Shown here: piece after piece, positions 1-64,000 of the stretch
Numbering within the stretch: the stretch's first letter is position 1
How the letters are laid out: each line of letters begins with the position of its first letter
Virus record (IMG/VR): IMGVR_UViG_3300029305_004466
Reading direction: 5' to 3' (one strand)
DNA from: a virus
Taxonomy: Duplodnaviria > Caudoviricetes
Length of the DNA: 64,000 bases
Program-made: the position numbers and the translations under genes
The notes under the pieces: model-generated
Databases searched by the model: none
What the model was told of the DNA's origin: nothing
What the model saw: only the letters and a program-made list of their open reading frames with translations

Positions 1-216
1 TTGGATAAGTATCAAGATATTAAAGGTTTAGAATTCACTGAAACTGAAATTGATATGATAAGCAAACTACAAGATGAAATGTCATACATAAACAGTTATG
101 ATGATATACTTACAACAATGCCTAAATATTTTAGAAGTAAGAAAACAGGAATGTCACAAATCTATAATAGTTTCTTTGGTTCTTCTGGCAGCACTACAAA
201 TGGCGATAAGTATTAA
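1..216 (+). CDS. Hypothetical protein, 3' part (frame open from window edge)
   Basis: Open frame from base 1 to TAA at 214-216. Confidence 0.6.
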   Translation: MDKYQDIKGLEFTETEIDMISKLQDEMSYINSYDDILTTMPKYFRSKKTGMSQIYNSFFGSSGSTTNGDKY

Positions 217-228
217 TGTAACATTTTG

Positions 229-257
229 TTGCATTTTTATTAATTGTGTGCTATAAT
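229..257 (+). promoter_or_regulatory. sigmaA-type promoter with extended -10
   Basis: TTGCAT (229-234), 17 nt spacer, TG-c-TATAAT (252-257), upstream of RBS AAGGAGGT. Confidence 0.75.
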
Positions 258-287
258 AATACCATAATATTCAAGGAGGTATTTATT

Positions 288-446
288 ATGCCAGTAAATG
301 AAAATGTTAACGGAACCGACATCAAGAAATGTCCTGATTGTGGATGTGATATGGTTAAGACAAGTGATAATGACCCATTAGTAATGGAGTATACAAAATA
401 CAAATGCAGTGGATGTGGAAACGAACACAAAGTATATGAAGAATAA
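288..446 (+). CDS. Small Zn-ribbon protein (52 aa)
   Basis: ATG at 288 after AAGGAGGT; CPDC...CSGC. Confidence 0.75.
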   Translation: MPVNENVNGTDIKKCPDCGCDMVKTSDNDPLVMEYTKYKCSGCGNEHKVYEE

Positions 447-449
447 CAG

Positions 450-473
450 GCAGGGCGAAAGCCCTGCTTTATT
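450..473 (+). terminator. Putative intrinsic terminator
   Basis: GCAGGGC-GAAA-GCCCTGC followed by TTTATT. Confidence 0.6.
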
Positions 474-490
474 ACAAGGAGGATTTATTT

Positions 491-895
491 ATGGAATTTT
501 ATGTTGATTACATTGTAAAAGAGGAACAGGGTGTTGTTATTTGTGTCATTTCTGGTTGTGAATTTGACGCTGTAGAGCTTGTTAATAAGCGTACTAACTT
601 ATTTGAATGTCCATGTGTTCCAGAAAAGTTTGCTATCAGCGATAAGTACAAAGGCGTTGCTAGATGTACTTCTGATGATACATTTAACCTTGAATACGGT
701 AAGAAGCTGGCATTCAAGAAAGCTTATCTTAAGTACACAAAGGCTCTCGAAAAGAAGGTAAGATTCCTTGCTGATGATTACAAGAAGTATTCCGATAAGA
801 TGCTTGCAGGCTTTGAAAAGGCTCGTCATGAAGCGTTAAGAAAAGCAGATTCTGCTTTTGCTGGCTATCAGAAGATTTTAGAGGAAGCGAAATAA
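491..895 (+). CDS. Hypothetical phage protein (134 aa)
   Basis: RBS AAGGAGG and ATG; helical C-terminus. Confidence 0.8.
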   Translation: MEFYVDYIVKEEQGVVICVISGCEFDAVELVNKRTNLFECPCVPEKFAISDKYKGVARCTSDDTFNLEYGKKLAFKKAYLKYTKALEKKVRFLADDYKKYSDKMLAGFEKARHEALRKADSAFAGYQKILEEAK

Positions 896-1065
896 TGAAA
901 CAGCCTAAAAAATTAAAACGGGAACATAAGATAGAAATATCTAAGTTAAGACCAGAATTAGATTTAGCTAAGTATAATTTAGTATCTGTTGATGATAATG
1001 AATACATACTTATTGAATCTGATGAAAGAAACAAAGAAAGAAGTTTTGTTGTTATCCCTAGATAA
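895..1065 (+). CDS. Small hypothetical protein (56 aa, MKQPKKLKREHK...), absent from ORF track
   Basis: ATG overlaps upstream TAA (TAATG); GAGG upstream; ends just before terminator. Confidence 0.7.
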   Translation: MKQPKKLKREHKIEISKLRPELDLAKYNLVSVDDNEYILIESDERNKERSFVVIPR

Positions 1066-1070
1066 CAACT

Positions 1071-1098
1071 GGGGGACGGTGCATTCGCACCGTCCCCT
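1071..1098. terminator. Intrinsic terminator between convergent transcription units (probably bidirectional)
   Basis: GGGGACGGTGC-ATTC-GCACCGTCCCC 11-bp stem between + and - strand stop codons. Confidence 0.8.
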
Positions 1099-1106
1099 GA
1101 TATTTT

Positions 1107-1490
1107 TTATTCTGGTTTGATTTCTTCTAATTCTGGAGTTTCAAAAGGTTTTAATGGTTCAGCCGCTTCTTCAGCCTGTTTTTTAGCTAAGATAGTCTTC
1201 ATTTCCATTAAAGCATCTTCGATAATTTTCTTAAGAGTTTCTTCTCTTATAATCATACTTAAGATAGGATGCTGAGCTTTTATCGTACTGATAACTTCAG
1301 CAAACTTAATCTGTCCTGTTTTGCTACCCCATTCTTCTTCAGCTACAGTCACTAAATAGAGTGCTGCTTCGTAAATACCTTTTTTACCTTTTGCCACCAC
1401 ATATACTACCACACAAGCAATAATAACTGCCAAGAGGATAACATAAGGGTTTTCAGCTAAACTTTTTACCATGTCGTTAATAATAGTCAT
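1107..1490 (-). CDS. Holin-like membrane protein
   Basis: One N-terminal TM helix then 'VTVAEEEWGSKTGQIKFAEV', resembling LL-H-type holins. Confidence 0.55.
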   Translation of the reverse strand: MTIINDMVKSLAENPYVILLAVIIACVVVYVVAKGKKGIYEAALYLVTVAEEEWGSKTGQIKFAEVISTIKAQHPILSMIIREETLKKIIEDALMEMKTILAKKQAEEAAEPLKPFETPELEEIKPE

Positions 1491-2626
1491 TTCAACTTAC
1501 CTCCATTTTCTGCTATATATGTTTTAATTTTTTCTATAGCCATCTTTCTATGTTTTACAATAGTAATTCTGTGACAACCATATATACTTGCTATTTCAGC
1601 ATCAGTTTTATGTTGCACAAAAGACATTACTATCAATTCTCTTTCGTATGATGTTAAGCTTTTAAACTCTTCTCCACATGTATTCCCATTGGTCCAATTA
1701 AAGTTTAATGACTCCATTTCATATGGGTCAACGTCTTCTTCTCTAAGAACTAATGAATTACATATTTCTAATTGTTTTTGTCTGTCTGTTTTTGTTAACA
1801 TTTTCTCTAAAATCTTATCTGTATCCATGTCTTTTAATATAACTCTCATTCCAACTTTATCTATTGTTGAGAAATTAGCTTCAGAATTCTTACAAATGCT
1901 TGAATGTGTTATTGATTCTGGCTCAAATTCGCTTTCAATACTAAACATTTTAAGATGAGCTAATGGGTCGCCAACAATTTTAGTTAAAGAGTTATATGCA
2001 TCGAAATGGAAACACTTATTTACGTACATATGAAATGTACCATTCTCTTTATGGTACACATCTCCTTCTTTAGTTATTTTATATTTATTTGCCATATTTA
2101 ATAATGTGCAGGTTAATTCATTGTATATATCCCAATATTCATATTTAGAAAATAACTTTTGAATTTTAACACATGCATCACTAAATAATATTCCCTTTTC
2201 ATTACTATTCTTTGCTTTTTCTCTATCGCTCTTTGAGATAAATAAACCAATGAATTTAGTTAATGATTTATCGTAAGGTCTTACGAATTTACTATTGTAT
2301 TCTTCAAGTTCTTTCTCTTTGTTATAGTATTCTCCATGATATCCATAACAGATGAAGTCTGTATATTTTTTAATGAATCTATGAAAAACACTAACTATGT
2401 ATTGGGCGGCTTCTAAATTACCTGATTTATATAATAACAGGTTATTATTAAGCTCCGCATAATCTTCCTCCGTAAACTTTTTGTATTCCGTAGGAAATGC
2501 TCTATCAAAATCCGCCTTAGTTTGTTTAGAATAAGAATAGACAGAATCATTAAAAGAAGAATACGAATCTATACTTTCTTCAAAATCATCGTCAAATTCC
2601 ATATCGTCTTCTAAGTACTCTGTCAT
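1487..2626 (-). CDS. Phage sigma70-family RNA polymerase sigma factor
   Basis: Region 2-like motifs (YKSGNLEAAQYIV; DIYNELTCTLLNMANKY; TFHMYVNKCF) and region 4 HTH (LTSYERELIVMSF...TDAEIASIYGCHRITIVKHRKMAIEKIK). Confidence 0.75.
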   Translation of the reverse strand: MTEYLEDDMEFDDDFEESIDSYSSFNDSVYSYSKQTKADFDRAFPTEYKKFTEEDYAELNNNLLLYKSGNLEAAQYIVSVFHRFIKKYTDFICYGYHGEYYNKEKELEEYNSKFVRPYDKSLTKFIGLFISKSDREKAKNSNEKGILFSDACVKIQKLFSKYEYWDIYNELTCTLLNMANKYKITKEGDVYHKENGTFHMYVNKCFHFDAYNSLTKIVGDPLAHLKMFSIESEFEPESITHSSICKNSEANFSTIDKVGMRVILKDMDTDKILEKMLTKTDRQKQLEICNSLVLREEDVDPYEMESLNFNWTNGNTCGEEFKSLTSYERELIVMSFVQHKTDAEIASIYGCHRITIVKHRKMAIEKIKTYIAENGGKLK

Positions 2627-2633
2627 ATCTTTC

Positions 2634-3161
2634 TCAACTCCTAGTTTTATTCAGGTGAGCAATTCCAATACAAACCGAATCATACATATCACTAGTTTTC
2701 TTTTTATTTTGTTTGTCACTGTAAGGTCCTATTCTATCTGGTAAATCAGGATACAGTTCAATTATTTTATTTGCAACTTCTTCTTTAGAAGCATTGCCGC
2801 TAAGACCTAAATTTTTTCTTGTTTCTTTAGGCTCTTGGGTAAATACTTCTGCACAATCAGCAAACATAAAGTGGCATATAATAGCACCTCTAAGTTTTGA
2901 TAATTGTAAACCCGTTTTTAAATTCTTTGAATGGGAAAACCCGTCTTCTAATGCTATCTCTTTAATCGGAACAGGGTTAGAACAATTGTGTTGTACAAAC
3001 ACATTGTCTAACTCTGTAACAATGCTTTTTATTCTTTCATTTTCAGGAATATCTGGTTTAGTTATGTATCGGCAGCACTCTATTATTTCTCTGGTGTTAG
3101 CATCAATAATAGAGTAACCTGTCGAGCTTAAAGACGGGTCAATAGATAATATATAGCTCAT
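2634..3161 (-). CDS. ruvC: Holliday junction resolvase
   Basis: ILSIDPSLSSTGYSI, IALED, GNASKEEV, DMYDSVCIG; ATG at 3161 after AGGTGA. Confidence 0.88.
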   Translation of the reverse strand: MSYILSIDPSLSSTGYSIIDANTREIIECCRYITKPDIPENERIKSIVTELDNVFVQHNCSNPVPIKEIALEDGFSHSKNLKTGLQLSKLRGAIICHFMFADCAEVFTQEPKETRKNLGLSGNASKEEVANKIIELYPDLPDRIGPYSDKQNKKKTSDMYDSVCIGIAHLNKTRS

Positions 3162-3196
3162 TGGAATCACCTACTGACATTATAATATTTTTTGAA

Positions 3197-3358
3197 TTAT
3201 TTGTCCAATTCTTTTGGAATAGTTTCGTCTACAAAAGTAAACTGAGGACTTTTCCCGTCAAGTGCTTTGTCTTTGATTTCTTTTTGTAATTGTTCGTTTG
3301 CAATAGTTTTGTTATCATCTGTAATAGTCATTTCACCAAACTGAGTTTGCATTTTCAT
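3197..3358 (-). CDS. Small hypothetical protein (53 aa, MKMQTQFGEM...), absent from ORF track
   Basis: ATGA overlap with upstream stop; fills the intergenic gap. Confidence 0.65.
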   Translation of the reverse strand: MKMQTQFGEMTITDDNKTIANEQLQKEIKDKALDGKSPQFTFVDETIPKELDK

Positions 3359-4170
3359 CATAATGATTCGCCTTCTTTCTTAATATAGTTTTCACATTGA
3401 TTCCTATAGGTACAATGGAAACATCTTGTATCAGGACATATTGTATAGATGTCATTTCTAATACACTTAACTGTATTGATTACAGTTTGTTTCAGCATAT
3501 TAAAATCTTTTGCATCTCTAAATGATGGTACATTCTTTTTCTTGTATATGTTAGCATATACAACTTGATAATCTTTAGAGGTAAATGTTTTTTCAAATGC
3601 AAATGCGGCAGCTGTGAGTTCTAAATCATATCGCATCTGCATTAGGGTTTGGAATTTATCTTTTCTATGCTGGAACTTTATTATCTGAAATATGGGATTA
3701 TTATTATCATCGTGGAATTCTCTTATATATTCCCATTTACCAGTTAAAACAATATTGTTTGTAATGTTAACAGCATAGCCTTTATTTATTAGTATAGGAT
3801 ATTGACTACCTTGTTTCATTAAATCATGGAAAGAGATTAAGGTTTCTATTCCATTCTTTCTAAGCAAATCATGTCTATCTCTCATAGAAGCAGATGGGGT
3901 AGTCATTAACTTTATCATTGTTTTGTCTTTAATCCAGTATTTTCCCCACATTCTAGTAAGGAAACCTATTTCAACATTACTGTTGTTTTTTAATGCTGTA
4001 ATATAAGAATAAAAGCAACTTCTAAGCAGTCTATCATATGCTTCTGTTAGATTTTCTGAACCGGAATTATTGTATTTGAGTTTGTAATATATAGGACAAT
4101 AGTTATAGTCTAATATTTCCTGTATATCTATTTTAAAAACGTGGGAGTTGTCTACCTGCTCGTAAACCAT
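3358..4170 (-). CDS. Cas4/AddB-like PD-(D/E)XK-fold protein, probably catalytically degenerate
   Basis: N-terminal YCP and C-terminal C..RCFHCTYRNQC (Fe-S staple pattern); active-site region reads LTGKWEYI...IIKFQ. Confidence 0.6.
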   Translation of the reverse strand: MVYEQVDNSHVFKIDIQEILDYNYCPIYYKLKYNNSGSENLTEAYDRLLRSCFYSYITALKNNSNVEIGFLTRMWGKYWIKDKTMIKLMTTPSASMRDRHDLLRKNGIETLISFHDLMKQGSQYPILINKGYAVNITNNIVLTGKWEYIREFHDDNNNPIFQIIKFQHRKDKFQTLMQMRYDLELTAAAFAFEKTFTSKDYQVVYANIYKKKNVPSFRDAKDFNMLKQTVINTVKCIRNDIYTICPDTRCFHCTYRNQCENYIKKEGESL

Positions 4171-4459
4171 GTTGCCTTTCTGCTAATAATCCCGGGGTCT
4201 CTCTGTCGCATCTGTCAAACTGAGCTTGCTGACAACCCCAATGGATTTGCCATTTAAACTCTCTTTTTCTTGTTGCAGGGTCTTTACTGAAGTCCTCTGG
4301 TAACATTGTTTTACCGCAAATACGGCATACAATATATTCCCCCGGAGCAGGAGGAGTAGGTAGCATATAGTTTCTACCTTTCTCCTTTTCCGCTTGGAGA
4401 GAATAGTCTTGGACTTGTTTTACATATTCAGCTAATTCTTCATTACTTGGAATCGCCAT
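4133..4459 (-). CDS. Hypothetical Zn-finger protein
   Basis: CRIC...HWGC; ATG 4459 after AGGTGA. Confidence 0.7.
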   Translation of the reverse strand: MAIPSNEELAEYVKQVQDYSLQAEKEKGRNYMLPTPPAPGEYIVCRICGKTMLPEDFSKDPATRKREFKWQIHWGCQQAQFDRCDRETPGLLAERQHGLRAGRQLPRF

Positions 4460-4853
4460 TATTATCACCTACTATTCTTTTACTAAGTTCCTTTATAGAA
4501 TCCATTATAGCATCTGAAACGTAAATAATAAAGTTCTTTCTCTTAATCATTTTATCTCTGTCTGCATAAGTATGGCTACAAATTGGAATTTGGCATGTTT
4601 GACAGGATACATATAAATGACTTGCCTTATTTACACACTTGCTACAGATTGGACAAGGATTATATCTTGGGCAGGTTTTTGTTTTAGGTTCTCTTTCTTC
4701 GAATATATCTTTATTGTTTCTCATAAGCTTGTCGTTTTTATCAAGTTCTCTTCTAAGTTTTTGTTCATCGAACTTTGGCATTCCTGTAAGCGGGTCTATC
4801 TGTGTATCAGATTTTGCCATGTCATAAAGACCCTTTAAATAATTATTCATCAT
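4443..4853 (-). CDS. Hypothetical Cys-rich protein
   Basis: CPICSKC...CQTCQIPICSH; RBS GAGGAGG before ATG 4853. Confidence 0.7.
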   Translation of the reverse strand: MMNNYLKGLYDMAKSDTQIDPLTGMPKFDEQKLRRELDKNDKLMRNNKDIFEEREPKTKTCPRYNPCPICSKCVNKASHLYVSCQTCQIPICSHTYADRDKMIKRKNFIIYVSDAIMDSIKELSKRIVGDNNGDSK

Positions 4854-5364
4854 TGTCGGTGTCCTCCTCACAAACATATTTATATACGAATTTTCTAGCT
4901 TCTATTTCTAAATCTTCTAAAGTACCACTATTATTAATGATGTAGTCATAATCATAATTATCAACATTAGCATCTGATATATTTGTTTTGATTGCTTGAG
5001 TGCTATCTCTTTTTACAAGAATTGTTTCAGCATTAAATTCTTGAACGGCTCTTTTGATTTCTTCTGGTTCTCTAATATGCAGGAACAAACACGAAGCACC
5101 ACTAATGGTAAGGAAGTTTGAAACTGTATGCTTTAAACAGTTAAATGACATGTCATTGTATTCTGTGGTAAGAGCTTTTAAATCAGATAAAAGCTTTCTA
5201 TCTTTATCTGTTTTGGATACTCCATCCCAACCTATTTGCTTTGCTATTAATTTTACCTTATCGACTGAAGAATAATTTATTGTAGGTACAACCTTTGATA
5301 CCATTTCTACAAATGTATCTTTTCCTACACCGCCACTGCCATTAATAATAAAGACTTTTTTCAT
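4843..5364 (-). CDS. P-loop nucleotide kinase (phage dNMP kinase-like)
   Basis: IINGSGGVGKDT Walker A; HIREPEEI; DYIINNSGTLEDL. Confidence 0.75.
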   Translation of the reverse strand: MKKVFIINGSGGVGKDTFVEMVSKVVPTINYSSVDKVKLIAKQIGWDGVSKTDKDRKLLSDLKALTTEYNDMSFNCLKHTVSNFLTISGASCLFLHIREPEEIKRAVQEFNAETILVKRDSTQAIKTNISDANVDNYDYDYIINNSGTLEDLEIEARKFVYKYVCEEDTDNDE

Positions 5365-5373
5365 AATACCCTC

Positions 5374-5751
5374 CTATATAACCCAGTTTGTTTTAGTTGT
5401 GCTGAGTCCCTTGTCATTAAATTTAAGTAAAGCTTTTTTAACTTTTGCGTTAGTGTCTACTTCTAATTTTTTATTAGAACATTTATCCAAGAAGTCTGCC
5501 ATAGCCCAGCTGAAACCAACTGTTGCATTTTGTGTAGAGTTGAATATGTAAACAGAATAACATTGATTCATTATTTCTGTTTTGATGTAATACTCGTCTA
5601 CATTTTTTACTGAATCTGCAATAATTTCTTTTACAAAGGTCTGCATTGTTTGGTCTATCATGGCAAGTCCTGTAAATAATGCTTTGTATTGAGTATTCTG
5701 CTTTGCCATTTCCATTAGGTCATTTAAGCACATACCTTGTTTAATTTCCAT
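5374..5751 (-). CDS. Hypothetical protein
   Basis: ORF in operon; overlaps upstream gene end. Confidence 0.7.
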   Translation of the reverse strand: MEIKQGMCLNDLMEMAKQNTQYKALFTGLAMIDQTMQTFVKEIIADSVKNVDEYYIKTEIMNQCYSVYIFNSTQNATVGFSWAMADFLDKCSNKKLEVDTNAKVKKALLKFNDKGLSTTKTNWVI

Positions 5752-6169
5752 TTTTGTTCCTACCTTTCATGGTTAATGCTTTCTCTACTGGCATTTTTTT
5801 AAGACGTTTGCTCAGTGCTTGCTTTGTAATTCCTATATCATCAGCCCATTTTGTTATAGATTTAGATTCGCCATTGAATTCTAAGTTATGGACTTTTGAT
5901 GTAGGCGTTGTAGTATTTCCATTTTTTATCATTTGCTCTCTGTTTATAGCTATTTGTTCTTTAGCTTTTTCTCTTCTAAGACAGCCACAAGACTGTACAC
6001 TTCCATTAAGTAAAGACATTTCTGGAACTAAAACGATAGAATGTTTTCTACAGTTGCACAAACATCTATGCCATCTTCCTATATCTTTTGCATATGATTT
6101 ATCTATTGGGGGCTCTACATTTGGTTCGATTACCATTAATCTATTAAATGTGTCTCCTCTATTTATCAT
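5741..6169 (-). CDS. HNH-homing-endonuclease-derived protein lacking the nuclease core
   Basis: GDTFNRLMVI...WHRCLCNC...LLNGSVQSCGCL N-terminus and FNGESKSITKWADDIGI...LSKRL C-terminus; no HNH motif. Confidence 0.6.
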   Translation of the reverse strand: MINRGDTFNRLMVIEPNVEPPIDKSYAKDIGRWHRCLCNCRKHSIVLVPEMSLLNGSVQSCGCLRREKAKEQIAINREQMIKNGNTTTPTSKVHNLEFNGESKSITKWADDIGITKQALSKRLKKMPVEKALTMKGRNKNGN

Positions 6170-6180
6170 TGTTACCACCT

Positions 6181-7314
6181 CTAACTATATAACTGATTTG
6201 TGAAGTTCTTCTGAGTTGCATCGTCACATTCTTGCATGAGAGCCATTTCTGGATAAAATTCAAAGAATACTCTACCTTTGAATGTGTTGAATTTATTTTT
6301 AGCAAAGTGTACTTCAAATATCGGTTGTTTGAAAGGATTGTTGTTTCTATTAAAGTATACGCTGGCATTTTCACCTTTATAGTGAACTTCGTTATATACT
6401 AACAGAATTGCTTTTGCTTCATACTTAATCTTAACAGATTCTCTGATGTCATCAAGCATTGGTCTACGAATTCCGTTAATCTTTTTAAGTTCGCCAGTAC
6501 ATATCATAATTATGTCATGCTTAATAGCTACGTCAGAACACCACTGAGCCATAAAGTCATACTTTTCTTTGTCGGTCATGTTAGGTTTTGTTTGCGTGTT
6601 TAAGTCATGGAAATTATCAATACATACTACTAACTGTTTATTGATATTGTTTGACTTAAAATATATAAGCATTCTTTCGATTTCTTCTTCAATATCTTCG
6701 ATAAAGGTACTGAATGTTGCATCATATGCTCTGTAATTACTTGTATTGTTACGGATTTTAATTAATGCGTTTTTACGTCTTATTAACATCAATGGATATT
6801 GTGTATAATTAAGTGGGGTCTTAATAGCATTAATAATAACTTTTCCAGAACAAGCAGCTACTCTTGAAAGCTTATCTGCCATAGCATCATCAAGAGAAAA
6901 GTCCATAACGTATGCGTCTTGATTATTAATTGATGTTTGCCAAGCTATTTGAGATAAGAGTGCTGTTTTGCCTAAGTTACTGTCGCCTGCTATGATAATA
7001 AAGCCCGGATGTAATCCACCGTCAAAAGCTTTATCTATCAAAGGGAAACCAGTGGAAAGACCTTTATTTTTTTGACTCCATGCTTTTGTTTCAAAGTCAT
7101 CAATAGTCTGCCACATTGCCAACTCATAATCTTCGGTTGGTTTATTAGGATATGTAAATTTAACTGGAATAGGTCCATTACCAGTATCTATAGTACTTGT
7201 TTCTTCATATCCAATTTCTTGAGTTGGTATTGCAGGTCCATAAAAATTAGGATTAATAACTGTTATATCCCCGCCAGTTTCTTTATCTTGTATTACAATT
7301 CTTTGTTCGTCCAT
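6181..7314 (-). CDS. dnaB: DnaB-like (SF4) replicative helicase
   Basis: GLSTGFPLIDKAFDGGLHPG, AGDSNLGKT Walker A, VVCIDNFH, RPMLDDIRES, AKNK. Confidence 0.85.
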   Translation of the reverse strand: MDEQRIVIQDKETGGDITVINPNFYGPAIPTQEIGYEETSTIDTGNGPIPVKFTYPNKPTEDYELAMWQTIDDFETKAWSQKNKGLSTGFPLIDKAFDGGLHPGFIIIAGDSNLGKTALLSQIAWQTSINNQDAYVMDFSLDDAMADKLSRVAACSGKVIINAIKTPLNYTQYPLMLIRRKNALIKIRNNTSNYRAYDATFSTFIEDIEEEIERMLIYFKSNNINKQLVVCIDNFHDLNTQTKPNMTDKEKYDFMAQWCSDVAIKHDIIMICTGELKKINGIRRPMLDDIRESVKIKYEAKAILLVYNEVHYKGENASVYFNRNNNPFKQPIFEVHFAKNKFNTFKGRVFFEFYPEMALMQECDDATQKNFTNQLYS

Positions 7315-7889
7315 TACTCCACCTTGTTACCCTTCAATATATTTATATTAACATTGTGTAAAGGTATTAGCATATGAAAACCATAAAAGCCAGTCTTTAC
7401 ATTTCTTTCTCGTAATGCAGGAGATAATATCAAATCATCGTCTTGGTATCTATTAAGAGTTAACGTTGTAGCTAATCCACATATATTTACGGTTTGTTTG
7501 TCTGGATTATAAATACAAATGATTTGAGCATATTTATTATTTTTTGGGATTATAGGAAACTTTCCTCGTTCAACGGTTTTTATTCCTACTGTATATCCCG
7601 GAATGTCTGGAGTGTCATATTTATTTGAATTACCAACAGACCAATCTATAATTGAAATATCAAATAATTTTTCTACGGCTCGTTCTCCCATAAGCCCTGT
7701 AAAAAATCTTTTTATTTCATTATGGCAATCTCTTATATGATGCTTCTCGTGTGCTTTATTGATTGCTATTTGTTTGGCTAAGTTAAGTATCTTATTAATT
7801 TCTTCTTGACTGAAATGTATTTCCACTGAGTTTTTTATATACGGGGATATTTTTGTTTGATAATTCATCAACGCTTGGTTTTGTTTCAT
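7314..7889 (-). CDS. Hypothetical protein, possible PD-(D/E)XK-like fold
   Basis: GLMGERAV...PD...VGIKT pattern; likely ATG 7889 after GAGG, inside primase 3' end. Confidence 0.55.
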   Translation of the reverse strand: MKQNQALMNYQTKISPYIKNSVEIHFSQEEINKILNLAKQIAINKAHEKHHIRDCHNEIKRFFTGLMGERAVEKLFDISIIDWSVGNSNKYDTPDIPGYTVGIKTVERGKFPIIPKNNKYAQIICIYNPDKQTVNICGLATTLTLNRYQDDDLILSPALRERNVKTGFYGFHMLIPLHNVNINILKGNKVE

Positions 7890-8946
7890 TTCGCTTTTCC
7901 TCTTTTTTGATATATACTTTACAAGTATTATTACATACCGATAAAGATTGTAAGGTAGCACAACCAAATTGCTTTTGTGAATTAAAGATACTTTTTACTG
8001 TTTTGATTAGTTCGTTTTGTCCAGTAGGTTTTACATTATTGTCATTCCATTCGGTTATTATCTCAATGGTTTCGTCTAATGTTTTACCATAAGATTTATA
8101 AAAACCTGCTAAACAAGCAATGGTAATATTACGTTCTCCCTCTTGTGCTCCATTCTCAAGTATGTTCTGAATACAAGGTGGAATGAAGTTAAAACTCTTT
8201 TTAAATCTATTACCTCTGCTTTTATCTTCTTGTTCTTTATGTCTTAAATATTCTGCTATTATTTTTTGATATGCTCTATTTGCATTAGGCAACTCAGTAT
8301 ACAAAGGATATTCCATTTGTCTTTGCGTTGTAGCCATGGCTCTTATCTGGTCTATGCTTAATGTTCGTAATTCTTCAAATGTAATTGGAATTTTGTACAA
8401 ACCAGATTTACCATGTCTTGTATTAGGAATCCTAAATAATCTTTTGTTATCGTATATCTGAGTATCCAATGTCTTGTTGGGAGTAAAACCTTTTGCTAAA
8501 TTGGCGATATATTTGTATATGCAGTTTAATTCAGCACTAGGAGTTACTCCCATTATTTCAGCAGGTAATATAAAATGTATTCCTTTGTTACCGCTGAAAT
8601 ATATTTTTATCCATTCTTTTTTGATTAAGAAGATAACTTCTATCATGTTTGCTACTACGATAGCGTCTTTTCTTACATTTTCGAAGTTGTTTACATCGTC
8701 AAAATCAAAATACATATCTCCATACATTAAGGAGTTATCAATATCTTGTGTGTTATACCTGAAAGCACTACAGAAAGTACTACAGAAATTCCTCGCATTA
8801 ACAAATTCATTAAGGCTTCCGAAAGGTATATAACGATTCCTTGTAAACATACGCTGATTATTTTGCTCATATTCAAATCCTACTTCCACAATATTCATAT
8901 TAGATAAAGCATTGTCTTTTTCTTGTTTCAATTTTATCACCACCAT
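7795..8946 (-). CDS. Archaeo-eukaryotic-type primase (AEP) with PriCT-1-like C-terminus
   Basis: YFDFD (motif I), FSGNKGIH (II), DTQIYDNKRLFRIPN (III), PPCI...EGERN; start may be 8898. Confidence 0.85.
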   Translation of the reverse strand: MVVIKLKQEKDNALSNMNIVEVGFEYEQNNQRMFTRNRYIPFGSLNEFVNARNFCSTFCSAFRYNTQDIDNSLMYGDMYFDFDDVNNFENVRKDAIVVANMIEVIFLIKKEWIKIYFSGNKGIHFILPAEIMGVTPSAELNCIYKYIANLAKGFTPNKTLDTQIYDNKRLFRIPNTRHGKSGLYKIPITFEELRTLSIDQIRAMATTQRQMEYPLYTELPNANRAYQKIIAEYLRHKEQEDKSRGNRFKKSFNFIPPCIQNILENGAQEGERNITIACLAGFYKSYGKTLDETIEIITEWNDNNVKPTGQNELIKTVKSIFNSQKQFGCATLQSLSVCNNTCKVYIKKEEKRNETKPSVDELSNKNIPVYKKLSGNTFQSRRN

Positions 8947-9562
8947 TAGCGATACAGTTATTAGTTATGTTATCTAAATAGCTTTTCGCAATCATGTAAT
9001 AATTATCGAACTTGTTAAAATCGAACTCTCTATCTTCGATATTATCTTTTATTGCTTCGAACATAAACATTACTGTATCTAATCCGTATTTGCCTATATA
9101 ATGATTTAACAATCCCTTGATTCTTGATTGTTGCCACTGGTAGGTATTGGTATACCCAAGTGATAACAAGTAATTATAAACTTCATCCATGGTATAGCTT
9201 GCGGCTATTTCTACGAAATATTCCTGTTTGGTGCTAATCATGGTCCCTGTATTATAATCTACATCAACTTTAGCTGGTTCTGGTTGTATCCTTAATTCTT
9301 TATGATAATACATCTGTCCTTGTTTTATTAAGTTAGCATGATAGGATGTGTATTTCATAATGTCGGCTATTTTAAAGTTAGTTCTGTTATTTACATTACT
9401 AAGTAAGATATTCTTACATTCTTTAAATGTGTAGCCACTATTAAGAACATATGAGAGCTTATCAACAATGTTTTTAAGCTCCTCTTTATTTACTGGTCTG
9501 CCAACATATAGCATACTGTAGAGTGCCGCTAAGTCATATACAGAACCTTTGTTGATTAGCAC
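8900..9562 (-). CDS. Hypothetical protein in replication operon
   Basis: ORF coupled to both neighbours; no recognised motif. Confidence 0.65.
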   Translation of the reverse strand: MLINKGSVYDLAALYSMLYVGRPVNKEELKNIVDKLSYVLNSGYTFKECKNILLSNVNNRTNFKIADIMKYTSYHANLIKQGQMYYHKELRIQPEPAKVDVDYNTGTMISTKQEYFVEIAASYTMDEVYNYLLSLGYTNTYQWQQSRIKGLLNHYIGKYGLDTVMFMFEAIKDNIEDREFDFNKFDNYYMIAKSYLDNITNNCIANGGDKIETRKRQCFI

Positions 9563-10326
9563 GGAGATTTTCCCACTGATTTAGTCCATTCGATAAATGA
9601 ATCTATGTTGCTAGGGTTTAAATCTGTTTTCTTAGAAAACTTATTGTTCCATGCGTTTATGTAGTTACAAAGTACCGCATCATCTGTTATACCCATTTGT
9701 TGTTTGAAGTTGTTAATTGCTTGTATCTGTTCTTGCGTAAAACCATTTATTGTGTTTTGCGGTTGAACAGGTGTAGGAGCAGCTTGTTGTATTGGAGCAT
9801 TTCCCGATAATAATTTATCTAATTCGTTTGAATCTAAAGCAAAATCTTCAAAAGGAAGTTCTTCTCTAGGGTCATTATTCAATTGTTCTGCTGTAGTTAC
9901 TGGAGTGCTTATAGCACCAGTCTCTTGAAGCATATTTAAAATATCTTCTTGAGTTGCAGGTTGTGGTGTTGTTGTAGGAATTAGTTGTGGAACTGGCTGT
10001 GATGCAGGAGCAGTCTTTTGAGCTTCTACTGTTGTTTCATACATAATAGTTTTAACAGCATTATTAATAGCGTATAAGTGAGCGTCAGAAGCATCTGCTG
10101 TTTTATATACATAACGACCATATAAGATGTGTCCCGGTAAGTAGACTCTTACCTCGATTACTGACTGGATATTATCAATTCTTTCATCTCTTGTTGTTTC
10201 CCAAGTATATCTTACCTGTGCTTTTGTAAGTTGTTCGAGTACCATTTTTGGTTTGGTAGTGTCAATAGTTAATTTTGCTGGTTCGCTACATTGACAATAA
10301 ATGTTTACTAAGGTTTCATTTACCAT
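9556..10326 (-). CDS. Hypothetical protein, possibly Rad52/Sak-like ssDNA annealing protein
   Basis: First gene of operon, RBS AAAGGAG; alpha/beta N-terminus plus Pro/Gln-rich linker; family call weak. Confidence 0.5.
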   Translation of the reverse strand: MVNETLVNIYCQCSEPAKLTIDTTKPKMVLEQLTKAQVRYTWETTRDERIDNIQSVIEVRVYLPGHILYGRYVYKTADASDAHLYAINNAVKTIMYETTVEAQKTAPASQPVPQLIPTTTPQPATQEDILNMLQETGAISTPVTTAEQLNNDPREELPFEDFALDSNELDKLLSGNAPIQQAAPTPVQPQNTINGFTQEQIQAINNFKQQMGITDDAVLCNYINAWNNKFSKKTDLNPSNIDSFIEWTKSVGKSPC

Positions 10327-10351
10327 TGTTTTGTTCTCCTTTCATAAAATA

Positions 10352-10406
10352 AAGATTAGGTGTAACCTTGTATTACAATATTACACCTAATCTTCCATGT
10401 TGTCAA
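10352..10406 (-). promoter_or_regulatory. sigmaA promoter overlapped by a 14-bp perfect inverted repeat
   Basis: - strand TTGACA (10406-10401), 17 nt, TAATAT (10383-10378); AAGATTAGGTGTAA 10352-10365 / TTACACCTAATCTT 10381-10394. Confidence 0.8.
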
Positions 10407-10422
10407 CATATTTTTTTATTTT

Positions 10423-11685
10423 TTATGAAAGTTTATATTGAACCATGCATTTGCTAATATTTGGAGTATCTTGAACTCCCTCTATTGTGAACCGTACCAT
10501 AAGTTTATGTCCATTTAATATAAATGGGAGTGAGTCTGAAATTTTGTGGGTATTTCCACTTGCATCATAATAATAATACTCTTTATAAATATTTTCAAGT
10601 ACTGATGCATCAATTTCATTATTACATAAAACTTCAGCTCCATAAATCTTAATGTTATTGTTAATTTCTGGAAATTCGAACACCATATCGAACTCACTAT
10701 GGTCTCTTGTATATCTATTATAATTTATATCTAAATCTCTAATGCCAAGATACCAAATACGTCTATCAGTTTGTGCATCGTATTCAAAGTTACGTTGACG
10801 AAGCTTAATCCTAATCTGATTTGTCTGTATTGGTTTGAAATTTAATTTTATCTTAGGGGAATCCTTAATAACACCTCTTGTTGATTTATTACCAAAGACA
10901 TCTTCATACTCTTCTTCAGAGTAGCATGAATGATATTCCATCCCCGGAATTGGTTGCCATGCTCCATTGGTCTTATAATCTACTCCAAGAACATCGGTAT
11001 AACCATTTGGATAAGGCGATAATATAATCTGATTAATTAAACGAGAAGTTACAATGTCCTCAGGAAGCCCTATAATGACCTCATTTTCAACGCTTTCAAT
11101 TGCAGTGTCTGTAACTATGCGTCTGAACCAAACAGTGCTTAAATTGCCGTCTAGTGCGTTTTTAGGGTCACTATCTTCTATCAATAAGATATGTTCGTTA
11201 TCTGTATTAAAAGAATCTGGACCGATATACATTTTTAAGCTTGGTGGGATTAACATTTCATCATATGTTTCATCATGTAATCGTGTCTTACTTACAGAGC
11301 TTGCAATATTAGCAATAATGTCATTGGTATTCTTATCAACAACAGCTGCATAAGGACTTAAATCATCAACAATTGCATTTAATGCATGAACTGTAATGGT
11401 TCTAAGGTCATCATGAGATAATAATAAATTATTGTATTGTTCTTCTATTGCAGATAATCTTGCCAATGTTTCATTAAGGCGTTTAGAACAACAAACAGAT
11501 TCTATGTTTGTTACGGTATTCATTTCATATATTTCTTTTTGTAACGTATTTGCTTTATTAAACAAATCAAGAATATCGTTGAATACCTGTTCTTGCATTG
11601 TATTTAACTTATGACTATCACTGATTTCTCTTGTTTTAAACTGATTTTCTTGTACTGAAGGTATATTTTTTACTTGTAAGTCCAT
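10423..11685 (-). CDS. Virion structural protein (coiled coil + discoidin-like domain)
   Basis: NALDGNLSTVW motif; last gene of structural module. Confidence 0.6.
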   Translation of the reverse strand: MDLQVKNIPSVQENQFKTREISDSHKLNTMQEQVFNDILDLFNKANTLQKEIYEMNTVTNIESVCCSKRLNETLARLSAIEEQYNNLLLSHDDLRTITVHALNAIVDDLSPYAAVVDKNTNDIIANIASSVSKTRLHDETYDEMLIPPSLKMYIGPDSFNTDNEHILLIEDSDPKNALDGNLSTVWFRRIVTDTAIESVENEVIIGLPEDIVTSRLINQIILSPYPNGYTDVLGVDYKTNGAWQPIPGMEYHSCYSEEEYEDVFGNKSTRGVIKDSPKIKLNFKPIQTNQIRIKLRQRNFEYDAQTDRRIWYLGIRDLDINYNRYTRDHSEFDMVFEFPEINNNIKIYGAEVLCNNEIDASVLENIYKEYYYYDASGNTHKISDSLPFILNGHKLMVRFTIEGVQDTPNISKCMVQYKLS

Positions 11686-11688
11686 GCT

Positions 11689-13362
11689 TTATCCCCTCTC
11701 TTTTAACGAATTAACTTTTCCGTCTATGATATTGCAAGTATTTATAACATTAGCTTCGATGTTTTGAATACTATTAACATCAGAATACATTCTTTTATAA
11801 GATTCTTCAAGCTCATTAAATATATCAAATAACTTATTGATATTATCATAAACAAACTTATTGTAATTTTCATACTTTTCACTTTCCATTGGACCTCTTC
11901 TTCTGTGATTCATTTTGGTCATCTCAGGGTAAGCTAAATCTATTTGAGTAGGGGAATACGAATCTTCAGTAGTATTTTCTGGTTCAACACCTGTAACTAT
12001 AAAAGTACAAGTATTTTCCATATAGGTTAACGTTATTTCGTTAGCACCTATAGTGTTTATATGTGTTTTATCTACTGAGAAATCTGTAATAGTTGTTATA
12101 CTATTGTTGTTCCAGTGTGCTTTACATATAACACGTTCTGGATTAAATGATTTGTTTAATCTTACTGGAGGTCCTATGTATTCTGCTGTAATATAAACAA
12201 TTTCTTTTTCAGGAACAAAACCTTCTACTATAAAGGTAGTAGTTAATGTATCGCCATTATTTGTTGTATAAGTTACAGTAATTATATTGTCTTTTTCAAG
12301 AAGTATGGTTTGCGTATCAAGAGTATAGTATTTGTTATTTAATGTTTCCCAGTATGAATTCTGCCCTATATCGTCACGATAATAAATTTTAACTGTTAAA
12401 TAATCCAGTGAAAAGTTTTTACCGACTTCTACTTTCGGACCATTATAAAATGCATTTAATTGAGTAGGTAATGGAGCGTAATGATTAATAGTTACATTAC
12501 AGGTAAAGCCTAAATAGTAAATTCCTAAAACGCCTTGATTGACTGATGTAATAGTATTTCCATCAGTATATGACCAGTCTGTAACTGTACTGCTATATCC
12601 ATCAGAATAATTTACGGTTACAATAACGTCTTTCTTTTTTGGCTTTTTATTTAAAGCTACTGGTTTACCTACATATTCGGCTTGTATATCGTTTATTTTT
12701 CTTAAACCGTCTATTACAAAATTTGCTGTTAACTCGTTTTCGCCATGATTAACTTTTACAGTAAATACATTTGAACCAAAAGAACTAACAACGTTAGAAA
12801 CATTTCCATCAGAATTTAGAACCGTATAATTACCAGAAATGATTTCTACTTTATTGCCATCGTCATAATAACCAGTTACTGTTAAGTATTCTTGGTTAAA
12901 TTCTTCTCCTACGGTTACAGCCGGACCATCGTATGATACAAGTATTATTGTCATAGGTTTAAGTGCTTTATCATCTTTCAAGACAACTAAATATCTTGAA
13001 AGATTTTCTCCTAAAGCATCATTATAACAAACGACACAGCTTTCAGTGAGCACCAATGGCGTACTGTAAAACAGAGCTCCTGTATTTTCAGCCATATCTT
13101 TTCTCATCTCAGCTACTGTATCTACAAAATTTGTATTTATCTGTTCAATGGTTTTTAATCCATAGTCTGAGAATTTTCTTATTTTGTAATTAACACCATG
13201 TATATAATCATCTGTTGTAGGATTTTGGAACTGTAACTCAACATTAGTATACCAGATATCAATACCATTAAGATTGGTTACAGGAGTGGAATAGTTATAT
13301 TCATCTGTTGGAACGATATAACCTTCAAGTCTATACCAATTTTGACTATCTACTCTTACCAT
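11689..13362 (-). CDS. Structural protein with about 4 bacterial Ig-like repeats
   Basis: Repeated Y.G..V.VG..F....L.V...Y.DG units. Confidence 0.7.
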   Translation of the reverse strand: MVRVDSQNWYRLEGYIVPTDEYNYSTPVTNLNGIDIWYTNVELQFQNPTTDDYIHGVNYKIRKFSDYGLKTIEQINTNFVDTVAEMRKDMAENTGALFYSTPLVLTESCVVCYNDALGENLSRYLVVLKDDKALKPMTIILVSYDGPAVTVGEEFNQEYLTVTGYYDDGNKVEIISGNYTVLNSDGNVSNVVSSFGSNVFTVKVNHGENELTANFVIDGLRKINDIQAEYVGKPVALNKKPKKKDVIVTVNYSDGYSSTVTDWSYTDGNTITSVNQGVLGIYYLGFTCNVTINHYAPLPTQLNAFYNGPKVEVGKNFSLDYLTVKIYYRDDIGQNSYWETLNNKYYTLDTQTILLEKDNIITVTYTTNNGDTLTTTFIVEGFVPEKEIVYITAEYIGPPVRLNKSFNPERVICKAHWNNNSITTITDFSVDKTHINTIGANEITLTYMENTCTFIVTGVEPENTTEDSYSPTQIDLAYPEMTKMNHRRRGPMESEKYENYNKFVYDNINKLFDIFNELEESYKRMYSDVNSIQNIEANVINTCNIIDGKVNSLKERG

Positions 13363-13372
13363 ATATATCTAC

Positions 13373-15436
13373 CTACTTTCCTGTAATTCTAAAGTTATCA
13401 ATTTCTGGAGATACATTATTATCGTTACTGTATAATACAGCCATAATTCTAAAGGCTATTTTGTTATTAGAGAAATAATAAGCCATATCTTCTTTTAAAG
13501 AATGGTATTTTAAAAAGTATCCCATGTCTTCTATATATGAATTAACCATATCTTCAGGATTACATTTAACGCAAATATAACCATCTTTGATTGTGTAATA
13601 TCTATAATTTGGTTTCATCTGTTTATCTAACACATGCCAGTTAACATACTTCATTGGCGGGTATGCAAATACGTTATTCGTAATCTCTTTAAAGTTAAGA
13701 TTGTGGTATAAAACTCTTACAGCATCTCCTGTAGCAGGGGAATAAATCGCTATCTGAATTTTGTTAACGCCTTTCTTAAGAGCAAAGCTATAAAGGTTTT
13801 CGTCATTATTGCCTGTTTTAGATATTTCAAGACCGTTAATGAATACCTTTTGCTGAGTACCGCTTATAATTCCATTATAGGATACATCCATTACTTTGAT
13901 GTATTTATTATAGATATTAGCAGCTTGTTCAAGAGATACATACTGTGTAAATACATATAATGTATTTGGATGCATCTTAAAGTTTGTATAGTTTTCACAG
14001 TCCATAAAAAGTTGGTCTTCAGTGCAATCTTTAGTGAACTCTGTAAAGTCAAAAGAATTAAAGTCAAAAGTTGCGGAGTCTGTAAGACCGTTTTTCTTTT
14101 GATATCTTATAACAGACCACATATTATACCCTGCTGTTATTTTAATACTATTTTTATTAACAGTCTCAGGTATTTTATATAATTTATATAATTCATCTGC
14201 AACAATATCCATATCACCAAAATTATCTGTTGTTTCTAAATGGTAATTTAATATCTTGTTTCTTTCTTCAAACATAAATAATTTATGCTCTTTATGATTT
14301 TGAATAACATCCCAACCTATTTTAGATTCTCCATTATCAAATCCTATAAAGTAATCTATTCTTGTGTTGCTATATATTTTATCAGAAGCATCTAATCTAA
14401 TGGAATTTACCAAATTATCAAATTCTATTTTCTTTGAAACAAATATGGACTTTGCCTCAAATGTCTCTAATGCCACAGAGATATTCTTTAAAATATAATA
14501 ATATTCATAATACTTGCGATTGTCATCTGTTAATCCGTATCCATCTGCTTCGGTTTTAATGATGTTGATTTTTATATACTGTATAGTCTTTACTGGGAAG
14601 TTCCACTCCATAAGATTATTGCCAGTTATATCATGAACGTTAATATAGTTTTCTCCATCTTCAGACAAGCTGAGCTCGCATCTTATCTTTCTTGATGAAG
14701 TAAAACTAAATAATACAGTATTGATATCCATCTGCTTTTTTAAATCTATAATTATGGAAACAGTTTTTTCTTCATTATTTTCGCTCTTTCCGATTAGAGT
14801 ATAAAAAGAATCAATGGTATCAGTCAGAATATTATTTAATTCACCTTCTGTTTGCTGGTTCTTAAAAACATTCTTCGAAATACTAATATTAGCATTTGAA
14901 ATATTTATTTTATTTGTTTTAGAACTTGATTTTTCTGTATGTAATTTTTTCTGTAATAAGTTAACAAAGGCTGTTGTATATGGGATATTTCTTTTAACAT
15001 CTCCATAGTATTCAACATCATATAAATCATCAAAAACTTGAACGTATTGCTTTCCTGCAATGCTGGAATTCATTATTTCTTTTATGTTTTCTACCCGCAG
15101 GGCTAATTTTTGTATTGCATTTGTTATCTTTGTTTTTTCTGTATCGTAATACTCTTGAATAGCTACAGCTTTATTATTTGCCTCGATGTTGGCGTTATAC
15201 ATGGTTTCCATGTCTTCACCAAGAGATTCAAATGTATGATTGTAAGCTTCTTTGTTTGAAACTTCATAAGGTTCCTGTTTTATAGGAGCATAGTATGGCA
15301 TACCAAGAGTTTTGTTTTCAAAGAAATTTGACAGTAAATTATTAAGTTCATAATTATTTGGTCTTATACCTTTTTTGAGGAGTCCTTGTTTGAACTCCTC
15401 TTTTTTGGCATTATACTGGATTTTACTAATACTCAA
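13373..15436 (-). CDS. Virion structural protein (paralogous family)
   Basis: Coiled-coil N-terminus, beta-rich body, C-terminal SPEIDNFRI. Confidence 0.6.
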   Translation of the reverse strand: MSISKIQYNAKKEEFKQGLLKKGIRPNNYELNNLLSNFFENKTLGMPYYAPIKQEPYEVSNKEAYNHTFESLGEDMETMYNANIEANNKAVAIQEYYDTEKTKITNAIQKLALRVENIKEIMNSSIAGKQYVQVFDDLYDVEYYGDVKRNIPYTTAFVNLLQKKLHTEKSSSKTNKINISNANISISKNVFKNQQTEGELNNILTDTIDSFYTLIGKSENNEEKTVSIIIDLKKQMDINTVLFSFTSSRKIRCELSLSEDGENYINVHDITGNNLMEWNFPVKTIQYIKINIIKTEADGYGLTDDNRKYYEYYYILKNISVALETFEAKSIFVSKKIEFDNLVNSIRLDASDKIYSNTRIDYFIGFDNGESKIGWDVIQNHKEHKLFMFEERNKILNYHLETTDNFGDMDIVADELYKLYKIPETVNKNSIKITAGYNMWSVIRYQKKNGLTDSATFDFNSFDFTEFTKDCTEDQLFMDCENYTNFKMHPNTLYVFTQYVSLEQAANIYNKYIKVMDVSYNGIISGTQQKVFINGLEISKTGNNDENLYSFALKKGVNKIQIAIYSPATGDAVRVLYHNLNFKEITNNVFAYPPMKYVNWHVLDKQMKPNYRYYTIKDGYICVKCNPEDMVNSYIEDMGYFLKYHSLKEDMAYYFSNNKIAFRIMAVLYSNDNNVSPEIDNFRITGK

Positions 15437-17204
15437 TGTTTTCCCCTCCAGTTTCTACGATTAATCTGTATTGATAAACTACTGGTGTGCTGTACTCAGC
15501 GTTATTCACCTTCGGTCTTTCCATTGTTATTTTTAACTGGAAAGAATGTGCGTCTGATAACAGACTAATATTTTTACTCTTTCTTTCTTTATCGTCAACT
15601 GTAGTTAATAAATTTGAAATGGTATCTGTGTTAATGGTATATCTGTAAACGCCCTGATAAGCTCTGTGTGTTGGATATATCTGATGCCAGTTTACTCCAC
15701 CATCAAAAGTAATGTAATATTTTAAAATCTCTGGGTTATCCCCCGGAATATATTCTTTAGCGTCTAATGATATTGCAGTAATACATTCATCTGTTGTGTA
15801 TGGATTACTGATAAATTCTCCATATTCTCTAAAGTTAAAACTATCAATATCTACGTTTTTAATACCAATCATATAGCGATTAGCATTAATAATTTCTTGA
15901 CCAGCTTTTCTGTCTATGGTGCTATTCGGTAATGTAAACAGTTTATCCTTTGCAAAAGAATCGCTAGGATATTCCGCTTTAGAATTATTATATTTTAGCC
16001 ATTGTGTAGAAGGGTCATATTTTACACCGAGTAGATTAACTGAAGGCTGTGGACCCTCTATTCTTGAATATATGTTACTGGTATCATAGTCTTGGAATAT
16101 GGACATTGATTTACTGTTTACTTTTGAATAATAGTAATGTCCTACTTTTGTATCATACCATGAATTTTGCACCAGTGTTAATTCAATTCTTTGAATATAA
16201 TCAGCAGGAAAGAGTAAAATCTTTGTGCCATCAAATGATTCATTGATAGCTGCTTGATATACATTATTATTGGCTGTTATAATATTACACTTTTCTATAA
16301 TGGAGTTTTTCACTCCTTTTATTTCAGATAAGTAAGGTTTTAAACTTATCCAGCTACAAATGTCTGAAGAATTCGTATAGATGATAAGTTTTAATTTTAA
16401 AGGCCCTTCTCCTGTCCAGCTTACGCCTTCGGAATATTCAAAACCATAGTTATTGCATTCCTGTCTTACTGATTCAGGAATTGTAAATAACTCATACTCA
16501 AACCATGTATCAAGACTACCATCATGGATTGCTTTTATTTTATTATGTAATCCGTCTTGTCCTATGAAGTGCAAATCTTTATTTAAAGTATCTACACAAT
16601 GAGTGTTCCCCGGAAAACCGTTGCTTTCATTTTCATCTATTTCAACATTGAGTATTTTTAATTTATTATTTGTTTCGTATGGCAAAGTAAGAATTCCATC
16701 AGAGCTGTGTATTGCACATACATGTTTATGATGTTTATTACCTGCGGCATCTATATTATTAAACAACTCTGTAAATACAATAGTTCCAGAGTTTTTATTT
16801 AATTCCATGTTCTGCATAATGTTATCCACTTGCTGTGTTAAATATGAAATCTCATTTGACATCATAATACGATTTAACTCAGCATCCATGAAAGACTGTT
16901 TAACATTAGAGGATAAAGACAGGCAATCGTTAACAATATATTGCATATCATTATATGCTTCAGTAATCATTGAATTATAATCGTCAGAAACAGGTGCAAA
17001 AACGGCAGGTCTAAACTTAAAGCTAGGCTTGTTCAAACTGTTATAGAAATCTGTTATTACACTCTTCACTCTATAATAGTATTCTGTTTCAGTTCTTATC
17101 TTGCCATTCTTGTAGTCGTTCCAAACGTTATTCAATAACAAGGATAACTTGTTATCTATTGTCTTTGATTTGTCTGTATATTGTAACAGATTGCCCATGT
17201 CCAT
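15426..17204 (-). CDS. Virion structural protein (paralogous family)
   Basis: AIHDGSLDTWF, ITFDGGVNW (Asp-box-like), TPVVYQYRL; start may be 17198. Confidence 0.6.
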   Translation of the reverse strand: MDMGNLLQYTDKSKTIDNKLSLLLNNVWNDYKNGKIRTETEYYYRVKSVITDFYNSLNKPSFKFRPAVFAPVSDDYNSMITEAYNDMQYIVNDCLSLSSNVKQSFMDAELNRIMMSNEISYLTQQVDNIMQNMELNKNSGTIVFTELFNNIDAAGNKHHKHVCAIHSSDGILTLPYETNNKLKILNVEIDENESNGFPGNTHCVDTLNKDLHFIGQDGLHNKIKAIHDGSLDTWFEYELFTIPESVRQECNNYGFEYSEGVSWTGEGPLKLKLIIYTNSSDICSWISLKPYLSEIKGVKNSIIEKCNIITANNNVYQAAINESFDGTKILLFPADYIQRIELTLVQNSWYDTKVGHYYYSKVNSKSMSIFQDYDTSNIYSRIEGPQPSVNLLGVKYDPSTQWLKYNNSKAEYPSDSFAKDKLFTLPNSTIDRKAGQEIINANRYMIGIKNVDIDSFNFREYGEFISNPYTTDECITAISLDAKEYIPGDNPEILKYYITFDGGVNWHQIYPTHRAYQGVYRYTINTDTISNLLTTVDDKERKSKNISLLSDAHSFQLKITMERPKVNNAEYSTPVVYQYRLIVETGGENIEY

Positions 17205-17210
17205 TCTCCT

Positions 17211-17489
17211 TTATTTGTTTAAGATAACTATTGCTTTTGCCAATACAATGAGTACTCTCTGTTTGTATATCATACATGCATTCATTATACAATCAGTTAA
17301 ACTAACTGATAACAGATACCCTTCTGCTAATCCAATGGCTTTTCTTAATTTTTCTTCGTCAACCGAATCATTATTATCAAAACCATTATCCATTATTAGC
17401 ACCGCATTGTCAATTTCTTCTCTGTTAATGTATTTTCCTAATTCTTCAGTAAAAAGTGTTTCCAATGCCTCTCTGGTTGTTACCTTCAT
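17211..17489 (-). CDS. Hypothetical protein
   Basis: RBS AAGGTGA; in operon. Confidence 0.65.
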   Translation of the reverse strand: MKVTTREALETLFTEELGKYINREEIDNAVLIMDNGFDNNDSVDEEKLRKAIGLAEGYLLSVSLTDCIMNACMIYKQRVLIVLAKAIVILNK

Positions 17490-17512
17490 TACATCACCTT
17501 TATTAAATTATT

Positions 17513-17812
17513 TTATTCAGTCGTGGTATCAAGTAAAGACTGTAACTTTTTCTGTACCGCAGCCTGAACAAACTTAGCCCAATCGTTAGTATTTCTCATA
17601 CCTACGTCTGTGAATTTATCCATCTCTAATTGAGATAATTCATCGTAAACCATATTACCGATTTCTAATGGTTCAAGACCTTTTTCCATACCTTCTAAGA
17701 TAGAACGAATAGGAAAAGTTTTAGTCTGAGTTAAGACATCCTGAGGGAGAACTTCACTTGGAATATTCATTAACTCCTGCTTTGTAGTATCTGTTAATGT
17801 ATACTGTGCCAT
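17513..17812 (-). CDS. Hypothetical protein
   Basis: RBS GGAGG; TAATG coupling. Confidence 0.7.
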   Translation of the reverse strand: MAQYTLTDTTKQELMNIPSEVLPQDVLTQTKTFPIRSILEGMEKGLEPLEIGNMVYDELSQLEMDKFTDVGMRNTNDWAKFVQAAVQKKLQSLLDTTTE

Positions 17813-18138
17813 TATTCATTACCTCCTGTTTCTTCAGTGGCTTCGGTAGTTGCTACTGAATCCTTATAAGAATTGATTAACTTTCTAACTTCATGCATTG
17901 CCATTGCAACGTAGTTGTTGGTAATAGCTTTTAAACCAACAGTCTGTAAGGAATAGAATTCCTTATCGGCTTTCTGTAAATAAGTATGCATATCATATAA
18001 TACATTTTCATCACATGTGCCGTCTTCTTTGATTGCTTTACAGATTTCGTTGCTTACATGAGTTAATTCCTGTGTTGGAATATAATCATATAAGTATTCC
18101 TGTAATTTTTCACGAATAGCTAATTTTAATTTTTCCAT
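17812..18138 (-). CDS. Hypothetical protein
   Basis: RBS AGGAG. Confidence 0.7.
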   Translation of the reverse strand: MEKLKLAIREKLQEYLYDYIPTQELTHVSNEICKAIKEDGTCDENVLYDMHTYLQKADKEFYSLQTVGLKAITNNYVAMAMHEVRKLINSYKDSVATTEATEETGGNE

Positions 18139-18150
18139 AATTCTGCTCCT

Positions 18151-18390
18151 TTACATAAATCCTTTTGCGATTTTCTTTGCTACATCAGAAGCCATTGTTG
18201 GACCTCCGAGTTTATATCCTCCGTATGCTAATGCACCACCGATACCTGCTGCTGCGGTTGCGTTCAAAGTAGTTCCTATGAGCCCCCTGTTTTCTTGTCC
18301 AGAAGTATATAAACTACCAAGTGGCAAACCAACAGCCATGGCTGCTCCACCATAGCCTAACGCTTTTCCTAATGTTGGATGAATATTCAT
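18151..18390 (-). CDS. Small Gly/Ala-rich hydrophobic (glycine-zipper) protein
   Basis: Two GxxxG-rich hydrophobic helices; RBS AAGGAG. Confidence 0.7.
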   Translation of the reverse strand: MNIHPTLGKALGYGGAAMAVGLPLGSLYTSGQENRGLIGTTLNATAAAGIGGALAYGGYKLGGPTMASDVAKKIAKGFM

Positions 18391-18405
18391 GGTTCATACT
18401 CCTTT

Positions 18406-20685
18406 CTACAATGTAGTGAATTCTAGTTCGTAATTGTGAAGCACTGGAGTTATCCAGAAATCTCTTTTGGAATTTTTTCTAAAGATTGCTTTAAGTCTTA
18501 CTTTAGAATCAAAGCTTGGGTAATTTACTTCTATTTTTTCAGACTTTAAAATTGGTCTGTTAAAATAAATGTTTTTGCCATTTGTATAGTACTGAAGTTT
18601 ATTGGTTTTTGTATTAAAGTTTTTATAACTTTCAGAAGGGTTAAACTTATTTGTCACACATTCAATTTGCGTAGTCTTTTCATTTGTTTGGATTATAACG
18701 TTTCCTGTGTCTATGTTAATTATTTTAACATAACTTGAAGTTGAATCAGGATTGTTATGATTATAGTAAGGATAGTTATTTAATTCATAAGCTGAAGCAC
18801 CCGTGCCATTGATAACTTCATATGAATTATTGGCTATAGGATTATCATCAACAATGAATTTTAATTCTTTAGAGTCTTCTGTTGGCATATAAGATACGGT
18901 ATATAAAGCGAAATGGTCTATGTTAGATATTTCAATCGCTTCAACGTTACCATTTTTATCTGTTCTTAAAATATAATCAACGTCTTCTGTTAAGACGGTA
19001 TCATCCATTCTTACGATTGGACGTTGCATTACTTTTTTGAGGTTGCCATCTTTGTCATAAGTATCTACGTTACCACATACAGCTTTATGTCTTAAATAAC
19101 AATAAGCGTAATCAAGCTGGAGTCTTTCACATTCTACATATGTTTTATTTTTAGGACATATTGAATGCCAGTCACTATAGGTTGGGTTTTCTTTTGTCGT
19201 TACATAATATTCAATGTCAGACATTATTCTACCATTATCTTCAGACATAAAATGTTCTTCAGTGGTCGTGATAGATAAGGATTTAATACTGCCTGCCGTT
19301 TGAATTTCTTTTGTTACATAAACGCTTGCTTGCTGAAACTCACAATAATTAGGGATGATATTATAAAAACCATATGTATATTGGTACTTTGTCACAGGAA
19401 GCATTTTGTTTTTATTATTGATAAGTAAATTGTTAATATCAATGTTTTTATTGGTATTAATCTTATTATTAATATACAGCCAAATCGGGTCGTCTGCTGT
19501 TCTATCTAAGTACAGAGGCTTGAATATGGTTGTATTATCCATTAACAAATCTTTGTCTTCTGCTTTTGTAGCATTAAACCAAAGTTCGTTTTTAAACATT
19601 TGGTCTGAAGATATTAAGTAAGTATCCTTAATACAATGTAATTGGTTGATTAAAATATATAATCTCTTACATTTGATTTCAGGAAAATGAAAACTGTATT
19701 CTTTTCTTAATGTGCTCACATCAAGCCATGGGTACTTCGTATTGTGCGGATATAGCACATCATAACAATCGTCATCTTCATTGTCTGTTAAAGAATATCT
19801 GATTGCTATTACGTCTATAGGATAACTACCAAAAGGATTTAATACGAGCTCATTTATTTTTGTCATGGCTTCGAATTGAATACATATTTCACACAATGCT
19901 CCCTTTGGATAATCATAGAAGGAACGATTATAATTTACTAAGTATTCATAATCCTCAAAACCCATTCCTTGTATTTTCATTTCATCATCACAAAGAATAG
20001 TTTCAGCCCAATAGCTTGCTTTGGAAGTATCTATGGCATTCTCCAATTTTGTTTCTGAATTTCGAACCTTGATAAAACCAGAACCATATTGCTTGGTTAA
20101 GAATATTTCTCCAAGTTGTACGCCTGATTTATACATTAAAACGTTTTGCTGTCTTGTATAATTCAACGTTAATGTTTCTTGCTCAGGATTATATTTGGTA
20201 TATACCTCATCCGGCACGAGCTCTCCGTAACGTTCTGTATAATATTTTTTATCGGTTTCTTGATTGTTAGAAGTTCTGAAGTTATCAATGAAATGCTCTG
20301 GATGACCTTCCATACTTATTACTGCTTCAACTTCAGTAAGTTTGTCGTTTAAAATACCAATAGTAGATTTCATTGTATTTATGATACTCTGGTTTAACTT
20401 TTGGTGTTTATTCAGTGTATCGTAAAGCTGGTTAATGTAATCAAAGGTTGTTAAAATATCAAGGTACAATTCGTATGATGTCTTATTGTAAGCATCTGCA
20501 TCAGTAATACCAGACTGTAAACGTAAATTAGTAGTCAATGTTTTTGACTCCATATCAGATAACAGTTCTGATTTATATGCGGCTTTTTGTAATTCAGACA
20601 TATGCCCCATGTTTAACAGCTCTTCTATAATTTTATCTACCATTTTTTCTCTAATAGAATTTAACGTATTATCTTGTATCTGCAT
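18406..20685 (-). CDS. Virion structural protein (paralogous family)
   Basis: ATG 20685 after AGGAGGA; NAIDTSKASYW; TPVLHNYEL. Confidence 0.65.
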   Translation of the reverse strand: MQIQDNTLNSIREKMVDKIIEELLNMGHMSELQKAAYKSELLSDMESKTLTTNLRLQSGITDADAYNKTSYELYLDILTTFDYINQLYDTLNKHQKLNQSIINTMKSTIGILNDKLTEVEAVISMEGHPEHFIDNFRTSNNQETDKKYYTERYGELVPDEVYTKYNPEQETLTLNYTRQQNVLMYKSGVQLGEIFLTKQYGSGFIKVRNSETKLENAIDTSKASYWAETILCDDEMKIQGMGFEDYEYLVNYNRSFYDYPKGALCEICIQFEAMTKINELVLNPFGSYPIDVIAIRYSLTDNEDDDCYDVLYPHNTKYPWLDVSTLRKEYSFHFPEIKCKRLYILINQLHCIKDTYLISSDQMFKNELWFNATKAEDKDLLMDNTTIFKPLYLDRTADDPIWLYINNKINTNKNIDINNLLINNKNKMLPVTKYQYTYGFYNIIPNYCEFQQASVYVTKEIQTAGSIKSLSITTTEEHFMSEDNGRIMSDIEYYVTTKENPTYSDWHSICPKNKTYVECERLQLDYAYCYLRHKAVCGNVDTYDKDGNLKKVMQRPIVRMDDTVLTEDVDYILRTDKNGNVEAIEISNIDHFALYTVSYMPTEDSKELKFIVDDNPIANNSYEVINGTGASAYELNNYPYYNHNNPDSTSSYVKIINIDTGNVIIQTNEKTTQIECVTNKFNPSESYKNFNTKTNKLQYYTNGKNIYFNRPILKSEKIEVNYPSFDSKVRLKAIFRKNSKRDFWITPVLHNYELEFTTL

Positions 20686-20695
20686 ACCAATCCTC

Positions 20696-22507
20696 CTAGA
20701 GTAGATTTCTTTGAGCATAGAAATCACATTTTATTTGTCCATCTATTATTTCATTAGGTAGTTTAGCTTTTTCTATTAAAGGTTGGAATTTGATATACAT
20801 TTTATTATCACTTGTAATTCCACTACTTATAATAAATTCATTTGTTATATATGGTAATTTCACTGCATTATTATTATATAATAATTCTGCTTGCATTTCT
20901 ACAGTATTACCATTATAGTTTGTATCCATTAAGGTATAGTCTATTATGGATTCTTGTGGTTCTGGATTTATTTCATCACTAAAAGTTAATCCTATAAATT
21001 TAATATCAAGGAATTTAGAATTCTGTTGAGAGAAACAGCCATATCCATAAGAAGACGGCTGTGTAAATTCATTGGCGTATTGTGTGCTATTAAGGTCTAA
21101 TGTTATACATGGAGTTTCACTTATTATGTCTGAATTAGCTGCTGAACGATATATCGTAAACTTTAATCTATCTCGTACAATTTTAACTCTTACTGTTTGA
21201 TTAGACCATTCCCCTATTGAGGGAAAACTTGAATCATAAGCCAATTCTTTAGTTACACCAGAACTATAACCGTAACCATACATTACGCAAAAATTATGAG
21301 GTGTATTAGTATGGCTTGTTAAAGTACCTGTTACGTTTAAAGTTATAGGATATACATTGCCAGTTTCTTCATCAATGTATGTGGCAAGTACAATACTTAT
21401 TGTATCATTATCACCATCTGAAGAAGTTAATGTAACTTCATGTGTATACTTATTAAATTTAGATGAACTTAAAAACATTGTATGATATGTCGTGTCGTTA
21501 ATTAAACAAACAACACTACCTACGCTTGCATCATAACTCCATCTACTAGTTTTATCTGTACCAGAAAAATATGTAGTGGTACTTCCAGCTAAAGCAACAA
21601 CATCAGAACCATCGTACATAGCTTGCATTGAATCTCCGTTACTAGAAGATACGTCACTTTCTGTATACGTTAAGAAATCTTCTATTTTAAAGTATTGAGT
21701 AAATGCATGTAATGAATTATTGTTAGCGATATCTTTTATATTGTCAAATAAAGCTTTATCCGGTTTTGGTTTAATTGTTTCTTTAATAGGTCTTAATTCT
21801 ATTATCTTATCATCTGTATATTTTTGTAATACTTTTTTTAATTCAGAATCTAAGTGTCTTATATATTTTTTTATATCATCAAATTCTATAATCATGTTTC
21901 TAATTGTTTTTTCATAGGTATCATAAGTGTTTCTTAATTCCGTTTTTCTGATTGTGAGCAATTGTAATAAAGGTAATATTATAGACATTAGCTGTTCAAG
22001 TTCTATTAAATCTATTTGGTCTTTTGTACCTGTATAAATTATTTTATCTAATACTTTTAAATTTGTATGTAAGTGTTTTGAATAACCTGTCACTTCTTTT
22101 TTGAGACTGTCTAAAGTTTCTCGTAACTCATTAACGTTTTTAATTAAATGATTATGTGCTGTTGGTTCTCTTTTATCATTTAATCTTGGGTCATTTCCTT
22201 CACATATTGTATCTTTTTCAATTCCAAAATCTTTATTAAAAGCAGTCTTTTTATCAAATGCTCTTTCTCCATTAAGACTTCGAATATCAATATTTACGAT
22301 ACCCGCTTTATTATTTAAAGCATCCACTCCGCTTCTTTCGTAAAGGATTGTGTTTTTGTATCTAGTAATTGCCTCTGTAATAATAGCATTAATAGTTTCT
22401 TTATTATTTAGTTCCTCTATATCAAAATATCTTTTGACTATTCTCAAAAGATATCTTTCTACATTATCAAGTTCTTTAACGTAATAGTTATTATCTTTTT
22501 CAAGCAT
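20696..22507 (-). CDS. Tail fibre-like protein
   Basis: CEGNDPRLND.R.P.AHNH tail-repeat motif, coiled coil, beta-rich C-terminal domain. Confidence 0.65.
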   Translation of the reverse strand: MLEKDNNYYVKELDNVERYLLRIVKRYFDIEELNNKETINAIITEAITRYKNTILYERSGVDALNNKAGIVNIDIRSLNGERAFDKKTAFNKDFGIEKDTICEGNDPRLNDKREPTAHNHLIKNVNELRETLDSLKKEVTGYSKHLHTNLKVLDKIIYTGTKDQIDLIELEQLMSIILPLLQLLTIRKTELRNTYDTYEKTIRNMIIEFDDIKKYIRHLDSELKKVLQKYTDDKIIELRPIKETIKPKPDKALFDNIKDIANNNSLHAFTQYFKIEDFLTYTESDVSSSNGDSMQAMYDGSDVVALAGSTTTYFSGTDKTSRWSYDASVGSVVCLINDTTYHTMFLSSSKFNKYTHEVTLTSSDGDNDTISIVLATYIDEETGNVYPITLNVTGTLTSHTNTPHNFCVMYGYGYSSGVTKELAYDSSFPSIGEWSNQTVRVKIVRDRLKFTIYRSAANSDIISETPCITLDLNSTQYANEFTQPSSYGYGCFSQQNSKFLDIKFIGLTFSDEINPEPQESIIDYTLMDTNYNGNTVEMQAELLYNNNAVKLPYITNEFIISSGITSDNKMYIKFQPLIEKAKLPNEIIDGQIKCDFYAQRNLL

Positions 22508-23679
22508 TATTGAATCTCCTTAAAACTATTAATTACACTTATTCTTACTTTTATAGAAGCATTTTTAAGGTAATCAGCCCAATTTGTAATGTTCTCATTT
22601 TTTGTACTCATTACGTTAATGGTTCCGAAATAAAATGAAGTCTTTATAGTATAAGATATACTTTCATTTTCTGTTATGATAACAGGTAAATTAGTAGTAA
22701 CTTCTTTTTTTAAGTCTGGGTCAGTATATGTAATATAGTAATCTATTTTATACTGAGCATCTGTATATTCTTTTAATTCTTCATTAATCTCTTCTGGAAG
22801 ACTGGAATAAAATTGTCCATTTGCATTTATGAAGTCAGTAATTACACCTTCATATAAAATATGATACTGGGTATTTAATGCCTGAATTAAATTATTATAG
22901 TCATCTTTTGATATTTTCTTTTCTAATTCTTCTTCTACTTCTTCTTTAAATTCTTGTAATTCGGTATCAAAATATTCTTTAACTTGTGCTTCTAATAAAC
23001 TATCTTGTTCTCGTGCATATGCTTTTATTTCTTCAGAATTATATTGCTCTAATATTTCTCTTATTTCGGTTATCAAAGCTGGCATTTTTTGATTAACATC
23101 TGTAATAACTTCTTCAGCGTCTGTTATTTTTTCGTTAATCATGTCTTCTGCTTTTTCTAATAGAATTAAATCTATTACATCTTTGGTCCCGGAGTAAATA
23201 AGTTTATCCAAAACCTTTTTATTGTCGTGAGAGTGGTTCTGGTCATCAAGTGCATTGATTAAATTTCTTAAATTACTGAGCTCGCCTTCAAGACCATTTA
23301 TCTCTGAAATTTCATGAGTATGTTCAAGAGGTTGTCTTTTATCATACAATCTAGGGTCATCGCCTTCACAGGCAGTGCCTTCTGTTGTTCCAAAGTTTAC
23401 ATTAAACGCATTTCTTTTAGGGGAGATTAAAGGCTCTCCCCCAAGTTCTTCAAGAGTTATAGTAACATTACCTGTTTTACCATTTACGCTTATAACACCT
23501 GCATTATCTATGGTGAGTTCTTCACGCATTCGCTCTACGGCTTTTTTAATAATATATTCTTTGGAATCGTTATCTACGTTATTAGATTCAAAGAAACGCT
23601 TTATTATATCTAACAAATAACGTTCTACACTATCTGTGCCTTTTATATAATTACCATTACTTAATTCTTCTATTCTCAT
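22507..23679 (-). CDS. Tail fibre-like protein, paralog of the downstream gene
   Basis: GVISVNGKTGNVTIT and CEGDDPRLYDKRQPLEHTHEISEINGL motifs. Confidence 0.7.
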   Translation of the reverse strand: MRIEELSNGNYIKGTDSVERYLLDIIKRFFESNNVDNDSKEYIIKKAVERMREELTIDNAGVISVNGKTGNVTITLEELGGEPLISPKRNAFNVNFGTTEGTACEGDDPRLYDKRQPLEHTHEISEINGLEGELSNLRNLINALDDQNHSHDNKKVLDKLIYSGTKDVIDLILLEKAEDMINEKITDAEEVITDVNQKMPALITEIREILEQYNSEEIKAYAREQDSLLEAQVKEYFDTELQEFKEEVEEELEKKISKDDYNNLIQALNTQYHILYEGVITDFINANGQFYSSLPEEINEELKEYTDAQYKIDYYITYTDPDLKKEVTTNLPVIITENESISYTIKTSFYFGTINVMSTKNENITNWADYLKNASIKVRISVINSFKEIQ

Positions 23680-24038
23680 GATGACGCTCCTGAATTATTA
23701 TTGATTAAAGCCTGCAATTCATTGTTAAGTCTTGTATAGTCTTCATCTATGTCGCCATTGGTACTAGCAGAACGCTGCTCAACAGTTGTAACAACATTTT
23801 CAATCTGATTCTTAGAATTGAGATAATCTTGATACCCCAGTTTAACCAGTTGTGTTAAATTAGAATCTGGGTATACAGTCTTTGTAAAAGCAAGCCTGTT
23901 ATCATTTTCTGGATTATAGTATAAGGATACTGTATCAAGAGGTTCTCTAACTTCTACTACTTTATCCTGCTGAGCTCGGTCACGTACAATTATTGTTATA
24001 CCGTCACTGTTACTGTCATCGCCAATGGCTGTCTCAGG
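23676..24038 (-). CDS. Start-less 120-codon frame; probable +1 frameshift extension of 24034..24693
   Basis: Open from CCT at TTT CCC TGA to a TGA overlapping the next ATG; no usable start codon. Confidence 0.7.
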   Translation of the reverse strand, partial: PETAIGDDSNSDGITIIVRDRAQQDKVVEVREPLDTVSLYYNPENDNRLAFTKTVYPDSNLTQLVKLGYQDYLNSKNQIENVVTTVEQRSASTNGDIDEDYTRLNNELQALINNNSGASS

Positions 24039-24693
24039 GAAAACGCTGGAGGTCAGGATTTGTTAAACCGTAGTCTTTTTCAACCTGTGCATCCCAATAT
24101 AATATAGCGTAGCCATTTATTATTGGACTTTCTCCTAAGGCGTTCTTTGTTATTTCGGTTACTAACTCAAAACCGTATTTAATATTACTTGATAAGTGCA
24201 GTGGAGTTTTTAAAGCATTAGGGCTTATCGGGTATCTTTCTCCACTTATAAGTTTTAAATAATATTTAATACCAGCTCCAACTGGGACGTATTGGTTAGT
24301 AATCAAGAAAAAGTCATTTAATTCTATTTCTTCTCCATGAACACTATGTATTTTTGTACTTGTAATAGTACAAGAGGCATTCCTGCTATCTACATATACG
24401 TTTTTTAATTTAGGGTCTAATACATGATTTTCTGAGTCTACTTTGTTTATGTATTGCCCATTTTCATAGACATCTATAAACATGGCATTTGTATATAAGT
24501 TATTCTCGAATATAGTATAGACACGTTCTTGGAATGCTGTATCTTTAAGAAGGTTGGAATCTTCTTGTTGTGTATTTATATTTTGTTGTATCTGATTAAC
24601 GTCCTGTGCGTCTATTCTTTCTGTTGAATTGTTTACATGTCTTTTATATTTGGTATACCGTCTTGTAGTATCCACATTATTTAAAGTTGCCAT
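24034..24693 (-). CDS. Virion structural protein ending in TTT CCC TGA
   Basis: RBS AGGAG; IDAQDVNQIQ and SPIINGYAI motifs. Confidence 0.75.
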   Translation of the reverse strand: MATLNNVDTTRRYTKYKRHVNNSTERIDAQDVNQIQQNINTQQEDSNLLKDTAFQERVYTIFENNLYTNAMFIDVYENGQYINKVDSENHVLDPKLKNVYVDSRNASCTITSTKIHSVHGEEIELNDFFLITNQYVPVGAGIKYYLKLISGERYPISPNALKTPLHLSSNIKYGFELVTEITKNALGESPIINGYAILYWDAQVEKDYGLTNPDLQRFP

Positions 24694-24707
24694 TTATACC
24701 ATCTCCT

Positions 24708-25859
24708 TTAAGTTTCTACGATTAAAACACAAGGTTCTGAATACTTGCCGTATACATCCTGTATATAGAATGTGTAATTGTAAACTGCTCCACCTATAGC
24801 ATCAAAGTCTACGTTTATTGTTTTCTGTACTGATGATTCATTAAATATAGCTACTTTTTCTTTTTCATCTATATTGTATTTATTGCAGCCATATTTTCTA
24901 TGCTGTGCTATATCATAGAATATTCCGTTCTTACGAATAACTGTTAATGCTAATTTATCTGTTTCTGAAATATCTATTGGAGTTTCTTTATCTGTAACTC
25001 TTGTTACATCTTTTTTAAAGATTAACATTCTTTCGTTTGATACTGGTAAAGAACTTTGATAAGTAGGTTCACTGTAATCCCCGTACTTGTTATCATATAT
25101 GTTACGCACCTTAAATGATTTCAATTTTCTGTAATTGTATTCTGCATTTTCCATACGCCATATGTTAGGAATTTTTAAAGCAATGTGATTAAATAAATTA
25201 GCACATCTGGTGTCTACTTCTATTTCAACATCGCTGAAAATATTAACAGCCTCTACAAATGGGCTTCCGTATCTGTTATAAGTAATGGAGTTATCTATAT
25301 CACCAAAAACTATTTCGGTATTCCAATCTGGGTTTGCAATGTTATACCATGTGTCATTCATTTTACCAGTGTAATTATCACAAGCAAGAATCTCTCTAGT
25401 TCCCTCTTTTTGATAATCAGATAATAGAATCTCTGCCTTTACTTGTGATAAATGAGTAATTAAATTACTGGTTTCATCTACGCCTATTACAGAATAGTAA
25501 TACATAATCCCGTTGTATTCGAGTTCTAATGGAACAAGTTTTACAACAAAAGAACTTGTATAATCGTTACGTTTTTTGGTTTCTAATATTGTTTCATATT
25601 CTGTGGCAGGGATAGAAACTGGCTCTGGTCCTATGTAATTTACTCCGGCAATAGTTATACTGGATGAATCATATACTACGTATTCTCCATTTTCTAATTC
25701 TGAATCTGGATACGTTGCTTCGTCAATTATCATTGTCGGTATAATGGTTCTGATTTTTGCAATAGTATTAATGTCATTAGGATTTTTAGACCGATACACA
25801 TAAAACTTTAAGTTTTTATTATCGCTTGGTTTTATTTTTAATTTAATACTGTAAGACAT
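24708..25859 (-). CDS. Virion structural protein (beta-rich, FN3-like)
   Basis: ATG 25859 after GGGGTGA; FYVYRS...YYYSVIGVD pattern. Confidence 0.6.
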   Translation of the reverse strand: MSYSIKLKIKPSDNKNLKFYVYRSKNPNDINTIAKIRTIIPTMIIDEATYPDSELENGEYVVYDSSSITIAGVNYIGPEPVSIPATEYETILETKKRNDYTSSFVVKLVPLELEYNGIMYYYSVIGVDETSNLITHLSQVKAEILLSDYQKEGTREILACDNYTGKMNDTWYNIANPDWNTEIVFGDIDNSITYNRYGSPFVEAVNIFSDVEIEVDTRCANLFNHIALKIPNIWRMENAEYNYRKLKSFKVRNIYDNKYGDYSEPTYQSSLPVSNERMLIFKKDVTRVTDKETPIDISETDKLALTVIRKNGIFYDIAQHRKYGCNKYNIDEKEKVAIFNESSVQKTINVDFDAIGGAVYNYTFYIQDVYGKYSEPCVLIVET

Positions 25860-25877
25860 TTTTTCACCCCTTATCTT

Positions 25878-25906
25878 AAAAAGCGGGATGCTTTTACACA
25901 TCCCGC
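25878..25906 (-). terminator. Putative intrinsic terminator
   Basis: - strand GCGGGATG-TGTAAAAG-CATCCCGC-TTTTT. Confidence 0.65.
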
Positions 25907-25926
25907 ATCTTAAAGTTATTATAATA

Positions 25927-28900
25927 TCAAACAGATATGCATTCAAGTGTTAATTCTGGCGTTTGGTTAATAACATTAGTGTAGGAATTTTCTACAATTA
26001 AGTTATACTGAGGCATATCGTACTTAGAGTAACTGTCAACATATTCTATGATAGAATATACACCATAGCCTAACCACTTTTTAACCTTTTCTTCTATATC
26101 TGTTTGGGTAAATCTACCGCCATATTCTTTTAAGATACTGTTATCAAGTCTTACTATGATAACTGCATTCTCTTGATATGGAGTTCCATCGTAGCAACCA
26201 ATGTCTAAATAGAAATCAGATTCTGGCTCTAATTGTTTTCTCAGAGAGTCTTTCATCTCTTCAATAACACCACCACCTCTGGTTCTTGTATCTATTAAAA
26301 CAGTAGATTGTAATGATGTATTTTGTCTTATATAAACTGAACCGATATAGATATCCCATTCTGATTCAGGTTCATATTTATCTATGGTATGATATAAAGT
26401 TTCTTCGTTGTATAACAAGATTCTGTCTTTCTCTATATCTATATCAATTAAGTCATCGTTATCAGAATCAACTCTGTATCTGATGGATGGTCTTAAATAG
26501 AAATACAACGTCTTATTAAATAAGTTCTTTGTCGGTGCTAATTCACTTGGTTCTTTATTCAAATCGCTATAAGTGTGATATTGATTAGGGTTAAGGTCTA
26601 TTCTACAGAAATCAGATGCATTTCTATAAAATCCTCTATACACATAGCACTCTTCTAAATAGGAGTAATCCACTAATATGACATCATTTTCTGATATAGC
26701 TTCTCTTGTAATAATAATACCTTCAGAGAATGAAACATATTCGATATTGATTGGATATTCATCATCCTCTTTCTTTCTTATCACCCTTATAGTGTTTGTA
26801 TCTTCTATCATCATTAATGGATGATTTCTTACTTTTATCATATGAGGATTGAGAATCTCAGCTTGTTCTTCGACTATATCCACATAAGGTTTACCGTATT
26901 TGCCCCAGTGCTGGTCGTCATATTCTGGCATAGCATAACATATTTTAGTGTGTGTCCCATACTGGTCCATTACTTGAGAGTAGTGACCAAATTGAATTAA
27001 CGGATACCATGACTCTAATAAATGTTCTTCTCGTGGGGATTTAACGGATATGTGTCTTGCATCAAGACATTTAACCATATAACCTGCATATATCTTACCA
27101 TTTTCTATGATGTAAGGATTATTGACACTTAGTTTCTTTGTATATAATCCTGTATCTTTATTGTAGAATCCTGTATCAAGAGTAGTTTCAGCCGTAAGAA
27201 TCCCAGAACCGTCTGAATTACATTTGATGTTGATAGCACCAACAAAATCAGAGTTCAGTGTATCTATAACTGGTTTACAAGAGAAAATAAACTCATGGGC
27301 ATTTTCTGGAGTAACTATAGGAGCATCATTCAAAAGAGCTTGGTCTTTGATGATAATATCATATGGCGACATGTAATATTCGCCATCCTTAGGAGAAATT
27401 ATCATTGCTCTTTCAATAAACTTTTTATGTTCAGATTCTACTGCATACTCTTTATTTAATATTTGTGCTTGGCGTTTATTACTAACAAATACTTTTTCGA
27501 TACCATTTTCTATTTTACTGGCAGTAACTTGATATTCAAATGTAACGTATTTTCTTGTATCTTCTATAATATTAGGGTTATTTATTTTTATCTTATTCTT
27601 TCTTGTAACTTTATTTACAGATACTATAGAATAATCTTTATTATTAACCATAAACGGATAATTATAAACATCTTCAATCATTCCATTATTAGCATCAACA
27701 TTATCTGAATCTACAAAAGCATTATAAGTTGCTTTATAAGTATCTGTTGTCTTTGATATGAATGAAGTATATACAGACACTCCATACTTTTTAACTTTTT
27801 CAACTTCTATTGTTTCACCATCAATTATTTCCGTAACAGTGTCGTACTCTGATGGGAATAACTTTAATTGGTATTTACAACTGGTAGGAATGTCTTTTAA
27901 ATTATTTGTATAAAGTTTTACTGCGTTTCCTTCGTAGAAGCCGTTATCATCTGGTCCTCTATAATCATAAATGGAATGTTTTAAATTATATTTGTAGAAG
28001 CACGGAACATTATCTTTAAATACATCTGTAATATAGAATTGCTCAGCTTCTATGGTATATTGTTCATTACCATTAACATCTATTTTTCTTAAATATCCTT
28101 CATCATTTGGATACATAAGAATATCGGATTCAAGTTCTGAATTTACATTGCCTACACCTTCAGATTTTGTAATAGAGCCTCTGTAATATGCAACGCCATC
28201 ATAGGTTTTCCATACTTTTCTTGCAATACCTGTATAGTGACAAGTAGCTTCCCAAGAAATAGGATAGGTATTTGTTTTCTGTTCTTCTCTTATAAGAGTA
28301 CCAGAATAATTAGCATATACATTCCAGTTATGTTCACCTTCTGTATTTGATGTACGTGTATATATCATTTTATAGCCTGCAATAATATACATTTCACGTA
28401 CCTTTACGTTTTCGCCAGTTTCAGGGTCAATTAATGGATTGCCTTCATCATCGAATGCATCCTCATCTGTATCAATATAAATTGTGTTGTAACCAGTTTG
28501 GTGTATTTCAATAGCTGTTGTTGCTCTATCTTCAGCTGAAGCAGTTTGCCATTGAGTTAATTTTTGCCCCATTGCACTAGTTTTACCGTCAATTTCAAAT
28601 TCACCACTATTCATTGTGTCTATGAAATCTTGTATTTCGGAATCGGTAATAAAACTAAATTTTTCTTCGAAGAAACTTGGTATTCCATATTCTTCTCTTA
28701 TTTTCTTGGCATAAAAAGTAATGTATCCACATTCTTCACGATATGACGGTACACCGTCAGTATGATTTTCCAATGGGTCTTTTTCTATATTAGTTAATAC
28801 AAGCGGCTCACCTTCTGGGCTGGTATATCCCCATACATTATTACCAACTTTTTTACCTTCGGCATTATATACACCATTTTCTTTTACATAAAGATAAGGA

Positions 28901-29478
28901 GTCCAAGCTGCTTCGGTCATATAATAATCTAAGTATGAACTAGTGACTTCTTTTTTTAATTCATAACCTTCGATATCTATTTTTAATGTACTGTTTAATA
29001 CTTCTGTCTTTGTGTCTTTAACTTCGTAATCTACTGTTTCTAAAAACAGTGTGCCATAGTAATTATCATTATCACCATAAGACATAGAAGTTGGAACATC
29101 ACTTTTATTATCAACAATAACAGTTCTTGTCCCTGTAGCACTTTTTTCTAATGTATTTATTTTATCATGCCATCGTACCCATACACGAGGAAGGATACCA
29201 ACGTATCCCTCCTCGTCACTCCAAGTGATTGCCGATTCAAATAAATCATCATTATTGCTAGGCATGTTAAACAAGTATCTGTAACTTTCTTCTACTCTGT
29301 GGTCAATAGTATTTCTAGGAGCCTCTGCACATAATACCTTTTCAGCATCGGTTGCTGTTGGGTTAAAATAATAAGCCATGTTAACAGCATTTTTTGGAAC
29401 CTGCTTACCTATTCTTATTGTGGGCTCTTTTGTAAAATTTTTAATGGTTTCGCTATGCGGTTTTGTAGGTAAAAACAT
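25927..29478 (-). CDS. Large virion structural protein (1183 aa)
   Basis: RBS GGAGG; beta-rich; in tail module. Confidence 0.65.
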   Translation of the reverse strand: MFLPTKPHSETIKNFTKEPTIRIGKQVPKNAVNMAYYFNPTATDAEKVLCAEAPRNTIDHRVEESYRYLFNMPSNNDDLFESAITWSDEEGYVGILPRVWVRWHDKINTLEKSATGTRTVIVDNKSDVPTSMSYGDNDNYYGTLFLETVDYEVKDTKTEVLNSTLKIDIEGYELKKEVTSSYLDYYMTEAAWTPYLYVKENGVYNAEGKKVGNNVWGYTSPEGEPLVLTNIEKDPLENHTDGVPSYREECGYITFYAKKIREEYGIPSFFEEKFSFITDSEIQDFIDTMNSGEFEIDGKTSAMGQKLTQWQTASAEDRATTAIEIHQTGYNTIYIDTDEDAFDDEGNPLIDPETGENVKVREMYIIAGYKMIYTRTSNTEGEHNWNVYANYSGTLIREEQKTNTYPISWEATCHYTGIARKVWKTYDGVAYYRGSITKSEGVGNVNSELESDILMYPNDEGYLRKIDVNGNEQYTIEAEQFYITDVFKDNVPCFYKYNLKHSIYDYRGPDDNGFYEGNAVKLYTNNLKDIPTSCKYQLKLFPSEYDTVTEIIDGETIEVEKVKKYGVSVYTSFISKTTDTYKATYNAFVDSDNVDANNGMIEDVYNYPFMVNNKDYSIVSVNKVTRKNKIKINNPNIIEDTRKYVTFEYQVTASKIENGIEKVFVSNKRQAQILNKEYAVESEHKKFIERAMIISPKDGEYYMSPYDIIIKDQALLNDAPIVTPENAHEFIFSCKPVIDTLNSDFVGAINIKCNSDGSGILTAETTLDTGFYNKDTGLYTKKLSVNNPYIIENGKIYAGYMVKCLDARHISVKSPREEHLLESWYPLIQFGHYSQVMDQYGTHTKICYAMPEYDDQHWGKYGKPYVDIVEEQAEILNPHMIKVRNHPLMMIEDTNTIRVIRKKEDDEYPINIEYVSFSEGIIITREAISENDVILVDYSYLEECYVYRGFYRNASDFCRIDLNPNQYHTYSDLNKEPSELAPTKNLFNKTLYFYLRPSIRYRVDSDNDDLIDIDIEKDRILLYNEETLYHTIDKYEPESEWDIYIGSVYIRQNTSLQSTVLIDTRTRGGGVIEEMKDSLRKQLEPESDFYLDIGCYDGTPYQENAVIIVRLDNSILKEYGGRFTQTDIEEKVKKWLGYGVYSIIEYVDSYSKYDMPQYNLIVENSYTNVINQTPELTLECISV

Positions 29479-29489
29479 TTAATTACCTC

Positions 29490-32400
29490 CTAATAACTTA
29501 TTATTTCAATAGACTTTTCTAAATTTGTCATATCGTCTAATAAAACTTTTGCAGTAATAGTATCAGTTCCTGTTATAGTAGAAGAAGTATATATACAATG
29601 GACAACTCCATTCATATCTGTTTCTTGAGATTCATAAGTGACTGTCCCAATGTTACAATCTATATCAACTTGTTTCCCTATAATAGGATTGCCGATAATA
29701 TCGAGAACCTCTATTTGGATATCTATATTATCTCTACCGCCTGCCTTTACACGTTTCGGATTGCACCAGATGTTTATCTTATAAGGAGTATTGTGCTCTT
29801 CAGTAAGATAAATAAAACCGCTGTAATCTGTTCTGTAAACCGGGTTAAGACTGAGTTTTTTAGCTACTAGTTTATTGTTTTGTTTATTAGTTTCAAACAT
29901 TACTTTAAACTTTTTATCTGTATTATCTTCGCCTGTATAAACAGTAATGACAGTTGTATTTAATTTTCTATCTATATTGGCGTAAAAAGAATTTTTTATC
30001 TTATAAGTAACTACTATTTCATCATTTATATTCAAAAAGTTTTTAAACATTAATAAGTGATTAACAATAAAATAATCAGTTATCTCTTCATCATTTACCC
30101 ACACTTTAAGTGTTCCTAATTCATAATCATTTCGCTTTAACTCTACATAGTTTTCACGAACTTGCATTGTATGAATTTCAGTTAACATCATAGTAGCAGG
30201 GTCTACATTGTATATTTGTTTTAAAGGAATTCCATTTTCATCTTCTATTGTTATTGGGCAATATTGTTGTGGGGTTCCTTTAATTTTTATTTGGTTATCT
30301 GTAGCCTTTATATATGGCAGGTAGCTAATTTTATCCATTGTGGCTTCAGAAGTAGCAGCCTCTACAGAAGATTCTAATAAATCAACATAACTGAGTGTAT
30401 TATCATATAAAAGATAGTTATCAGGATTCATTGATGTAATAGAAATATTCTTTACTTCTTCTACTGAGAAACCTCTGCTTATAATTTCTGATGATAAGTA
30501 ATCCCCTATTCTAGGAATAATTTCATGATACATTCCGTCTTTAGGAATTGTAAATGTTTCTAACTTCATAAAGTTTGCAGTAGTATTTACTGGAACATAT
30601 CTTCCTGTCATACTAATTGATTTAATATATGGAAGTGTTATTTCACTTTCAAGTGTTCTTGTTTTTAATCTTAACCAGTATACTTTTTCTTTTTCTGGGA
30701 TAGTAATCTTGAATCTATAATACTTGTATTTTAAATTAAGATTAGTACTAGTATAAGGTTGCCATTTTATATTCTCTAATATCAAGTCATTGATACTATT
30801 AGAATAAGCAACATTTAATACTACGTTTTTATTAGAACTATACATGTCTAACTCTAATCCAGTTTCACATCCATATTGCAGTATATTAGAAATTGCAACA
30901 CCTTCTCCTTCAGCAAGTCCTGTTGTTATATGGTCTGTAATAGTGACTATATTTTTACTAAGGTTTTCATCTAAGTAATCACACCAGTCGAGATAACAAC
31001 ATAAATAATCTTCTGAATCATATACTGTATGTTGTTCTGTTGCTGATATATCGGCTTTAAGTTGATAACCACAGCTTAATGTTGCAGGTGTAGAATTATT
31101 AGTGAAACTAGTCCAGTCTGTCCATTTACCTTCTTCTAAGTTAAAACTTCTGATAAACAAATTAAGTCCAGCACTAGAACCATCTGTATTCTGGTAAGTA
31201 AGTTTTAACGGTCCAGCTTGCGTTAAAGCGTTATCGAATAATAACACTGGAGAATACCAAGTCTGTGTTTCGTAATGCTTATATTTCAAACCAGAAATTA
31301 CAGGTTTTAATGTAAGTCCTTGTCCTGCTATCCATTCAAAATGTTTTTCATCTTGAAGGAGTTCAGCCATTGTATCTTTTGTAATGGAATAATTCTCAAC
31401 AGGTCCAGCTGCTTTTTCAAGACTAACATTGAAATTAACAAATACCGTAGTGTTCTGGTATTGTGTTTCAACTGTCTTTTCAAAATCAGCTTCTACATCA
31501 AAATCAGAATATAAGTATTTCTCATGCTGGTTGATGTAATAATAACCATTATGAATTCTAGGGCTCCATTTGGAGGTCGCATTTATAACACCTCTATATG
31601 TCACAGGTAACATATAAGTATCTGAATCACCGAAATCTATTCTTGACGGATAACGTGTTGCTAATACATCGCCATTGTCAGTGGTTACTTCGATAAAATA
31701 GTTGTCATATATATCACCTTCCGGCTTTGTGATTGTTTGTATTTTTTCATAAGGCTCTTGGTTAAAAAGTTCTATCTCTTCTGTTTCCAAAGTGGCTAAC
31801 GTCTTTGTATATTTGATGTCTTTATAAGTAAGACTTTCAGAACTGAATGTAACATAATCTCCATTTACTTGAGTATAACCAGAGCCCGGTGCTGTTTCAT
31901 GGTCCCATTTATATGACACGAGAGCATCTTCTGGATACTTATCTGTAATCTTGATATAGATTTTTATAGTATCTGCATGATTTGCAAGTACTGTTGTTGG
32001 GATATTAAATTCTGGTGTATCAACAAATAAATCTTGTTTACCAGATAAATTATCGCTTCTATATCTGCCGTTTACTAATCCGTACATAGAGTCCATATTT
32101 TCATTAGGATATTCATCGTAATAATCCTGAGTCTTTGTCATCTTACGAGCATAGAAATGCACATATTGTGTAATCCAGTGCCCATCATTTTCATAGATGC
32201 CTTTACTTGAATTCCAGTTAGCATTTAAACCATATTCAAATACTAAAGGAGATTTCACAGGATTCTCACAATCAAATAAACTATAGTAATTATCATTTAT
32301 TCCATCGCTGTTTATTTCTACGTTATTTGCATAATAAACAGTGAGTCTTATTAAATGTTTATCTGAAGAATCTTTAAATGCATCTGGAAGTATTTCATGA

Positions 32401-35261
32401 TATGGAGTATAAGCCTCAGGGTCAACTAAGTTAAATCTGTAATTTAAGACAGGAGAGCTATACGCCTTATCTATTTTTACAATCATATCTTTATCAATAC
32501 CATCACCAAATACCTGCATATAATTAGGGTCTGGTAAATTCTCTACTAATATCTTTTTAGAGATTTTTTTAGAGTTAATGCCAGAACTTCCATAAGTTAT
32601 GCTAGGGTTAAGACGATTTTCCATTTTAGCTAAATCAGCTCTACGGAACATAGTGTCTTGAGGTTTTTTATAACTGTTTACTATTACATGATTACTTCTG
32701 ATGGTATCATAAATAATTCCATCAGTAAAACCAGAGATATATAAGAAAGAACTATTTGTAGCTACATATTCATCGTCTGTATTGGTTGATGTTGATAGCT
32801 TTGGAATATCTGAAGTAACATTAATTGTTCCCATCATACCATAACTATATTTTTTAAAAGAAGAATTAGGAGTATCTTCAGCTCCATAACTATAACTGTC
32901 TATAATGTGAATATTTTTAAATATATCACCTGTTACATTGCCGTTACCATCTACGGCATGTGGATTATCGGTCCAGCCATTTTGCCACTCTTCACTGTTT
33001 TCTTTTGCCTCTGTTAATAAATCTAATATAGACCTGTCACTCATTCTGGTAAGTTCTAGCTTACTAACGATTTCTGCTCTATGTGTTTTATCGCTATAAG
33101 CAACAGGAGTAACATGTTCATTAAATACAAATGATACTGGTTCAGATTCAATATAAACTGTTTTATATTCAACAGATGTATAAGGAATTGATATTTCTAT
33201 ATCACCAGTTTTTAATTCTTCAGTTACAGAACCTTCTAAAATCATATTAAGACTTTCAATAAAAGCACCTTTAACAGATTGAGCATCATTTTCATTATTT
33301 TCTCTTTCATCTATTTTTATTTCTAGAAAATCTATTGTTTTTCCTTTAGCGTATTCATAGCCAACGTAACCCATAGCTTCTGCTATTCCACCTTTGGCAC
33401 AATCTCTTATTTTTCCTTGACAATTATCAATATAACTTTCAGTGTAAAATGTGTTATCATCATTAAAACCCCCTACAGCTCTATTACCAAATACAACGAA
33501 TATTTTGTCAGCAGGACATTCTTTTATACTATTTTCGATATCCTTATACATGTTGTTCCATCTTATTTGGTCATTGGTGGTTTTTGTACCATCTGGCTGT
33601 TTATCTCCTTGGTAATAATATGGAGCATTTGGATAACCGTCTGTAAAGAATAACATGCAGATATTCTCTTTACCAGATTTAATAAGCCCACGTTCTTTAG
33701 CATCTGTAAAGCCATCGCCCCAGTTTGTTCTGTTGCCGACTTTTTTATCACCAACAATACCGTCACCATTACCTATATAATATGTTGTACCATTTAATAT
33801 GTATGGATAATCAGTTTTTTCACTCATAACACCACACATTAATCCATTGATTATTTCTTTAGCTTTATCTCCATCAGGACAATGAACGGAATATGCAGTA
33901 GTACCATAACCAGTAACTATATAATCAAGTTGTCTATTTTTTTCGTCATAAGTACTTAAACTAGTTATTCGTTTTTCTATTTCATCAATAAAAGCATAAG
34001 AAGCCTCTTTTACTTTCTCAAGTCTTCCTAAAGTTGGTTTAGCACTTTTACTGTCTGCTTTAGCGACAACCGTTTCACCTTTTTCATTCTCTCTAGGCAA
34101 TCTCATGGAAGAAGATAGGTCGATAGAAATTATAATGGTTGTTGGTTTTGTTACTGCTTCAATAACTGTTGTTTCTTTCCATTCAACTTCTTTTTTGACA
34201 GTATTATGATTTTCTGTTTCTCTAAATAAATCTACATAAGCACAAATTTTTGCATAAACAGTTATAGGTTTTGTAGTCCATAAATATTCAGAGCGATACA
34301 TCTCTTGCCATGGATATGCGTCTAATTTAAAAGTAACTTCACCTTCTTGTTCGGTAATAGTTTCTTTTGCTTCGAGACATATTTTATAATTAAAACCTAC
34401 TTGATTATAACGTTTCTCTCTTTGAGTATATTCACCAGTAAGAGTAAAGTAAGCTTTAAATTTTTCATAGAAATCTTTATCCATTTGTTTGTAAACTTTT
34501 AAATCATTTAAATCACCGATACCAGATTTGAAAGCTGTTAAATTTTCTTCAACAACTTCACGCTCTTTATCAGTAATGGACCAGTCATGTTTTCTTTCTA
34601 TGAAATATTTATCAAGACTAATTTGCGGATTAACAGTCTCAGTAACAGAAGTAACTTCTGCTGAAGGTTGAGAAGTCTGTGTGTCCGTATAGTTAATAAG
34701 TTTTCTTGTGTATGCTGTATTAGGCTCTAAACCTGTTTCTATGTAGTACTTAGCTCCCATTGGAATAGTAGCTATAATTTTTACTTTATCATCTTCAGAC
34801 TCATAATCTTCTATTTCATAGATTAAGTAATGAGCATACTGTTCATCAGATTCATCCCATGTCCATACAATTGTACTGGAATCATATGCTTTTCCATATA
34901 AAGTAGGAACAGGTAATGGTTGCTCTTTAGGATAAACATAACATCTAACGTCAGGTGTTAATGTAAATTCATTAACATTAACAGGATTCTCAAAGAATAC
35001 TTCTGCACCTTCTGTTAATGTTATTATTTCATATTCATCTATAACAACATTATCAGTTGTAATTAATTCAGCTTCACAGTAGTCTTCTACTTCTTGCATG
35101 AATAAATCAAGAACATAAACGCTGCTATGTAATACATGATAGTTATCGTATAAAACATTATCATCAGCTGTAATTTCAGATTCGAAATTCTTGTTAAAGA
35201 TTACAGAACTGTTTGTTATGTTATTAAATACTGTAAGTTTTACGGTGTATGATATTAACAT
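29490..35261 (-). CDS. Giant baseplate/fibre adhesin with FN3, vWA and C-terminal invasin-type Ig domain (1923 aa)
   Basis: FN3: SSTIVWTW...ETGLEPNTAYT; vWA: ISIDLSSSM...T...FFTDGYPN; Ig: VLDIIGNPI...ETDMNGVV...GTDTITAK. Confidence 0.75.
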   Translation of the reverse strand: MLISYTVKLTVFNNITNSSVIFNKNFESEITADDNVLYDNYHVLHSSVYVLDLFMQEVEDYCEAELITTDNVVIDEYEIITLTEGAEVFFENPVNVNEFTLTPDVRCYVYPKEQPLPVPTLYGKAYDSSTIVWTWDESDEQYAHYLIYEIEDYESEDDKVKIIATIPMGAKYYIETGLEPNTAYTRKLINYTDTQTSQPSAEVTSVTETVNPQISLDKYFIERKHDWSITDKEREVVEENLTAFKSGIGDLNDLKVYKQMDKDFYEKFKAYFTLTGEYTQREKRYNQVGFNYKICLEAKETITEQEGEVTFKLDAYPWQEMYRSEYLWTTKPITVYAKICAYVDLFRETENHNTVKKEVEWKETTVIEAVTKPTTIIISIDLSSSMRLPRENEKGETVVAKADSKSAKPTLGRLEKVKEASYAFIDEIEKRITSLSTYDEKNRQLDYIVTGYGTTAYSVHCPDGDKAKEIINGLMCGVMSEKTDYPYILNGTTYYIGNGDGIVGDKKVGNRTNWGDGFTDAKERGLIKSGKENICMLFFTDGYPNAPYYYQGDKQPDGTKTTNDQIRWNNMYKDIENSIKECPADKIFVVFGNRAVGGFNDDNTFYTESYIDNCQGKIRDCAKGGIAEAMGYVGYEYAKGKTIDFLEIKIDERENNENDAQSVKGAFIESLNMILEGSVTEELKTGDIEISIPYTSVEYKTVYIESEPVSFVFNEHVTPVAYSDKTHRAEIVSKLELTRMSDRSILDLLTEAKENSEEWQNGWTDNPHAVDGNGNVTGDIFKNIHIIDSYSYGAEDTPNSSFKKYSYGMMGTINVTSDIPKLSTSTNTDDEYVATNSSFLYISGFTDGIIYDTIRSNHVIVNSYKKPQDTMFRRADLAKMENRLNPSITYGSSGINSKKISKKILVENLPDPNYMQVFGDGIDKDMIVKIDKAYSSPVLNYRFNLVDPEAYTPYHEILPDAFKDSSDKHLIRLTVYYANNVEINSDGINDNYYSLFDCENPVKSPLVFEYGLNANWNSSKGIYENDGHWITQYVHFYARKMTKTQDYYDEYPNENMDSMYGLVNGRYRSDNLSGKQDLFVDTPEFNIPTTVLANHADTIKIYIKITDKYPEDALVSYKWDHETAPGSGYTQVNGDYVTFSSESLTYKDIKYTKTLATLETEEIELFNQEPYEKIQTITKPEGDIYDNYFIEVTTDNGDVLATRYPSRIDFGDSDTYMLPVTYRGVINATSKWSPRIHNGYYYINQHEKYLYSDFDVEADFEKTVETQYQNTTVFVNFNVSLEKAAGPVENYSITKDTMAELLQDEKHFEWIAGQGLTLKPVISGLKYKHYETQTWYSPVLLFDNALTQAGPLKLTYQNTDGSSAGLNLFIRSFNLEEGKWTDWTSFTNNSTPATLSCGYQLKADISATEQHTVYDSEDYLCCYLDWCDYLDENLSKNIVTITDHITTGLAEGEGVAISNILQYGCETGLELDMYSSNKNVVLNVAYSNSINDLILENIKWQPYTSTNLNLKYKYYRFKITIPEKEKVYWLRLKTRTLESEITLPYIKSISMTGRYVPVNTTANFMKLETFTIPKDGMYHEIIPRIGDYLSSEIISRGFSVEEVKNISITSMNPDNYLLYDNTLSYVDLLESSVEAATSEATMDKISYLPYIKATDNQIKIKGTPQQYCPITIEDENGIPLKQIYNVDPATMMLTEIHTMQVRENYVELKRNDYELGTLKVWVNDEEITDYFIVNHLLMFKNFLNINDEIVVTYKIKNSFYANIDRKLNTTVITVYTGEDNTDKKFKVMFETNKQNNKLVAKKLSLNPVYRTDYSGFIYLTEEHNTPYKINIWCNPKRVKAGGRDNIDIQIEVLDIIGNPIIGKQVDIDCNIGTVTYESQETDMNGVVHCIYTSSTITGTDTITAKVLLDDMTNLEKSIEIISY

Positions 35262-35276
35262 AGCATTTTATCCTTT

Positions 35277-35588
35277 CTAAAGCTTTTTAATATTATGGTC
35301 TGCAATGATGTAATAGCCATTGTTTAACTTATACATCTTTACAGGAGTATAGTTGATTTCGCATATTACATTGCAAACTTGACCTTTCTTTAACTTACCC
35401 TGAGAGTTATTTAATGACGGACCCTTATAAAGCTTTGTGTCATCAGTTAATGCGGTAATTTGGAACAAATAAGATTCTTTTGTTTTGATAACTGGTTTTG
35501 GGGTTATAATATGTGGAACTTCAAGAACCTCAATAGTTTCCTTTGCTTCAGTTTCAGTTGCTATTACTTCTTTCTTTTTCTTAGCCAT
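35277..35588 (-). CDS. Small protein with SH3b-like C-terminus
   Basis: LYKGPSL...GKLKKGQ...MYKLNNGYYI; ATG 35588 after GAGGAGG. Confidence 0.55.
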   Translation of the reverse strand: MAKKKKEVIATETEAKETIEVLEVPHIITPKPVIKTKESYLFQITALTDDTKLYKGPSLNNSQGKLKKGQVCNVICEINYTPVKMYKLNNGYYIIADHNIKKL

Positions 35589-36129
35589 TTTGATTATCCT
35601 CCTCACTATAGACCTTTACTAGTTTTGCTTTGATATTGGAATCTTTTTCGATAATCCATTCGGATGCATATCTAAGGTGCATACCAGTTTTACTTGGTAG
35701 TATCATTCTGTATTTTCCTTTTGTTAGAGCTTTATCTAATTTGCTTGTTGTGACAAAAACTTTTTCCATGTCGCTTTCGTAAAAAAGAATTTCATAGTAT
35801 TCTGTCATGTCTTCTTCAAAACCATCATCATGAATGAAGAATACTTTAAACTCTTTATCAATATATCTTTTATTAGTATAACCGTATACCATAAAATAAT
35901 CAATAAAGGTTTTATCATTCCAGTTGTAAGTGGCACAAAAATAATTTTGACCCGTATGTGTTATCATATCTTTGTCTGTCATATAATCAACAGAACGCAC
36001 ATCTACAAACTCTTTGTCAGAGAAAATGAGATGTGCGTGTAAGTCTTTTGGGTCATATTTCTTGCCAACTAAAACCGGAGCACCATGATAATGCACTTCG
36101 AATTTAATAGGCTCTTTCATATGAATCAT
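35581..36129 (-). CDS. Hypothetical protein with one Ig-like repeat
   Basis: YHGAPVLVGKKYDP resembles the repeats in 11689..13362. Confidence 0.55.
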   Translation of the reverse strand: MIHMKEPIKFEVHYHGAPVLVGKKYDPKDLHAHLIFSDKEFVDVRSVDYMTDKDMITHTGQNYFCATYNWNDKTFIDYFMVYGYTNKRYIDKEFKVFFIHDDGFEEDMTEYYEILFYESDMEKVFVTTSKLDKALTKGKYRMILPSKTGMHLRYASEWIIEKDSNIKAKLVKVYSEEDNQNG

Positions 36130-37226
36130 CCTTTATAATTTTTAAATCCTTGTATAGACCCATTCATTAAAGTTGGAATTGTTCCATATCCTGATACTTC
36201 ATAATTGTTTGGGTCCCAATAATGTTCGTTCCATTTAAAGTTATTCCAGAATATAGGACATTCGGAATTCATAATATCTATGTAGTGTTTTAATTCTGAT
36301 TTAGGCTTATGGTCTATTGTGAATAATTCGTTTTGTAATTTAATATCATCTTTATTCCAGAGCTTATGCATTTCTAATCCATATACATAGGTTACATCTG
36401 TTATTGATAAATCGCTATTTGGATTACCTTTCAACATTACAGTTCCAGATTCTGTTATAAAGATTTTATCTAAATCATAATATTCTCCATTAACTTTAAT
36501 GGAGTTTAATACTATCATTGCATCTGTTAGCTCTAAATCAAGCGTAGGGTTATTCCAGAGGAGATTTCGCCTTAACCCTAACTCTCTACCGATTCCATTA
36601 ATTAAACCGTCTCTTGAGGCATTTGACGGGTTTTTAAAGACATCCTCGATACGCTTTTTATATTCTACGTTTGGTTCTTCTGGGATTCTAGGACAACACA
36701 ATAATAATCCAAATTCATCAAAGAAATTCCAAACATGGTGTGGAATTAATTCTTGTTGATAAACTTCATCATTGATTTCAAATTCAACATAGCCATTAGT
36801 ATATATAGCATCTACATTGAATTTATTTCTAACGTATATAATATTACGTTTTTCATCAATGAAATATGTTTCTAACGCATTGAGATTTTTATTCTTGATG
36901 TTTTGGTCTATACCAAAGAATTCCTTTAAATTTTCTGCTCTTTTAAGACCTGCTCCATAGGCAAATACTTTTGTGATATCTTTTACTCGTAATGGCATTG
37001 GGACAATAGCTTTATAGCAGAAGTCTACTTGGTCTATATCAATGGTGTCGATATAACATTGTTCGTATGCATAATTCAGTACAAATTGCATATCATCCAA
37101 CTTAAGACCAACGATATTTAAGAATCTGGCACCGATGCTATCCGCACTACCTTTACGCATTTTAAACCAGTGAGGTAAAGCGTCTAATATCAAACTAGTA
37201 TATTTTGCAAATTTTAATTCAGACAT
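36126..37226 (-). CDS. Baseplate wedge-like structural protein
   Basis: FDEFGLLLCCPRIPEEPNVEYKKRI matches the LD..G....R..GE.D..YR.RI motif also in baseplate J. Confidence 0.6.
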   Translation of the reverse strand: MSELKFAKYTSLILDALPHWFKMRKGSADSIGARFLNIVGLKLDDMQFVLNYAYEQCYIDTIDIDQVDFCYKAIVPMPLRVKDITKVFAYGAGLKRAENLKEFFGIDQNIKNKNLNALETYFIDEKRNIIYVRNKFNVDAIYTNGYVEFEINDEVYQQELIPHHVWNFFDEFGLLLCCPRIPEEPNVEYKKRIEDVFKNPSNASRDGLINGIGRELGLRRNLLWNNPTLDLELTDAMIVLNSIKVNGEYYDLDKIFITESGTVMLKGNPNSDLSITDVTYVYGLEMHKLWNKDDIKLQNELFTIDHKPKSELKHYIDIMNSECPIFWNNFKWNEHYWDPNNYEVSGYGTIPTLMNGSIQGFKNYKG

Positions 37227-37238
37227 TGTTACACCTCT

Positions 37239-37736
37239 TTACAAAATAACATTATGCATACCATATTGGTATGATTCTATTATAATAGGATTTATGAAAA
37301 ATTCACAGTCATTTTCTAATGTATATGATTTTTCTATAACGTCTTTATAATAGATAATTTTTACTTTAGTATTTATTTCGATTTTTACTTTGTTTGTATT
37401 TATGGTAAATACTTTAGATGTTTTATTTATTGTATAATGGAGTTTACTGATTTGAATGCCGTCCACTAAAATAATTACTTCATGGTCTTTATCCATGTAA
37501 ATATTTTTAGGAAGATTCCATGTAGCATTATTAGAATATTCCAATTCTAATTCTTCTCTTACTGGTGATGGAATAATTGGGTTAGGAATAGTATCTATTA
37601 ATTCAGTACGAATTCCAGAATCATATGTAGCATCTATTGTTTTAGTATATATTTCATATCCTAAAACATTTTTAGATGACAATCTTGGGAATCTTATTGT
37701 CTTTTTTATATTTGTTGGTAATACATATGTACTCAC
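37239..37736 (-). CDS. Hypothetical structural protein
   Basis: ORF in tail module. Confidence 0.6.
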   Translation of the reverse strand: MSTYVLPTNIKKTIRFPRLSSKNVLGYEIYTKTIDATYDSGIRTELIDTIPNPIIPSPVREELELEYSNNATWNLPKNIYMDKDHEVIILVDGIQISKLHYTINKTSKVFTINTNKVKIEINTKVKIIYYKDVIEKSYTLENDCEFFINPIIIESYQYGMHNVIL

Positions 37737-38110
37737 TCGATAACATCCCCTTCATTATTTTCGTTTTCATCATCATTTAAAGATGCTATTACATCATCTA
37801 TTGCAGTATTCATTTCATCTTCGGTATATTCTTTTTGGGTTTCAAATATAAGACTAGTACCATAATACATTTTATATGCATCTATTCCAGTAACAACAAG
37901 ATACATTATATTTTCTTTTTCTTCGATATTGTCATATTCTTCTTGTGTTTCACAAATAACCATTTTGGTAAAGTTTCTTAATGTCCCATTATCGGACATT
38001 TTTATTTGATTACAATATTTTAAAATATATAAATAATCATGTTCAGATACTTCTTTTTCTCTTACAGTTTTAAATTTGTCTTCGTTATCAATTTCCATTA
38101 CTCTCAGCAT
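37733..38110 (-). CDS. Small protein with tail-fibre-type motif
   Basis: TQEEYDNIEEKENIMYLV resembles the T..EYDAL..K...LY phage fibre motif. Confidence 0.5.
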   Translation of the reverse strand: MLRVMEIDNEDKFKTVREKEVSEHDYLYILKYCNQIKMSDNGTLRNFTKMVICETQEEYDNIEEKENIMYLVVTGIDAYKMYYGTSLIFETQKEYTEDEMNTAIDDVIASLNDDENENNEGDVIE

Positions 38111-38149
38111 ATTTTATCCTCACTTTAAGAATGAATATATTTTTAATTA

Positions 38150-38193
38150 ATTATAACACATTGGACCTTAATATAAAATATACCAAGGCCCAA
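38150..38193 (-). promoter_or_regulatory. Hairpin after the glycosyltransferase gene plus extended -10 element
   Basis: - strand TTGGGCCTT...AAGGTCCAA, then TGTTATAAT; poor -35. Confidence 0.4.
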
Positions 38194-38208
38194 GAAAGTT
38201 TTGTTTAT

Positions 38209-39336
38209 TTATTTTTTATTGTTTTTCTCTGTTTTCTTTTTTGTATATCCTATAGGACATACTCCGCATTCTTCGTTATTTTTTATTAAATCTTTAGGAA
38301 GTTTATCCCATACTTCGTATATGTAATTTTCATTGTATTCTTCTGTATGAAGTTTTTCCATGAATTCTTTAATGCCCATACAAGGAATAATGCCAGCCAT
38401 TTTACCGCTTCCCCAATTACCTTGCTGATTCATGCTGTATGCTACTGCAAACATTTCATCAGTAATATTTGGTTCAATTCTTTTATAGCAAGCATGGTAG
38501 AACTTTTTAACATATTCCCAGTTTTGGTCTTTGAATACCGGATTTCTTGCAACGGTTTCTATGTAGTATGAGTAAAGATTAAGCATACATTCAAGAGTCC
38601 ATTGGTCAATATAACCATTGAAAGGTTGAACTTTTTTAGCTTCTTTAATTGCGTAAATCATATTATCTGTCCAACCGCAGAATGACTGGTCAAATGCATA
38701 TTGGCAATTGTTGATTCTAGTGATAGAATCTACTTTTTCGTGCCAGTAATATACAGTTTCATTTATCCAATGAACTTTTTCTTTGTCGTTACTACATAAT
38801 AAACGTACCCATGTATTAAAGCCTGTATCTTCATTCGCCCTTGTATTGTTAAAATGTATTTTGTATTTTTCAATAAATTCTCTTTTATAGATTTTGCCAA
38901 ACATCCATACCATATCATTCGTATGTGGAACCATTTGTAAGTTCTCATGTAATTCCATGAATGTACCTACGCAACATTGAATGCTTGGGTCAAGAGTAAT
39001 TCCTTTTCTAAGTATCTCTAATGCTAATGCACCTGAAAAAGTATCATCAGCATCAATACAGGTAAAGTATTGATTACTTGTATTGTCAATACCATACTGT
39101 CTTGCTAATCCCGGACCGCCATTTTCTGTCATCTTAATTTCTCTGATTTTCATGTACGGAGAATACAAATTTACAACTTCTTGATAATCTCCGTTAGGGC
39201 AACAATCGTTTACGATAGTTACCTCTAAGTCATCAAGGATAGATTGACAGGCAATAGAAGCAATGGTTTTTATTATTGTCTTTTGTGCTTTATAAGCCGG
39301 AATAATAATGTCTATTTTGTTGTTATTGTTAGCCAT
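38209..39336 (-). CDS. Glycosyltransferase family 2
   Basis: IIIPAYKA, IVNDC, NGGPGLARQYG, CIDADD, NEDTGF. Confidence 0.9.
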   Translation of the reverse strand: MANNNNKIDIIIPAYKAQKTIIKTIASIACQSILDDLEVTIVNDCCPNGDYQEVVNLYSPYMKIREIKMTENGGPGLARQYGIDNTSNQYFTCIDADDTFSGALALEILRKGITLDPSIQCCVGTFMELHENLQMVPHTNDMVWMFGKIYKREFIEKYKIHFNNTRANEDTGFNTWVRLLCSNDKEKVHWINETVYYWHEKVDSITRINNCQYAFDQSFCGWTDNMIYAIKEAKKVQPFNGYIDQWTLECMLNLYSYYIETVARNPVFKDQNWEYVKKFYHACYKRIEPNITDEMFAVAYSMNQQGNWGSGKMAGIIPCMGIKEFMEKLHTEEYNENYIYEVWDKLPKDLIKNNEECGVCPIGYTKKKTEKNNKK

Positions 39337-39373
39337 TTTTGTTATATCCTTTCTTATTTATTTTAATGTATTT

Positions 39374-39402
39374 ATTATAACATTATGTTACATTATTGTA
39401 AA
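39374..39402 (-). promoter_or_regulatory. sigmaA promoter for the glycosyltransferase
   Basis: - strand TTTACA, 17 nt, TG-t-TATAAT. Confidence 0.7.
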
Positions 39403-41429
39403 TTATAATATACATAGAAATTATATGTTGCATTATAATATCCATTGGTTGTGTATGTCCAATTTATTTGTGTTCCAAAAGCATAGTTTGAATTATTATA
39501 TAACATCTTATTTATTGAATTACTAGCAGAATTTTTTGGAACAAAAATATTTTTTTTGACTGAATTGTTCATACCAGCAAAAGCGTTATTTAAAAATCTA
39601 GGTGCATTAATATTTGTTGTATATAAACTAATATCTGTTATATTTGTACAGTTACGAAAAGTATTTTGCAAATCAGAAACATTTTTAGGTACAATAATAT
39701 GTTGATGCAAGATTGTGCATCTATTAAAGCAGCTTCCCATATCAATAACACTATCAGGTATAACAACAGGTTGGTCAAAATTTGTGCAACCATTAAAGAG
39801 ACTATCTATAAATGTAACTCCATTAGGTATAGCGACAGGTTGATTGAAATTTGCACATGTTGAAAAAGTATAGCCCATATTTGTTACACTATTAGGTATA
39901 TTTATAGGATAGTTAAAACTTGTTCCTGAAAATGTAGCAAACATATCAGTTACGCTATTTGGTATTTCTATCGGTTGATTGAAATTTCTACAACTTTCAA
40001 AAAGAGAACCGATATTTGTAGCTCCATCAGGTATAGTTATAGGCTGATTGAAAGGAGTACTTGAAAAGAGCCCCTTCATATTTGTTACACTATTAGGTAT
40101 ATTTATAGGATAGTTAAAACTTGTTTCTCTAAAAAGCTGGAATACACTTGTTACTCCATTAGGTATAGTAACGGGTTGATTAAATTTTGTACTTTTTGTA
40201 AATACTGATTCTAAAGCTGTCACGCCCTCAGGAAATGTTATGAACTGATTGAAGCTTTTACAATTGTAAAAAGTGTTACTCATAGTAAACGGATGAGACA
40301 CTGCTGTAGGCATGTTTACTGGCTGATTGAAATTTACACAGTTATTAAAAGTGTTATCCATTGTGATAATTGTATCAGGTATAGTAACTGGTTGATTGAA
40401 ATTTATACAATTATGAAAAGTGTTATCCATTCGTGCAACATTATTAGATATAGTTATTGGCTGATTTAACAATTTACAGTTCCAAGCCATATAACTAATA
40501 TCAGTGATTTCATCAGGGATAGTTAATGACTGGTTAAAAACATTACAGTTTGCAAAAATATAACGTAAAGAATTATTATATGCCTTGAAAGCAAATAAAT
40601 TTACAGGTCGGTTAAAGTTAACAGGGAAAAAGTTAGCATCAAATCTGTAACTTATATTTTTATTATTAACAGTTGAAGGTAAATTTTCACAATTAATTAT
40701 CGTTGTTGTTGTTTTATAGATAACATATTCATTATTATAAGTATAAGCATCATACGTATTACCTACAAGAGAAATATAATTTGGATGGTTATACATTCGT
40801 TTACATGTTATATTATATGCCTTAGTGTTTGGAAAACATCTAAGATTGACGTTAGTATAACCGTTAACAGTGCCTAACCAACCAATTCTATTAATAGTAA
40901 TAGACTTTGTTAAATTGGTACATCCATTAAAAGCATTACTTAGATTAGTTACATTTTCATGAACACTAACTATTTGATTAAAACTAGTACAATTATCACA
41001 TAAGCCAGCTATATTGGTTACACCATTTGGAATAGTAATAGGTTGATTAAAGGATGCACATCTTGTAAATGCTCCTGCCATATCAGTTACACTATTTGGT
41101 ATATTTATCGGCTGATTGAAACTTGTACAATCACAAAAAGCAGCACCCATATTAGTTATATTTTCAGATAATGTAATAGGTTGGTTTAAATTTGTACAAC
41201 GCCGGAATGTATTTGATATTGACGTTACGCTATTTGGCATTTCTATCGGTTGATTGAAATTTGTACAGCCATAAAAAGTGTAATCCATCTGTGTAACCCC
41301 ATCAGGAATAGTAACAGGATGGTTAAAATTTGTACAACCATTGTATAAATTGCTCATATTATTATTATAAAATTGTACGCCATTTTCAAATGTAGCCGCA
41401 GTCATTGTTGCATGTGTAAAAAATCCCAT
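39393..41429 (-). CDS. BspA/DUF285-like leucine-rich repeat protein
   Basis: About 20 copies of a 22-23 aa CxxFNQPITIPxxVTxMxxxFxx repeat in two blocks. Confidence 0.85.
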   Translation of the reverse strand: MGFFTHATMTAATFENGVQFYNNNMSNLYNGCTNFNHPVTIPDGVTQMDYTFYGCTNFNQPIEMPNSVTSISNTFRRCTNLNQPITLSENITNMGAAFCDCTSFNQPINIPNSVTDMAGAFTRCASFNQPITIPNGVTNIAGLCDNCTSFNQIVSVHENVTNLSNAFNGCTNLTKSITINRIGWLGTVNGYTNVNLRCFPNTKAYNITCKRMYNHPNYISLVGNTYDAYTYNNEYVIYKTTTTIINCENLPSTVNNKNISYRFDANFFPVNFNRPVNLFAFKAYNNSLRYIFANCNVFNQSLTIPDEITDISYMAWNCKLLNQPITISNNVARMDNTFHNCINFNQPVTIPDTIITMDNTFNNCVNFNQPVNMPTAVSHPFTMSNTFYNCKSFNQFITFPEGVTALESVFTKSTKFNQPVTIPNGVTSVFQLFRETSFNYPINIPNSVTNMKGLFSSTPFNQPITIPDGATNIGSLFESCRNFNQPIEIPNSVTDMFATFSGTSFNYPINIPNSVTNMGYTFSTCANFNQPVAIPNGVTFIDSLFNGCTNFDQPVVIPDSVIDMGSCFNRCTILHQHIIVPKNVSDLQNTFRNCTNITDISLYTTNINAPRFLNNAFAGMNNSVKKNIFVPKNSASNSINKMLYNNSNYAFGTQINWTYTTNGYYNATYNFYVYYNLQ
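39876..40125. repeat. 49-bp perfect direct repeat within the LRR gene
   Basis: 39876-39924 identical to 40077-40125. Confidence 0.85.
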
Positions 41430-41445
41430 TGTATTTTACCTCCTT

Positions 41446-41808
41446 TTATACTTCTTCTACATTAATTACTGTAGGGTAGTTTCCTAATGTAGCTGGAATT
41501 ACTACATCATAATTACCATTATTAGCATACCAAGTTGAGTAATTTACTGATGTTACTTCGACAGTTTTATTTTCTTCATCTACCGCATATGTGTAATATT
41601 GAAGATTGGAATCAGTTTCATCAAAAGTTACAGGTTCGGTTATTCCACCAGAAGTACCGCCTTCAGAATCACCATTATTACCACCAGAAGTACCACCCTC
41701 AGAATCGTCATTGCTGCCATCATCTGTTTCAACTTCAAAAAGACATATCTGTTGAAAATACGTATTGCTTTTTATTTTATCTATTAGTTGTTCTTTGAGA
41801 GTTGCCAT
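41446..41808 (-). CDS. Small protein with BspA-type LRR cap motif and duplicated DSEGGTSGG linker
   Basis: ATG 41808 after AAGGAGG; YTYAVDEENKTVEVT...DVVIPATLGNYPT. Confidence 0.65.
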   Translation of the reverse strand: MATLKEQLIDKIKSNTYFQQICLFEVETDDGSNDDSEGGTSGGNNGDSEGGTSGGITEPVTFDETDSNLQYYTYAVDEENKTVEVTSVNYSTWYANNGNYDVVIPATLGNYPTVINVEEV

Positions 41809-41872
41809 TAGAATTACCTCCTTAGTTTTGTTTATAATATTTAATATACCGTTAAAAATAATAAATGGTATG

Positions 41873-42691
41873 TTACAATACGACAATATTATCTACTTCT
41901 GTACTTAATGCAAATCTTTCAAACCATCTACATGATTGATTTACATATAAAGCTTTTTGATTATTAATCCAGTATTCAAGATTCTGGATATTTAAAATAT
42001 TTTCAGAAGTATTCATTATAACTTGCGTTAATTTGTCTACAAGAATATCTTCGCCAACTTCAAGTGTATTAATATAGTCAGCTAGGTTACTTTGTACTTC
42101 GTATTTAATAGTCTGAGCATCTGCATCAGATATATTATCTTTTAAGTACAGTTTATATTTAAACTTAACGTATGTAAGTGTAGGTGTTACAACTTTGAAT
42201 TTGATACCATACCCTACTGTTTCGCTTATTTTATTTGTTACAGCGTCATTAACAGTATCAGCATCGTATCCAGTTTCTATAATAACAATAACAGTGAAAG
42301 TGCCTGTACCCATTGCATAAGGCTTAAGTTTAACATCATATACACCTTCTGTTGTTAAGGCTGCTAATCTAACAGCGGTTTCATTGGAAGATGCTAATAT
42401 TAAACATTGTTGTGAAATTCTATATCTGTAATCGTCATCTGTTTCGCCACTGGTTCTTTTACATTGAAGTAATCCGCCAATAGCATCAAGAGCATTACCA
42501 TCTGATGTTGACAAAAATGCTCTTAAATGATTTACAGTTAAAACTGTGTAGAATGTTGATAAGTTTTTATTTATGATGCTAAGGAACAATCTTGCTATAG
42601 TTCCCGGACTATCACTAAACCCTATATTGGTTAATTCTTTTAATGATTCTGTTTGTAGTTCATCAAAAGTTTTTGTATTAAGAACTATCAT
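41873..42691 (-). CDS. Baseplate J/gp47-like protein
   Basis: GNALDAIGGLLQCKRTSGETDDDYRYRI; GTGTFTV. Confidence 0.8.
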   Translation of the reverse strand: MIVLNTKTFDELQTESLKELTNIGFSDSPGTIARLFLSIINKNLSTFYTVLTVNHLRAFLSTSDGNALDAIGGLLQCKRTSGETDDDYRYRISQQCLILASSNETAVRLAALTTEGVYDVKLKPYAMGTGTFTVIVIIETGYDADTVNDAVTNKISETVGYGIKFKVVTPTLTYVKFKYKLYLKDNISDADAQTIKYEVQSNLADYINTLEVGEDILVDKLTQVIMNTSENILNIQNLEYWINNQKALYVNQSCRWFERFALSTEVDNIVVL

Positions 42692-42703
42692 ATTATTTCT
42701 CCT

Positions 42704-43123
42704 TTACCATCCAAATTTTACTTTTACGCCTTTGATTAAATCAAGTTCTATCGTAAGTTCTACAGCTTTTTCGCCAAACTCATCATTGGTGTATGTTTTT
42801 AAATAAACTGAATATATTAAATGAGTAGAATTTCTTATATTAGCTGTTACTAATATATCATCTTGATTCCATAAATTATCATAAGTTAATACATTAGTAA
42901 TTCTATTTTTACCAGCTTCTATTACACTTTCTTTTATAGCACTGCCAACTAACCCTTCTAAGTCTGCTCCTACATGGTCATAAAACCAGCCATTGGCAAC
43001 AGATTTGATTCTGGTATAGGCTAATTGTATTTTCAACTCATCATCAGTAACTTTATTTATTTCATGTTGCTGATTAACAACAAGCTCACCTGATTCGTCT
43101 ATATTAAAATCAAATCCTGCCAT
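42704..43123 (-). CDS. gp25/gp46-like baseplate wedge protein
   Basis: WFYDHVGADLEGLVG; size; position between spike and J. Confidence 0.6.
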   Translation of the reverse strand: MAGFDFNIDESGELVVNQQHEINKVTDDELKIQLAYTRIKSVANGWFYDHVGADLEGLVGSAIKESVIEAGKNRITNVLTYDNLWNQDDILVTANIRNSTHLIYSVYLKTYTNDEFGEKAVELTIELDLIKGVKVKFGW

Positions 43124-43124
43124 A

Positions 43125-43814
43125 TTAGTTACCTACTACTTTCCCATTTATTTTGAATGTACCATACAGTTCTATACTTTTGGAATTAGGAGATATACGA
43201 ATACCAGTATTATTATCTACGAATATATCTATATCTCCGTTGTCTTTGAATTTGACTGTTGAATTATTTTTTATATTTGTAATACCATCTTCTGAGGCTT
43301 TATATTTATCTATTTCCATTAACATTTTTCTAACTGTTAACATAGCATCAGTATTTACATAATCACCAATAGGTGTTGAGTATTTATCCATTATAGAGTC
43401 ATTAAAATAATCATTTACCATAGGAGTAATTTGAATAGATTCAATATCCAAATCATTTATATTACTATCTATAATATACGCTCCTTGGTCAGAATTTGTC
43501 TTTTTGGAATATACATTATTGTAATATAAGTCGTCATATAAGTTTGTAATGATTGGACATAGTACACTATTAGTGATAAAACTAATCCAACACTTTTGAC
43601 CAACTACAGGAGTGGCTTGCGTTAAGCCACCCCAGTTAGTCTTGAAAGTTACATTATCTGCTGTCATTATTTCGCCATTGTTAGGATTAGCAAATTTAAC
43701 AGAGGCTGTATTTTTAACATTATCGTAATAAGTAATTTCTCCTACTGTATCGCCATAATGTATATTGTTATTGTTTTCAATGATTTGTTGAAGTCTATCT
43801 CTAATAACGCCCAT
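43125..43814 (-). CDS. Baseplate spike (gp5/gpV-like OB fold) candidate
   Basis: VGEITYYD...TASV...PVVGQKCWISF...P; beta-repeat C-terminus; ATG 43814 after GAGGAG. Confidence 0.6.
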   Translation of the reverse strand: MGVIRDRLQQIIENNNNIHYGDTVGEITYYDNVKNTASVKFANPNNGEIMTADNVTFKTNWGGLTQATPVVGQKCWISFITNSVLCPIITNLYDDLYYNNVYSKKTNSDQGAYIIDSNINDLDIESIQITPMVNDYFNDSIMDKYSTPIGDYVNTDAMLTVRKMLMEIDKYKASEDGITNIKNNSTVKFKDNGDIDIFVDNNTGIRISPNSKSIELYGTFKINGKVVGN

Positions 43815-43818
43815 TGTT

Positions 43819-46800
43819 TTACTCCTCATATACAGTCTTTTCGTCTTCATCAACAGTTTGTGAATCTGCAATTGTATCAGGTGAAACATTGCTTGAACCA
43901 GTTAATAATAATTTTTCTCCTGATAAAATAGGAGCGTAAGGTATTCCTTTGTGTCTCATAGGAAGTAATACTACCATGTTATTGTAACTAAGGAAATCTA
44001 TAATCTTAGTGAGTAATATATCTGCTATTGTACCTACAACAAAACCAACTATAGCAGCGGCTGCGACACCAATTGGTCCACCAACTGCACCTGCTACACC
44101 ACCAGCTTTTGCACCTAATAGTTTAAGACTTTTAAAACCTCGTTTTCCGAGTGAAATTGAATGCTTAACAATTGATTTACCAATTTTTGATATACTATTG
44201 GTTTTGCTTATTGTTTTTTTAATTCCGCTAAAACTCTTTACTGCATATTTAAGATTTTTAAATTCTTTTCCTAAATCTGCCCATTTGATAGCTTTTATAC
44301 CTCCAATAATTTCTTCACTTTTATCAAAGATTTGATACAGCTTTTTACCTGCTGTTCCAACAAGAAGCAATGTATCTATATTTCGTATACTTGTCATTAA
44401 GAATAATGACCAACTAAAAGTATTAAGATAATTAGCAAGTAATTCTACATTATCTTTTATTACTTTTTTAACAGAAGCACGGTAAGCAAAAGCCTCACAT
44501 AACGAAGTCATATTAGCTAAATTGACATTAGCGTTTGAAGCCGCTTCTGTATTAAGTGCTATCATACCCGGAACAACAGTTGTTACAAAACCAGTTCTTG
44601 CACTCAAGGTATGCGTAACAGTTCTTGCGACACATAAGCCAGTAAGTTCATTATATCTATCATTTACATACATATAATCGTCTGGTTCTATACCTGCATC
44701 ACCAAGAAGCATTAAATCGCCCTGATATGCCTTTTGCCAGTTCCACAATAACTGAGTTACACCTACACGGATAGCCGCTTGCTTACCTACATCAAAGCCA
44801 CCGAGCTCCCATAATATATCAGGACCTATCCAGTTTTGTACTATTGAAGAGTCGAATATCTTAGTACTTTGTAATGAGTTACTAACGGTTTTGTCTGAAT
44901 ATATGGTAGGTGATGCTTTTACTGTTTTACCAAGAGTATACATTACAATATTATTTGTGTATACATCTCTTGAAGAAGTTACCATTTGGTTATCTATAAT
45001 TTCTGTTAAACTATCTATGAAGTGACATTGAGCAAATGCTTTAGCTTCTTCATAGATTTCACCATTTATCATATTATATCTGTACTTTGCAAGATACCAC
45101 GGTAAGCCGAAGAATAATCTTGATTCGAATTGATGGTACATTGGCATACCGAGGAATTCTGGGGCATTCATTACAGCCATCTGAATTGCATCCCATGGTG
45201 TCTTATTGTATTTATTAAATACCATGTTCTTTTCGCCATCAAACGTTGGAGCTGCTGGATTATACATTGCTAATGAACCTCTGTAGACTTCTTGACCAAT
45301 TAATCCCCAGTTAGTTCCTGCTCTGTAAATATTTTTATTTAAATCGTATTGTACTTCGTTCCAAGATTTAATTAATCCATCACCGAGTTTTTTACCGCCT
45401 GCTACTATAACTTCTCCAGCAGTAGTGACAAAATTTACAACTCCGTCAACAATTGTTGCTCCGAGCACTACGACTTCTTTTGTTATTGGTATACCATTTT
45501 CTGTATATGTTGTTTCAATAGTTGAACCTTGCACTACACCTGCTAAGTTTGAACTCCAACCACCAAAGAATTCTATTTTTTCACTAAAGTATAAACCAAA
45601 GTGTTCGATACCAAATTTATTTGGCTCACCCCAGTTTTTGCTTACTTTAGCCAGCCATGATTGTCTTGCACTTAATATATCCATACATAAGTTAGAAGAC
45701 TCTTTGTTGGTTGAATCTTTTGGACTATCAGAAGTAATAGAATTGACAAGTTCTACACCATCAGATACACATACAAACTGTACGATGTCACCTAATTGTA
45801 AATCGCTTATATAACCATTCATTACAATTGGGAGTCCCAATGGGTCAGAGCCATAGCCCATACGTAAATGCATACGGCATCCTGCTCTTACAACCATTGA
45901 ATCATAAATGATATTCTTTTGTTCTATTAAAGTTTTAGTAAGCTTTGGACCAATACCCGGAAGCATACCGAACTGGTTATACAATAAAAGTTGGAATTTA
46001 CTATAGCCGTCATCTGTTGATGTAACCAAATTGCCATTATTGTCCATAGTCGGACTGTAATAAAAAGAATTTGGTGGTAATGTATCGAGATTACCATAAG
46101 AATTAGTAACAGTAATAGTGGCTGTGTTTACAGGAGAATCATTATTACTTACTACTTGTATATCAACAAGTGAACGTAACATATAATAATTTGCCCATAA
46201 TTTTTTACCATTTAACCAGTTACCGTCTTCGTCAACAATACTGAAAAGATAAGTAGGGAATGCTTTTATTAAGCGTCCTTTACCGGAGAACTCACATTGG
46301 TTAACAAATGAGCTCATCAATCTTTGAGTATTTGTATTATAGTTATTCCTATATCTTTCTTCTTGATTTTGTAACCCTTTACCTTCTAATATGCCACTTA
46401 CAATTCCGCCATCTTCATCCATTTCTGATGTCTTTATTATTACTGGCTTACCGAATCTTTTAATTTTATCGCTAGTTAATTCTGTAACTCCTGTGCTAGT
46501 TGTTTTAATAACTTCTGTAACAGGTTCTGTTATTGAATTAACGTTATTATTGTCATCTACAAGAATATATTTTTTATCTAAAGATTTAGCAAACTTTTCT
46601 CCCCAGAATATAAAGTCACCTATTGTACCAGCTTCATCGTACACTTTGTCACAAACTGTTCTATCTGAAAAAGGAGAATTTGGACCCATGTAAAATCTCA
46701 ATTGTTTTTCGTATGCTTTTTTGCCATTGCAAAACACATCTTTAACCATTATATGTGCAGAACTATTTGTAGATAATAATTCTTTGCTTGCTCCATTAAA

Positions 46801-49635
46801 AATAACGTTAGCTAAAACTTGATTAATTGTGCCGTATTTCTTAGATGTAAACATGTCGTATATTAACTGAGCTAAAGCTAATTGTATTCTTTGAGAAGTA
46901 GTAGAATTACCCATTTGAATATTAGCTACAACTCTAGCAATAGAGTCTATTTCTGAATTTGTAATGTAAAGATTATCGGAACCATTGATAGTACTAATCT
47001 CGCAAGAAGATGCGGCAACTTTTGTTTCAGGAATAGTTACTTGTTGTTTTATTGGTGCTACATATTCTTTTAATTTTGGAACCTCTAATACTCTTCTATA
47101 TTTGGAATATTTTGCAGATGGGACTGATTCCATACATACTCCATAGGCTTTGCCTTTGGCATGTATAATTTTGTTATCACCTATATATATTGCAATATGC
47201 CCAAAATCTGTTCCTTTTTCATAATTATAAACATGCAATAAATCACCCGGGCTGGCGTGTGCTATTAATTCATCTATCTTCGTAGGGTCGTTAACTGCAT
47301 GTTTTACTCTAAATTTACCTTTTGTAATTAGTGTACCTATTTCCGAAGTTGTCATAGCGTTTCTTTCTTCAAGAGTTAGTACAGTTAATTCATATAATAA
47401 TTGTGCAACTAATCCAGAGCAATCGTATGACCCTTTAGGAAAATCTTTTGATGTTTGTCCATGTCTATAATCCATGCTATAACCTTTTCCTACAGCATTA
47501 AATGCTTTTGCTATAAATTGCTCGCTGAGAGTTTTTACACCTTCGGTTGTTGTCTGTTCATCATAAGCCATTGATTCTACTTCATTACCAATATCAGCTA
47601 TTGTAGTAGTTATCACTGTTGATTGTGGGTCTTTACGATAATGCAAATACTTTTCTTCAATACGGTCTTCTTCTGTTTCTTTCATCATCTTTACTATTGT
47701 TTCAGGATAAAATACATAAAAGTCTGGGTCAACATAACCTTCGTAGATATTATTCTCTAAAATGTCTGCTACGTTAGTTACAAAGCCATTAACATCTACC
47801 TGAAGGTTTGATATAGTTGTTATTCCACGCAACATATGTTGTGGCGTTCTAGGATACTTATCTATTGGATACTCTTCTAATAGAGAACCGTCTTTATAAT
47901 AATGTGTTTGTCTGAATCGTTTTATCTTTTTAATTACTTCATCTACTTCTTTATAGGTAGGAAGTTTTAAATCTGGATAAAGTTCAGTGCTTCTTCTAAT
48001 TTTGTCTTCAACGATAAGGTCTTGTTTTATCTTTTCCTGTAAACCTTTAGGTGATTGAGTAATGGCATTTTTTTCTGTACCTTTAGTACCATTAATATCA
48101 TTGCTTGTAGCTTCAAATGGGTTTACACCAAATATACCTTCACGCTCTTTTTGGTATATATCAAAAGAAATACAGTTTATTTGGCACACAAACAGGTCAG
48201 GAAAATCTGGCACTGTATGTGTTGTGACATTATCAATAACAACAAATTTAGAACCGAATAATTCAGTAAGTTCGGAATCTATTTTAATAAAGCCTAAACT
48301 AGAGCAATCTCTATTGTTCTTTATTAACATATTATTTTGTATACTACACTGCTCTAAAGCATGAATTACACCTTCATCTGTTGTTTCAAGTGTAATATTA
48401 AACATGGTATCCATGCCGCCCATATATTGAACAGTTGGATGCAAATGTTCTGCCATTTGTATATTCGTAATCATGTTAGAATATCCACACTGAAATGAAG
48501 TAATAATTACATTGTCTTCTTCACTATCTAATTGTACGATAAAATTACTTGGATGTTCTTCAGACGGATTTGTTACATGCCACTTCCCGTTTTCGTCTGT
48601 ATATAAAACTTTTTTATCTTGAACTATATCATAGAAACTAAAATCTAATTTTTTTCCTGTGTATTTGTAATTATATTCATCTTTGCTATTTTTTACATAT
48701 TCCTCTTTCACTTGATAATCTATATCGTAATCAATGTCGTCTTGGAAAACGGCTTGATTTAAGATACTAATCTTAAATTTATTTAATGTTTTATCAACAG
48801 GAATAGACTGTAATTTTCCATATTCATGTGTTTCTGTTAATTGTCTTTGATAATAGAATCTAAATAAATCCCAGTCTATAAAATACTTAAACATTCTTGT
48901 ATGTGATTCAAGGTAAGGATATAAATCCACTTCCTGTAATGTAAGATTGGCAATTAACATATCAGGAAAGCCTTCTACTGTACTACAGATAATGGATTGT
49001 AAAGCTACAGTATGAATGTTATAAGTATTATTAATTGTAAAGTTTTCTATAGGAAGGAAAGGAGTACATTTGAATTGAGCCAGTAATTGTCTTAATCCGT
49101 CAACATAATAATATCCTTCTGGTCCTTCAACTCTATATCCGTTAATTTGGTTATAACTATGAAAAACTAATTCGATATTAATAGTTCTTTTGGAGTAACC
49201 AGCTTTTGTTTTCTGAGTATTTTCTTGTCTTAATGTCACCAATTCTTGACTAGTTGACTCGGACATAATAGATATAGCTTGCGGAGGAATAATAAAAGTA
49301 CAGTCACCTAATGTAAGATTGTACATTGTATTAAACATTCTATGTTCGTAATCTATGTAATTTTCCTTAATGATAGGGTCAACTCGTCTAGTTTTGCTAA
49401 CTTTAACGAATTCATCCATCATAGCGGAAGCAGCCTCTTCGTCAATTTTGAGGAAACCTTCTTCATCAAAATACAAATCATCTATAGCTTTTTGTTGTTC
49501 TTCGGCAGCTTGTTGATTTTTATTTGCCTCTGATTCTTCTATAGAGTCTTTAATTTTATTTCCTATCCAATCTCCTATTAATGCTCCGACATAACCAGCA
49601 GAGTCGTTATAATCATTTGGGTTTGGCGTTGGCAT
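43819..49635 (-). CDS. Baseplate hub / tail-associated lysin with NlpC/P60 peptidase (1938 aa)
   Basis: YDCSGLV...GHIAIYIGDNKIIHA; SleB-like segment; RMHLRMGYGS hub-type motif; hydrophobic C-terminus. Confidence 0.8.
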   Translation of the reverse strand: MPTPNPNDYNDSAGYVGALIGDWIGNKIKDSIEESEANKNQQAAEEQQKAIDDLYFDEEGFLKIDEEAASAMMDEFVKVSKTRRVDPIIKENYIDYEHRMFNTMYNLTLGDCTFIIPPQAISIMSESTSQELVTLRQENTQKTKAGYSKRTINIELVFHSYNQINGYRVEGPEGYYYVDGLRQLLAQFKCTPFLPIENFTINNTYNIHTVALQSIICSTVEGFPDMLIANLTLQEVDLYPYLESHTRMFKYFIDWDLFRFYYQRQLTETHEYGKLQSIPVDKTLNKFKISILNQAVFQDDIDYDIDYQVKEEYVKNSKDEYNYKYTGKKLDFSFYDIVQDKKVLYTDENGKWHVTNPSEEHPSNFIVQLDSEEDNVIITSFQCGYSNMITNIQMAEHLHPTVQYMGGMDTMFNITLETTDEGVIHALEQCSIQNNMLIKNNRDCSSLGFIKIDSELTELFGSKFVVIDNVTTHTVPDFPDLFVCQINCISFDIYQKEREGIFGVNPFEATSNDINGTKGTEKNAITQSPKGLQEKIKQDLIVEDKIRRSTELYPDLKLPTYKEVDEVIKKIKRFRQTHYYKDGSLLEEYPIDKYPRTPQHMLRGITTISNLQVDVNGFVTNVADILENNIYEGYVDPDFYVFYPETIVKMMKETEEDRIEEKYLHYRKDPQSTVITTTIADIGNEVESMAYDEQTTTEGVKTLSEQFIAKAFNAVGKGYSMDYRHGQTSKDFPKGSYDCSGLVAQLLYELTVLTLEERNAMTTSEIGTLITKGKFRVKHAVNDPTKIDELIAHASPGDLLHVYNYEKGTDFGHIAIYIGDNKIIHAKGKAYGVCMESVPSAKYSKYRRVLEVPKLKEYVAPIKQQVTIPETKVAASSCEISTINGSDNLYITNSEIDSIARVVANIQMGNSTTSQRIQLALAQLIYDMFTSKKYGTINQVLANVIFNGASKELLSTNSSAHIMVKDVFCNGKKAYEKQLRFYMGPNSPFSDRTVCDKVYDEAGTIGDFIFWGEKFAKSLDKKYILVDDNNNVNSITEPVTEVIKTTSTGVTELTSDKIKRFGKPVIIKTSEMDEDGGIVSGILEGKGLQNQEERYRNNYNTNTQRLMSSFVNQCEFSGKGRLIKAFPTYLFSIVDEDGNWLNGKKLWANYYMLRSLVDIQVVSNNDSPVNTATITVTNSYGNLDTLPPNSFYYSPTMDNNGNLVTSTDDGYSKFQLLLYNQFGMLPGIGPKLTKTLIEQKNIIYDSMVVRAGCRMHLRMGYGSDPLGLPIVMNGYISDLQLGDIVQFVCVSDGVELVNSITSDSPKDSTNKESSNLCMDILSARQSWLAKVSKNWGEPNKFGIEHFGLYFSEKIEFFGGWSSNLAGVVQGSTIETTYTENGIPITKEVVVLGATIVDGVVNFVTTAGEVIVAGGKKLGDGLIKSWNEVQYDLNKNIYRAGTNWGLIGQEVYRGSLAMYNPAAPTFDGEKNMVFNKYNKTPWDAIQMAVMNAPEFLGMPMYHQFESRLFFGLPWYLAKYRYNMINGEIYEEAKAFAQCHFIDSLTEIIDNQMVTSSRDVYTNNIVMYTLGKTVKASPTIYSDKTVSNSLQSTKIFDSSIVQNWIGPDILWELGGFDVGKQAAIRVGVTQLLWNWQKAYQGDLMLLGDAGIEPDDYMYVNDRYNELTGLCVARTVTHTLSARTGFVTTVVPGMIALNTEAASNANVNLANMTSLCEAFAYRASVKKVIKDNVELLANYLNTFSWSLFLMTSIRNIDTLLLVGTAGKKLYQIFDKSEEIIGGIKAIKWADLGKEFKNLKYAVKSFSGIKKTISKTNSISKIGKSIVKHSISLGKRGFKSLKLLGAKAGGVAGAVGGPIGVAAAAIVGFVVGTIADILLTKIIDFLSYNNMVVLLPMRHKGIPYAPILSGEKLLLTGSSNVSPDTIADSQTVDEDEKTVYEE

Positions 49636-49657
49636 TTTTACCCCTCCTTATAGTATT

Positions 49658-49679
49658 ACGGGGCTTGTTACAGCCCCGT
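49658..49679. other. Intergenic GC-rich hairpin
   Basis: ACGGGGCT-TGTTAC-AGCCCCGT; T-run only on the + strand side. Confidence 0.55.
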
Positions 49680-49684
49680 TTTAC

Positions 49685-52600
49685 TTATACTAATTCTGAA
49701 AATTTTCTTTCAAGCCAGTTATTACTTACTTGACTTCTATCATCTTGAATATTGATATTAGTATCTCCGTTTGTTTGACTGGATAACTGTCTAGCAACAT
49801 TCATTTGGTTTATAATATCTTTAGATTTAGCAGACATTTTAAATTGCGTTCCACTAGTAGGGTCTGTGTATACTACCTTTTTGCCAGTTGAAGCTGGGGC
49901 TCTTAAAGTGTCATTATTGATTGGACCAGATGCTTCTTTTTGTTCAAGTTCTGGCGATAAAGGTGAACTACCTCCAGTTAGCATTTCATTTGCAAGACCG
50001 AGTGCTGCAAGTCCCATTAAGACTTTACCCGGTTTGGTTTTGATAAAATCTTTGGCAAAGTTTTTAGCATCACCTAAGGTCTTATTTATCATGCCGCCTG
50101 CTTTTTTAACAGCTTCTTTCTTACCTTTGGCATTCATGCCTTCTTCGGTAGCTTTAGTGCCTTCTTCCACAATTTTTTCATTTATCTGCTTTGTTAAATT
50201 CATTATATCTTTTTCTCTTGCACCTTGCAAGCCATTGTTATCATTAGGGGAATAATCTTTAAGGTATTCTCTAAGTTTAGATTTAGTTTGTTCAACAGCG
50301 TATTTATCAAAAGCATCAGCGTCATCAGGAGTTATATAATCCATAACTTCTTTTACGTCTTCACTAGATAAATCCGAAAAGCTTCTACCAAACAAACTAT
50401 TACATGTGTTAAAACCAACACGCATATCATCAGAACCATCCCAACCGAAAACTTTATCTATATCACTAGTGGTAGTAAATTTCATACCTCTTTGTAATGA
50501 TTTGATATAAGCTTCATTTTCGCTTCTGTATAATCCAAGAGTTTTTTCGGCATTATTATTTCCGTCTAAGTCTAATCCTGCTTTTCGTAAGTCTATTATT
50601 CTTTCATCGTAGCCATCAAATATAGAACTATCTAAGGCTTTTTTATTTGCTAAGTATTCTCTGTATTCATCGGTATCGCCATTTAATCTTCCCAATCCTA
50701 CAGTATTAGCTACTTGTTTAATTCTTTCACTAAAGATATCAGATGTTGAAGTTTTTTTACCTTTGCTTCTTTCAATAATATCTCTATTGATTTCCGCAAG
50801 CATATTGTTTATATAAGTTCTATCTTTAAATGCTTGTCTGCCAGCTTCACTTTGATACATAGCATTATCTCTGATGAATTCCATTTGATTAATGAATTCT
50901 TCAAAGTCACTATCAGACACCATATTTAAGTATTTATTGATGCTTCTGCTGGTTTGTTTTCCTAAAGTACTAGTGGCATCAGAATAATCATATGCTTCAT
51001 CACCTCTAATGTATTTAGTTGCAAACTTACTAGTTCTTTGTGCGACCACTCTTCCAGATACATCTTTTTTAAATCTAGTCATGTCGGACATACTAGCAAT
51101 ACTCATTGCTTCATAGTCTCCGAATTTTTCTTGTAGTATAGATTGCATTTGAGCATTTGAACTTGCTTTTATTGTATGTTTTCTTCCCCATACAGGAGCT
51201 CCATTTTTGGTAGTACCTGTACTCAAGTTAAAGGTTTCAAAGCTTACCGAATACTCTCCACCTTTTCTTCTTAAATCATTTGTCTGTTTATAGAGTACAA
51301 TATCTCCATCTTCATCACTAATATATATTTGGTCACGTTTTAATTCTTGCAGAGTGTCATTATGGTAATACCCCATATTGAAAGCTAAATCTAAATCCCT
51401 TAATGCATCATCAACTGCTCGTCTTGCTGTAGTAGTTACATAGCCGTCTGCATCGAATTCTGCAAATTTTGCTACCATATCTTCTACAAAACTAACTGCA
51501 CCTTCGGTACTATCTGATGTAAGAAGACTACTTCTTAATTTTAATTTATCCCAGAACTTTCTGAATACTGATAAATTTGCGGCTTTACCGAGCACTTCCA
51601 TATATTCTTCTACTGGAACTTCTCCGCTATATTTTATATGACCAACGGATTCTTGTACTGCTTTTAAACCTTGTTGAGTATGCTTTCCGCCTTTAAATAC
51701 ATCATTCATACCAGATGTAAATAAATCAGCTCTGAATATTTCTTCAGCACTTTTAATATGCTTAACACTAATAAAGCTTTGCTCTGTTTCTGGCATAAAT
51801 CCTGTTTTATTAACATGCATTGCTCTTTTTATATCTTGCAATTCGTACAATAAATCTTTATCACCTTTTTCAAGTGCATAATTTATAGATTCCTCTAAAG
51901 CTCTATTAAATCTGTATACAGTATTACTTACTGTACCGATATTAGGTTTTGTGGCTCTTACTTTGGTAGCTGCGTTAATAACATCTTCATTTTTTAACAT
52001 GTTACCATGTTTTTTCTCCCAAGCATTATATAATTGTTCAACAACTTCATCGTCCATATCTGACACATCGTATCCAATGAATTCGTCAAGACCAATTTCA
52101 GTAAGTAATTCATTTCTTTTGTTTTTTGACAAATACCCATCTACCATAGCAGCTTTATATTGCAATGTTTCCCCGATTGCATCTGCTGTTCTTAAATAAT
52201 TTCCGTCACTTGTAGTACCTCGTTTTTCCATTTTGCTTACAGTGTCTTCTATTAAATCATGCATTTCCTTATTTGACTTAGAGGCGTATACTGTGCCATC
52301 TCTATCTATAAATTCTGTGAACACTTGTTGTTCATAGTTTTTACTAAGAGCACTATAAAATTTCCTATCTCTTTTGTTTACCACAAGACCGTTTTTATCA
52401 AGATAAGCTTTTACAACTAAGTTATCGCCGTCAAAGTCACCAGCTTCTCTGTCAATTAATGTTGGTGTTACTCTTATGTCATCTCTCTTAAGAAATCTAT
52501 TGTATCTTAAGATGACATCATTAACAGTACCTTCGTTATTGGTAGGGTATCTTGCCGACTTTGCAAATGTTCCGACTGTAGCAAAATAATCTTTTGCCAA

Positions 52601-55600
52601 TACGTCAAAACTATCACTAATAGCATCTCTTTCCTTTGCTAAAGCTTCGAACATTCCAGCGATTTGACTTGATTTAATTTTTTGTCCTGTTAAGGTTTCA
52701 AATATGCTAATAAAGCTTTGTTTGGATTTTTTATCTCCAACACCTCTATTAAGTATACTGTTTACTTGATTAAACAATTTTTCACTCTCTAAAGCTTTTC
52801 GATAATATCGTATTTTATTGCTATCAATAATAGCTCTAGCATAATCTTCATCAAAGAAGCCGTGTTCCATCTCTTTGATGAGAGGTCTATAGTTTTCCAT
52901 ATTAAAGAACAAGTCTTTACCTGTTTTTCGGAAATCTATACCGAGCTTTTTGAAGCCCTCTTCACCCATTTCAACTATATCATCATAGTATAATTTTCCG
53001 TTTCTTATGGTAGTATATCTACCATCTAAATCTATATTGTTGCTTACTATATTACCATTTTTATCGTATTCAACAAAACCTGATGCAATTTCACTTAATA
53101 TTTGTTGTCTATAAGTGTCACTGGTTGCCGAAGCCCATTCTTTATAATTACTGCTCATTCCAGAAACTACAGGCATTACAGATGCTTCAGCATGACCATA
53201 TAATGAGTTTTTCATTGATATCTTCAGCGTTCTCTGATATGCAAATGATGTTTTATCTTCTGTATTTAAATCATTTGCAAAAGCTCTATACATTTTCTGT
53301 ATTTTTTCATTAAGGTCTTTTTCGCTTTGTTCAATACCCTTATTCCTGCCGTATGTTTTGAGTTCATTTATAACATCATTAATGATTCTAGGTGTTTTTG
53401 TATACTGAGCTTCGCCTTCAAAAGGAGTAATATCATATAATGGGATAAGAAGTTGTTTTACCTTTTTAGAAACAACCTTTCCATTTTTCTTATCCGAGAA
53501 ATTACTAAAGGAAATACCATCTGGTAATGCAACTCTTAATACTGATATATCGTCAATATTCTTTCCTTGTTGTCTAGCTAAGGCTCTTAATTGGTCACTA
53601 TATTGTGTTCCTTTTCCATCAACTACTTTAAATATGCCAACTTTCATTAATTCATCAGCATCGCTTCCAGCTGGAATTAAATTTATTTGGTCTAATTTTA
53701 AATCAAGTATAATATTTGCGTTTGCTAATTTTTCTGGGGAGCCCATATATTCTGCGGCAGCTATTATACCTTCATTTGTCTTTTTAGCACTTGCAAATCT
53801 TTTACCGCCAACGGTGCTTGCATCAGTTGCCTCATCCCATATTCTTTTGTTAACATATTGTGAAGTAGACATATAGCGTCCATTAACTTCAATAGCATTT
53901 AAGTTTTCGAAGTCACTGAGGTCTGCGTTATATTCATCAATATCTTCTAAGAATTTTGTACCAGCTGATAACTCTACCCTTGGGTCTATTTTCATTTCGC
54001 CACCCATGGATTCGTTATTTACGCCTCGTGTAACACCTATTCTTGCAATACCGCTTCTTTCTGATTCTGCAATATCGTTTGTTATTCTAGACCATAATGC
54101 TTGGAAAGGACCTTCTTTTTCTGCTCTTTTAGCGATTTCACTAACAACACTCATTATTTGAGTTCTTGCTCCACCCTTTCCAAGAGCAGATTCATCGTAA
54201 AAGAATCTGCCTTCATCATAGATAATTTTCATACCATTAGAGTCGGCATTATGGAACATTCTTGTTATTTGTCCAGCTAATTCTTTTCCTTTAGCTTTGC
54301 CACCTTTTACTTTATATAAATCTTCTATTTCATTTTGAACAGCATTGAAGATTCTATTCATGTAATTTCCATAAGTTATACTACCAGTACCATGCTTTAT
54401 TAAGGACATGTCTGTACCAATAGCTACGCCTTTACCAAGTATTTCATCGTATACAGCATCCGAAATTACTCTGAATACGTCTTTTGCTTCTGATTGGCTG
54501 ATGCCTGTTTGATTAAGCAGATATCTAAATCTATCAAAAGAAGTAGAAGTATCGAATTCAGACATTGCCATTGTCATCTTTTCGTTATACATGAATAACT
54601 TAACAGATTCTGTACCCTGTCTATCTTCTATTAAGTGAGCTTTGCCAGTAGTAAAGAAGTTATCAAGTTCATTTATATCAATAGTACCAGTTGGACCACT
54701 ATAAGTGATATTTCTTTCATCACCTAATCTGAAAGTCATACCTGATTCAATATGCCCTGAGGCGAATAAATCTGCGTATCTTCTTCTTAAAACAGCAAGG
54801 TCTTCTTTGCCTACGGCATTAATTTTTGCAGTAACTAAGTTAGGACTATTAAATAATGAAAGGTCAAGTAAAGTATCTCTACCAAATGCTCTTGATTCAT
54901 ATGTATTAGCCTTCATCTTAGCAACGTTAAATACTTCTCGAATTAATTGTTTACTAACAGATTCGTCATGTATCTGGAATTTTCCAGTCTTAAGTGTATT
55001 CTGATATAATTCTCTAAAGATATTATCAAAATTATTTTCACTTTCAATATCTTGAATTTTTGCAAGTAATTCTGTAGGTGATATTTGTTTAACATTTAAA
55101 GTAACTCCTGTTTCTAAGTCACCATAATTGATACCATCATATACCTTATAATCACTTAACGCTGCTCTACGTTGTTGTTCTTGAATTGGCATAATATCAT
55201 AACCAAATCTCATTTGCAGTTTCTTTGCTGTTTCTTCACTTATTTCTCTTTTAGCGTCAGCAACAATATAATGTTGAGAACCGCCTACCTGATTACCAGT
55301 AGGACGAATATTTGTATCAGTAGAAGCGAATTGGTTAAACATAAAAACATCATTTAATCCTATACGCTTCTTATCATATACTGCTTTTTCTTTTAATAAC
55401 TGAGATATATTTTCTCTATTGTTTGCGATAAAGTTTATTGATTGCATAGTACGCTTTGGTAATTCGTATCTTTTAGCAACGTCTTGAAGATAATCAAGAA
55501 TTGTAAAATTAGCCTTATTAGCAAAACTACCTTGTTCAGCACTCATTGGAGTATTCATTAAATGCTTATAGAAAAACTCATCAAATGCTATACTTACACT

Positions 55601-58600
55601 CTGTCCTTCTCGTGCTTTTTTAAGCATGGAATCTAATGCTACTACTGTGTCATTTGTTTGTATACCAGAAAGACTTGCCAATGCTCTAACGCCTTCAAGT
55701 CTGTCATTTTTAGCTATAGTGCCAGCAACATTTAAGTTTTTCTGAGCATTAAGATAATCAGCTTTGGCAGCTTCAAGCGTTAATATTTCAAGTGGCTGTA
55801 TAGCAACTTGTGATGACAGGTAAGTATCAGACACTGATGGTGCTAAAACTTTTTTCCATCCATCTGCTGTCGGTAATGCCTGATAACCAACTGGACCCGG
55901 AGCATCTGTTAATATTCCATTAAGTGCAGTTGAGTATAAACGTGTCATACTAGCATAAGTTTCTTTTGCATTAGAAGGGTCTGTTGTTACATCTATTATG
56001 CCCTGTCTTATACGTCTCCAGACTGAACTTATATCGCTTGCTGAATCTGTAAGATATATATCTAAATTTTCAAGACCAGTATCATCTTCATAGTAGTTTC
56101 CCAGACTGAACTGAGAAACTTTCTGGAAGCCTCTATCACCTACACTTATTGTGTTCATGGAATGATTAGCTTTTTGACCATTAATATCTGTATAGGTCAT
56201 TGAATCTGTTGCGTTATAAGTATCACCATTGGTTATTATTTCATCTCTATGTATTGCAGGTAATTTAAATACAGCAGAGTAATTATTCTCCTGTATTAAA
56301 TCTATTTTTTGTTGGAAAGAAAGTTCATCTGATGCCATGGTTTCCATGGTTTTCGCAAGACCAGTTTCATTACCAGTATTAAGATTTACCAAGATAAAAG
56401 CATCTTCACCCTTTTTACCAGAATAAGCAAACTGAGTAATAAATCTGGTTTTACCATCTGTTTTTATTTGAGTAAGACCAAATGGTTCTCCTTTTTTGGT
56501 TGTACTCTGGAAGAATGTTCTTTCCATTGATTCAACAGCAGCGTCTGTATAGCTAAGGTCATTTTTTAATATTCTGGAAATTTCATTTTTATCCATTGTA
56601 ATTCTCATGTTTTGTGCATTAGAAACAATACTTTGGATACCATCTTCAAAAGACCTAGCACCACGAAGTCTATCAGAAAACATTTCCCCAGCAGTGTAAT
56701 CTACAAAATCTCCATCATCCATTTGCACTGTATATTTTGAGGTTCTAGCTTTACGCAAAGAAAGACCGCCAGTTAACTGTTCATTAGTCTTTCTTTGCAT
56801 GAAATTATACAAATGTCCTGTTCCCTCTAAACTAGTTATTCCACTTTCAACATAATCTCCATATGTCATCATCTTTTTGATAGGTCTTACATATGAATCT
56901 TGAATGTGAGTAACAAATGATTCAACAAGCTGGTATTTTTTTATTTCATCAACAGTGGCTACAGAAAACTTACTTATTGCATTAGCCATTGCTTCCTGTT
57001 GGTCTTCTGGCAATGCATCTCTCATTTCATTAAGCATGTTTCTAAATACTTTGCTTTTAACACCAGCAGCCTGATTAAGGTCAGCCATTGAGAATGCACT
57101 AATAGAAGTATCAATAACGCCTCTACTATATAAATCATTTATGGCTGAGAACATAGCTTCAACGCCATCTACTTCATTACTTCTTTTTGTTTGTCTTAAT
57201 ATAGCTTGTATTGCTTGTCCTCTATGCTCAAAATTGATATGAGTTGCACCATTGCCAAAGTCCATTTCTATATTGAACATATCTCTTTTTGATGCATTAG
57301 CGTAATCCATAAAAATATTAGAAGCATAATCTTCATAATTAGTATTACCTAAAGCACCAAAAACACTATCTCTTATTCCACCTGCAATCAAAGTCTTTTG
57401 ATGGTTGCTAAGGTCTTTACCTTCTACTTGTTCTTCGATATATTCTAAAATTTCAGCTTCATCTTGTATTTTACCAAATACATTTCTGAAATCTCTTAAC
57501 ATACTTGGAGCGATATTTTTGCCTTCTTCGATTCCTAAATCTTTTTCAAGAATAGGAATAATTGTATCATCATACTGTCCTTCGGCAATATCTCTAATAA
57601 CATTTTCATCTATACTTATTCCTTCAGAAGTAAATGCTGATACGGTATCTTTATATGCTCTATAATATTGATTAAGTCTATCATATCCACCAATATAGGC
57701 TTGTTTATCTGTATCATATTCAAGGTTCTGAGGACTAAATAAACTTTCATAATTTCTTCTGGCTTTGTCGGCATCTACTATAGCTTCATTAATATCTAAG
57801 TATTCAAGCCTTTTGCCCATATCACTAGCTTTATCGGCAAGAAAAGTATTGCTTATCATTTGTTCTGCTTCTACAGAACTACCAAATGTTTTAATGAATC
57901 TATCTTGACTCCCTCTTGCAGCGGATAAAAATTCGACAGCAATACGTCCATCTTCATAACTTCTTACATCGTTGATTTTATAATATCTACCACGCTGTAT
58001 ACCGTAATTATGAAACTTAGTGTGCTTACCTCTTGAAGAAAAATAATCTGAACCATTTTTATCAACGGCAATGGATTCCAATGCATAGAAAACATTCTGG
58101 TCAAGCATTGCTTTGATTCTGCCCGGGTTTGTTAATTGATTAGCTTCGCCAACAGCTTTTTCCCAAGCCATCATTTCTGGTAAACTAACACCTTTATAGA
58201 AATCTTCAAGTGCTACCAATGCATTAGTAACTTCTGTATCACTGGCAGCATTATGTGCATTAATACTAATACCAAATGCTTGAGCAAGTCCTTCAAGAGA
58301 ACCTCTTCGGCTTATACCTGTATGTGTTAAGCCACTGTTAATTGCAATATTTTTAGCTAAGCTAATTTCACTATTTCTTGTTGCATATTTGATACCAGAA
58401 AGTAAATCTAATACATTATTTTTGCCTAATGCATTAGCATTTTCATTTAATACTTTAGCATTAATATTATCTTTATCTACCTTGAAAGCGGCTCTATATA
58501 CAGGAATATCAAATGCGTTACTATTAAAGCCTAAAATAAAAGTATTTTCTGTTCTGGATGCATCTGCAAAATATCCTGAAATTCTTCCTCTTAAAGTGTC

Positions 58601-59461
58601 ACCTTTTTTAGTTGTTACAGCAGTATCTAATGTTTGAACCTTAAAACCTTTAGAGACAAACTCTTTTTGTTTTCTTTTATATGCGTCTAAATCTATAAAT
58701 TCAAAACCTGCATCACCTAATATAGTTCCATAATCTTCTGCTGATATTCCGCCAAGTATTGCAAGATTAGTAAGACCATCAGAAACTGCTTGCCGACTAA
58801 AGCCATTGGAATCGGCAAGCTGTTTAACAGTTACAAGTTTATTTTTGGAGATTCCTGAAATGCTAGACATTTGAAATACATCATCAAAAGACCCTGCGTA
58901 TCTTGAAAGTCTTTCTAAGTCACTTTCAAGCCCAGTTCTATTTTTATAATCAAGGTTAAGGGCGTTAATTCCGCCCCCCTTGAAAACAGGATATATTTGT
59001 TTAGCAAGTCTTTCAAATTGTCCTTTATTAATACCGAGAGCAATAGAATGAGAGCCAACAACTTTCGGACCGCCTTTTCTCAAAAGGGTTTCTGTAAAGC
59101 CTATTTCTGTGATATTACCGTCATACGCATGTGCATTACGCATTCCTATTGTTTCAAAGTCAAGAGCGAGAAGTCTTGTTTCAAGTCCTTCGCTACGAGT
59201 TTTTAAAACAGATTCATGTAATGCTCTCCATTGTTTTTGCTGAACTGAAAAATCGTAGTCATAATCGCCGTATACACTTTTATCGACAAAGACACTTTCA
59301 GCTATACTTTCAGCACTGTCGAATACCGATAAATTGCCCAGCATATGTTCACTATAATCAGTTTCACCTGTATAAGGATGAACATATGGAGTGTCCATTT
59401 GGGTATAAGCCAATTTAGTATTACTCCAGTTTTTTCTTTGTATGTCTGCGAAATAAGGCAT
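49685..59461 (-). CDS. Giant protein: N-terminal DEDDh exonuclease plus single-chain DPBB RNA polymerase, probable virion RNAP (3258 aa)
   Basis: LDFETIG / GFNSNAFDIP / HNAASD; ARYPT...IRVTPTLIDREAGDFDGDN (DFDGD at 52424-52438). Confidence 0.8.
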   Translation of the reverse strand: MPYFADIQRKNWSNTKLAYTQMDTPYVHPYTGETDYSEHMLGNLSVFDSAESIAESVFVDKSVYGDYDYDFSVQQKQWRALHESVLKTRSEGLETRLLALDFETIGMRNAHAYDGNITEIGFTETLLRKGGPKVVGSHSIALGINKGQFERLAKQIYPVFKGGGINALNLDYKNRTGLESDLERLSRYAGSFDDVFQMSSISGISKNKLVTVKQLADSNGFSRQAVSDGLTNLAILGGISAEDYGTILGDAGFEFIDLDAYKRKQKEFVSKGFKVQTLDTAVTTKKGDTLRGRISGYFADASRTENTFILGFNSNAFDIPVYRAAFKVDKDNINAKVLNENANALGKNNVLDLLSGIKYATRNSEISLAKNIAINSGLTHTGISRRGSLEGLAQAFGISINAHNAASDTEVTNALVALEDFYKGVSLPEMMAWEKAVGEANQLTNPGRIKAMLDQNVFYALESIAVDKNGSDYFSSRGKHTKFHNYGIQRGRYYKINDVRSYEDGRIAVEFLSAARGSQDRFIKTFGSSVEAEQMISNTFLADKASDMGKRLEYLDINEAIVDADKARRNYESLFSPQNLEYDTDKQAYIGGYDRLNQYYRAYKDTVSAFTSEGISIDENVIRDIAEGQYDDTIIPILEKDLGIEEGKNIAPSMLRDFRNVFGKIQDEAEILEYIEEQVEGKDLSNHQKTLIAGGIRDSVFGALGNTNYEDYASNIFMDYANASKRDMFNIEMDFGNGATHINFEHRGQAIQAILRQTKRSNEVDGVEAMFSAINDLYSRGVIDTSISAFSMADLNQAAGVKSKVFRNMLNEMRDALPEDQQEAMANAISKFSVATVDEIKKYQLVESFVTHIQDSYVRPIKKMMTYGDYVESGITSLEGTGHLYNFMQRKTNEQLTGGLSLRKARTSKYTVQMDDGDFVDYTAGEMFSDRLRGARSFEDGIQSIVSNAQNMRITMDKNEISRILKNDLSYTDAAVESMERTFFQSTTKKGEPFGLTQIKTDGKTRFITQFAYSGKKGEDAFILVNLNTGNETGLAKTMETMASDELSFQQKIDLIQENNYSAVFKLPAIHRDEIITNGDTYNATDSMTYTDINGQKANHSMNTISVGDRGFQKVSQFSLGNYYEDDTGLENLDIYLTDSASDISSVWRRIRQGIIDVTTDPSNAKETYASMTRLYSTALNGILTDAPGPVGYQALPTADGWKKVLAPSVSDTYLSSQVAIQPLEILTLEAAKADYLNAQKNLNVAGTIAKNDRLEGVRALASLSGIQTNDTVVALDSMLKKAREGQSVSIAFDEFFYKHLMNTPMSAEQGSFANKANFTILDYLQDVAKRYELPKRTMQSINFIANNRENISQLLKEKAVYDKKRIGLNDVFMFNQFASTDTNIRPTGNQVGGSQHYIVADAKREISEETAKKLQMRFGYDIMPIQEQQRRAALSDYKVYDGINYGDLETGVTLNVKQISPTELLAKIQDIESENNFDNIFRELYQNTLKTGKFQIHDESVSKQLIREVFNVAKMKANTYESRAFGRDTLLDLSLFNSPNLVTAKINAVGKEDLAVLRRRYADLFASGHIESGMTFRLGDERNITYSGPTGTIDINELDNFFTTGKAHLIEDRQGTESVKLFMYNEKMTMAMSEFDTSTSFDRFRYLLNQTGISQSEAKDVFRVISDAVYDEILGKGVAIGTDMSLIKHGTGSITYGNYMNRIFNAVQNEIEDLYKVKGGKAKGKELAGQITRMFHNADSNGMKIIYDEGRFFYDESALGKGGARTQIMSVVSEIAKRAEKEGPFQALWSRITNDIAESERSGIARIGVTRGVNNESMGGEMKIDPRVELSAGTKFLEDIDEYNADLSDFENLNAIEVNGRYMSTSQYVNKRIWDEATDASTVGGKRFASAKKTNEGIIAAAEYMGSPEKLANANIILDLKLDQINLIPAGSDADELMKVGIFKVVDGKGTQYSDQLRALARQQGKNIDDISVLRVALPDGISFSNFSDKKNGKVVSKKVKQLLIPLYDITPFEGEAQYTKTPRIINDVINELKTYGRNKGIEQSEKDLNEKIQKMYRAFANDLNTEDKTSFAYQRTLKISMKNSLYGHAEASVMPVVSGMSSNYKEWASATSDTYRQQILSEIASGFVEYDKNGNIVSNNIDLDGRYTTIRNGKLYYDDIVEMGEEGFKKLGIDFRKTGKDLFFNMENYRPLIKEMEHGFFDEDYARAIIDSNKIRYYRKALESEKLFNQVNSILNRGVGDKKSKQSFISIFETLTGQKIKSSQIAGMFEALAKERDAISDSFDVLAKDYFATVGTFAKSARYPTNNEGTVNDVILRYNRFLKRDDIRVTPTLIDREAGDFDGDNLVVKAYLDKNGLVVNKRDRKFYSALSKNYEQQVFTEFIDRDGTVYASKSNKEMHDLIEDTVSKMEKRGTTSDGNYLRTADAIGETLQYKAAMVDGYLSKNKRNELLTEIGLDEFIGYDVSDMDDEVVEQLYNAWEKKHGNMLKNEDVINAATKVRATKPNIGTVSNTVYRFNRALEESINYALEKGDKDLLYELQDIKRAMHVNKTGFMPETEQSFISVKHIKSAEEIFRADLFTSGMNDVFKGGKHTQQGLKAVQESVGHIKYSGEVPVEEYMEVLGKAANLSVFRKFWDKLKLRSSLLTSDSTEGAVSFVEDMVAKFAEFDADGYVTTTARRAVDDALRDLDLAFNMGYYHNDTLQELKRDQIYISDEDGDIVLYKQTNDLRRKGGEYSVSFETFNLSTGTTKNGAPVWGRKHTIKASSNAQMQSILQEKFGDYEAMSIASMSDMTRFKKDVSGRVVAQRTSKFATKYIRGDEAYDYSDATSTLGKQTSRSINKYLNMVSDSDFEEFINQMEFIRDNAMYQSEAGRQAFKDRTYINNMLAEINRDIIERSKGKKTSTSDIFSERIKQVANTVGLGRLNGDTDEYREYLANKKALDSSIFDGYDERIIDLRKAGLDLDGNNNAEKTLGLYRSENEAYIKSLQRGMKFTTTSDIDKVFGWDGSDDMRVGFNTCNSLFGRSFSDLSSEDVKEVMDYITPDDADAFDKYAVEQTKSKLREYLKDYSPNDNNGLQGAREKDIMNLTKQINEKIVEEGTKATEEGMNAKGKKEAVKKAGGMINKTLGDAKNFAKDFIKTKPGKVLMGLAALGLANEMLTGGSSPLSPELEQKEASGPINNDTLRAPASTGKKVVYTDPTSGTQFKMSAKSKDIINQMNVARQLSSQTNGDTNINIQDDRSQVSNNWLERKFSELV

Positions 59462-59474
59462 TACAGTTTCCCCC

Positions 59475-62400
59475 TTAATAATTCAAATTGTAAATAGCGG
59501 ATTCTATTTCATCTCTGCTATCTTGATATATATTCAATGTATTTTTATTACCTCTGGCATTATCATATGCCATTACAGTTACATCGTGATACCCCGTCCT
59601 ACCAAGGATAGCTTGTAATTTTAATTGTACCACACCCCTAGAGTTTTGTGAATGGATTTTAGGAACTGGAATATTAACTTGATTAGCTGCTTCTATCTGG
59701 TCATCCCATAAATCAAATTCGCCCATATCCAGTTTGTTGTTGTGTACTAATTTTACTTTTACGTTTTCTAAATCAACATCTTCATCCCAACCTATCCAGT
59801 TTGAATCTGGTAAGCCGTGAGTCTGGAAGTACTCTTGAAGTGTAGGTTTTTCATCTACTTTCATTCCCCATGCCTGTTGTAAACCTCTCTTAAGATAGTC
59901 AGGGGCAATTCTAAGAATTTCGTCTTTCTCTTCTTCAGGTGCATCGACAAAGTATTTAAAGTATTGCCTTTCTTTCTTAGGAAGAGCCTTCATAAGGTTA
60001 TTTAATGGGTCTTCCGGTTCATATCCATACATGGTTTGGTCTGCTTGTTGTTTATAACTTATAGCTTTTATTACATTTTCAGGCAAACGCTGTATTTCAC
60101 GGTCTGATTGTATTCTCTTAAGTTCTTGATTTACTGTTCTTATAATGCTTTTTGAATCAGCATTTATATCAAGACCTTCAGGAGCTCCGTATTTAAAGTT
60201 AAATTGTTTTCTATGTTTGTAATCTAATTTAACCGTTTTCTTGAATGCTTCTAATTCTCGGGTTCTATTTTTATTATATATACCTTGTATTTGTTTTTCA
60301 TTAACCATACTATCAATATTTATATGGTCTTCTTTAAGGGCTTTCTTTTTGTACTTTTCATATAATCCCATATTCTTTACATATTTTAATGTATCAAAAT
60401 ACTCGTTTAATTCAGCTTGTTTTTCTCTTCTTTCTGGTATCCAATCACTTTCTCTGTCTTTCTGTGTGTAAGCATAAGTACCACCGAATAAACCAATAGC
60501 ACCGCCTACGAAACCAGATGTTAATCTACCGTATTTAGAATTACCAAATAACGAGCCTAAGAAACCACCTAATACTGTTGCAGTAACTATTCCTTCTGGA
60601 CCTGTGTTACCATGTCTGATAACTTTATCTATCATCTCAGGACCCAGATAATCTTTAATAGGGTTATTCCAAGATTGGAAGTCTTTGCCGTATACTTCTC
60701 TATCTCTATATTGTTCATATGGAGATTTTACTTGGAAGAACTTATTACCTACGAAAGGAATTTGCCCTACAGCGTGTGTGATTCTTTCCATAGCTGAGCC
60801 AACTGCTATTTCATTTTTAGTATATTTTGCATGGATAGCAGCTGGACCATCATCTTCTTTTTCTTTTGCTAAACCTTTATTAAGCATTGTTTGGTTAACA
60901 TTTCTACCATCAGAATAAACAACTGCTTGAATAGATTTAGTTGAATCAGAACCGTATTTATTAGCATCATCTGCATCATATGCAATGGTAATTGATTTAC
61001 CTCGTCTAATATGTTTCCTGAGTTCTTTAGCGGCTGCGTCATTCATTGTAGTTCTCTTATTATACATTTCGCTATTAGACTCGCTAACACGTATTCCTGC
61101 TAATTTAACAGCATGGTCAGTGCCATATCTATTAACTAAAATAGTATTGTTGTCTATTACTTTCTTAACTCTTACTCTTTCGGATTGCAGGTTACTTGTT
61201 TTGAACTTATATGGATATACTCTTAAAGGTTCTTTTTGCTTTTGTAGTCTTTCGTTTATCTGAGAGATTTCAGCACGTTCTTCTGGTGTGAGCCCCGGGT
61301 CGTTAGCAAGTCTTGCTTTAATAGCTTGGAACTCATCTGAATAAGGGGCTACGTCTGCCAATATTCTGTATCTGTCGATATTAGAATATAATTCACCTCT
61401 ACCTATTGTGCCGTTTTGAACCCCTTGGTATATTTCATTTCTTGCCTGATTTAAAGTATTCAGGTTTTGTTCTAATAAGTTTTTATCATATTTAAAACCT
61501 GTTGTGTAAGTTTGGTCTGGATTATCTCTGTTAATATAATAGATATAACCGTTTGACCGTTTATTGCCAGTTGCCCATAAATAGTAATTAACCTGTGACT
61601 GATGTTCGAAATCTGCGTGTCCTTGTTGCATTATTCTATAAAACTTATCTTCGCCAACAGACTTAATATCAACAATTGCTTTACCAGTTCTTGATGAAGG
61701 GTCATGAATCATAGCATCATAAAAACCAAGAATGTTATTGATATTGTCTTTAAATTGAACTTCAGTGTTTATAGCAAGCCCTGCTTCCATCCAAGCTTTT
61801 TCTACTTGCTCATGAATTCTGTTACCTTTTTCGGTAACTTCCATTCCGAATGAGTCTATACTATCTTGATTCAATAAATGTTTTTGAATATCTTCTTTGG
61901 CTTTTCCGATATAGCTAGAACCTATTCCAAGGTCAAACATTTGTCTGGAATTTATACCGTATAATCTCTCATAGCCTTCGCCCGGAAGTCGTTCTTCACC
62001 ATTATCTATTTTTGAATATGGGTCGCCATGCTTAAAATCAGTGAAATAATTACGTCCCGGCATCCATGATGGCATGGTATTTCTTATAGGATTTATATAT
62101 TCTGTATTCGTGTTTCGTTTTTGTACGAAACGTCTGAAGATTTCTGATGCATCTCCGCCAAAACCACCAAGGTTTTCATCCCAGAAAGATTTGTTAAATG
62201 AGTATGCATAATTGGAATCTTCTATTACTCTTGCATCTTTGTTAGCTTGCCCAGTAATAAATGCTTGTGTTTCAAAACCTCTCATACCGAAGAAATCTGA
62301 TACGGTATTAAACTCTTCTCCGATATTATACATGAAGGAGTTATTTATTGGCTCACTATTGTAATCTGCTAACTGAGGTGCAAATCTGTTAGGGTCATTT

Positions 62401-64000
62401 ACATCAACTCGTGTATCAGCCTCGTGGAAGCGTTTAATACTATATTCTCTTAATCGTTGATTAGCTGTCCAAAGATTAAGAGATGCTGGTATATCTACAA
62501 CAGACATACCACCTGAAGGAGTTGTGTATACTTCCAAATCAGATATGTTAGTCATAAATGTAGAGAATGTATTATCTGTTTCACTTGGCAAGATATTGCC
62601 TACCATAAGTAATTGTTGTGGACCAGAATAATTTGTCACTGCTCGTGCTTGTCTAGCACTCAGAGCTCTTGCATATCCATCTTTTGTTTGTGATGCGGCA
62701 TAAGTATTATTAACGTCTTGTAATATCAAAGAATTTATAAAAGCATTATTTGTAGCTGTTTGTCTTTGATATGTGCTATTCTGATTTACATAATCTATAA
62801 TAGGTACAGTTTCATCGTCTTTTTCTACAGGAGTACCGCCTTGCCAATATTCTTTATGCATTTTCATTTGAGGAGTAAATGCCGAGAATAAAGGACCTAC
62901 GACAGGAACATTATTAGCACCATTGGATGTTAATAAATACGGTCTGTCATAGTAGTGCTTTCTATCATAATGATTTCTATCCAGTATAAAATGATTAATA
63001 GGAGCTAATGGATTAACAAGGTTAGGATACCAAGTATTAGAATAATATTCTTGTCTTGAACCCCATTTAGAATCGCTGAAATCTACATCAGCTTCTATTC
63101 GTCTATATAGATTAGGTCTCCAGTACATGATTTTGCCGCCAGTATAAGGAGTATTACCAAGTCCCCAGTATCTTGATTTACGTATTGGGTCAGAGCCATT
63201 TTCTATATAGTCTTTTCTTTCTTCATAAGATTGAGTTAAACCTAAGCTATAGATTCCCGGAAGTTCGTTTATCTGGTCAAACCCCGGAGTGAATTCTTCT
63301 ATTTTATCCATGAGTTTAGTAATACCAAGTATATCTTTTACTCTATGCATTCCTAAATCAATTGGCTTAACTACATTACTCATTGTAAATTTAGTAATAT
63401 TATTTCTATTACCAGTACCGTCTTCATCTGGATTAAATAGATTAAAGATAGGTTCTGATAAAGCGTTTAGCATTTCTGGAACTTGAGTTACTGCATATAT
63501 AGGAAGCACTCTTTTTAATGCAAAATTAGAAAGGTATTGTGGTAGATTTCCTTTTGAATCCGTACTGAAACCTAATTGTGGAGAGATTGAATTAAGTCTA
63601 CCAAGTACATTATCAATCAAACCATAAGCACCTAAAGTTGTTTCTGTAGTATATTCTGCGAATGTGCCATCTTTTCTTCTGCCTCCTAGAAAAGCTTCTT
63701 TTAAATACTCTCTGGTGTAATCTATTTTGCCTGTTATTCCAGCTTGCTGAGAAATACCTCCAAGAGTTCTTCCTTTTTTAGTAGCAATAAATTTTCTTGA
63801 GTATTCCGTTTCTCCGTTTCTGGTTATATTAACTGGACCACCGCCAAATATATTGGCTGGAGTTTTATCATCTGCGGCTTCGTATATATTAAACTTTTTA
63901 GTTATATCATATATTTTATCAGTCATCCAACCATCTATATCAAGGATGCCAAGATGCCTTTTATGTCCTTCAACCCTTTCTCCATCTGGATTGAATTCTA
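59475..64000 (-). CDS. Giant virion-associated protein, 5'-truncated by the window, with RecB/Cas4-like nuclease and SNase-like domains
   Basis: Frame stays open past ATG 63926 to the window edge; GNRIHEQVE/GFYDA/IVDIKS/QVNYY; VIDNNT/KLAGI/GRNVNQTMLNKGLA. Confidence 0.8.
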   Translation of the reverse strand, partial: EFNPDGERVEGHKRHLGILDIDGWMTDKIYDITKKFNIYEAADDKTPANIFGGGPVNITRNGETEYSRKFIATKKGRTLGGISQQAGITGKIDYTREYLKEAFLGGRRKDGTFAEYTTETTLGAYGLIDNVLGRLNSISPQLGFSTDSKGNLPQYLSNFALKRVLPIYAVTQVPEMLNALSEPIFNLFNPDEDGTGNRNNITKFTMSNVVKPIDLGMHRVKDILGITKLMDKIEEFTPGFDQINELPGIYSLGLTQSYEERKDYIENGSDPIRKSRYWGLGNTPYTGGKIMYWRPNLYRRIEADVDFSDSKWGSRQEYYSNTWYPNLVNPLAPINHFILDRNHYDRKHYYDRPYLLTSNGANNVPVVGPLFSAFTPQMKMHKEYWQGGTPVEKDDETVPIIDYVNQNSTYQRQTATNNAFINSLILQDVNNTYAASQTKDGYARALSARQARAVTNYSGPQQLLMVGNILPSETDNTFSTFMTNISDLEVYTTPSGGMSVVDIPASLNLWTANQRLREYSIKRFHEADTRVDVNDPNRFAPQLADYNSEPINNSFMYNIGEEFNTVSDFFGMRGFETQAFITGQANKDARVIEDSNYAYSFNKSFWDENLGGFGGDASEIFRRFVQKRNTNTEYINPIRNTMPSWMPGRNYFTDFKHGDPYSKIDNGEERLPGEGYERLYGINSRQMFDLGIGSSYIGKAKEDIQKHLLNQDSIDSFGMEVTEKGNRIHEQVEKAWMEAGLAINTEVQFKDNINNILGFYDAMIHDPSSRTGKAIVDIKSVGEDKFYRIMQQGHADFEHQSQVNYYLWATGNKRSNGYIYYINRDNPDQTYTTGFKYDKNLLEQNLNTLNQARNEIYQGVQNGTIGRGELYSNIDRYRILADVAPYSDEFQAIKARLANDPGLTPEERAEISQINERLQKQKEPLRVYPYKFKTSNLQSERVRVKKVIDNNTILVNRYGTDHAVKLAGIRVSESNSEMYNKRTTMNDAAAKELRKHIRRGKSITIAYDADDANKYGSDSTKSIQAVVYSDGRNVNQTMLNKGLAKEKEDDGPAAIHAKYTKNEIAVGSAMERITHAVGQIPFVGNKFFQVKSPYEQYRDREVYGKDFQSWNNPIKDYLGPEMIDKVIRHGNTGPEGIVTATVLGGFLGSLFGNSKYGRLTSGFVGGAIGLFGGTYAYTQKDRESDWIPERREKQAELNEYFDTLKYVKNMGLYEKYKKKALKEDHINIDSMVNEKQIQGIYNKNRTRELEAFKKTVKLDYKHRKQFNFKYGAPEGLDINADSKSIIRTVNQELKRIQSDREIQRLPENVIKAISYKQQADQTMYGYEPEDPLNNLMKALPKKERQYFKYFVDAPEEEKDEILRIAPDYLKRGLQQAWGMKVDEKPTLQEYFQTHGLPDSNWIGWDEDVDLENVKVKLVHNNKLDMGEFDLWDDQIEAANQVNIPVPKIHSQNSRGVVQLKLQAILGRTGYHDVTVMAYDNARGNKNTLNIYQDSRDEIESAIYNLNY

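What the first reader, a model, noticed from the sequence alone, without database searches (positions are those of the whole stretch)
23676..24045. Probable programmed +1 ribosomal frameshift at TTT CCC TGA
Seen: the 219-aa gene ends CGT TTT CCC TGA. The apparent ~355-nt gap after it is fully open in the +1 frame (PETAIGDDSNSDGITIIVRDRAQQDK...NNNSGASS, 120 codons). This frame has no ATG/GTG and only a late TTG, is closed by a TAA shortly upstream, and its TGA overlaps the next gene's ATG. Known: CCC-stop +1 shifts give extended virion proteins in Listeria phages PSA/A118 and Bacillus phage SPP1. Inference: 219-aa and ~338-aa isoforms, here in a baseplate/fibre-region gene rather than a major capsid or tail-tube gene.
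Basis: partly seen in the sequence, partly recalled or inferred. Interest (0 to 1): 0.75.

Follow-up and report, generated by a model that had tools for sequence, protein, structure and literature searches.

The report
Conserved +1 frameshift, phage virion gene
A virion-protein gene of an uncultured ~210-kb gut phage is split by one base at the "shifty stop" UUU-CCC-UGA. Relatives keep this site and the downstream frame, so ribosomes almost certainly slip +1 there to make a 338-aa protein beside a 219-aa one: a new example of a known trick.

Summary
On the minus strand the 219-aa ORF (24693..24034) ends CGT TTT CCC TGA. The +1 frame is open for 120 codons to a TGA that overlaps the next gene's ATG.

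It is not an assembly error. Contigs from three other studies carry the same site without an indel.

All 23 other distinct related loci I fetched (52-88% aa identity in the last 99 residues of the upstream part) need a +1 shift at the same codon:
- The site reads TT(T/C) CCC TAG or TGA. It is CCC in 23 of the 24 loci, window included, although CCC is only 0.7-7% of proline codons elsewhere.
- The +1 ORF has no conserved start codon.
- In 10 loci the +1 frame opens only two codons before the site.
- The +1 ORF is under purifying selection (dN/dS 0.04-0.2 in close pairs).

Natural in-frame relatives exist, and the predicted fusion aligns with them without a gap across the junction. One PHROG family covers both halves colinearly.

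No conserved RNA structure or SD-like stimulator was found.

The N-terminal module is homologous to that of gp167, a virion protein of Bacillus phage 0305phi8-36.

Verdict: a real +1 ribosomal frameshift at a CCC-stop site, needed to express the conserved C-terminal part, and a new member of the PSA/SPP1 kind. Efficiency and the role of the short form are unknown. First-stage notes of this scan describe the same TTT CCC TAG site in three windows of two other genomes.

The parts
24034..24693 (-). 0-frame ORF, the 219-aa short isoform. It has a disordered N-terminus, a long helix and a beta-sandwich domain, and ends ...NPDLQRFP-stop.
   Evidence: It hits phrog_28136 positions 14-197. An identical 219-aa product is on 15 contigs, the longest 210 kb. 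Its N-terminal ~200 aa are homologous to 0305phi8-36 gp167 (hhalign 95%).
24034..24045 (-). Shift site CGT TTT CCC TGA. CCC (24039..24037) would sit in the P site and UGA (24036..24034) in the A site. Peptidyl-tRNA-Pro re-pairs on CCU (24038..24036), and GAG becomes the next codon.
   Evidence: Across the 24 loci the site codon is CCC in 23, and the stop is TAG in 20 and TGA in 4. CCC is 8 of about 20,830 codons in the window's ORFs, and this is the only CCC-stop.
23676..24038 (-). +1-frame extension of 120 codons including the re-paired Pro, plus its stop. It encodes a second beta domain and a C-terminal helix of the 338-aa long isoform.
   Evidence: It hits phrog_28136 positions 199-278. It is conserved in the +1 frame in all 24 loci with dN/dS 0.04-0.2 in close pairs. 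It has no conserved start codon. Domain layout comes from the AF2 model of the in-frame homolog P0004.
23676..23679 (-). ATGA overlap: the stop of the +1 extension overlaps the start of the next gene (22507..23679, a 390-aa fibre-like protein).
   Evidence: ATGA in most frameshift relatives. It is also seen in some in-frame relatives from the called gene coordinates. The next gene hits tail-protein PHROGs.

Best explanation
This is a programmed +1 ribosomal frameshift at a "shifty stop". Ribosomes translating the virion-protein gene reach ...CGU UUU CCC UGA with peptidyl-tRNA-Pro on CCC in the P site and the stop codon in the A site.

Some ribosomes terminate and release the 219-aa form, which holds the N-terminal helix and beta-sandwich module. 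In the others the tRNA-Pro slips one base forward onto CCU, GAG is decoded, and translation continues for 119 more codons. That gives a 338-aa form with a second beta domain and a C-terminal helix.

Shown here: the site, its conservation, selection on the +1 frame, the lack of any start codon, and the equivalence of the fusion to in-frame homologs.

Inferred: that the ribosome rather than the RNA polymerase makes the shift, that the slip is on CCC, and that both isoforms are made. The efficiency, and whether the short form has a role of its own, are not known.
For: 1. Anatomy is as described.

2. One family spans both pieces colinearly (phrog_28136).

3. All 24 distinct loci (window plus 23 from IMG/VR and metagenomes, 52-88% aa identity in the last 99 residues of the upstream part) have the upstream part in frame f and the downstream part in frame f+1. 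The junction is at the same codon.

4. The site is conserved against a background of synonymous change.
- The site codon is CCC in 23 of 24 loci, against 6.6% CCC among the other Pro codons of these genes and 0.7% in the window's long ORFs.
- A control invariant Pro seven codons upstream uses all four codons.
- The Arg codon two codons upstream uses six different codons.
- The stop is TAG (20) or TGA (4) and never TAA, although TAA ends 28 of the window's 43 ORFs.

5. In 10 loci the +1 frame opens only two codons before the CCC, in 5 more only three. This pins the shift to the last few codons. Two loci have TTC CCC, which leaves CCC as the common slip codon.

6. There is no conserved ATG, GTG or TTG in the +1 ORF. 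In many loci the first is at codon 97-123 of about 134.

7. The +1 ORF is under purifying selection like the upstream part. dN/dS is 0.04-0.2 in close pairs, and variation peaks at the third codon position.

8. True in-frame relatives exist and translate as called. They carry CCA, CCT or ACT at the equivalent codon. One reads TTC CCT GAG ATA GAA, which is the L024 site sequence (window-type, TGA G) minus one C over the bases compared. The fusion aligns to them without a gap.

9. It is not an assembly error. Contigs of three other studies cover the site with nearby SNPs and no indel.

10. CCC_UGA is an established +1 shift-prone sequence used by Listeria phages, and CCC_UAA by SPP1 and Q54. E. 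coli pheL, which ends UUC_CCC_UGA (Phe-Pro-stop, as here), shifts at 15% (PMC3082878).
Against: - There is no protein or RNA evidence, and no RNA run holding the stretch was listed.
- No conserved downstream structure was found. RNAalifold gave 0 pairs, and the window's 70 nt downstream fold no better than shuffles (z = +0.9).
- There is no SD-like element in the window.
- Bare CCC_UGA gives only about 2% shifting in E. coli. The long form could therefore be scarce, or an unseen stimulator exists.
- In-frame relatives manage without the site, so the short isoform is not universally needed. The frameshift state may be a tolerated leaky mutation rather than one selected for a fixed ratio.
- One locus (L025, a 1.4-kb contig) has CCT instead of CCC.
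- The binomial figure for CCC conservation ignores shared ancestry.
Confidence: 0.85

Rival explanations
1. Sequencing or assembly indel: the gene is really one in-frame ORF, and an extra C was introduced in the TTTTCCC run.
For: The site is a short homopolymer run, and in-frame relatives differ from it by a single C.
Against: The identical 219-aa product is on 15 contigs. Contigs of three other studies, with their own SNPs, show no indel at the site. The other 23 divergent loci, from many samples, have the same extra base at the same codon.
Confidence: 0.01
2. Tolerated leaky frameshift mutation, not selected as such. A single C insertion in CCT GAG or CCT AGY happened to create an inherently shifty CCC-stop. 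Enough long protein is still made, and the short form is a useless by-product. The mechanism is the same as in the best explanation; only the word 'programmed' is in question.
For: One C insertion or deletion interconverts the two states. The states are interspersed on the tree, with 6-8 changes, at least 3 of them forced by strongly supported branches. The wider family at 25-41% identity is mostly in-frame at 280-320 aa. No stimulatory element was found.
Against: The frameshift state persists through deep divergence: synonymous sites are saturated, and one clade of 11 loci is entirely frameshifted. It also dominates the close relatives, at about 95 of the 120 best clusters. A one-base deletion would cure it, so a costly state should not last. 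CCC and a single-release-factor stop are kept throughout.
Confidence: 0.3
3. Split gene: the downstream ORF is translated on its own, from a non-canonical start or by reinitiation after the stop. This would give two separate polypeptides that assemble non-covalently.
For: The shift site lies in a low-confidence inter-domain linker, where a split would be tolerated structurally.
Against: There is no conserved ATG, GTG or TTG, and no SD, near the start of the +1 ORF. Conserved residues begin directly at the site. The codon at the only recurring I/V position varies among ATA, GTA, GTT, GTC and ATT. In 10 loci the +1 frame opens only two codons upstream.
Confidence: 0.05
4. Transcriptional slippage: RNA polymerase drops one base in the T/C run, so a share of mRNAs are in frame.
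For: The net effect would be the same as a +1 shift. The site contains T3-4 and C3-4 runs.
Against: From established knowledge, productive slippage needs runs of about 7 or more identical bases. Here the runs are 3-4 bases, and they vary (TTTTCCC, GTTTCCC, GTTCCCC) while CCC-stop stays fixed. Strict retention of a stop codon right after CCC is explained by a ribosomal mechanism and not by a polymerase one.
Confidence: 0.04

Closest known systems
CCC_UGA +1 frameshift in structural genes of Listeria phages (PSA type), as summarised in PMC3082878
   Same: The shift site is the same (CCC in the P site, UGA in the A site). It lies at the 3' end of a virion-protein gene and gives a C-terminally extended second isoform.
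   Different: The gene family is different: a gp167-like baseplate/fibre-region protein of a ~210-kb phage, not a major capsid or tail protein of a ~40-kb siphovirus. Most relatives use UAG. No downstream structure was found here. I could not read the primary PSA paper to compare stimulators.
Bacillus phage SPP1 gp17.1/gp17.1* and Lactobacillus phage Q54 (CCC_UAA +1 frameshift; PMC3082878)
   Same: A CCC-stop shifty site in a phage of a Gram-positive host, with short and long forms of one tail protein.
   Different: The stop is UAA there. In this family it is UGA or UAG and never UAA in 24 loci. The protein family and its place in the virion differ.
E. coli pheL, UUC_CCC_UGA (15% +1 frameshifting; PMC3082878)
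   Same: The last two codons plus stop are the same (Phe-Pro-stop). No 3' stimulator is needed there, and the effect comes from the last few codons or the nascent peptide.
   Different: In pheL the +1 product is unconserved and apparently incidental. Here the +1 ORF is a conserved protein domain under purifying selection.
prfB (RF2) autoregulatory +1 frameshift, CUU_UGA with an upstream SD-like stimulator
   Same: A +1 slip of the P-site tRNA at an in-frame stop. Eight TAG-type relatives have GAGG three bases before the CCC, at prfB-like spacing.
   Different: The window and most relatives have no SD-like sequence. The slip codon differs, and there is no evident autoregulatory logic.
Bacillus phage 0305phi8-36 gp167 (virion structural protein found by mass spectrometry)
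   Same: The N-terminal ~200-aa module is homologous (hhalign probability 95%, E 4.5e-8; best BFVD fold match is a 591-aa protein, the length of gp167, identity inferred). The position is syntenic, a few genes upstream of the gp171 homolog.
   Different: gp167 is a single 591-aa ORF with an unrelated C-terminal part and no frameshift. Sequence identity is only about 21%.

Membership tests
Shifty-stop (CCC_stop) +1 programmed ribosomal frameshift sites | The P-site codon can re-pair in the +1 frame (CCC followed by U gives CCU). | tested here: met
   The window reads TTT CCC TGA. The site codon is CCC in 23 of 24 loci.
Shifty-stop (CCC_stop) +1 programmed ribosomal frameshift sites | A slow-to-decode 0-frame stop codon lies immediately 3' of the slip codon. 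| tested here: met
   The stop is TGA in the window and TAG or TGA in all 24 loci.
Shifty-stop (CCC_stop) +1 programmed ribosomal frameshift sites | The +1 ORF has no start of its own and encodes a conserved continuation of the protein. | tested here: met
   No conserved start codon. dN/dS is 0.04-0.2 in close pairs. PHROG hits are colinear. The fusion aligns without a gap to in-frame homologs.
Shifty-stop (CCC_stop) +1 programmed ribosomal frameshift sites | The site is conserved among homologs beyond what the amino-acid sequence requires. | tested here: met
   CCC is at the site in 23 of 24 loci, against 6.6% elsewhere in these genes. In-frame relatives use CCA, CCT or ACT at that codon. The test ignores phylogenetic non-independence.
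Shifty-stop (CCC_stop) +1 programmed ribosomal frameshift sites | Both the termination product and the frameshift product are detected as proteins. | not testable with these tools
   The phage is uncultured, and no proteome or RNA data are available.
prfB-type +1 frameshift | An SD-like stimulator lies about 3 nt upstream of the slip codon. | tested here: not met
   The window has CAG CGT TTT before the CCC. GAGG is present in only 8 of 24 relatives.
Frameshift sites with a 3' RNA structure (pseudoknot or hairpin stimulator) | A conserved downstream structure with covariation. | tested here: not met
   RNAalifold on 24 sequences from -30 to +75 gave 0 pairs. For the window's downstream 70 nt, z = +0.9.
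Tail assembly chaperone G/GT-type frameshift | [quoted passage not shown] | tested here: not met
   The direction is +1, the site is at a stop codon, and the gene lies in the baseplate/fibre region.
phrog_28136 (unknown function) | A significant match over the length of the profile. | tested here: met
   The two halves match profile positions 14-197 (E 6e-16) and 199-278 (E 2e-6) of 283.
0305phi8-36 gp167-like virion proteins (N-terminal module) | Homology of the N-terminal ~200 residues, and synteny. | tested here: met
   hhalign probability 95%, E 4.5e-8, over 179 columns. The best BFVD fold hit is a 591-aa protein, the length of gp167, with the identity inferred from that. The gp171 homolog lies three genes downstream.

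The most novel reading that the evidence does not exclude
The shifty stop works as an evolvable dosage switch. Single-C indels move lineages between "all long form" and "a set mixture of short and long form" of a baseplate or fibre-attachment protein. In the frameshift state the ratio depends on host release factor (RF1 for UAG, RF2 for UGA) or on tRNA-Pro status. Through the conserved ATGA overlap it would also gate translation of the downstream fibre gene, tying virion fibre make-up to host physiology.
Probability: 0.15. Interest if true: 0.7.

Novelty: new member of a known kind. Interest (0 to 1): 0.5.

Why it matters
- It adds a well-supported recoding event in an uncultured lineage of ~210-kb gut and rumen phages. 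Gene callers there split the gene and leave about 355 nt unannotated in many assemblies: about 95 of the 120 best protein clusters are truncated at this codon.
- It extends CCC-stop +1 frameshifting from small Listeria, Bacillus and Lactobacillus siphoviruses to a different virion protein of jumbo phages, and to UAG as the stop.
- The family offers a natural comparison, because closely related phages carry either the frameshift form or the in-frame form. That makes the old question of what the short isoform is for directly testable.
- For annotation, this gene should be joined as a ribosomal-slippage CDS.

Tried and rejected
- blastn and tblastn of the gene against GenBank phages gave no match. 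Only a neighbouring gene identified the lineage.
- No whole genome is held for the window, and there is no tRNA gene in the window.
- Downstream RNA structure: single-sequence folds gave z mostly between 0 and -2. A GATGATGG...ATCATC hairpin recurs in some relatives, but it follows from the Asp-Asp and Ile-Ile codons and is absent in the window. RNAalifold found no consensus pair.
- SD-like stimulator: rejected for the window.
- Stop-codon readthrough or an alternative genetic code: the 0 frame has further stops straight after the first, in the window and in relatives.
- A slip on TTT to TTC would give the same peptide in the window, but cannot work in the two TTC CCC loci.
- RNA evidence: no RNA holder was listed among the sequencing runs.
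- The runs laid were contigs, not raw reads, so rare variants cannot be excluded.
- Foldseek against PDB gave only weak jelly-roll / CBM6 / CBM35 / PNGase-C-like matches for the first beta domain (TM 0.4-0.46 by target). That is not enough to claim sugar binding.
- Pfam gave nothing significant.
- Rooting with distant in-frame relatives could not decide between one gain with seven losses and four gains with four losses.
- The Dorscht 2009 paper (PMC2786548) is not held.
Full report
**Observation**

All genes in this part of the window run on the minus strand.
- The ORF 24693..24034 encodes 219 aa and ends ...CAG CGT TTT CCC TGA.
- The next called gene starts at 23679, which leaves about 355 nt uncalled.
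- That stretch is open in the +1 frame for 120 codons, from CCT at 24038.
- The +1 frame is closed by a TAA eight codons upstream of the CCC.
- It has no ATG or GTG, and only a TTG at codon 107.
- It ends in a TGA that overlaps the ATG of the next gene as ATGA.
- The 0 frame meets a second TGA seven codons on, so readthrough is not an option.

**One gene, not two**

PHROG family 28136 (283 profile positions) matches both pieces. The 219-aa product covers positions 14-197 (E 6e-16). The +1 product covers positions 199-278 (E 2e-6). The two pieces are therefore colinear parts of one protein family.

I read the gene through with CCCT taken as one proline step. This gives a 338-aa protein.

A search of the large protein collection with this fusion found two kinds of relatives.
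- About 95 of the 120 best clusters are 216-219 aa long at 69-87% identity, so they are cut at the same place. Many come from contigs of 200-233 kb.
- About 25 clusters are 311-363 aa long at 49-72% identity and cover the whole fusion.

The fusion aligns with the long relatives without any gap at the junction: window ...NPDLQRFPETAIG..., relative ...NPDLQRFPETTVG....

**Conservation of the site**

I fetched DNA of relatives from IMG/VR and metagenome contigs. In all 24 distinct loci, window included, tblastn puts the upstream part in frame f and the downstream part in frame f+1. Identity in the last 99 residues of the upstream part ranges from 52% to 88%.

Every one of these genes ends TT(T/C) CC(C/T) followed by TAG or TGA, at the same codon. 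[quoted passage not shown]

Codon counts at and around the site:

| Position | Counts in the 24 loci |
|---|---|
| Site codon | CCC 23, CCT 1 |
| Stop codon | TAG 20, TGA 4, TAA 0 |
| Phe codon before the site | TTT 22, TTC 2 |
| Arg codon two codons upstream | six different codons |
| Control invariant Pro, seven codons upstream | all four Pro codons |

- CCC is otherwise rare. It is 6.6% of the other proline codons of these genes, 3 of 440 proline codons in 16 long ORFs of the window, and 8 of about 20,830 codons in all 43 ORFs.
- The window's site is its only CCC-stop.
- TAA ends 28 of the window's 43 ORFs yet never occurs at the site.
- The naive binomial probability of 23 CCC in 24 loci is about 1e-26. 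It overstates the case because the loci share ancestry, but the contrast with flanking codons is clear.

**Where the shift must occur**

In 10 loci the sequence is ATG AG(G/A) TTT CC(C/T) TAG. Its +1 frame reads TGA just before the site, so that frame is open for only two codons upstream. In 5 more it is open for three. The shift must therefore happen within the last few codons.

In the window a slip on TTT to TTC would give the same peptide. Two loci have TTC CCC, where only the proline tRNA can re-pair. CCC to CCU is the common solution.

**The downstream frame is translated, and not on its own**

Purifying selection on the extension matches that on the upstream part.

| Measure | Extension (+1 frame) | Upstream part |
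|---|---|---|
| dN/dS in close pairs | 0.04-0.2 | 0.04-0.15 |
| Nucleotide diversity at codon positions 1 / 2 / 3 | 0.38 / 0.28 / 0.57 | 0.34 / 0.20 / 0.53 |

There is no conserved start codon. In many loci the first ATG, GTG or TTG lies at codon 97-123 of about 134, far beyond the most conserved residues.

**In-frame relatives are real**

Five long relatives were fetched as DNA, and all translate as called. At the junction they read:
- TTT ACT GAA ACA
- TTT CCA GCT GTT GAA
- TTT CCA GAA ACA
- TTT CCA AAA GTA
- TTC CCT GAG ATA GAA

The last is the L024 site sequence (window-type, TGA G) minus one C over the bases compared. None uses CCC.

A single C insertion into CCT GAG or CCT AGY creates both the frame break and the shifty stop. 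A single deletion undoes it.

On a quick maximum-likelihood tree of 47 proteins the two states are interspersed. There are 6 changes, at least 3 of them forced by strongly supported branches. With distant relatives added there are 8 changes, reconstructed as anything from one gain with seven losses to four gains with four losses.

The wider family at 25-41% identity is mostly in-frame at 280-320 aa and lacks the proline. The two-domain fusion is thus the older architecture, and the frameshift arose within this subfamily.

**Not an artefact**

The identical 219-aa product is on 15 contigs. Contigs from three other studies cover the site with nearby SNPs of their own and no inserted or deleted base. 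These are contigs, not raw reads.

**Stimulators**

None was found.
- RNAalifold on 24 sequences from -30 to +75 predicts no pair.
- The window's downstream 70 nt fold no better than shuffles (z = +0.9).
- A GAGG three bases upstream of the CCC occurs in 8 relatives but not in the window.

Bare CCC_UGA gives about 2% shifting in E. coli. The pheL leader ends UUC_CCC_UGA, so Phe-Pro-stop as here. It reaches 15% through its last few codons without any 3' element (PMC3082878). The efficiency here is open.

**What the protein is**

The window is the structural module of a large phage.
- A baseplate wedge homolog lies at 41873..42691.
- Tail-fibre-like proteins lie directly downstream at 22507..23679 and 20696..22507.
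- The 773-aa protein at 18406..20727 is 27% identical to gp171 of Bacillus phage 0305phi8-36.

An AlphaFold model was made of the in-frame homolog P0004, which is 72% identical to the fusion. Mean pLDDT is 69.

| Residues | Feature | pLDDT |
|---|---|---|
| 1-44 | Disordered N-terminus | below 50 |
| 28-63 | Long helix | about 37-54 |
| 70-200 | Beta sandwich | 80-90 |
| around 205-217 | Low-confidence linker (210-217 below 50), where the shift site falls | about 49-62 |
| 217-309 | Second beta domain | about 57-82 |
| 316-332 | C-terminal helix | about 79-89 |

The best BFVD fold match is a 591-aa protein, the length of 0305phi8-36 gp167 (E 1e-9). I infer its identity from the length. A profile comparison confirms homology of the first ~200 residues with gp167, which is a virion protein found by mass spectrometry (hhalign 95%, E 4.5e-8).

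The family thus has a conserved N-terminal module and a changeable C-terminal part, and the frameshift sits at the boundary. PDB matches of the first beta domain to CBM6-, CBM35- and PNGase-C-type jelly rolls are weak, and I draw no functional claim from them.

**Comparison with what is known**

CCC_UGA and CCC_UAA shifty stops giving extended virion proteins are established in Listeria phages, SPP1 and Q54 (PMC3082878). This case works the same way.

It differs in four respects:
- the protein family and its place in the virion;
- the phage type (~210-kb uncultured gut and rumen phages distantly related to 0305phi8-36);
- the predominant use of UAG;
- the coexistence of frameshift and in-frame forms among close relatives.

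It is not a prfB-type site, because the window has no SD-like element. It is not a G/GT-type -1 site either.

**Verdict**

A real +1 ribosomal frameshift at a CCC-stop site, conserved and needed to express the C-terminal part. It is a new member of a known kind. Confidence in the mechanism is about 0.85.

It remains open whether the short isoform is selected for or is merely a tolerated by-product. First-stage notes of this scan independently describe the same TTT CCC TAG arrangement in three windows of two other genomes. My locus survey bears this out in general, but I did not check those particular genomes.

Noticed in passing
window 1-64000, all 43 ORFs: The CCC codon is almost absent: 8 of about 20,830 codons, and 3 of 440 proline codons in 16 long ORFs. 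This fits avoidance of a shift-prone codon, or a host without a cognate GGG-anticodon tRNA-Pro.
   Followed up: partly
L002, L017, L020, L023, L025, L026, L027, L029 (site -9 to -4): The Arg codon two codons before the slip codon is AGA in only 1 of 24 loci, against 62% AGA elsewhere in these genes. In 8 loci it is AGG, which gives GAGG three bases before the CCC, a prfB-like spacing. This is absent in the window (CGT).
   Followed up: partly
window 22507-23679 (-) and 20696-22507 (-): The two fibre-like genes downstream share an N-terminal domain (phrog_36886 positions 1-125, E 1e-26 and 1e-49). They look like paralogous fibres with a common attachment module and different distal parts.
   Followed up: no
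L007, L016, L022, L023, L025, L028, about 14 nt after the stop: A hairpin recurs, GATGATGG...ATCATC, formed by the Asp-Asp and Ile-Ile/Val codons. z reaches -3.1 in single loci. It is not present in the window and is not picked up by RNAalifold.
   Followed up: partly
L025:636-743: One relative, on a 1.4-kb contig, has TTT CCT TAG instead of CCC at the site. It may be an assembly error, a dead copy, or a less efficient variant. In pheL, changing CCC to CCU cuts shifting by two-thirds (PMC3082878).
   Followed up: no
window 23676-23679, and relatives' gene ends: The ATGA stop/start overlap between this gene's long form and the next fibre-like gene is kept in most frameshift relatives and in some in-frame relatives. 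The next gene also has its own GGAG 7 nt upstream of its ATG.
   Followed up: partly
window 49685-59461, 43819-49635, 29490-35261 (-): Three very large ORFs (3258, 1938 and 1923 aa) lie in the structural module. The 1923-aa one shares its C-terminal ~260 aa with 'virion structural protein' PHROGs 32678 and 21285.
   Followed up: no

Follow-up and report, generated by a model that had tools for sequence, protein, structure and literature searches.

What occupies the tape-measure slot of a contractile-tailed phage when the gene found there encodes a protein of 3258 residues that matches no entry of Pfam (searched to E 0.1) or PHROG? This question is raised by a gene lying in the stretch of viral DNA analysed here (64,000 nucleotides, referred to as the window). 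The protein, P0001, was called in identical copy on 21 metagenome contigs, the longest of about 210.3 kb, and its source is an uncultured, 0305phi8-36-like phage of about 210 kb with a contractile tail. The answer for which we argue, with a rough probability of 0.7, is that P0001 is a giant multi-domain virion protein of the tape-measure slot, containing exonuclease-like, two-barrel RNA polymerase (RNAP) and gp146-like modules. The genes concerned are the following:

59475..64000, minus strand: upstream giant gene, 1996 aa in full and cut by the window end, counterpart of 0305phi8-36 gp145
49685..59461, minus strand: whole gene of P0001, 3258 aa, a tail-module giant encoded in the tape-measure slot
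43819..49635, minus strand: downstream gene for a 1938-aa baseplate hub / cell-wall hydrolase, homologous to 0305phi8-36 gp147

The preliminary description had proposed, from motifs recognised by eye, that a single-chain two-barrel RNAP is hidden in P0001. The strings on which it relied are all present, namely ARYPT (aa 2303-2307) and GDFDGD (aa 2341-2346, window nt 52441-52424), with NTYES (1519), VKLFMYNEKM (1620), MGGEMKIDPRVE (1819) and RTLKISMKNS (2077) upstream, and NIGTVSN (2507) and EQSFISVKH (2560) downstream. In an alignment of 15 sequences sharing 20-77% identity with P0001, in which the columns of aa 1501-2700 were scored, 34 columns are invariant, and 18 of these fall inside the eight motifs, which cover 64 residues and would be expected to contain 1.8 (hypergeometric P about 1e-15), so that the overlap is more than chance would give and the presumed beta/beta' landmarks coincide with columns invariant in the family. 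The motif residues concerned are K1621, E1627, K1628, G1820, R1828, S2086, R2304 and P2306, followed by D2342, D2344, D2346, G2509, S2512, E2560, Q2561, I2564, K2567 and H2568. Conservation in homologues had been set as a test of the proposal, and RxP...DxDxD, as well as EQ..I..KH, is kept in all 19 full-length family members found (20-77% identity); a pattern search matched K...EK in 18 of the 19. Within the 64-kb window, a compact [RK]xP-x(20-100)-DxDxD that is conserved in homologues occurs only in the P0001 ORF. Along the chain, an exonuclease-like domain is followed by ~1000 residues of unknown fold, the RNAP core and a C-terminal module; the core and its parts are:

51542..54919, minus strand: predicted two-barrel (double-psi beta-barrel) RNA polymerase core, aa ~1515-2640
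54578..54601, minus strand: K1621-x5-E1627-K1628 of the beta-like barrel (DPBB-B), with its two conserved lysines, invariant in 15 sequences
53978..54013, minus strand: ESMGG...R motif, E1817-R1828, with G1820 and R1828 invariant and E1817 nearly so
53204..53215, minus strand: MKNS, aa 2083-2086, start of DPBB-A, with S2086 invariant and N2085 nearly so
52424..52552, minus strand: DPBB-A catalytic segment R2304-Y-P2306 ... D2342-F-D2344-G-D2346, putative metal-binding loop, marked by its invariance
51866..52006, minus strand: long helix, aa ~2492-2532, after GN...K...K..IG..SN (model helix H992-1032, 41 residues)
51758..51787, minus strand: TEQ..I..KH, putative trigger-loop-like element, with E2560, Q2561, I2564, K2567 and H2568 invariant

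No significant sequence match of P0001 to any RNAP family was found and no Pfam RNAP domain reached threshold; PF05183 (the YonO/QDE-1 RdRP family) matched neither P0001 nor any of the 15 family members. The only marginal sequence-profile match of the RNAP region, obtained against PDB sequences, aligns the catalytic segment to the phiKZ nvRNAP gp55 (RNPT...NADFDGD, E 0.018), and hhalign aligns the same segment to P23-45 gp96 (FRNPV...VDFDGD). The fold predicted from the 15 sequences resembles solved RNAPs, which rank over unrelated folds, and RNAPs were returned first by three independent structure libraries searched with this model; the proposed single-chain two-barrel enzyme is thus backed both by fold prediction and by structure searches. 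Structural alignments with QDE-1, P74 gp62 and gp96 begin at model residue 18-20, an Atlas cluster with PF00562 and PF00623 aligns over model 14-919, and for the largest subunits of cellular RNAPs the alignment spans ~350 residues between model 404 and ~1166. The best BFVD matches are pieces of giant phage proteins, one of them named 'Minor tail protein' (E 7e-10) and another from Acinetobacter phage ME3 (E 1.7e-6, probability 1.0). The preliminary description compared P0001 with YonO and phi14:2 gp66 and overlooked the tape-measure slot, which makes P23-45 gp96, not named there, the closest known system; P0001 falls outside PF05183, and gp66 is only a weak BFVD match (E 0.048).

The predicted model also places the individual elements. 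The K1621/K1628 motif lies on two neighbouring strands (E117-124 and E127-134), and ESMGG...R had been likened by eye to GGQRFGEME of beta. The DPBB-A barrel is interrupted by a ~200-aa insertion; stand-alone DPBB domains (CDC48-N and the designed DPBB 7dww) align to model 585..853, that is aa 2085-2353, and a strand-strand-strand-helix-loop-strand pattern surrounds RxP and DxDxD. The 41-residue helix, around which G2486, N2487, K2500, G2509 and S2512 are invariant, and then TEQ..I..KH follow DPBB-A in the order expected of the bridge helix and trigger loop, with Rpb1 alignments reaching model ~1166; judging from its position, the helix is probably the bridge helix. The modelling supports a very diverged single-chain two-barrel RNA polymerase core of cellular type at aa ~1515-2640. 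One could object that this region has lost its catalytic function and is left as a structural remnant, or that motif spotting and structure prediction have created a false resemblance, considering the lack of a significant match to any RNAP family and a folding alignment of only 15 sequences. We regard this as very improbable, given that the residues one would expect to serve catalysis are all invariant where pairwise identity is 20% and that RNAPs come first in three independent libraries.

The second enzymatic part of P0001 lies near its N-terminus:

58202..59194, minus strand: DEDDh (DnaQ-like) 3'-5' exonuclease-like domain, aa ~90-420, recognised from invariant Exo residues, AF2 and Foldseek

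The Exo I DxE, Exo II Nx4D and Exo III Hx4D signatures are all present, the residues invariant in 14 sequences being D101, E103 and T104 (Exo I), N313 and D318 (Exo II), and H403 and D408 (Exo III), and a ~190-aa insertion separates Exo I from Exo II. The AF2 model of this domain has a pLDDT of 83, and in Foldseek it is matched best by E. coli exonuclease I, RNase T and TREX1 (probability 0.92-1.0, E only 1e-3 to 1e-2). Profile searches against PDB sequences gave weak matches, mostly DEDD exonuclease domains, and PF13482 RNase_H_2 was matched by two of the 15 family members at 3e-4. It is conceivable, if rather doubtful, that exonuclease and polymerase cooperate on one injected chain, in transcript proofreading or processing, in the degradation of host nucleic acids, or in DNA or primer synthesis with proofreading. 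We know of no exonuclease paired with a characterised two-barrel polymerase outside archaeal PolD, the nuclease of which is Mre11-like and unrelated to DEDDh.

The exonuclease also bears on the chemistry of the polymerase, as it is replicative DNA polymerases, and not RNAPs, that typically carry a DEDDh domain on their own chain, and the structures best matched by the RNAP-region model include QDE-1 and plant RDR2. P0001 might then be a QDE-1-like RNA-dependent RNA polymerase or a primase, or might perform PolD-like DNA synthesis with a DEDDh proofreader, and two-barrel enzymes such as PolD can indeed make DNA (PMC10770324). We hold such activities to be distinctly unlikely, considering that more than 1100 residues lie between exonuclease and polymerase, that YonO, gp66, gp96 and gp64, the phage enzymes of two-barrel type characterised to date, make RNA on DNA templates and that, as weak evidence, no PolD chain occurs among the structural matches listed. 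Moreover, R2304 of RxP is invariant, and its beta' counterpart in cellular RNAPs makes contact with the ribose 2'-OH of the NTP that enters. We infer that P0001 is catalytically active and synthesises RNA on a DNA template.

Where such an enzyme would act is suggested by its genomic surroundings. The gene order (sheath, tube, tube paralogue, two paralogous chaperone-like genes, the 1996-aa giant, P0001 and the hub) matches ORF139-147 of 0305phi8-36, and the tail sheath gene upstream of P0001 supports the earlier assignment to a myovirus. P0001 thus occupies the tape-measure slot, between tail chaperones and baseplate genes, together with one other giant gene. The 1996-aa product of this gene contains a Cas4-like PD-(D/E)XK domain and an SNase-like domain, and its C-terminus resembles that of gp145; the 1938-aa hub matches phrog_20474 (E 8e-250), carries an NlpC/P60 domain and is 28% identical to ORF147 by tblastn (E 8e-68). 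The slot between the gp145-like giant and the hub is kept in distant relatives, and in a 213-kb IMG/VR record (G001, CheckV 100%) a family member is again one of three giants in this arrangement. Bacillus, Moorella and also Acinetobacter are hosts of relatives, and a Firmicute host of the source phage is plausible. P0001 itself ends in a module found in a known virion protein:

49688..50062, minus strand: C-terminal ~125 aa, a glycine-rich hydrophobic stretch and then ...DDRSQVSNNWLERKFSELV, common to 0305phi8-36 gp146

By hhalign this module aligns with the gp146 C-terminus over 121 columns (probability 85%, E 5.7e-6), its NWLE.KF motif is present in all P0001 family members, and it is probably an anchor in the tail or baseplate. 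From the tail-module position and this gp146-homologous C-terminus, we infer that P0001 is present in the virion. It could instead be an active polymerase that is not a tape-measure or tail-lumen protein, either a head-packaged ejection protein as in N4 and crAss-like phages or a non-virion enzyme, with the 1996-aa protein as the true tape measure. It is the 1996-aa gene, and not that of P0001, that directly follows and overlaps the chaperone-like genes; P0001 is mostly predicted to be globular instead of an extended helix, and it showed neither a Pfam peptidase, such as a metallopeptidase, nor a hydrophobic segment passing a Kyte-Doolittle screen for a transmembrane segment; and the assignment of gp146 as tape measure comes mainly from tail length (PMC2147016). 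However, P0001 has its C-terminal module in common with gp146 (2537 aa), which mass spectrometry detected in virions (PMC2147016), the slot is retained in distant relatives, and the P23-45 tape measure also includes a folded RNAP (PMC10770324); we thus find this alternative unlikely.

The placement of P0001 in the tape-measure slot, together with its gp146-homologous C-terminus, makes P23-45 gp96 its closest known analogue. This tape-measure-fused virion two-barrel RNAP (779-DFDGD-783; PDB 8H2M/8H2N) reads the earliest phage genes independently of the RNA polymerase of the host (Chaban et al. 2024, PMC10770324), and RNAPs of the same type are found in the Thermus phages P74-26, G20c and TSP4. 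By hhalign, P0001 has no detectable sequence homology with gp96 beyond RxP...DFDGD. The RNAP is central in P0001 (aa ~1515-2640 of 3258) and N-terminal in gp96, ahead of a long tape-measure region that contains metallopeptidase and membrane domains, neither of which was found in P0001, whereas a DEDDh exonuclease fold is found at the P0001 N-terminus. A clamp-like region may be present in P0001, while gp96 is clamp-less; the P0001 phage has a contractile tail and a second giant protein in the slot, and P23-45 a siphovirus tail. As for gp146, named 'hypothetical tape measure protein', it takes the place corresponding to that of P0001 in a syntenic tail module, with gp145 on one side and the gp147 hub on the other, and the C-terminal ~120 aa of the two proteins are homologous, but gp146 lacks the DxDxD motif, the remainder of the two is not alignable, and the RNAP profile has no match anywhere in the 0305phi8-36 genome. 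In Acinetobacter phage vB_AbaM_ME3, the same slot of the same type of tail module holds ME3_36 (1603 aa, annotated hypothetical), with REP...DHDQD at aa 1217; it has half the length of P0001, lacks the NWLE.KF C-terminus and shows no similarity to P0001 by hhalign. Judging from size only, the BFVD model from ME3 (an uncharacterised protein, second fragment, 802 aa) would be ME3_36, and no description of it as an RNAP was found in the literature searched. Unlike P0001, QDE-1, YonO, 0305phi8-36 gp99 (PF05183) and phi14:2 gp66 are not encoded in a tail module. Cellular beta/beta' and the split RNAPs of phiKZ/AR9 have catalytic architecture and signature motifs in common with P0001, in which, differently from them, both barrels are on one chain within a 3258-aa virion-module protein.

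Since a giant protein of the tape-measure slot contains both an RNAP and an exonuclease domain, the phage is likely to inject a transcription enzyme of its own. P0001 would be built into the tail through its C-terminal module, would exit the virion together with the DNA or before it and would, as P23-45 gp96 does, transcribe the earliest phage genes with no need of the host RNA polymerase; it may also have a role in measuring tail length. In the active enzyme, the beta-like barrel would contribute K1621/K1628, and the beta'-like barrel R2304 and Mg-binding D2342/D2344/D2346, with bridge-helix-like and trigger-loop-like elements after them. For later genes, other enzymes would take over: the 64-kb window encodes a sigma-like factor, and the related genome G001 also encodes a PF05183 (YonO/QDE-1-type) RNAP, in this lineage a separate gene.

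To our knowledge, the virion RNA polymerases known before 2024 were all head-packaged (N4, phiKZ-like and crAss-like phages), and an injected RNAP of the tape-measure slot has so far been shown only for Thermus phage P23-45, that is, in a single small siphovirus group. The P0001 locus would carry the same idea in a sequence-unrelated family of an ancient, 0305phi8-36-like lineage of large contractile-tailed phages, which suggests that RNAP delivery via the tail slot recurs among phages and is not an isolated oddity. One may then ask how a contractile tail lets through a folded enzyme exceeding 130 kDa, and the exonuclease partner of this RNAP would be unprecedented. In Acinetobacter phage ME3, with ME3_36, the wider lineage has a cultured representative. 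The P0001 locus would also account for some of the 'dark' giant tail proteins that jumbo phages encode, and single-chain RNAPs as diverged as those of the P0001 family would give new sequence material to engineering and to research on how RNAPs evolved.

The window has a GC content of 32% and carries nearly all of its genes on the minus strand. The giant protein P0001 had been proposed, from the stretch 51700-55350 (P0001 aa ~1371-2587), to hide a single-chain two-barrel RNA polymerase (RNAP), and all of the motif strings named in that proposal, ARYPT, GDFDGD and the six others, were found in it. The gene, these two motifs and invariant residues are as follows:

49685..59461, minus strand: P0001, 3258 aa
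P0001 aa 2303-2307: ARYPT
P0001 aa 2341-2346 (nt 52441-52424, minus strand): GDFDGD
Invariant: K1621, E1627, K1628
Invariant: G1820, R1828
Invariant: S2086
Invariant: R2304, P2306
Invariant: D2342, D2344, D2346
Invariant: G2509, S2512
Invariant: E2560, Q2561, I2564, K2567, H2568

Pfam and PHROGs assigned no family to the whole of P0001, Pfam searches of 15 family members gave stray matches only besides RNase_H_2 in two of them, a tblastn search of 50,697 phage records with aa 1300-2700 matched nothing, and a phmmer search of PDB sequences with all of P0001 returned no relevant match. The family is small and has no cultured member: when 1.84 billion representatives were scanned exhaustively with HMMER, only 13 relatives came up, nearly all of 3000-3400 aa, and a few more came from word-based searches and from IMG/VR. 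An alignment of 15 sequences, which share 20-77% identity with P0001, has 34 invariant columns within aa 1501-2700, and the eight motifs hold 18 of them, those listed above, where 1.8 would be expected (P about 1e-15). RxP...DxDxD is kept in 19/19 full-length members, with the variants DFDGD, DHDGD, DHDAD, DFDAD, DNDGD and DLDGD, as is EQ..I..KH. The motif observation is therefore real, and the motifs are under strong selection. Next to this conservation, the idea that the polymerase module is a dead remnant or an artefact appears most improbable.

An AF2 model of P0001 aa 1501-2700, computed with the 15-sequence alignment, reached a pLDDT of 75.2 and a pTM of 0.72. The AlphaFold/Foldseek comparison that the preliminary description had suggested as a check returned RNA polymerases for all of the best 50 PDB matches (best E 8.4e-4), including E. 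coli beta', AR9 nvRNAP, QDE-1, P23-45 gp64 and P74 gp62. The nearest ESM Atlas cluster, aligned over model residues 14-919, consists of viral proteins in which PF00562 (beta barrel) and PF00623 (beta' barrel) occur together, and in BFVD the model matched the second fragment (802 aa) of an uncharacterised protein of Acinetobacter phage ME3 (E 1.7e-6); further strong BFVD matches likewise come from fragments of giant phage proteins, and one bears the name 'Minor tail protein'. The fold scores are moderate for a predicted model of 1200 residues, and the weight lies in the motifs and in the identity of the proteins that head three independent libraries. PolD, YonO and N4-type single-subunit RNAPs are absent among the structural matches listed, which we do not count against a relationship. 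By sequence profile, the catalytic segment was the sole part to align, to phiKZ nvRNAP gp55 (E 0.018) and to gp96, the tape-measure-fused virion RNAP of Thermus phage P23-45.

From the model we conclude that P0001 aa ~1515-2640 form a single-chain two-barrel polymerase core, ordered beta-like and then beta'-like; the original proposal thus gains support from RNAPs topping three structure libraries and from the invariance of the motifs. An insertion of ~200 aa is predicted to split the beta'-like barrel between MKNS (2083-2086) and RYPT (2304). Judging by their order, the long helix at aa 2492-2532 is the probable bridge helix, and the trigger loop probably begins at TEQ..I..KH. Cell-wall-degrading DPBB domains of the RlpA/MltA type occur in some tape measures, and DFDGD was also considered as part of such a domain. 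This reading was rejected: the two barrels, the RxP motif, the pair of lysines and the helices further downstream all fit RNAPs, which fill the top ranks.

The N-terminal part of P0001 carries a predicted exonuclease domain:

P0001 aa ~90-420: Exo I (D101, E103), Exo II (N313, D318) and Exo III (H403, D408), all invariant

A long insertion separates Exo I from Exo II. Structural matches to the AF2 model of this domain (pLDDT 83) include exonuclease I, RNase T and TREX1, and a profile search against PDB sequences gave weak matches, most of them to DEDD exonuclease domains. To our knowledge, no two-barrel RNAP characterised so far has a DEDD exonuclease domain. It may serve in RNA 3' trimming or in proofreading, or it may attack host nucleic acid. 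That the polymerase has another chemistry or template, possibly working together with this exonuclease, we consider quite improbable. Searching ESM Atlas with aa 480-1500 and aa 2650-3258 yielded nothing usable, and a Kyte-Doolittle screen of P0001 found no transmembrane-like segment.

P0001 lies in a tail module; features of the module and of the window are as follows (L007 is a contig carrying a P0001-type module):

43819..49635, minus strand: baseplate hub, 1938 aa, homologue of 0305phi8-36 gp147 with an NlpC/P60 peptidase domain; strongly hydrophobic C-terminal segments at aa ~1382-1413 and 1844-1891
59475-64000, minus strand: upstream 1996-aa giant, cut by the window end (full gene L007:8281-14271), counterpart of 0305phi8-36 gp145
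L007:7074-8321: a pair of neighbouring chaperone-like genes (177 and 234 aa), each with matches to both phrog_29362 and phrog_29368
L007:3462-6640: PG_binding_1 in the tube paralogue (588 aa) and in a 190-aa neighbour, unusual for tail-tube-region proteins
6181-8946, minus strand: DnaB-like helicase and primase directly adjoining virion structural genes, where the structural block ends on its low-coordinate side

In contigs with an identical P0001, the upstream order is tail sheath, tube, tube paralogue, two paralogous chaperone-like genes and then the 1996-aa giant, the start of which shares 41 nt with the second chaperone-like gene. Gene order around P0001 is that of ORF139-147 in Bacillus phage 0305phi8-36, and the three-giant arrangement is retained in distant IMG/VR relatives and in ME3. 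The 1996-aa giant matches a Cas4-like PD-(D/E)XK nuclease (phrog_1706, E 4e-12), an SNase-like domain (PF00565, E 1.5e-4) and, weakly, a glycine zipper; both giants of the tape-measure slot thus carry nucleic-acid enzymes.

The position of P0001 is occupied in 0305phi8-36 by ORF146, a virion protein by mass spectrometry that was called the tape measure from tail length, and whose conservation with its nearest relatives is limited to the last ~60 residues (PMC2147016). In hhalign, only the C-terminal 121 columns of the P0001 family align with gp146, to whose C-terminus they are homologous (probability 85%, E 5.7e-6), and a terminal NWLE.KF motif is present in all family members. There is no DxDxD in gp146, and the whole 0305phi8-36 genome gave no match to the RNAP profile of the family; a jumbo-phage survey gives a YonO-like enzyme as the only RNAP of the 0305phi8-36 group. 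It is unlikely, in our view, that P0001 is an active polymerase but neither a tail-lumen nor a tape-measure protein.

A sharper nearest analogue than those of the preliminary description is gp96, a 5002-aa tape measure whose N-terminal ~1100 aa are a two-barrel virion RNAP with the catalytic motif 779-DFDGD-783, and which transcribes pre-early genes, including that of a second, non-virion RNAP (Chaban et al., 2024, PMC10770324). In the literature searched, tape measures were linked to two-barrel RNAPs nowhere else. P0001 resembles gp96 in position and fold but falls outside its sequence family, hhalign of the P0001 family against gp96 1-1200 being confined to the catalytic loop. Unlike in P23-45, the tail is of the contractile type, and the polymerase sits in the middle of the chain instead of at the N-terminus; the slot is shared with a second giant protein, and P0001 lacks the peptidase and membrane domains that gp96 has. 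P0001 may also differ in having a clamp-like region, since the alignment of Rpb1-type subunits begins at model residue ~404.

Two further transcription proteins were found, one of them in the related complete genome G001 (213 kb):

L012 (IMG/VR G001:C1:122985-126959): separate PF05183 (YonO/QDE-1-type) RNAP, 1257 aa, ADFDGD
1487..2626, minus strand, in the window: sigma-like protein, 379 aa, whose C-terminal part matches the phage sigma factors phrog_3512 and phrog_351 (E 1e-5)

G001 encodes both a P0001 family member and the PF05183 enzyme, in parallel with the two-polymerase scheme of P23-45; each genome of the lineage would thus carry two two-barrel RNAPs that are unrelated to each other. 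Many homologues of the PF05183 enzyme, on ~200-kb contigs, also have an N-terminal Rho_N (PF07498). The sigma-like gene suggests that host RNAP is used too, and hints at its redirection for some gene classes.

We favour, with a probability of about 0.7, P0001 being a tail-built enzyme that is ejected at infection for host-independent first transcription; we infer its activity, packaging and timing. It would be built into the tail via its C-terminal module. In ME3, the same slot holds a protein annotated as hypothetical, which is probably the one modelled in BFVD:

L009 (Acinetobacter phage vB_AbaM_ME3):33172-37983: ME3_36, 1603 aa, with REP...DHDQD at aa 1217

Nothing aligned between the P0001 family and ME3_36 in hhalign. 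ME3_36, from a cultured jumbo phage, is a testable analogue of P0001.

Follow-up and report, generated by a model that had tools for sequence, protein, structure and literature searches.

A predicted DEDDh exonuclease domain in the same chain as an RNA-polymerase-like core in a tape-measure-slot protein of a jumbo myovirus

A single giant gene in the tail module of a jumbo myovirus encodes a complete set of DEDDh exonuclease motifs followed, in the same uninterrupted chain, by a region resembling two-barrel RNA polymerases (RNAPs). The best explanation of this protein, to which we give about an even chance, is that it is a pilot protein with an exonuclease acting locally on the 3' ends of entering DNA.

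Results

Genomic setting in the tape-measure slot

The DNA analysed (the window) is a stretch of 64,000 nt of IMGVR_UViG_3300029305_004466. It comes from a jumbo myovirus with a genome of roughly 210 kb, a relative of Bacillus phage 0305phi8-36. The product of the gene of interest is referred to as P0001, and residue numbers follow P0001 numbering. The gene and its surroundings comprise the following features.

49685..59461, minus strand: P0001 ORF, 3258 aa, uninterrupted, with exonuclease, intervening region, RNAP-like core and gp146-like C-terminus in one chain
59470..59476, minus strand: strong Shine-Dalgarno sequence AAGGGGG, 6-7 nt before the P0001 ATG at 59461, read from the sequence
59475..64000, minus strand: upstream giant gene, cut by the window end, with Cas4/RecB-like PD-(D/E)XK and SNase-like domains
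43819..49635, minus strand: downstream hub/endolysin (NlpC/P60), 1938 aa, homolog of 0305phi8-36 gp147 (phrog_20474, E 7.7e-250; synteny)
49688..50068, minus strand: C-terminal 127 aa of P0001, homologous to the gp146 C-terminus (tblastn E 6e-4; BLASTP E 2e-9)

P0001 begins 13 nt beyond the stop of the upstream gene, whose product is 1996 aa long on full contigs and is the positional counterpart of the 0305phi8-36 virion protein gp145. Because the downstream gene is a gp147 homolog, the position of P0001 in the tape-measure slot of the tail module is fixed. The order of chaperone-slot genes, gp145-like gene, P0001, gp147-like hub and baseplate genes is that of 0305phi8-36, and it recurs at a distant homolog whose exonuclease domain is 32% identical to that of P0001.

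In 0305phi8-36 this slot is occupied by gp146, a 'hypothetical tape measure protein' (Hardies et al. 2007, PMC2147016) whose record annotation states that mass spectrometry detected it in virions. The two phages are both jumbo myoviruses, and their remaining virion proteins are homologous. In contrast, gp146 is 2537 aa long, lacks a D-x-D-x-D loop and is detectably similar to P0001 only in its last 127 residues. The corresponding segment of P0001 contains the most hydrophobic stretch of the protein by hydropathy, at aa about 3139-3165. No exonuclease domain was detected in gp146 by hhalign against the P0001 family profile, PHROG, Pfam or PDB phmmer, and gp146 had no relatives in the phage collection searched. 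Possible DEDDh-like motifs can be picked out in the middle of gp146, by eye only.

P0001 is rather likely to be an ejected, tail-borne protein. Its virion location is borrowed from gp146. The tape-measure reading is uncertain because the lumen of the tail tube should be too narrow for folded globular domains this large. The original prediction recognized the two modules and was incomplete in this respect, having missed the tape-measure slot, the gp146-like C-terminus and the published fused RNAP of phage P23-45.

Exonuclease motifs and their conservation

The features of the exonuclease region are listed below.

58157..59194, minus strand: DEDDh (DnaQ-like) exonuclease domain, about aa 90-435, assigned from an AF2 model and structural matches
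59144..59170, minus strand: Exo I, LALDFETIG, aa 98-106 (D101, E103), aligned by hhalign onto epsilon VLDTETTGM (D12/E14) at E 0.014
58502..58531, minus strand: Exo II, GFNSNAFDIP, aa 311-320 (D318), compare epsilon HNAAFDIGF
58238..58255, minus strand: Exo III, HNAASD, aa 403-408 (H403, D408), DEDDh type, compare epsilon HGALLD
58562..59029, minus strand: family-specific insertion between Exo I and Exo II, about aa 145-300, with helices and a beta-hairpin in the AF2 model

All three motifs read in the original prediction are complete and lie where it placed them, with the Exo I D-x-E, the Exo II D and the Exo III H-x4-D in the DEDDh order. Conservation of the catalytic residues is equally clear. 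D101, E103, D318, H403 and D408 are invariant in 11 aligned full-length homologs, whose pairwise identity in the exonuclease domain ranges from 27 to 85%. Invariant columns make up 8% of the domain in this alignment, and all five catalytic residues would fall on such columns by chance with a probability of about 4e-6. T104, N313 and F317, beside the catalytic residues, are also invariant.

The predicted long insertion between Exo I and Exo II is likewise present. E103 and D318 are separated by 215 aa, compared with 89 aa between E14 and D103 of E. coli epsilon; relative to epsilon, the P0001 domain is longer by about 125 residues in the Exo I-Exo II interval and by about 26 in the Exo II-Exo III interval. 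The insertion carries a nearly invariant ERLSRY motif, in which R184, S186 and Y188 do not vary among the 11 homologs, while its residues 207-234 gave only weak HTH-type Pfam matches (E about 0.04).

A large lineage-specific insertion with an invariant motif of its own, in a domain that sequence HMMs do not detect, could also point to a pseudo-enzyme, that is, a structural or nucleic-acid-binding relic helping to pack, anchor or eject P0001. However, the catalytic residues and their three invariant neighbors are retained down to 27% identity, and such residues are normally lost in pseudo-enzymes. We consider a pseudo-enzyme improbable.

Predicted fold of the exonuclease domain

The AF2 model of the exonuclease region, covering aa 70-445 (pLDDT 86.7, pTM 0.87), shows an RNase H-like alpha/beta fold with DnaQ topology. 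In an exhaustive VIA-align search, the best 50 matches were all DEDD-fold domains, led by the S. aureus DinG exonuclease (Z 12.5, 21% identity). Pol III epsilon followed with Z 11.7 (rmsd 2.8, 168/174 residues aligned, 21% identity), ExoI with Z 10.8 (20% identity) and RNase T with Z 9.7. Foldseek returned ExoI and RNase T at probability 1.0, but with E-values of only about 3e-3. Among the ten nearest rows of the ESM Atlas, eight were PF00929 RNase_T clusters (TM 0.62-0.68 by target), and a language-model atlas gave weak leads (0.90-0.91), part of them to viral DnaQ-like clusters.

The HMM check proposed with the original prediction gave no sequence-level match. PF00929 RNase_T was below its gathering threshold, with no PF00929 match at E up to 1 for P0001 or any of 6 homologs, and nothing significant was returned for the domain by NCBIfam, PDB phmmer or PDB profile searches. 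Similarly, tblastn of aa 1-480 against GenBank phages detected no exonuclease relative. Faint sequence hints came from phrog_192, 'DNA polymerase exonuclease subunit' (E 0.008), and, for one homolog, PF03104 (E 0.034). The fold assignment rests on structure prediction, where the AF2 model and the VIA-align, Foldseek and ESM Atlas matches agree on the proposed DnaQ/RNase T (DEDDh) fold. On this modelling, P0001 very probably contains a real DEDDh domain that is probably active.

The structural matches also bear on the substrate. Sequence identity over the VIA-align superpositions is higher to DNA exonucleases (Cas2-DEDDh 23%, epsilon 21%, DinG 21%, PolC-exo 20%, ExoI 20%) than to RNases (6-16%), and we lean towards DNA for this reason. 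The scores of RNases such as CAF1 (Z 11.0), 3'hExo (Z 10.8) and RNase T are only 1.5-3 Z units away from those of the DNA enzymes, and the odds of DNA rather than RNA as the substrate are roughly even.

These RNase matches would suit an exonuclease that acts on the RNA of the fused polymerase, either by proofreading, with removal of misincorporated or surplus 3' nucleotides, or by 3' trimming of pre-early transcripts. The two activities are linked in one chain in all 15 relatives, and polymerase-linked DEDDh proofreading is established for coronavirus nsp14. On the other hand, the active site of two-barrel RNAPs itself cleaves backtracked RNA, via the secondary channel, the two modules of P0001 lie more than 1000 residues apart, and it is not obvious that so few pre-early transcripts would gain much from proofreading. 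Together with the higher identity to DNA exonucleases, these points make action on the transcripts decidedly unlikely.

VIA-align further matched Cap18, a CBASS-associated DEDDh enzyme (Z 10.2). This match is in line with an injected weapon, in which the exonuclease and the PD-(D/E)XK and SNase-like domains encoded upstream would be directed, just as they enter the cell, against host, competitor or defence-system nucleic acids. Three nuclease-type domains do lie on two adjoining giant tail-module proteins, and polyvalent injected proteins with nucleic-acid-targeting domains have been described (PMC5512222). However, few copies would enter per infection, too few for bulk degradation of host DNA by an epsilon-like enzyme, and no known anti-defence family matched in a search that did not include PADLOC. 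We regard a weapon as unlikely; if it were one, P0001 and its nuclease-bearing neighbor would form an injected nuclease set housed in tail-internal proteins.

RNA-polymerase-like core

Downstream in the same chain, two features define the core.

51212..54784, minus strand: two-barrel RNAP-like region, about aa 1560-2750, with K..NEK and ESMGG..D.R, then R-x-P-T and DFDGD
52424..52438, minus strand: metal-binding loop DFDGD, aa 2342-2346, D(F/H)D(G/A)D in 15/15 homologs

R-x-P-T and, 38 residues further on, D(F/H)D(G/A)D are conserved in the homologs. Profile alignment of the DFDGD region to the catalytic loop of phiKZ gp55 gave E 0.11. The AF2 model of the core, covering aa 1800-2750, has middling confidence (pLDDT 71). 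The best 50 Foldseek matches of this model were all RNAP largest subunits or QDE-1, with AR9 beta' first (E 6.4e-4). VIA matched it to Rpb1 (Z 9.8), QDE-1 (Z 9.3) and P23-45 gp96 (Z 6.8), and isolated DPBB domains aligned over the same strands with Z 7-8. The core thus has a beta'-like DPBB with a D-x-D-x-D loop. A candidate beta-like barrel is recognizable at the motif level only, from an invariant K..NEK and E..G..D.R at about aa 1630-1830.

The claim that the downstream region is an RNA polymerase therefore holds for the beta'-like fold, on AF2, Foldseek and VIA evidence, while for the beta-like barrel it extends to motifs only. Based on these models, it is likely that the exonuclease of P0001 shares its chain with a genuine two-barrel RNAP.

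A two-barrel core need not make RNA. In archaeal PolD, such a core makes DNA with an exonuclease partner (PMC4996933, PMC10721889), and the exonuclease of P0001 is most like the replicative proofreaders epsilon and PolC-exo. The core could then be a DNA polymerase proofread by the epsilon-like domain, and the entering genome would be repaired or filled in. However, the core matches RNAP beta'/Rpb1, QDE-1 and phage RNAPs, with PolD absent among the matches listed. The PolD exonuclease is Mre11-like rather than DEDDh, and both the gene position and the P23-45 precedent favor a virion RNAP. A PolD-like enzyme is accordingly very improbable.

Conservation of the fusion across relatives

As predicted, the exonuclease motifs and DFDGD lie in one uninterrupted ORF, and the fusion is conserved. 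We found 15 full-length sequences among billions of proteins searched (3023-3464 aa), and the exonuclease motifs and D(F/H)D(G/A)D occur together in every one of the 15. No relatives were found by an IMG/VR pattern scan. P0001 itself was found unchanged on 21 independent contigs, drawn from ENA, JGI and Logan samples, which excludes an assembly artefact. The small size of the family and its invisibility to standard HMMs account for the lack of annotation.

One apparent stand-alone exonuclease, P0013 (421 aa), the sole short match looked up, was rejected, as its gene is truncated by the end of a 3-kb contig.

The wording 'fused to the N-terminus' of the polymerase needs qualification. The two modules do share a chain, but they are not adjacent, since more than 1000 residues intervene: the RNAP-like region, which begins near aa 1560, lies about 1100 residues beyond the exonuclease, and DFDGD lies about 1900 beyond it. 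We found no literature report of a DEDD domain on a two-barrel RNAP polypeptide, in agreement with the earlier remark that an exonuclease was not familiar from DPBB RNAPs.

Discussion

Proposed function

We propose that P0001, whose gene occupies the tape-measure slot, is a pilot protein delivered by the virion. Its single chain would comprise a DEDDh 3'-5' exonuclease that belongs to the epsilon/DinG/PolC-exo type and is made larger by a family-specific insertion of about 125 aa, then about 1100 further residues, a single-chain two-barrel RNAP core with a beta'-like D-x-D-x-D loop and, at its end, a gp146-like C-terminus that includes a hydrophobic segment. As an analogy with P23-45 suggests, P0001 may pass out of the tail on infection and transcribe the earliest phage genes at the site of entry. 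The exonuclease would be catalytically active and would act in cis on few substrates at that site, most likely the DNA 3' ends of the entering genome. The leading genome end could be trimmed or resected, leaving a single-stranded template for the polymerase.

Several pieces of background are relevant to this proposal. Tape-measure proteins are present in few copies per virion. For lambda gpH and T5 pb2, the N-terminus of the tape measure faces the head, where the DNA end lies. The virion RNAPs of N4 and crAss-like phages prefer single-stranded templates, and this is the type of template that the exonuclease could create. If it works with the polymerase, it might offer the phage a way to begin transcribing a duplex genome before entry is complete.

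From these data we infer virion delivery, enzymatic activity, substrate and purpose, as well as the local action of the exonuclease. Proofreading, end processing and degradation of defence nucleic acids, the roles suggested in the original prediction, are likewise conjectural. Genome-end or template preparation specifically is a tentative assignment, less likely than not to be right, and bulk degradation of host nucleic acid seems less likely than action on DNA 3' ends. It is doubtful that the DEDDh domain serves the two-barrel polymerase in cis as a dedicated partner, either in template preparation or in product editing. If it did, P0001 would be the first two-barrel RNAP with its own exonuclease module, delivered through a phage tail. 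We also note that, on a duplex end resected 3'-5', an RNAP on the remaining template runs towards the end, an arrangement that suits only outward-facing genes.

Comparison with known systems

The exonuclease of P0001 shares its fold with the DnaQ/epsilon-type exonucleases (epsilon, PolC exo, the DinG N-terminal exonuclease, ExoI and RNase T; PF00929), as well as the same five catalytic residues in the same order. It differs in its setting: the DnaQ types belong to a replicase, a helicase or a stand-alone enzyme, whereas that of P0001 lies in a virion-module protein.

Polymerases coupled to a 3'-5' exonuclease are also known from coronavirus nsp14 ExoN with nsp12 and from archaeal PolD DP1-DP2. 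However, nsp12 is a right-hand RdRp, unlike the two-barrel-like core of P0001. The PolD polymerase is two-barrel, but DP1, a subunit of its own, is of the Mre11-like and not the DEDDh type. Both nsp14 ExoN and DP1 are proofreaders, while for P0001 proofreading is only a candidate role. If its two modules work together, P0001 would represent a rare two-barrel polymerase-exonuclease coupling.

Among virion polymerases, gp66 of crAss-like phage phi14:2 and the vRNAP of coliphage N4 are, like P0001, giant proteins associated with virion delivery, with over 1000 uncharacterised residues flanking the polymerase. Of these, phi14:2 gp66 is a two-barrel enzyme with DFDID, whereas N4 vRNAP is T7-like and not two-barrel. 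Both phages are podoviruses, whose RNAPs are stored in the head or muzzle and are not encoded in a tape-measure slot, and an exonuclease domain is not reported for either protein.

To our knowledge, tape-measure-fused virion RNAPs are so far known only from P23-45-like Thermus siphoviruses. The closest precedent is gp96 of Thermus phage P23-45, a tape-measure-fused virion RNAP (Chaban et al., Nat Commun 2024, PMC10770324) for which transcription of pre-early genes at the entry pore has been proposed. Like P0001, gp96 is a giant protein of the tape-measure slot with a DFDGD loop; its RNAP is a single-chain two-barrel enzyme, as is likely for the P0001 core. The two differ in that P23-45 is a siphovirus and the P0001 phage a jumbo myovirus, and in that the RNAP of gp96 is N-terminal (aa 327-1124) whereas the RNAP-like core of P0001 lies at about aa 1560-2750. 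The structural match between gp96 and the P0001 core is modest, and tblastn of aa 1500-3258 against 50,697 phage records matched solely 0305phi8-36, thus giving no similarity to gp96. No exonuclease or nuclease is mentioned for gp96 (PMC10770324). The P0001 family would extend the tape-measure-fused virion RNAP to jumbo myoviruses of the 0305phi8-36 lineage, and adds to it a conserved 3'-5' exonuclease module that is predicted to be active. As a probable tape-measure-fused virion RNAP, the carrier protein belongs to a known kind, and the exonuclease on such a two-barrel RNAP chain is new as far as we could find.

Organization of the P0001 gene and its exonuclease motifs

P0001 is encoded by a single ORF that starts 13 nt downstream of the preceding stop codon, with the ribosome-binding site AAGGGGG. 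Motif searches recovered all motifs of the original prediction at their predicted positions, and DFDGD lies in the same uninterrupted ORF as the three Exo motifs.

Features of the P0001 gene and protein
49685-59461, minus strand: uninterrupted ORF of P0001, 3258 aa, read from the sequence
aa 98-106 of P0001: Exo I, LALDFETIG (motif search)
58562-59029, minus strand, aa ~145-300 of P0001: exonuclease insertion (invariant columns and Pfam)
aa 311-320 of P0001: Exo II, GFNSNAFDIP (motif search)
aa 403-408 of P0001: Exo III, HNAASD (motif search)
aa 2342-2346 of P0001: polymerase loop, DFDGD (motif search)

Set against their counterparts in E. coli epsilon, VLDTETTGM (D12/E14), HNAAFDIGF (D103), and HGALLD (H162/D167), these read at the sequence level as textbook DEDDh-type Exo I, II, and III motifs. 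Exo I and Exo II are 215 residues apart in P0001 versus 89 in epsilon, and the long insertion predicted between them is therefore real, at ~125 residues. It may represent a nucleic-acid-binding add-on.

Predicted fold of the N-terminal domain

The original prediction had proposed an HMM search for RNase_T/DnaQ as a check. This failed, with nothing significant in Pfam, NCBIfam, or the PDB (phmmer), and a six-sequence profile of the domain gave no significant match against the PDB. The only sequence hints came from phrog_192, 'DNA polymerase exonuclease subunit' (E 0.008), and from Exo I of the family profile, which aligned to the epsilon sequence (E 0.014).

Structure prediction settles the question in favor of a DnaQ-like domain. 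The AlphaFold2 model of aa 70-445, built from a 13-sequence alignment, is confident (pLDDT 86.7, pTM 0.87). In an exhaustive structural alignment against 48,161 PDB representatives, the best 50 matches were all DEDD-fold domains; the predicted DnaQ/RNase T fold is borne out by the model and not by HMMs. These 50 include the S. aureus DinG exonuclease domain (Z 12.5), Pol III epsilon (Z 11.7, rmsd 2.8, 168/174 residues, 21% identity), PolC-type polymerase, CAF1, 3'hExo, TREX1, ExoI, Cap18, Cas2-DEDDh, and RNase T. Foldseek assigned probability 1.0 to ExoI and RNase T, with E-values (~3e-3) that are weak because of the insertion. The ten nearest ESM Atlas rows comprise eight PF00929 RNase_T clusters, one unnamed viral cluster, and one epsilon-named cluster.

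Conservation of the fusion and of the catalytic residues

Two billion-scale protein searches indicate that the family is very small: 1.84 billion proteins yielded nine representatives at E <= 0.001, and word-indexed searches added further members. P0013, the single short match looked up, runs off the end of its contig. In each of the 15 full-length members (3023-3464 aa), Exo I and Exo III motifs occur close to the N-terminus, and D(F/H)D(G/A)D is found near residue 2170-2460. The fusion is thus conserved in homologs, and the exonuclease is strictly linked to the beta'-like polymerase core. An assembly artefact is ruled out: the identical 3258-aa protein is encoded on 21 contigs of ENA, JGI, and Logan samples, and 13 of these contigs reach 200 kb or more.

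In an 11-sequence alignment (27-85% pairwise identity within the exonuclease domain), the predicted catalytic residues D101, E103, D318, H403, and D408 are all invariant, against just 8% of domain columns; by chance, five-of-five invariance has a probability of ~4e-6. The model and the residue conservation together point to an intact DEDDh fold and site, and a pseudo-enzyme appears very unlikely.

Within the insertion, ERLSRY is nearly invariant (R184, S186, and Y188 are invariant in 11 homologs), and aa 207-234 give weak helix-turn-helix-type Pfam matches (MarR_2, E 0.044).

The probable polymerase core

R-x-P-T, followed 38 residues on by a D-x-D-x-D loop, is kept in all homologs. The RNAP beta' subunit carries the signature RAPT...NADFDGD, which this arrangement mirrors. 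The family profile of the loop stretch aligns with the catalytic loop of phiKZ gp55, but at no better than E 0.11. An AlphaFold model of aa 1800-2750 is of middling confidence (pLDDT 71); its best 50 Foldseek matches are all RNAP largest subunits or QDE-1, led by phage AR9 beta' (E 6.4e-4). VIA-align gave Rpb1 (Z 9.8), QDE-1 (Z 9.3), P74-26 gp62 (Z 7.8), and P23-45 gp96 (Z 6.8), with isolated DPBB domains matching over the same strands. Further upstream, at about aa 1600-1830, invariant K..NEK and E..G..D.R occur, and the beta-like barrel should lie in this region. The core is likely, short of proof, a two-barrel RNAP; a PolD-like DNA polymerase with the exonuclease as its proofreader seems extremely improbable. 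The predicted fusion to the RNAP N-terminus holds in that both domains share one chain, but ~1100 residues separate them and they are not adjacent.

The metal loop (52424-52438, minus strand) shows unusual variants of NADFDGD among the homologs P0003-P0018. His replaces Phe at the second position in 10 of 15 members (DHDGD or DHDAD), and Ala occupies the fourth in 4 of 15 (DHDAD or DFDAD).

Gene neighborhood

Other virion proteins of the window have homologs in the 219-kb Bacillus myovirus 0305phi8-36. The gene order, a nuclease-domain giant, P0001, a 1938-aa NlpC/P60 hub protein, and baseplate genes, matches gp145, gp146, and gp147 of that phage, and recurs around a homolog whose exonuclease domain is 32% identical to that of P0001. 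P0001 ends in 127 residues homologous to the gp146 C-terminus, and its most hydrophobic segment lies within them. The P0001 gene occupies the tape-measure slot. The annotation of gp146 reads 'hypothetical tape measure protein', and mass spectrometry detected gp146 in virions; the tape-measure assignment had rested mainly on correlation with tail length (PMC2147016).

By eye, the middle of gp146 (P0014, L001:7834-15447) shows candidate DEDDh-like motifs in the expected order, with an Exo I-Exo II spacing of ~220 aa, similar to P0001. Searches for an exonuclease domain in gp146 (hhalign, Pfam, PHROG, PDB) were all negative, and D-x-D-x-D was not found anywhere in it. 0305phi8-36 also has a YonO-like orf99.

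Candidate motifs in gp146 and further genes of the window
aa 1223 of gp146: DIETTG
aa 1441 of gp146: GQNVADAD
aa 1685 of gp146: HLARAD
59475-64000, minus strand: upstream giant, continuing past the window end (1996 aa on full contigs)
1487-2626, minus strand: 379-aa protein, aa ~307-371 (C-terminal end) matching sigma-factor families (phrog_3512, E 9e-6)

Alongside phage-encoded polymerases, the 379-aa protein could serve as a phage sigma factor. Two small genes of 177 and 234 aa (L006:2790-4037 and L005:3-677), the latter overlapping the start of the 1996-aa giant, lie where 0305phi8-36 has its split tail-chaperone pair gp143/gp144.

Within the window's 1483-aa ORF, the giant contains a Cas4/RecB-like PD-(D/E)XK domain (aa 691-822, phrog_1706, E 4e-12) and an SNase-like domain (aa 940-1024, PF00565, 22.6 bits versus a cutoff of 21), making it a second nuclease-bearing protein in the tail-internal gene block. 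Following 'polyvalent protein' logic (PMC5512222), these domains and the P0001 exonuclease could form an injected weapon. Because a cell receives only a few copies of a tape-measure protein, we consider a local task in cis likelier than bulk degradation, and we regard the weapon as unlikely.

Proposed role and comparison with known virion polymerases

P0001 would be carried in the tail, exit it at infection, and act at the entry site. In lambda and T5, the N-terminus of the tape-measure protein points towards the head and the DNA end waiting there, and by analogy that of P0001 would face the same way. In structural alignments to the PDB, the exonuclease shares 19-23% identity with DNA exonucleases versus 6-16% with RNases; editing or trimming of RNA 3' ends is decidedly unlikely. 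The higher identity to DNA exonucleases, the head-facing N-terminus, and the local task together favor DNA 3' ends of the entering genome. We tentatively propose, as a possibility still open to considerable doubt, that the exonuclease acts on these ends, perhaps exposing single-stranded template. N4 virion RNAP needs such a template, and a crAss-like virion RNAP prefers one in vitro.

Full-text literature searches turned up no tape-measure or virion-RNAP protein described as having a DEDD exonuclease. The closest precedent is gp96 of Thermus phage P23-45, in which a tape-measure protein and a two-barrel virion RNAP have been shown to be fused; the proposal is that gp96 transcribes pre-early genes, including that of a second, non-virion RNAP, at the entry pore (PMC10770324). 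Its paper mentions no nuclease, whereas P0001 has an exonuclease domain. Taken singly, the parts are already known (DEDDh fold, two-barrel virion RNAP, fusion of RNAP to a tape-measure protein); new in P0001 are their combination, the jumbo-myovirus lineage, and the domain order.
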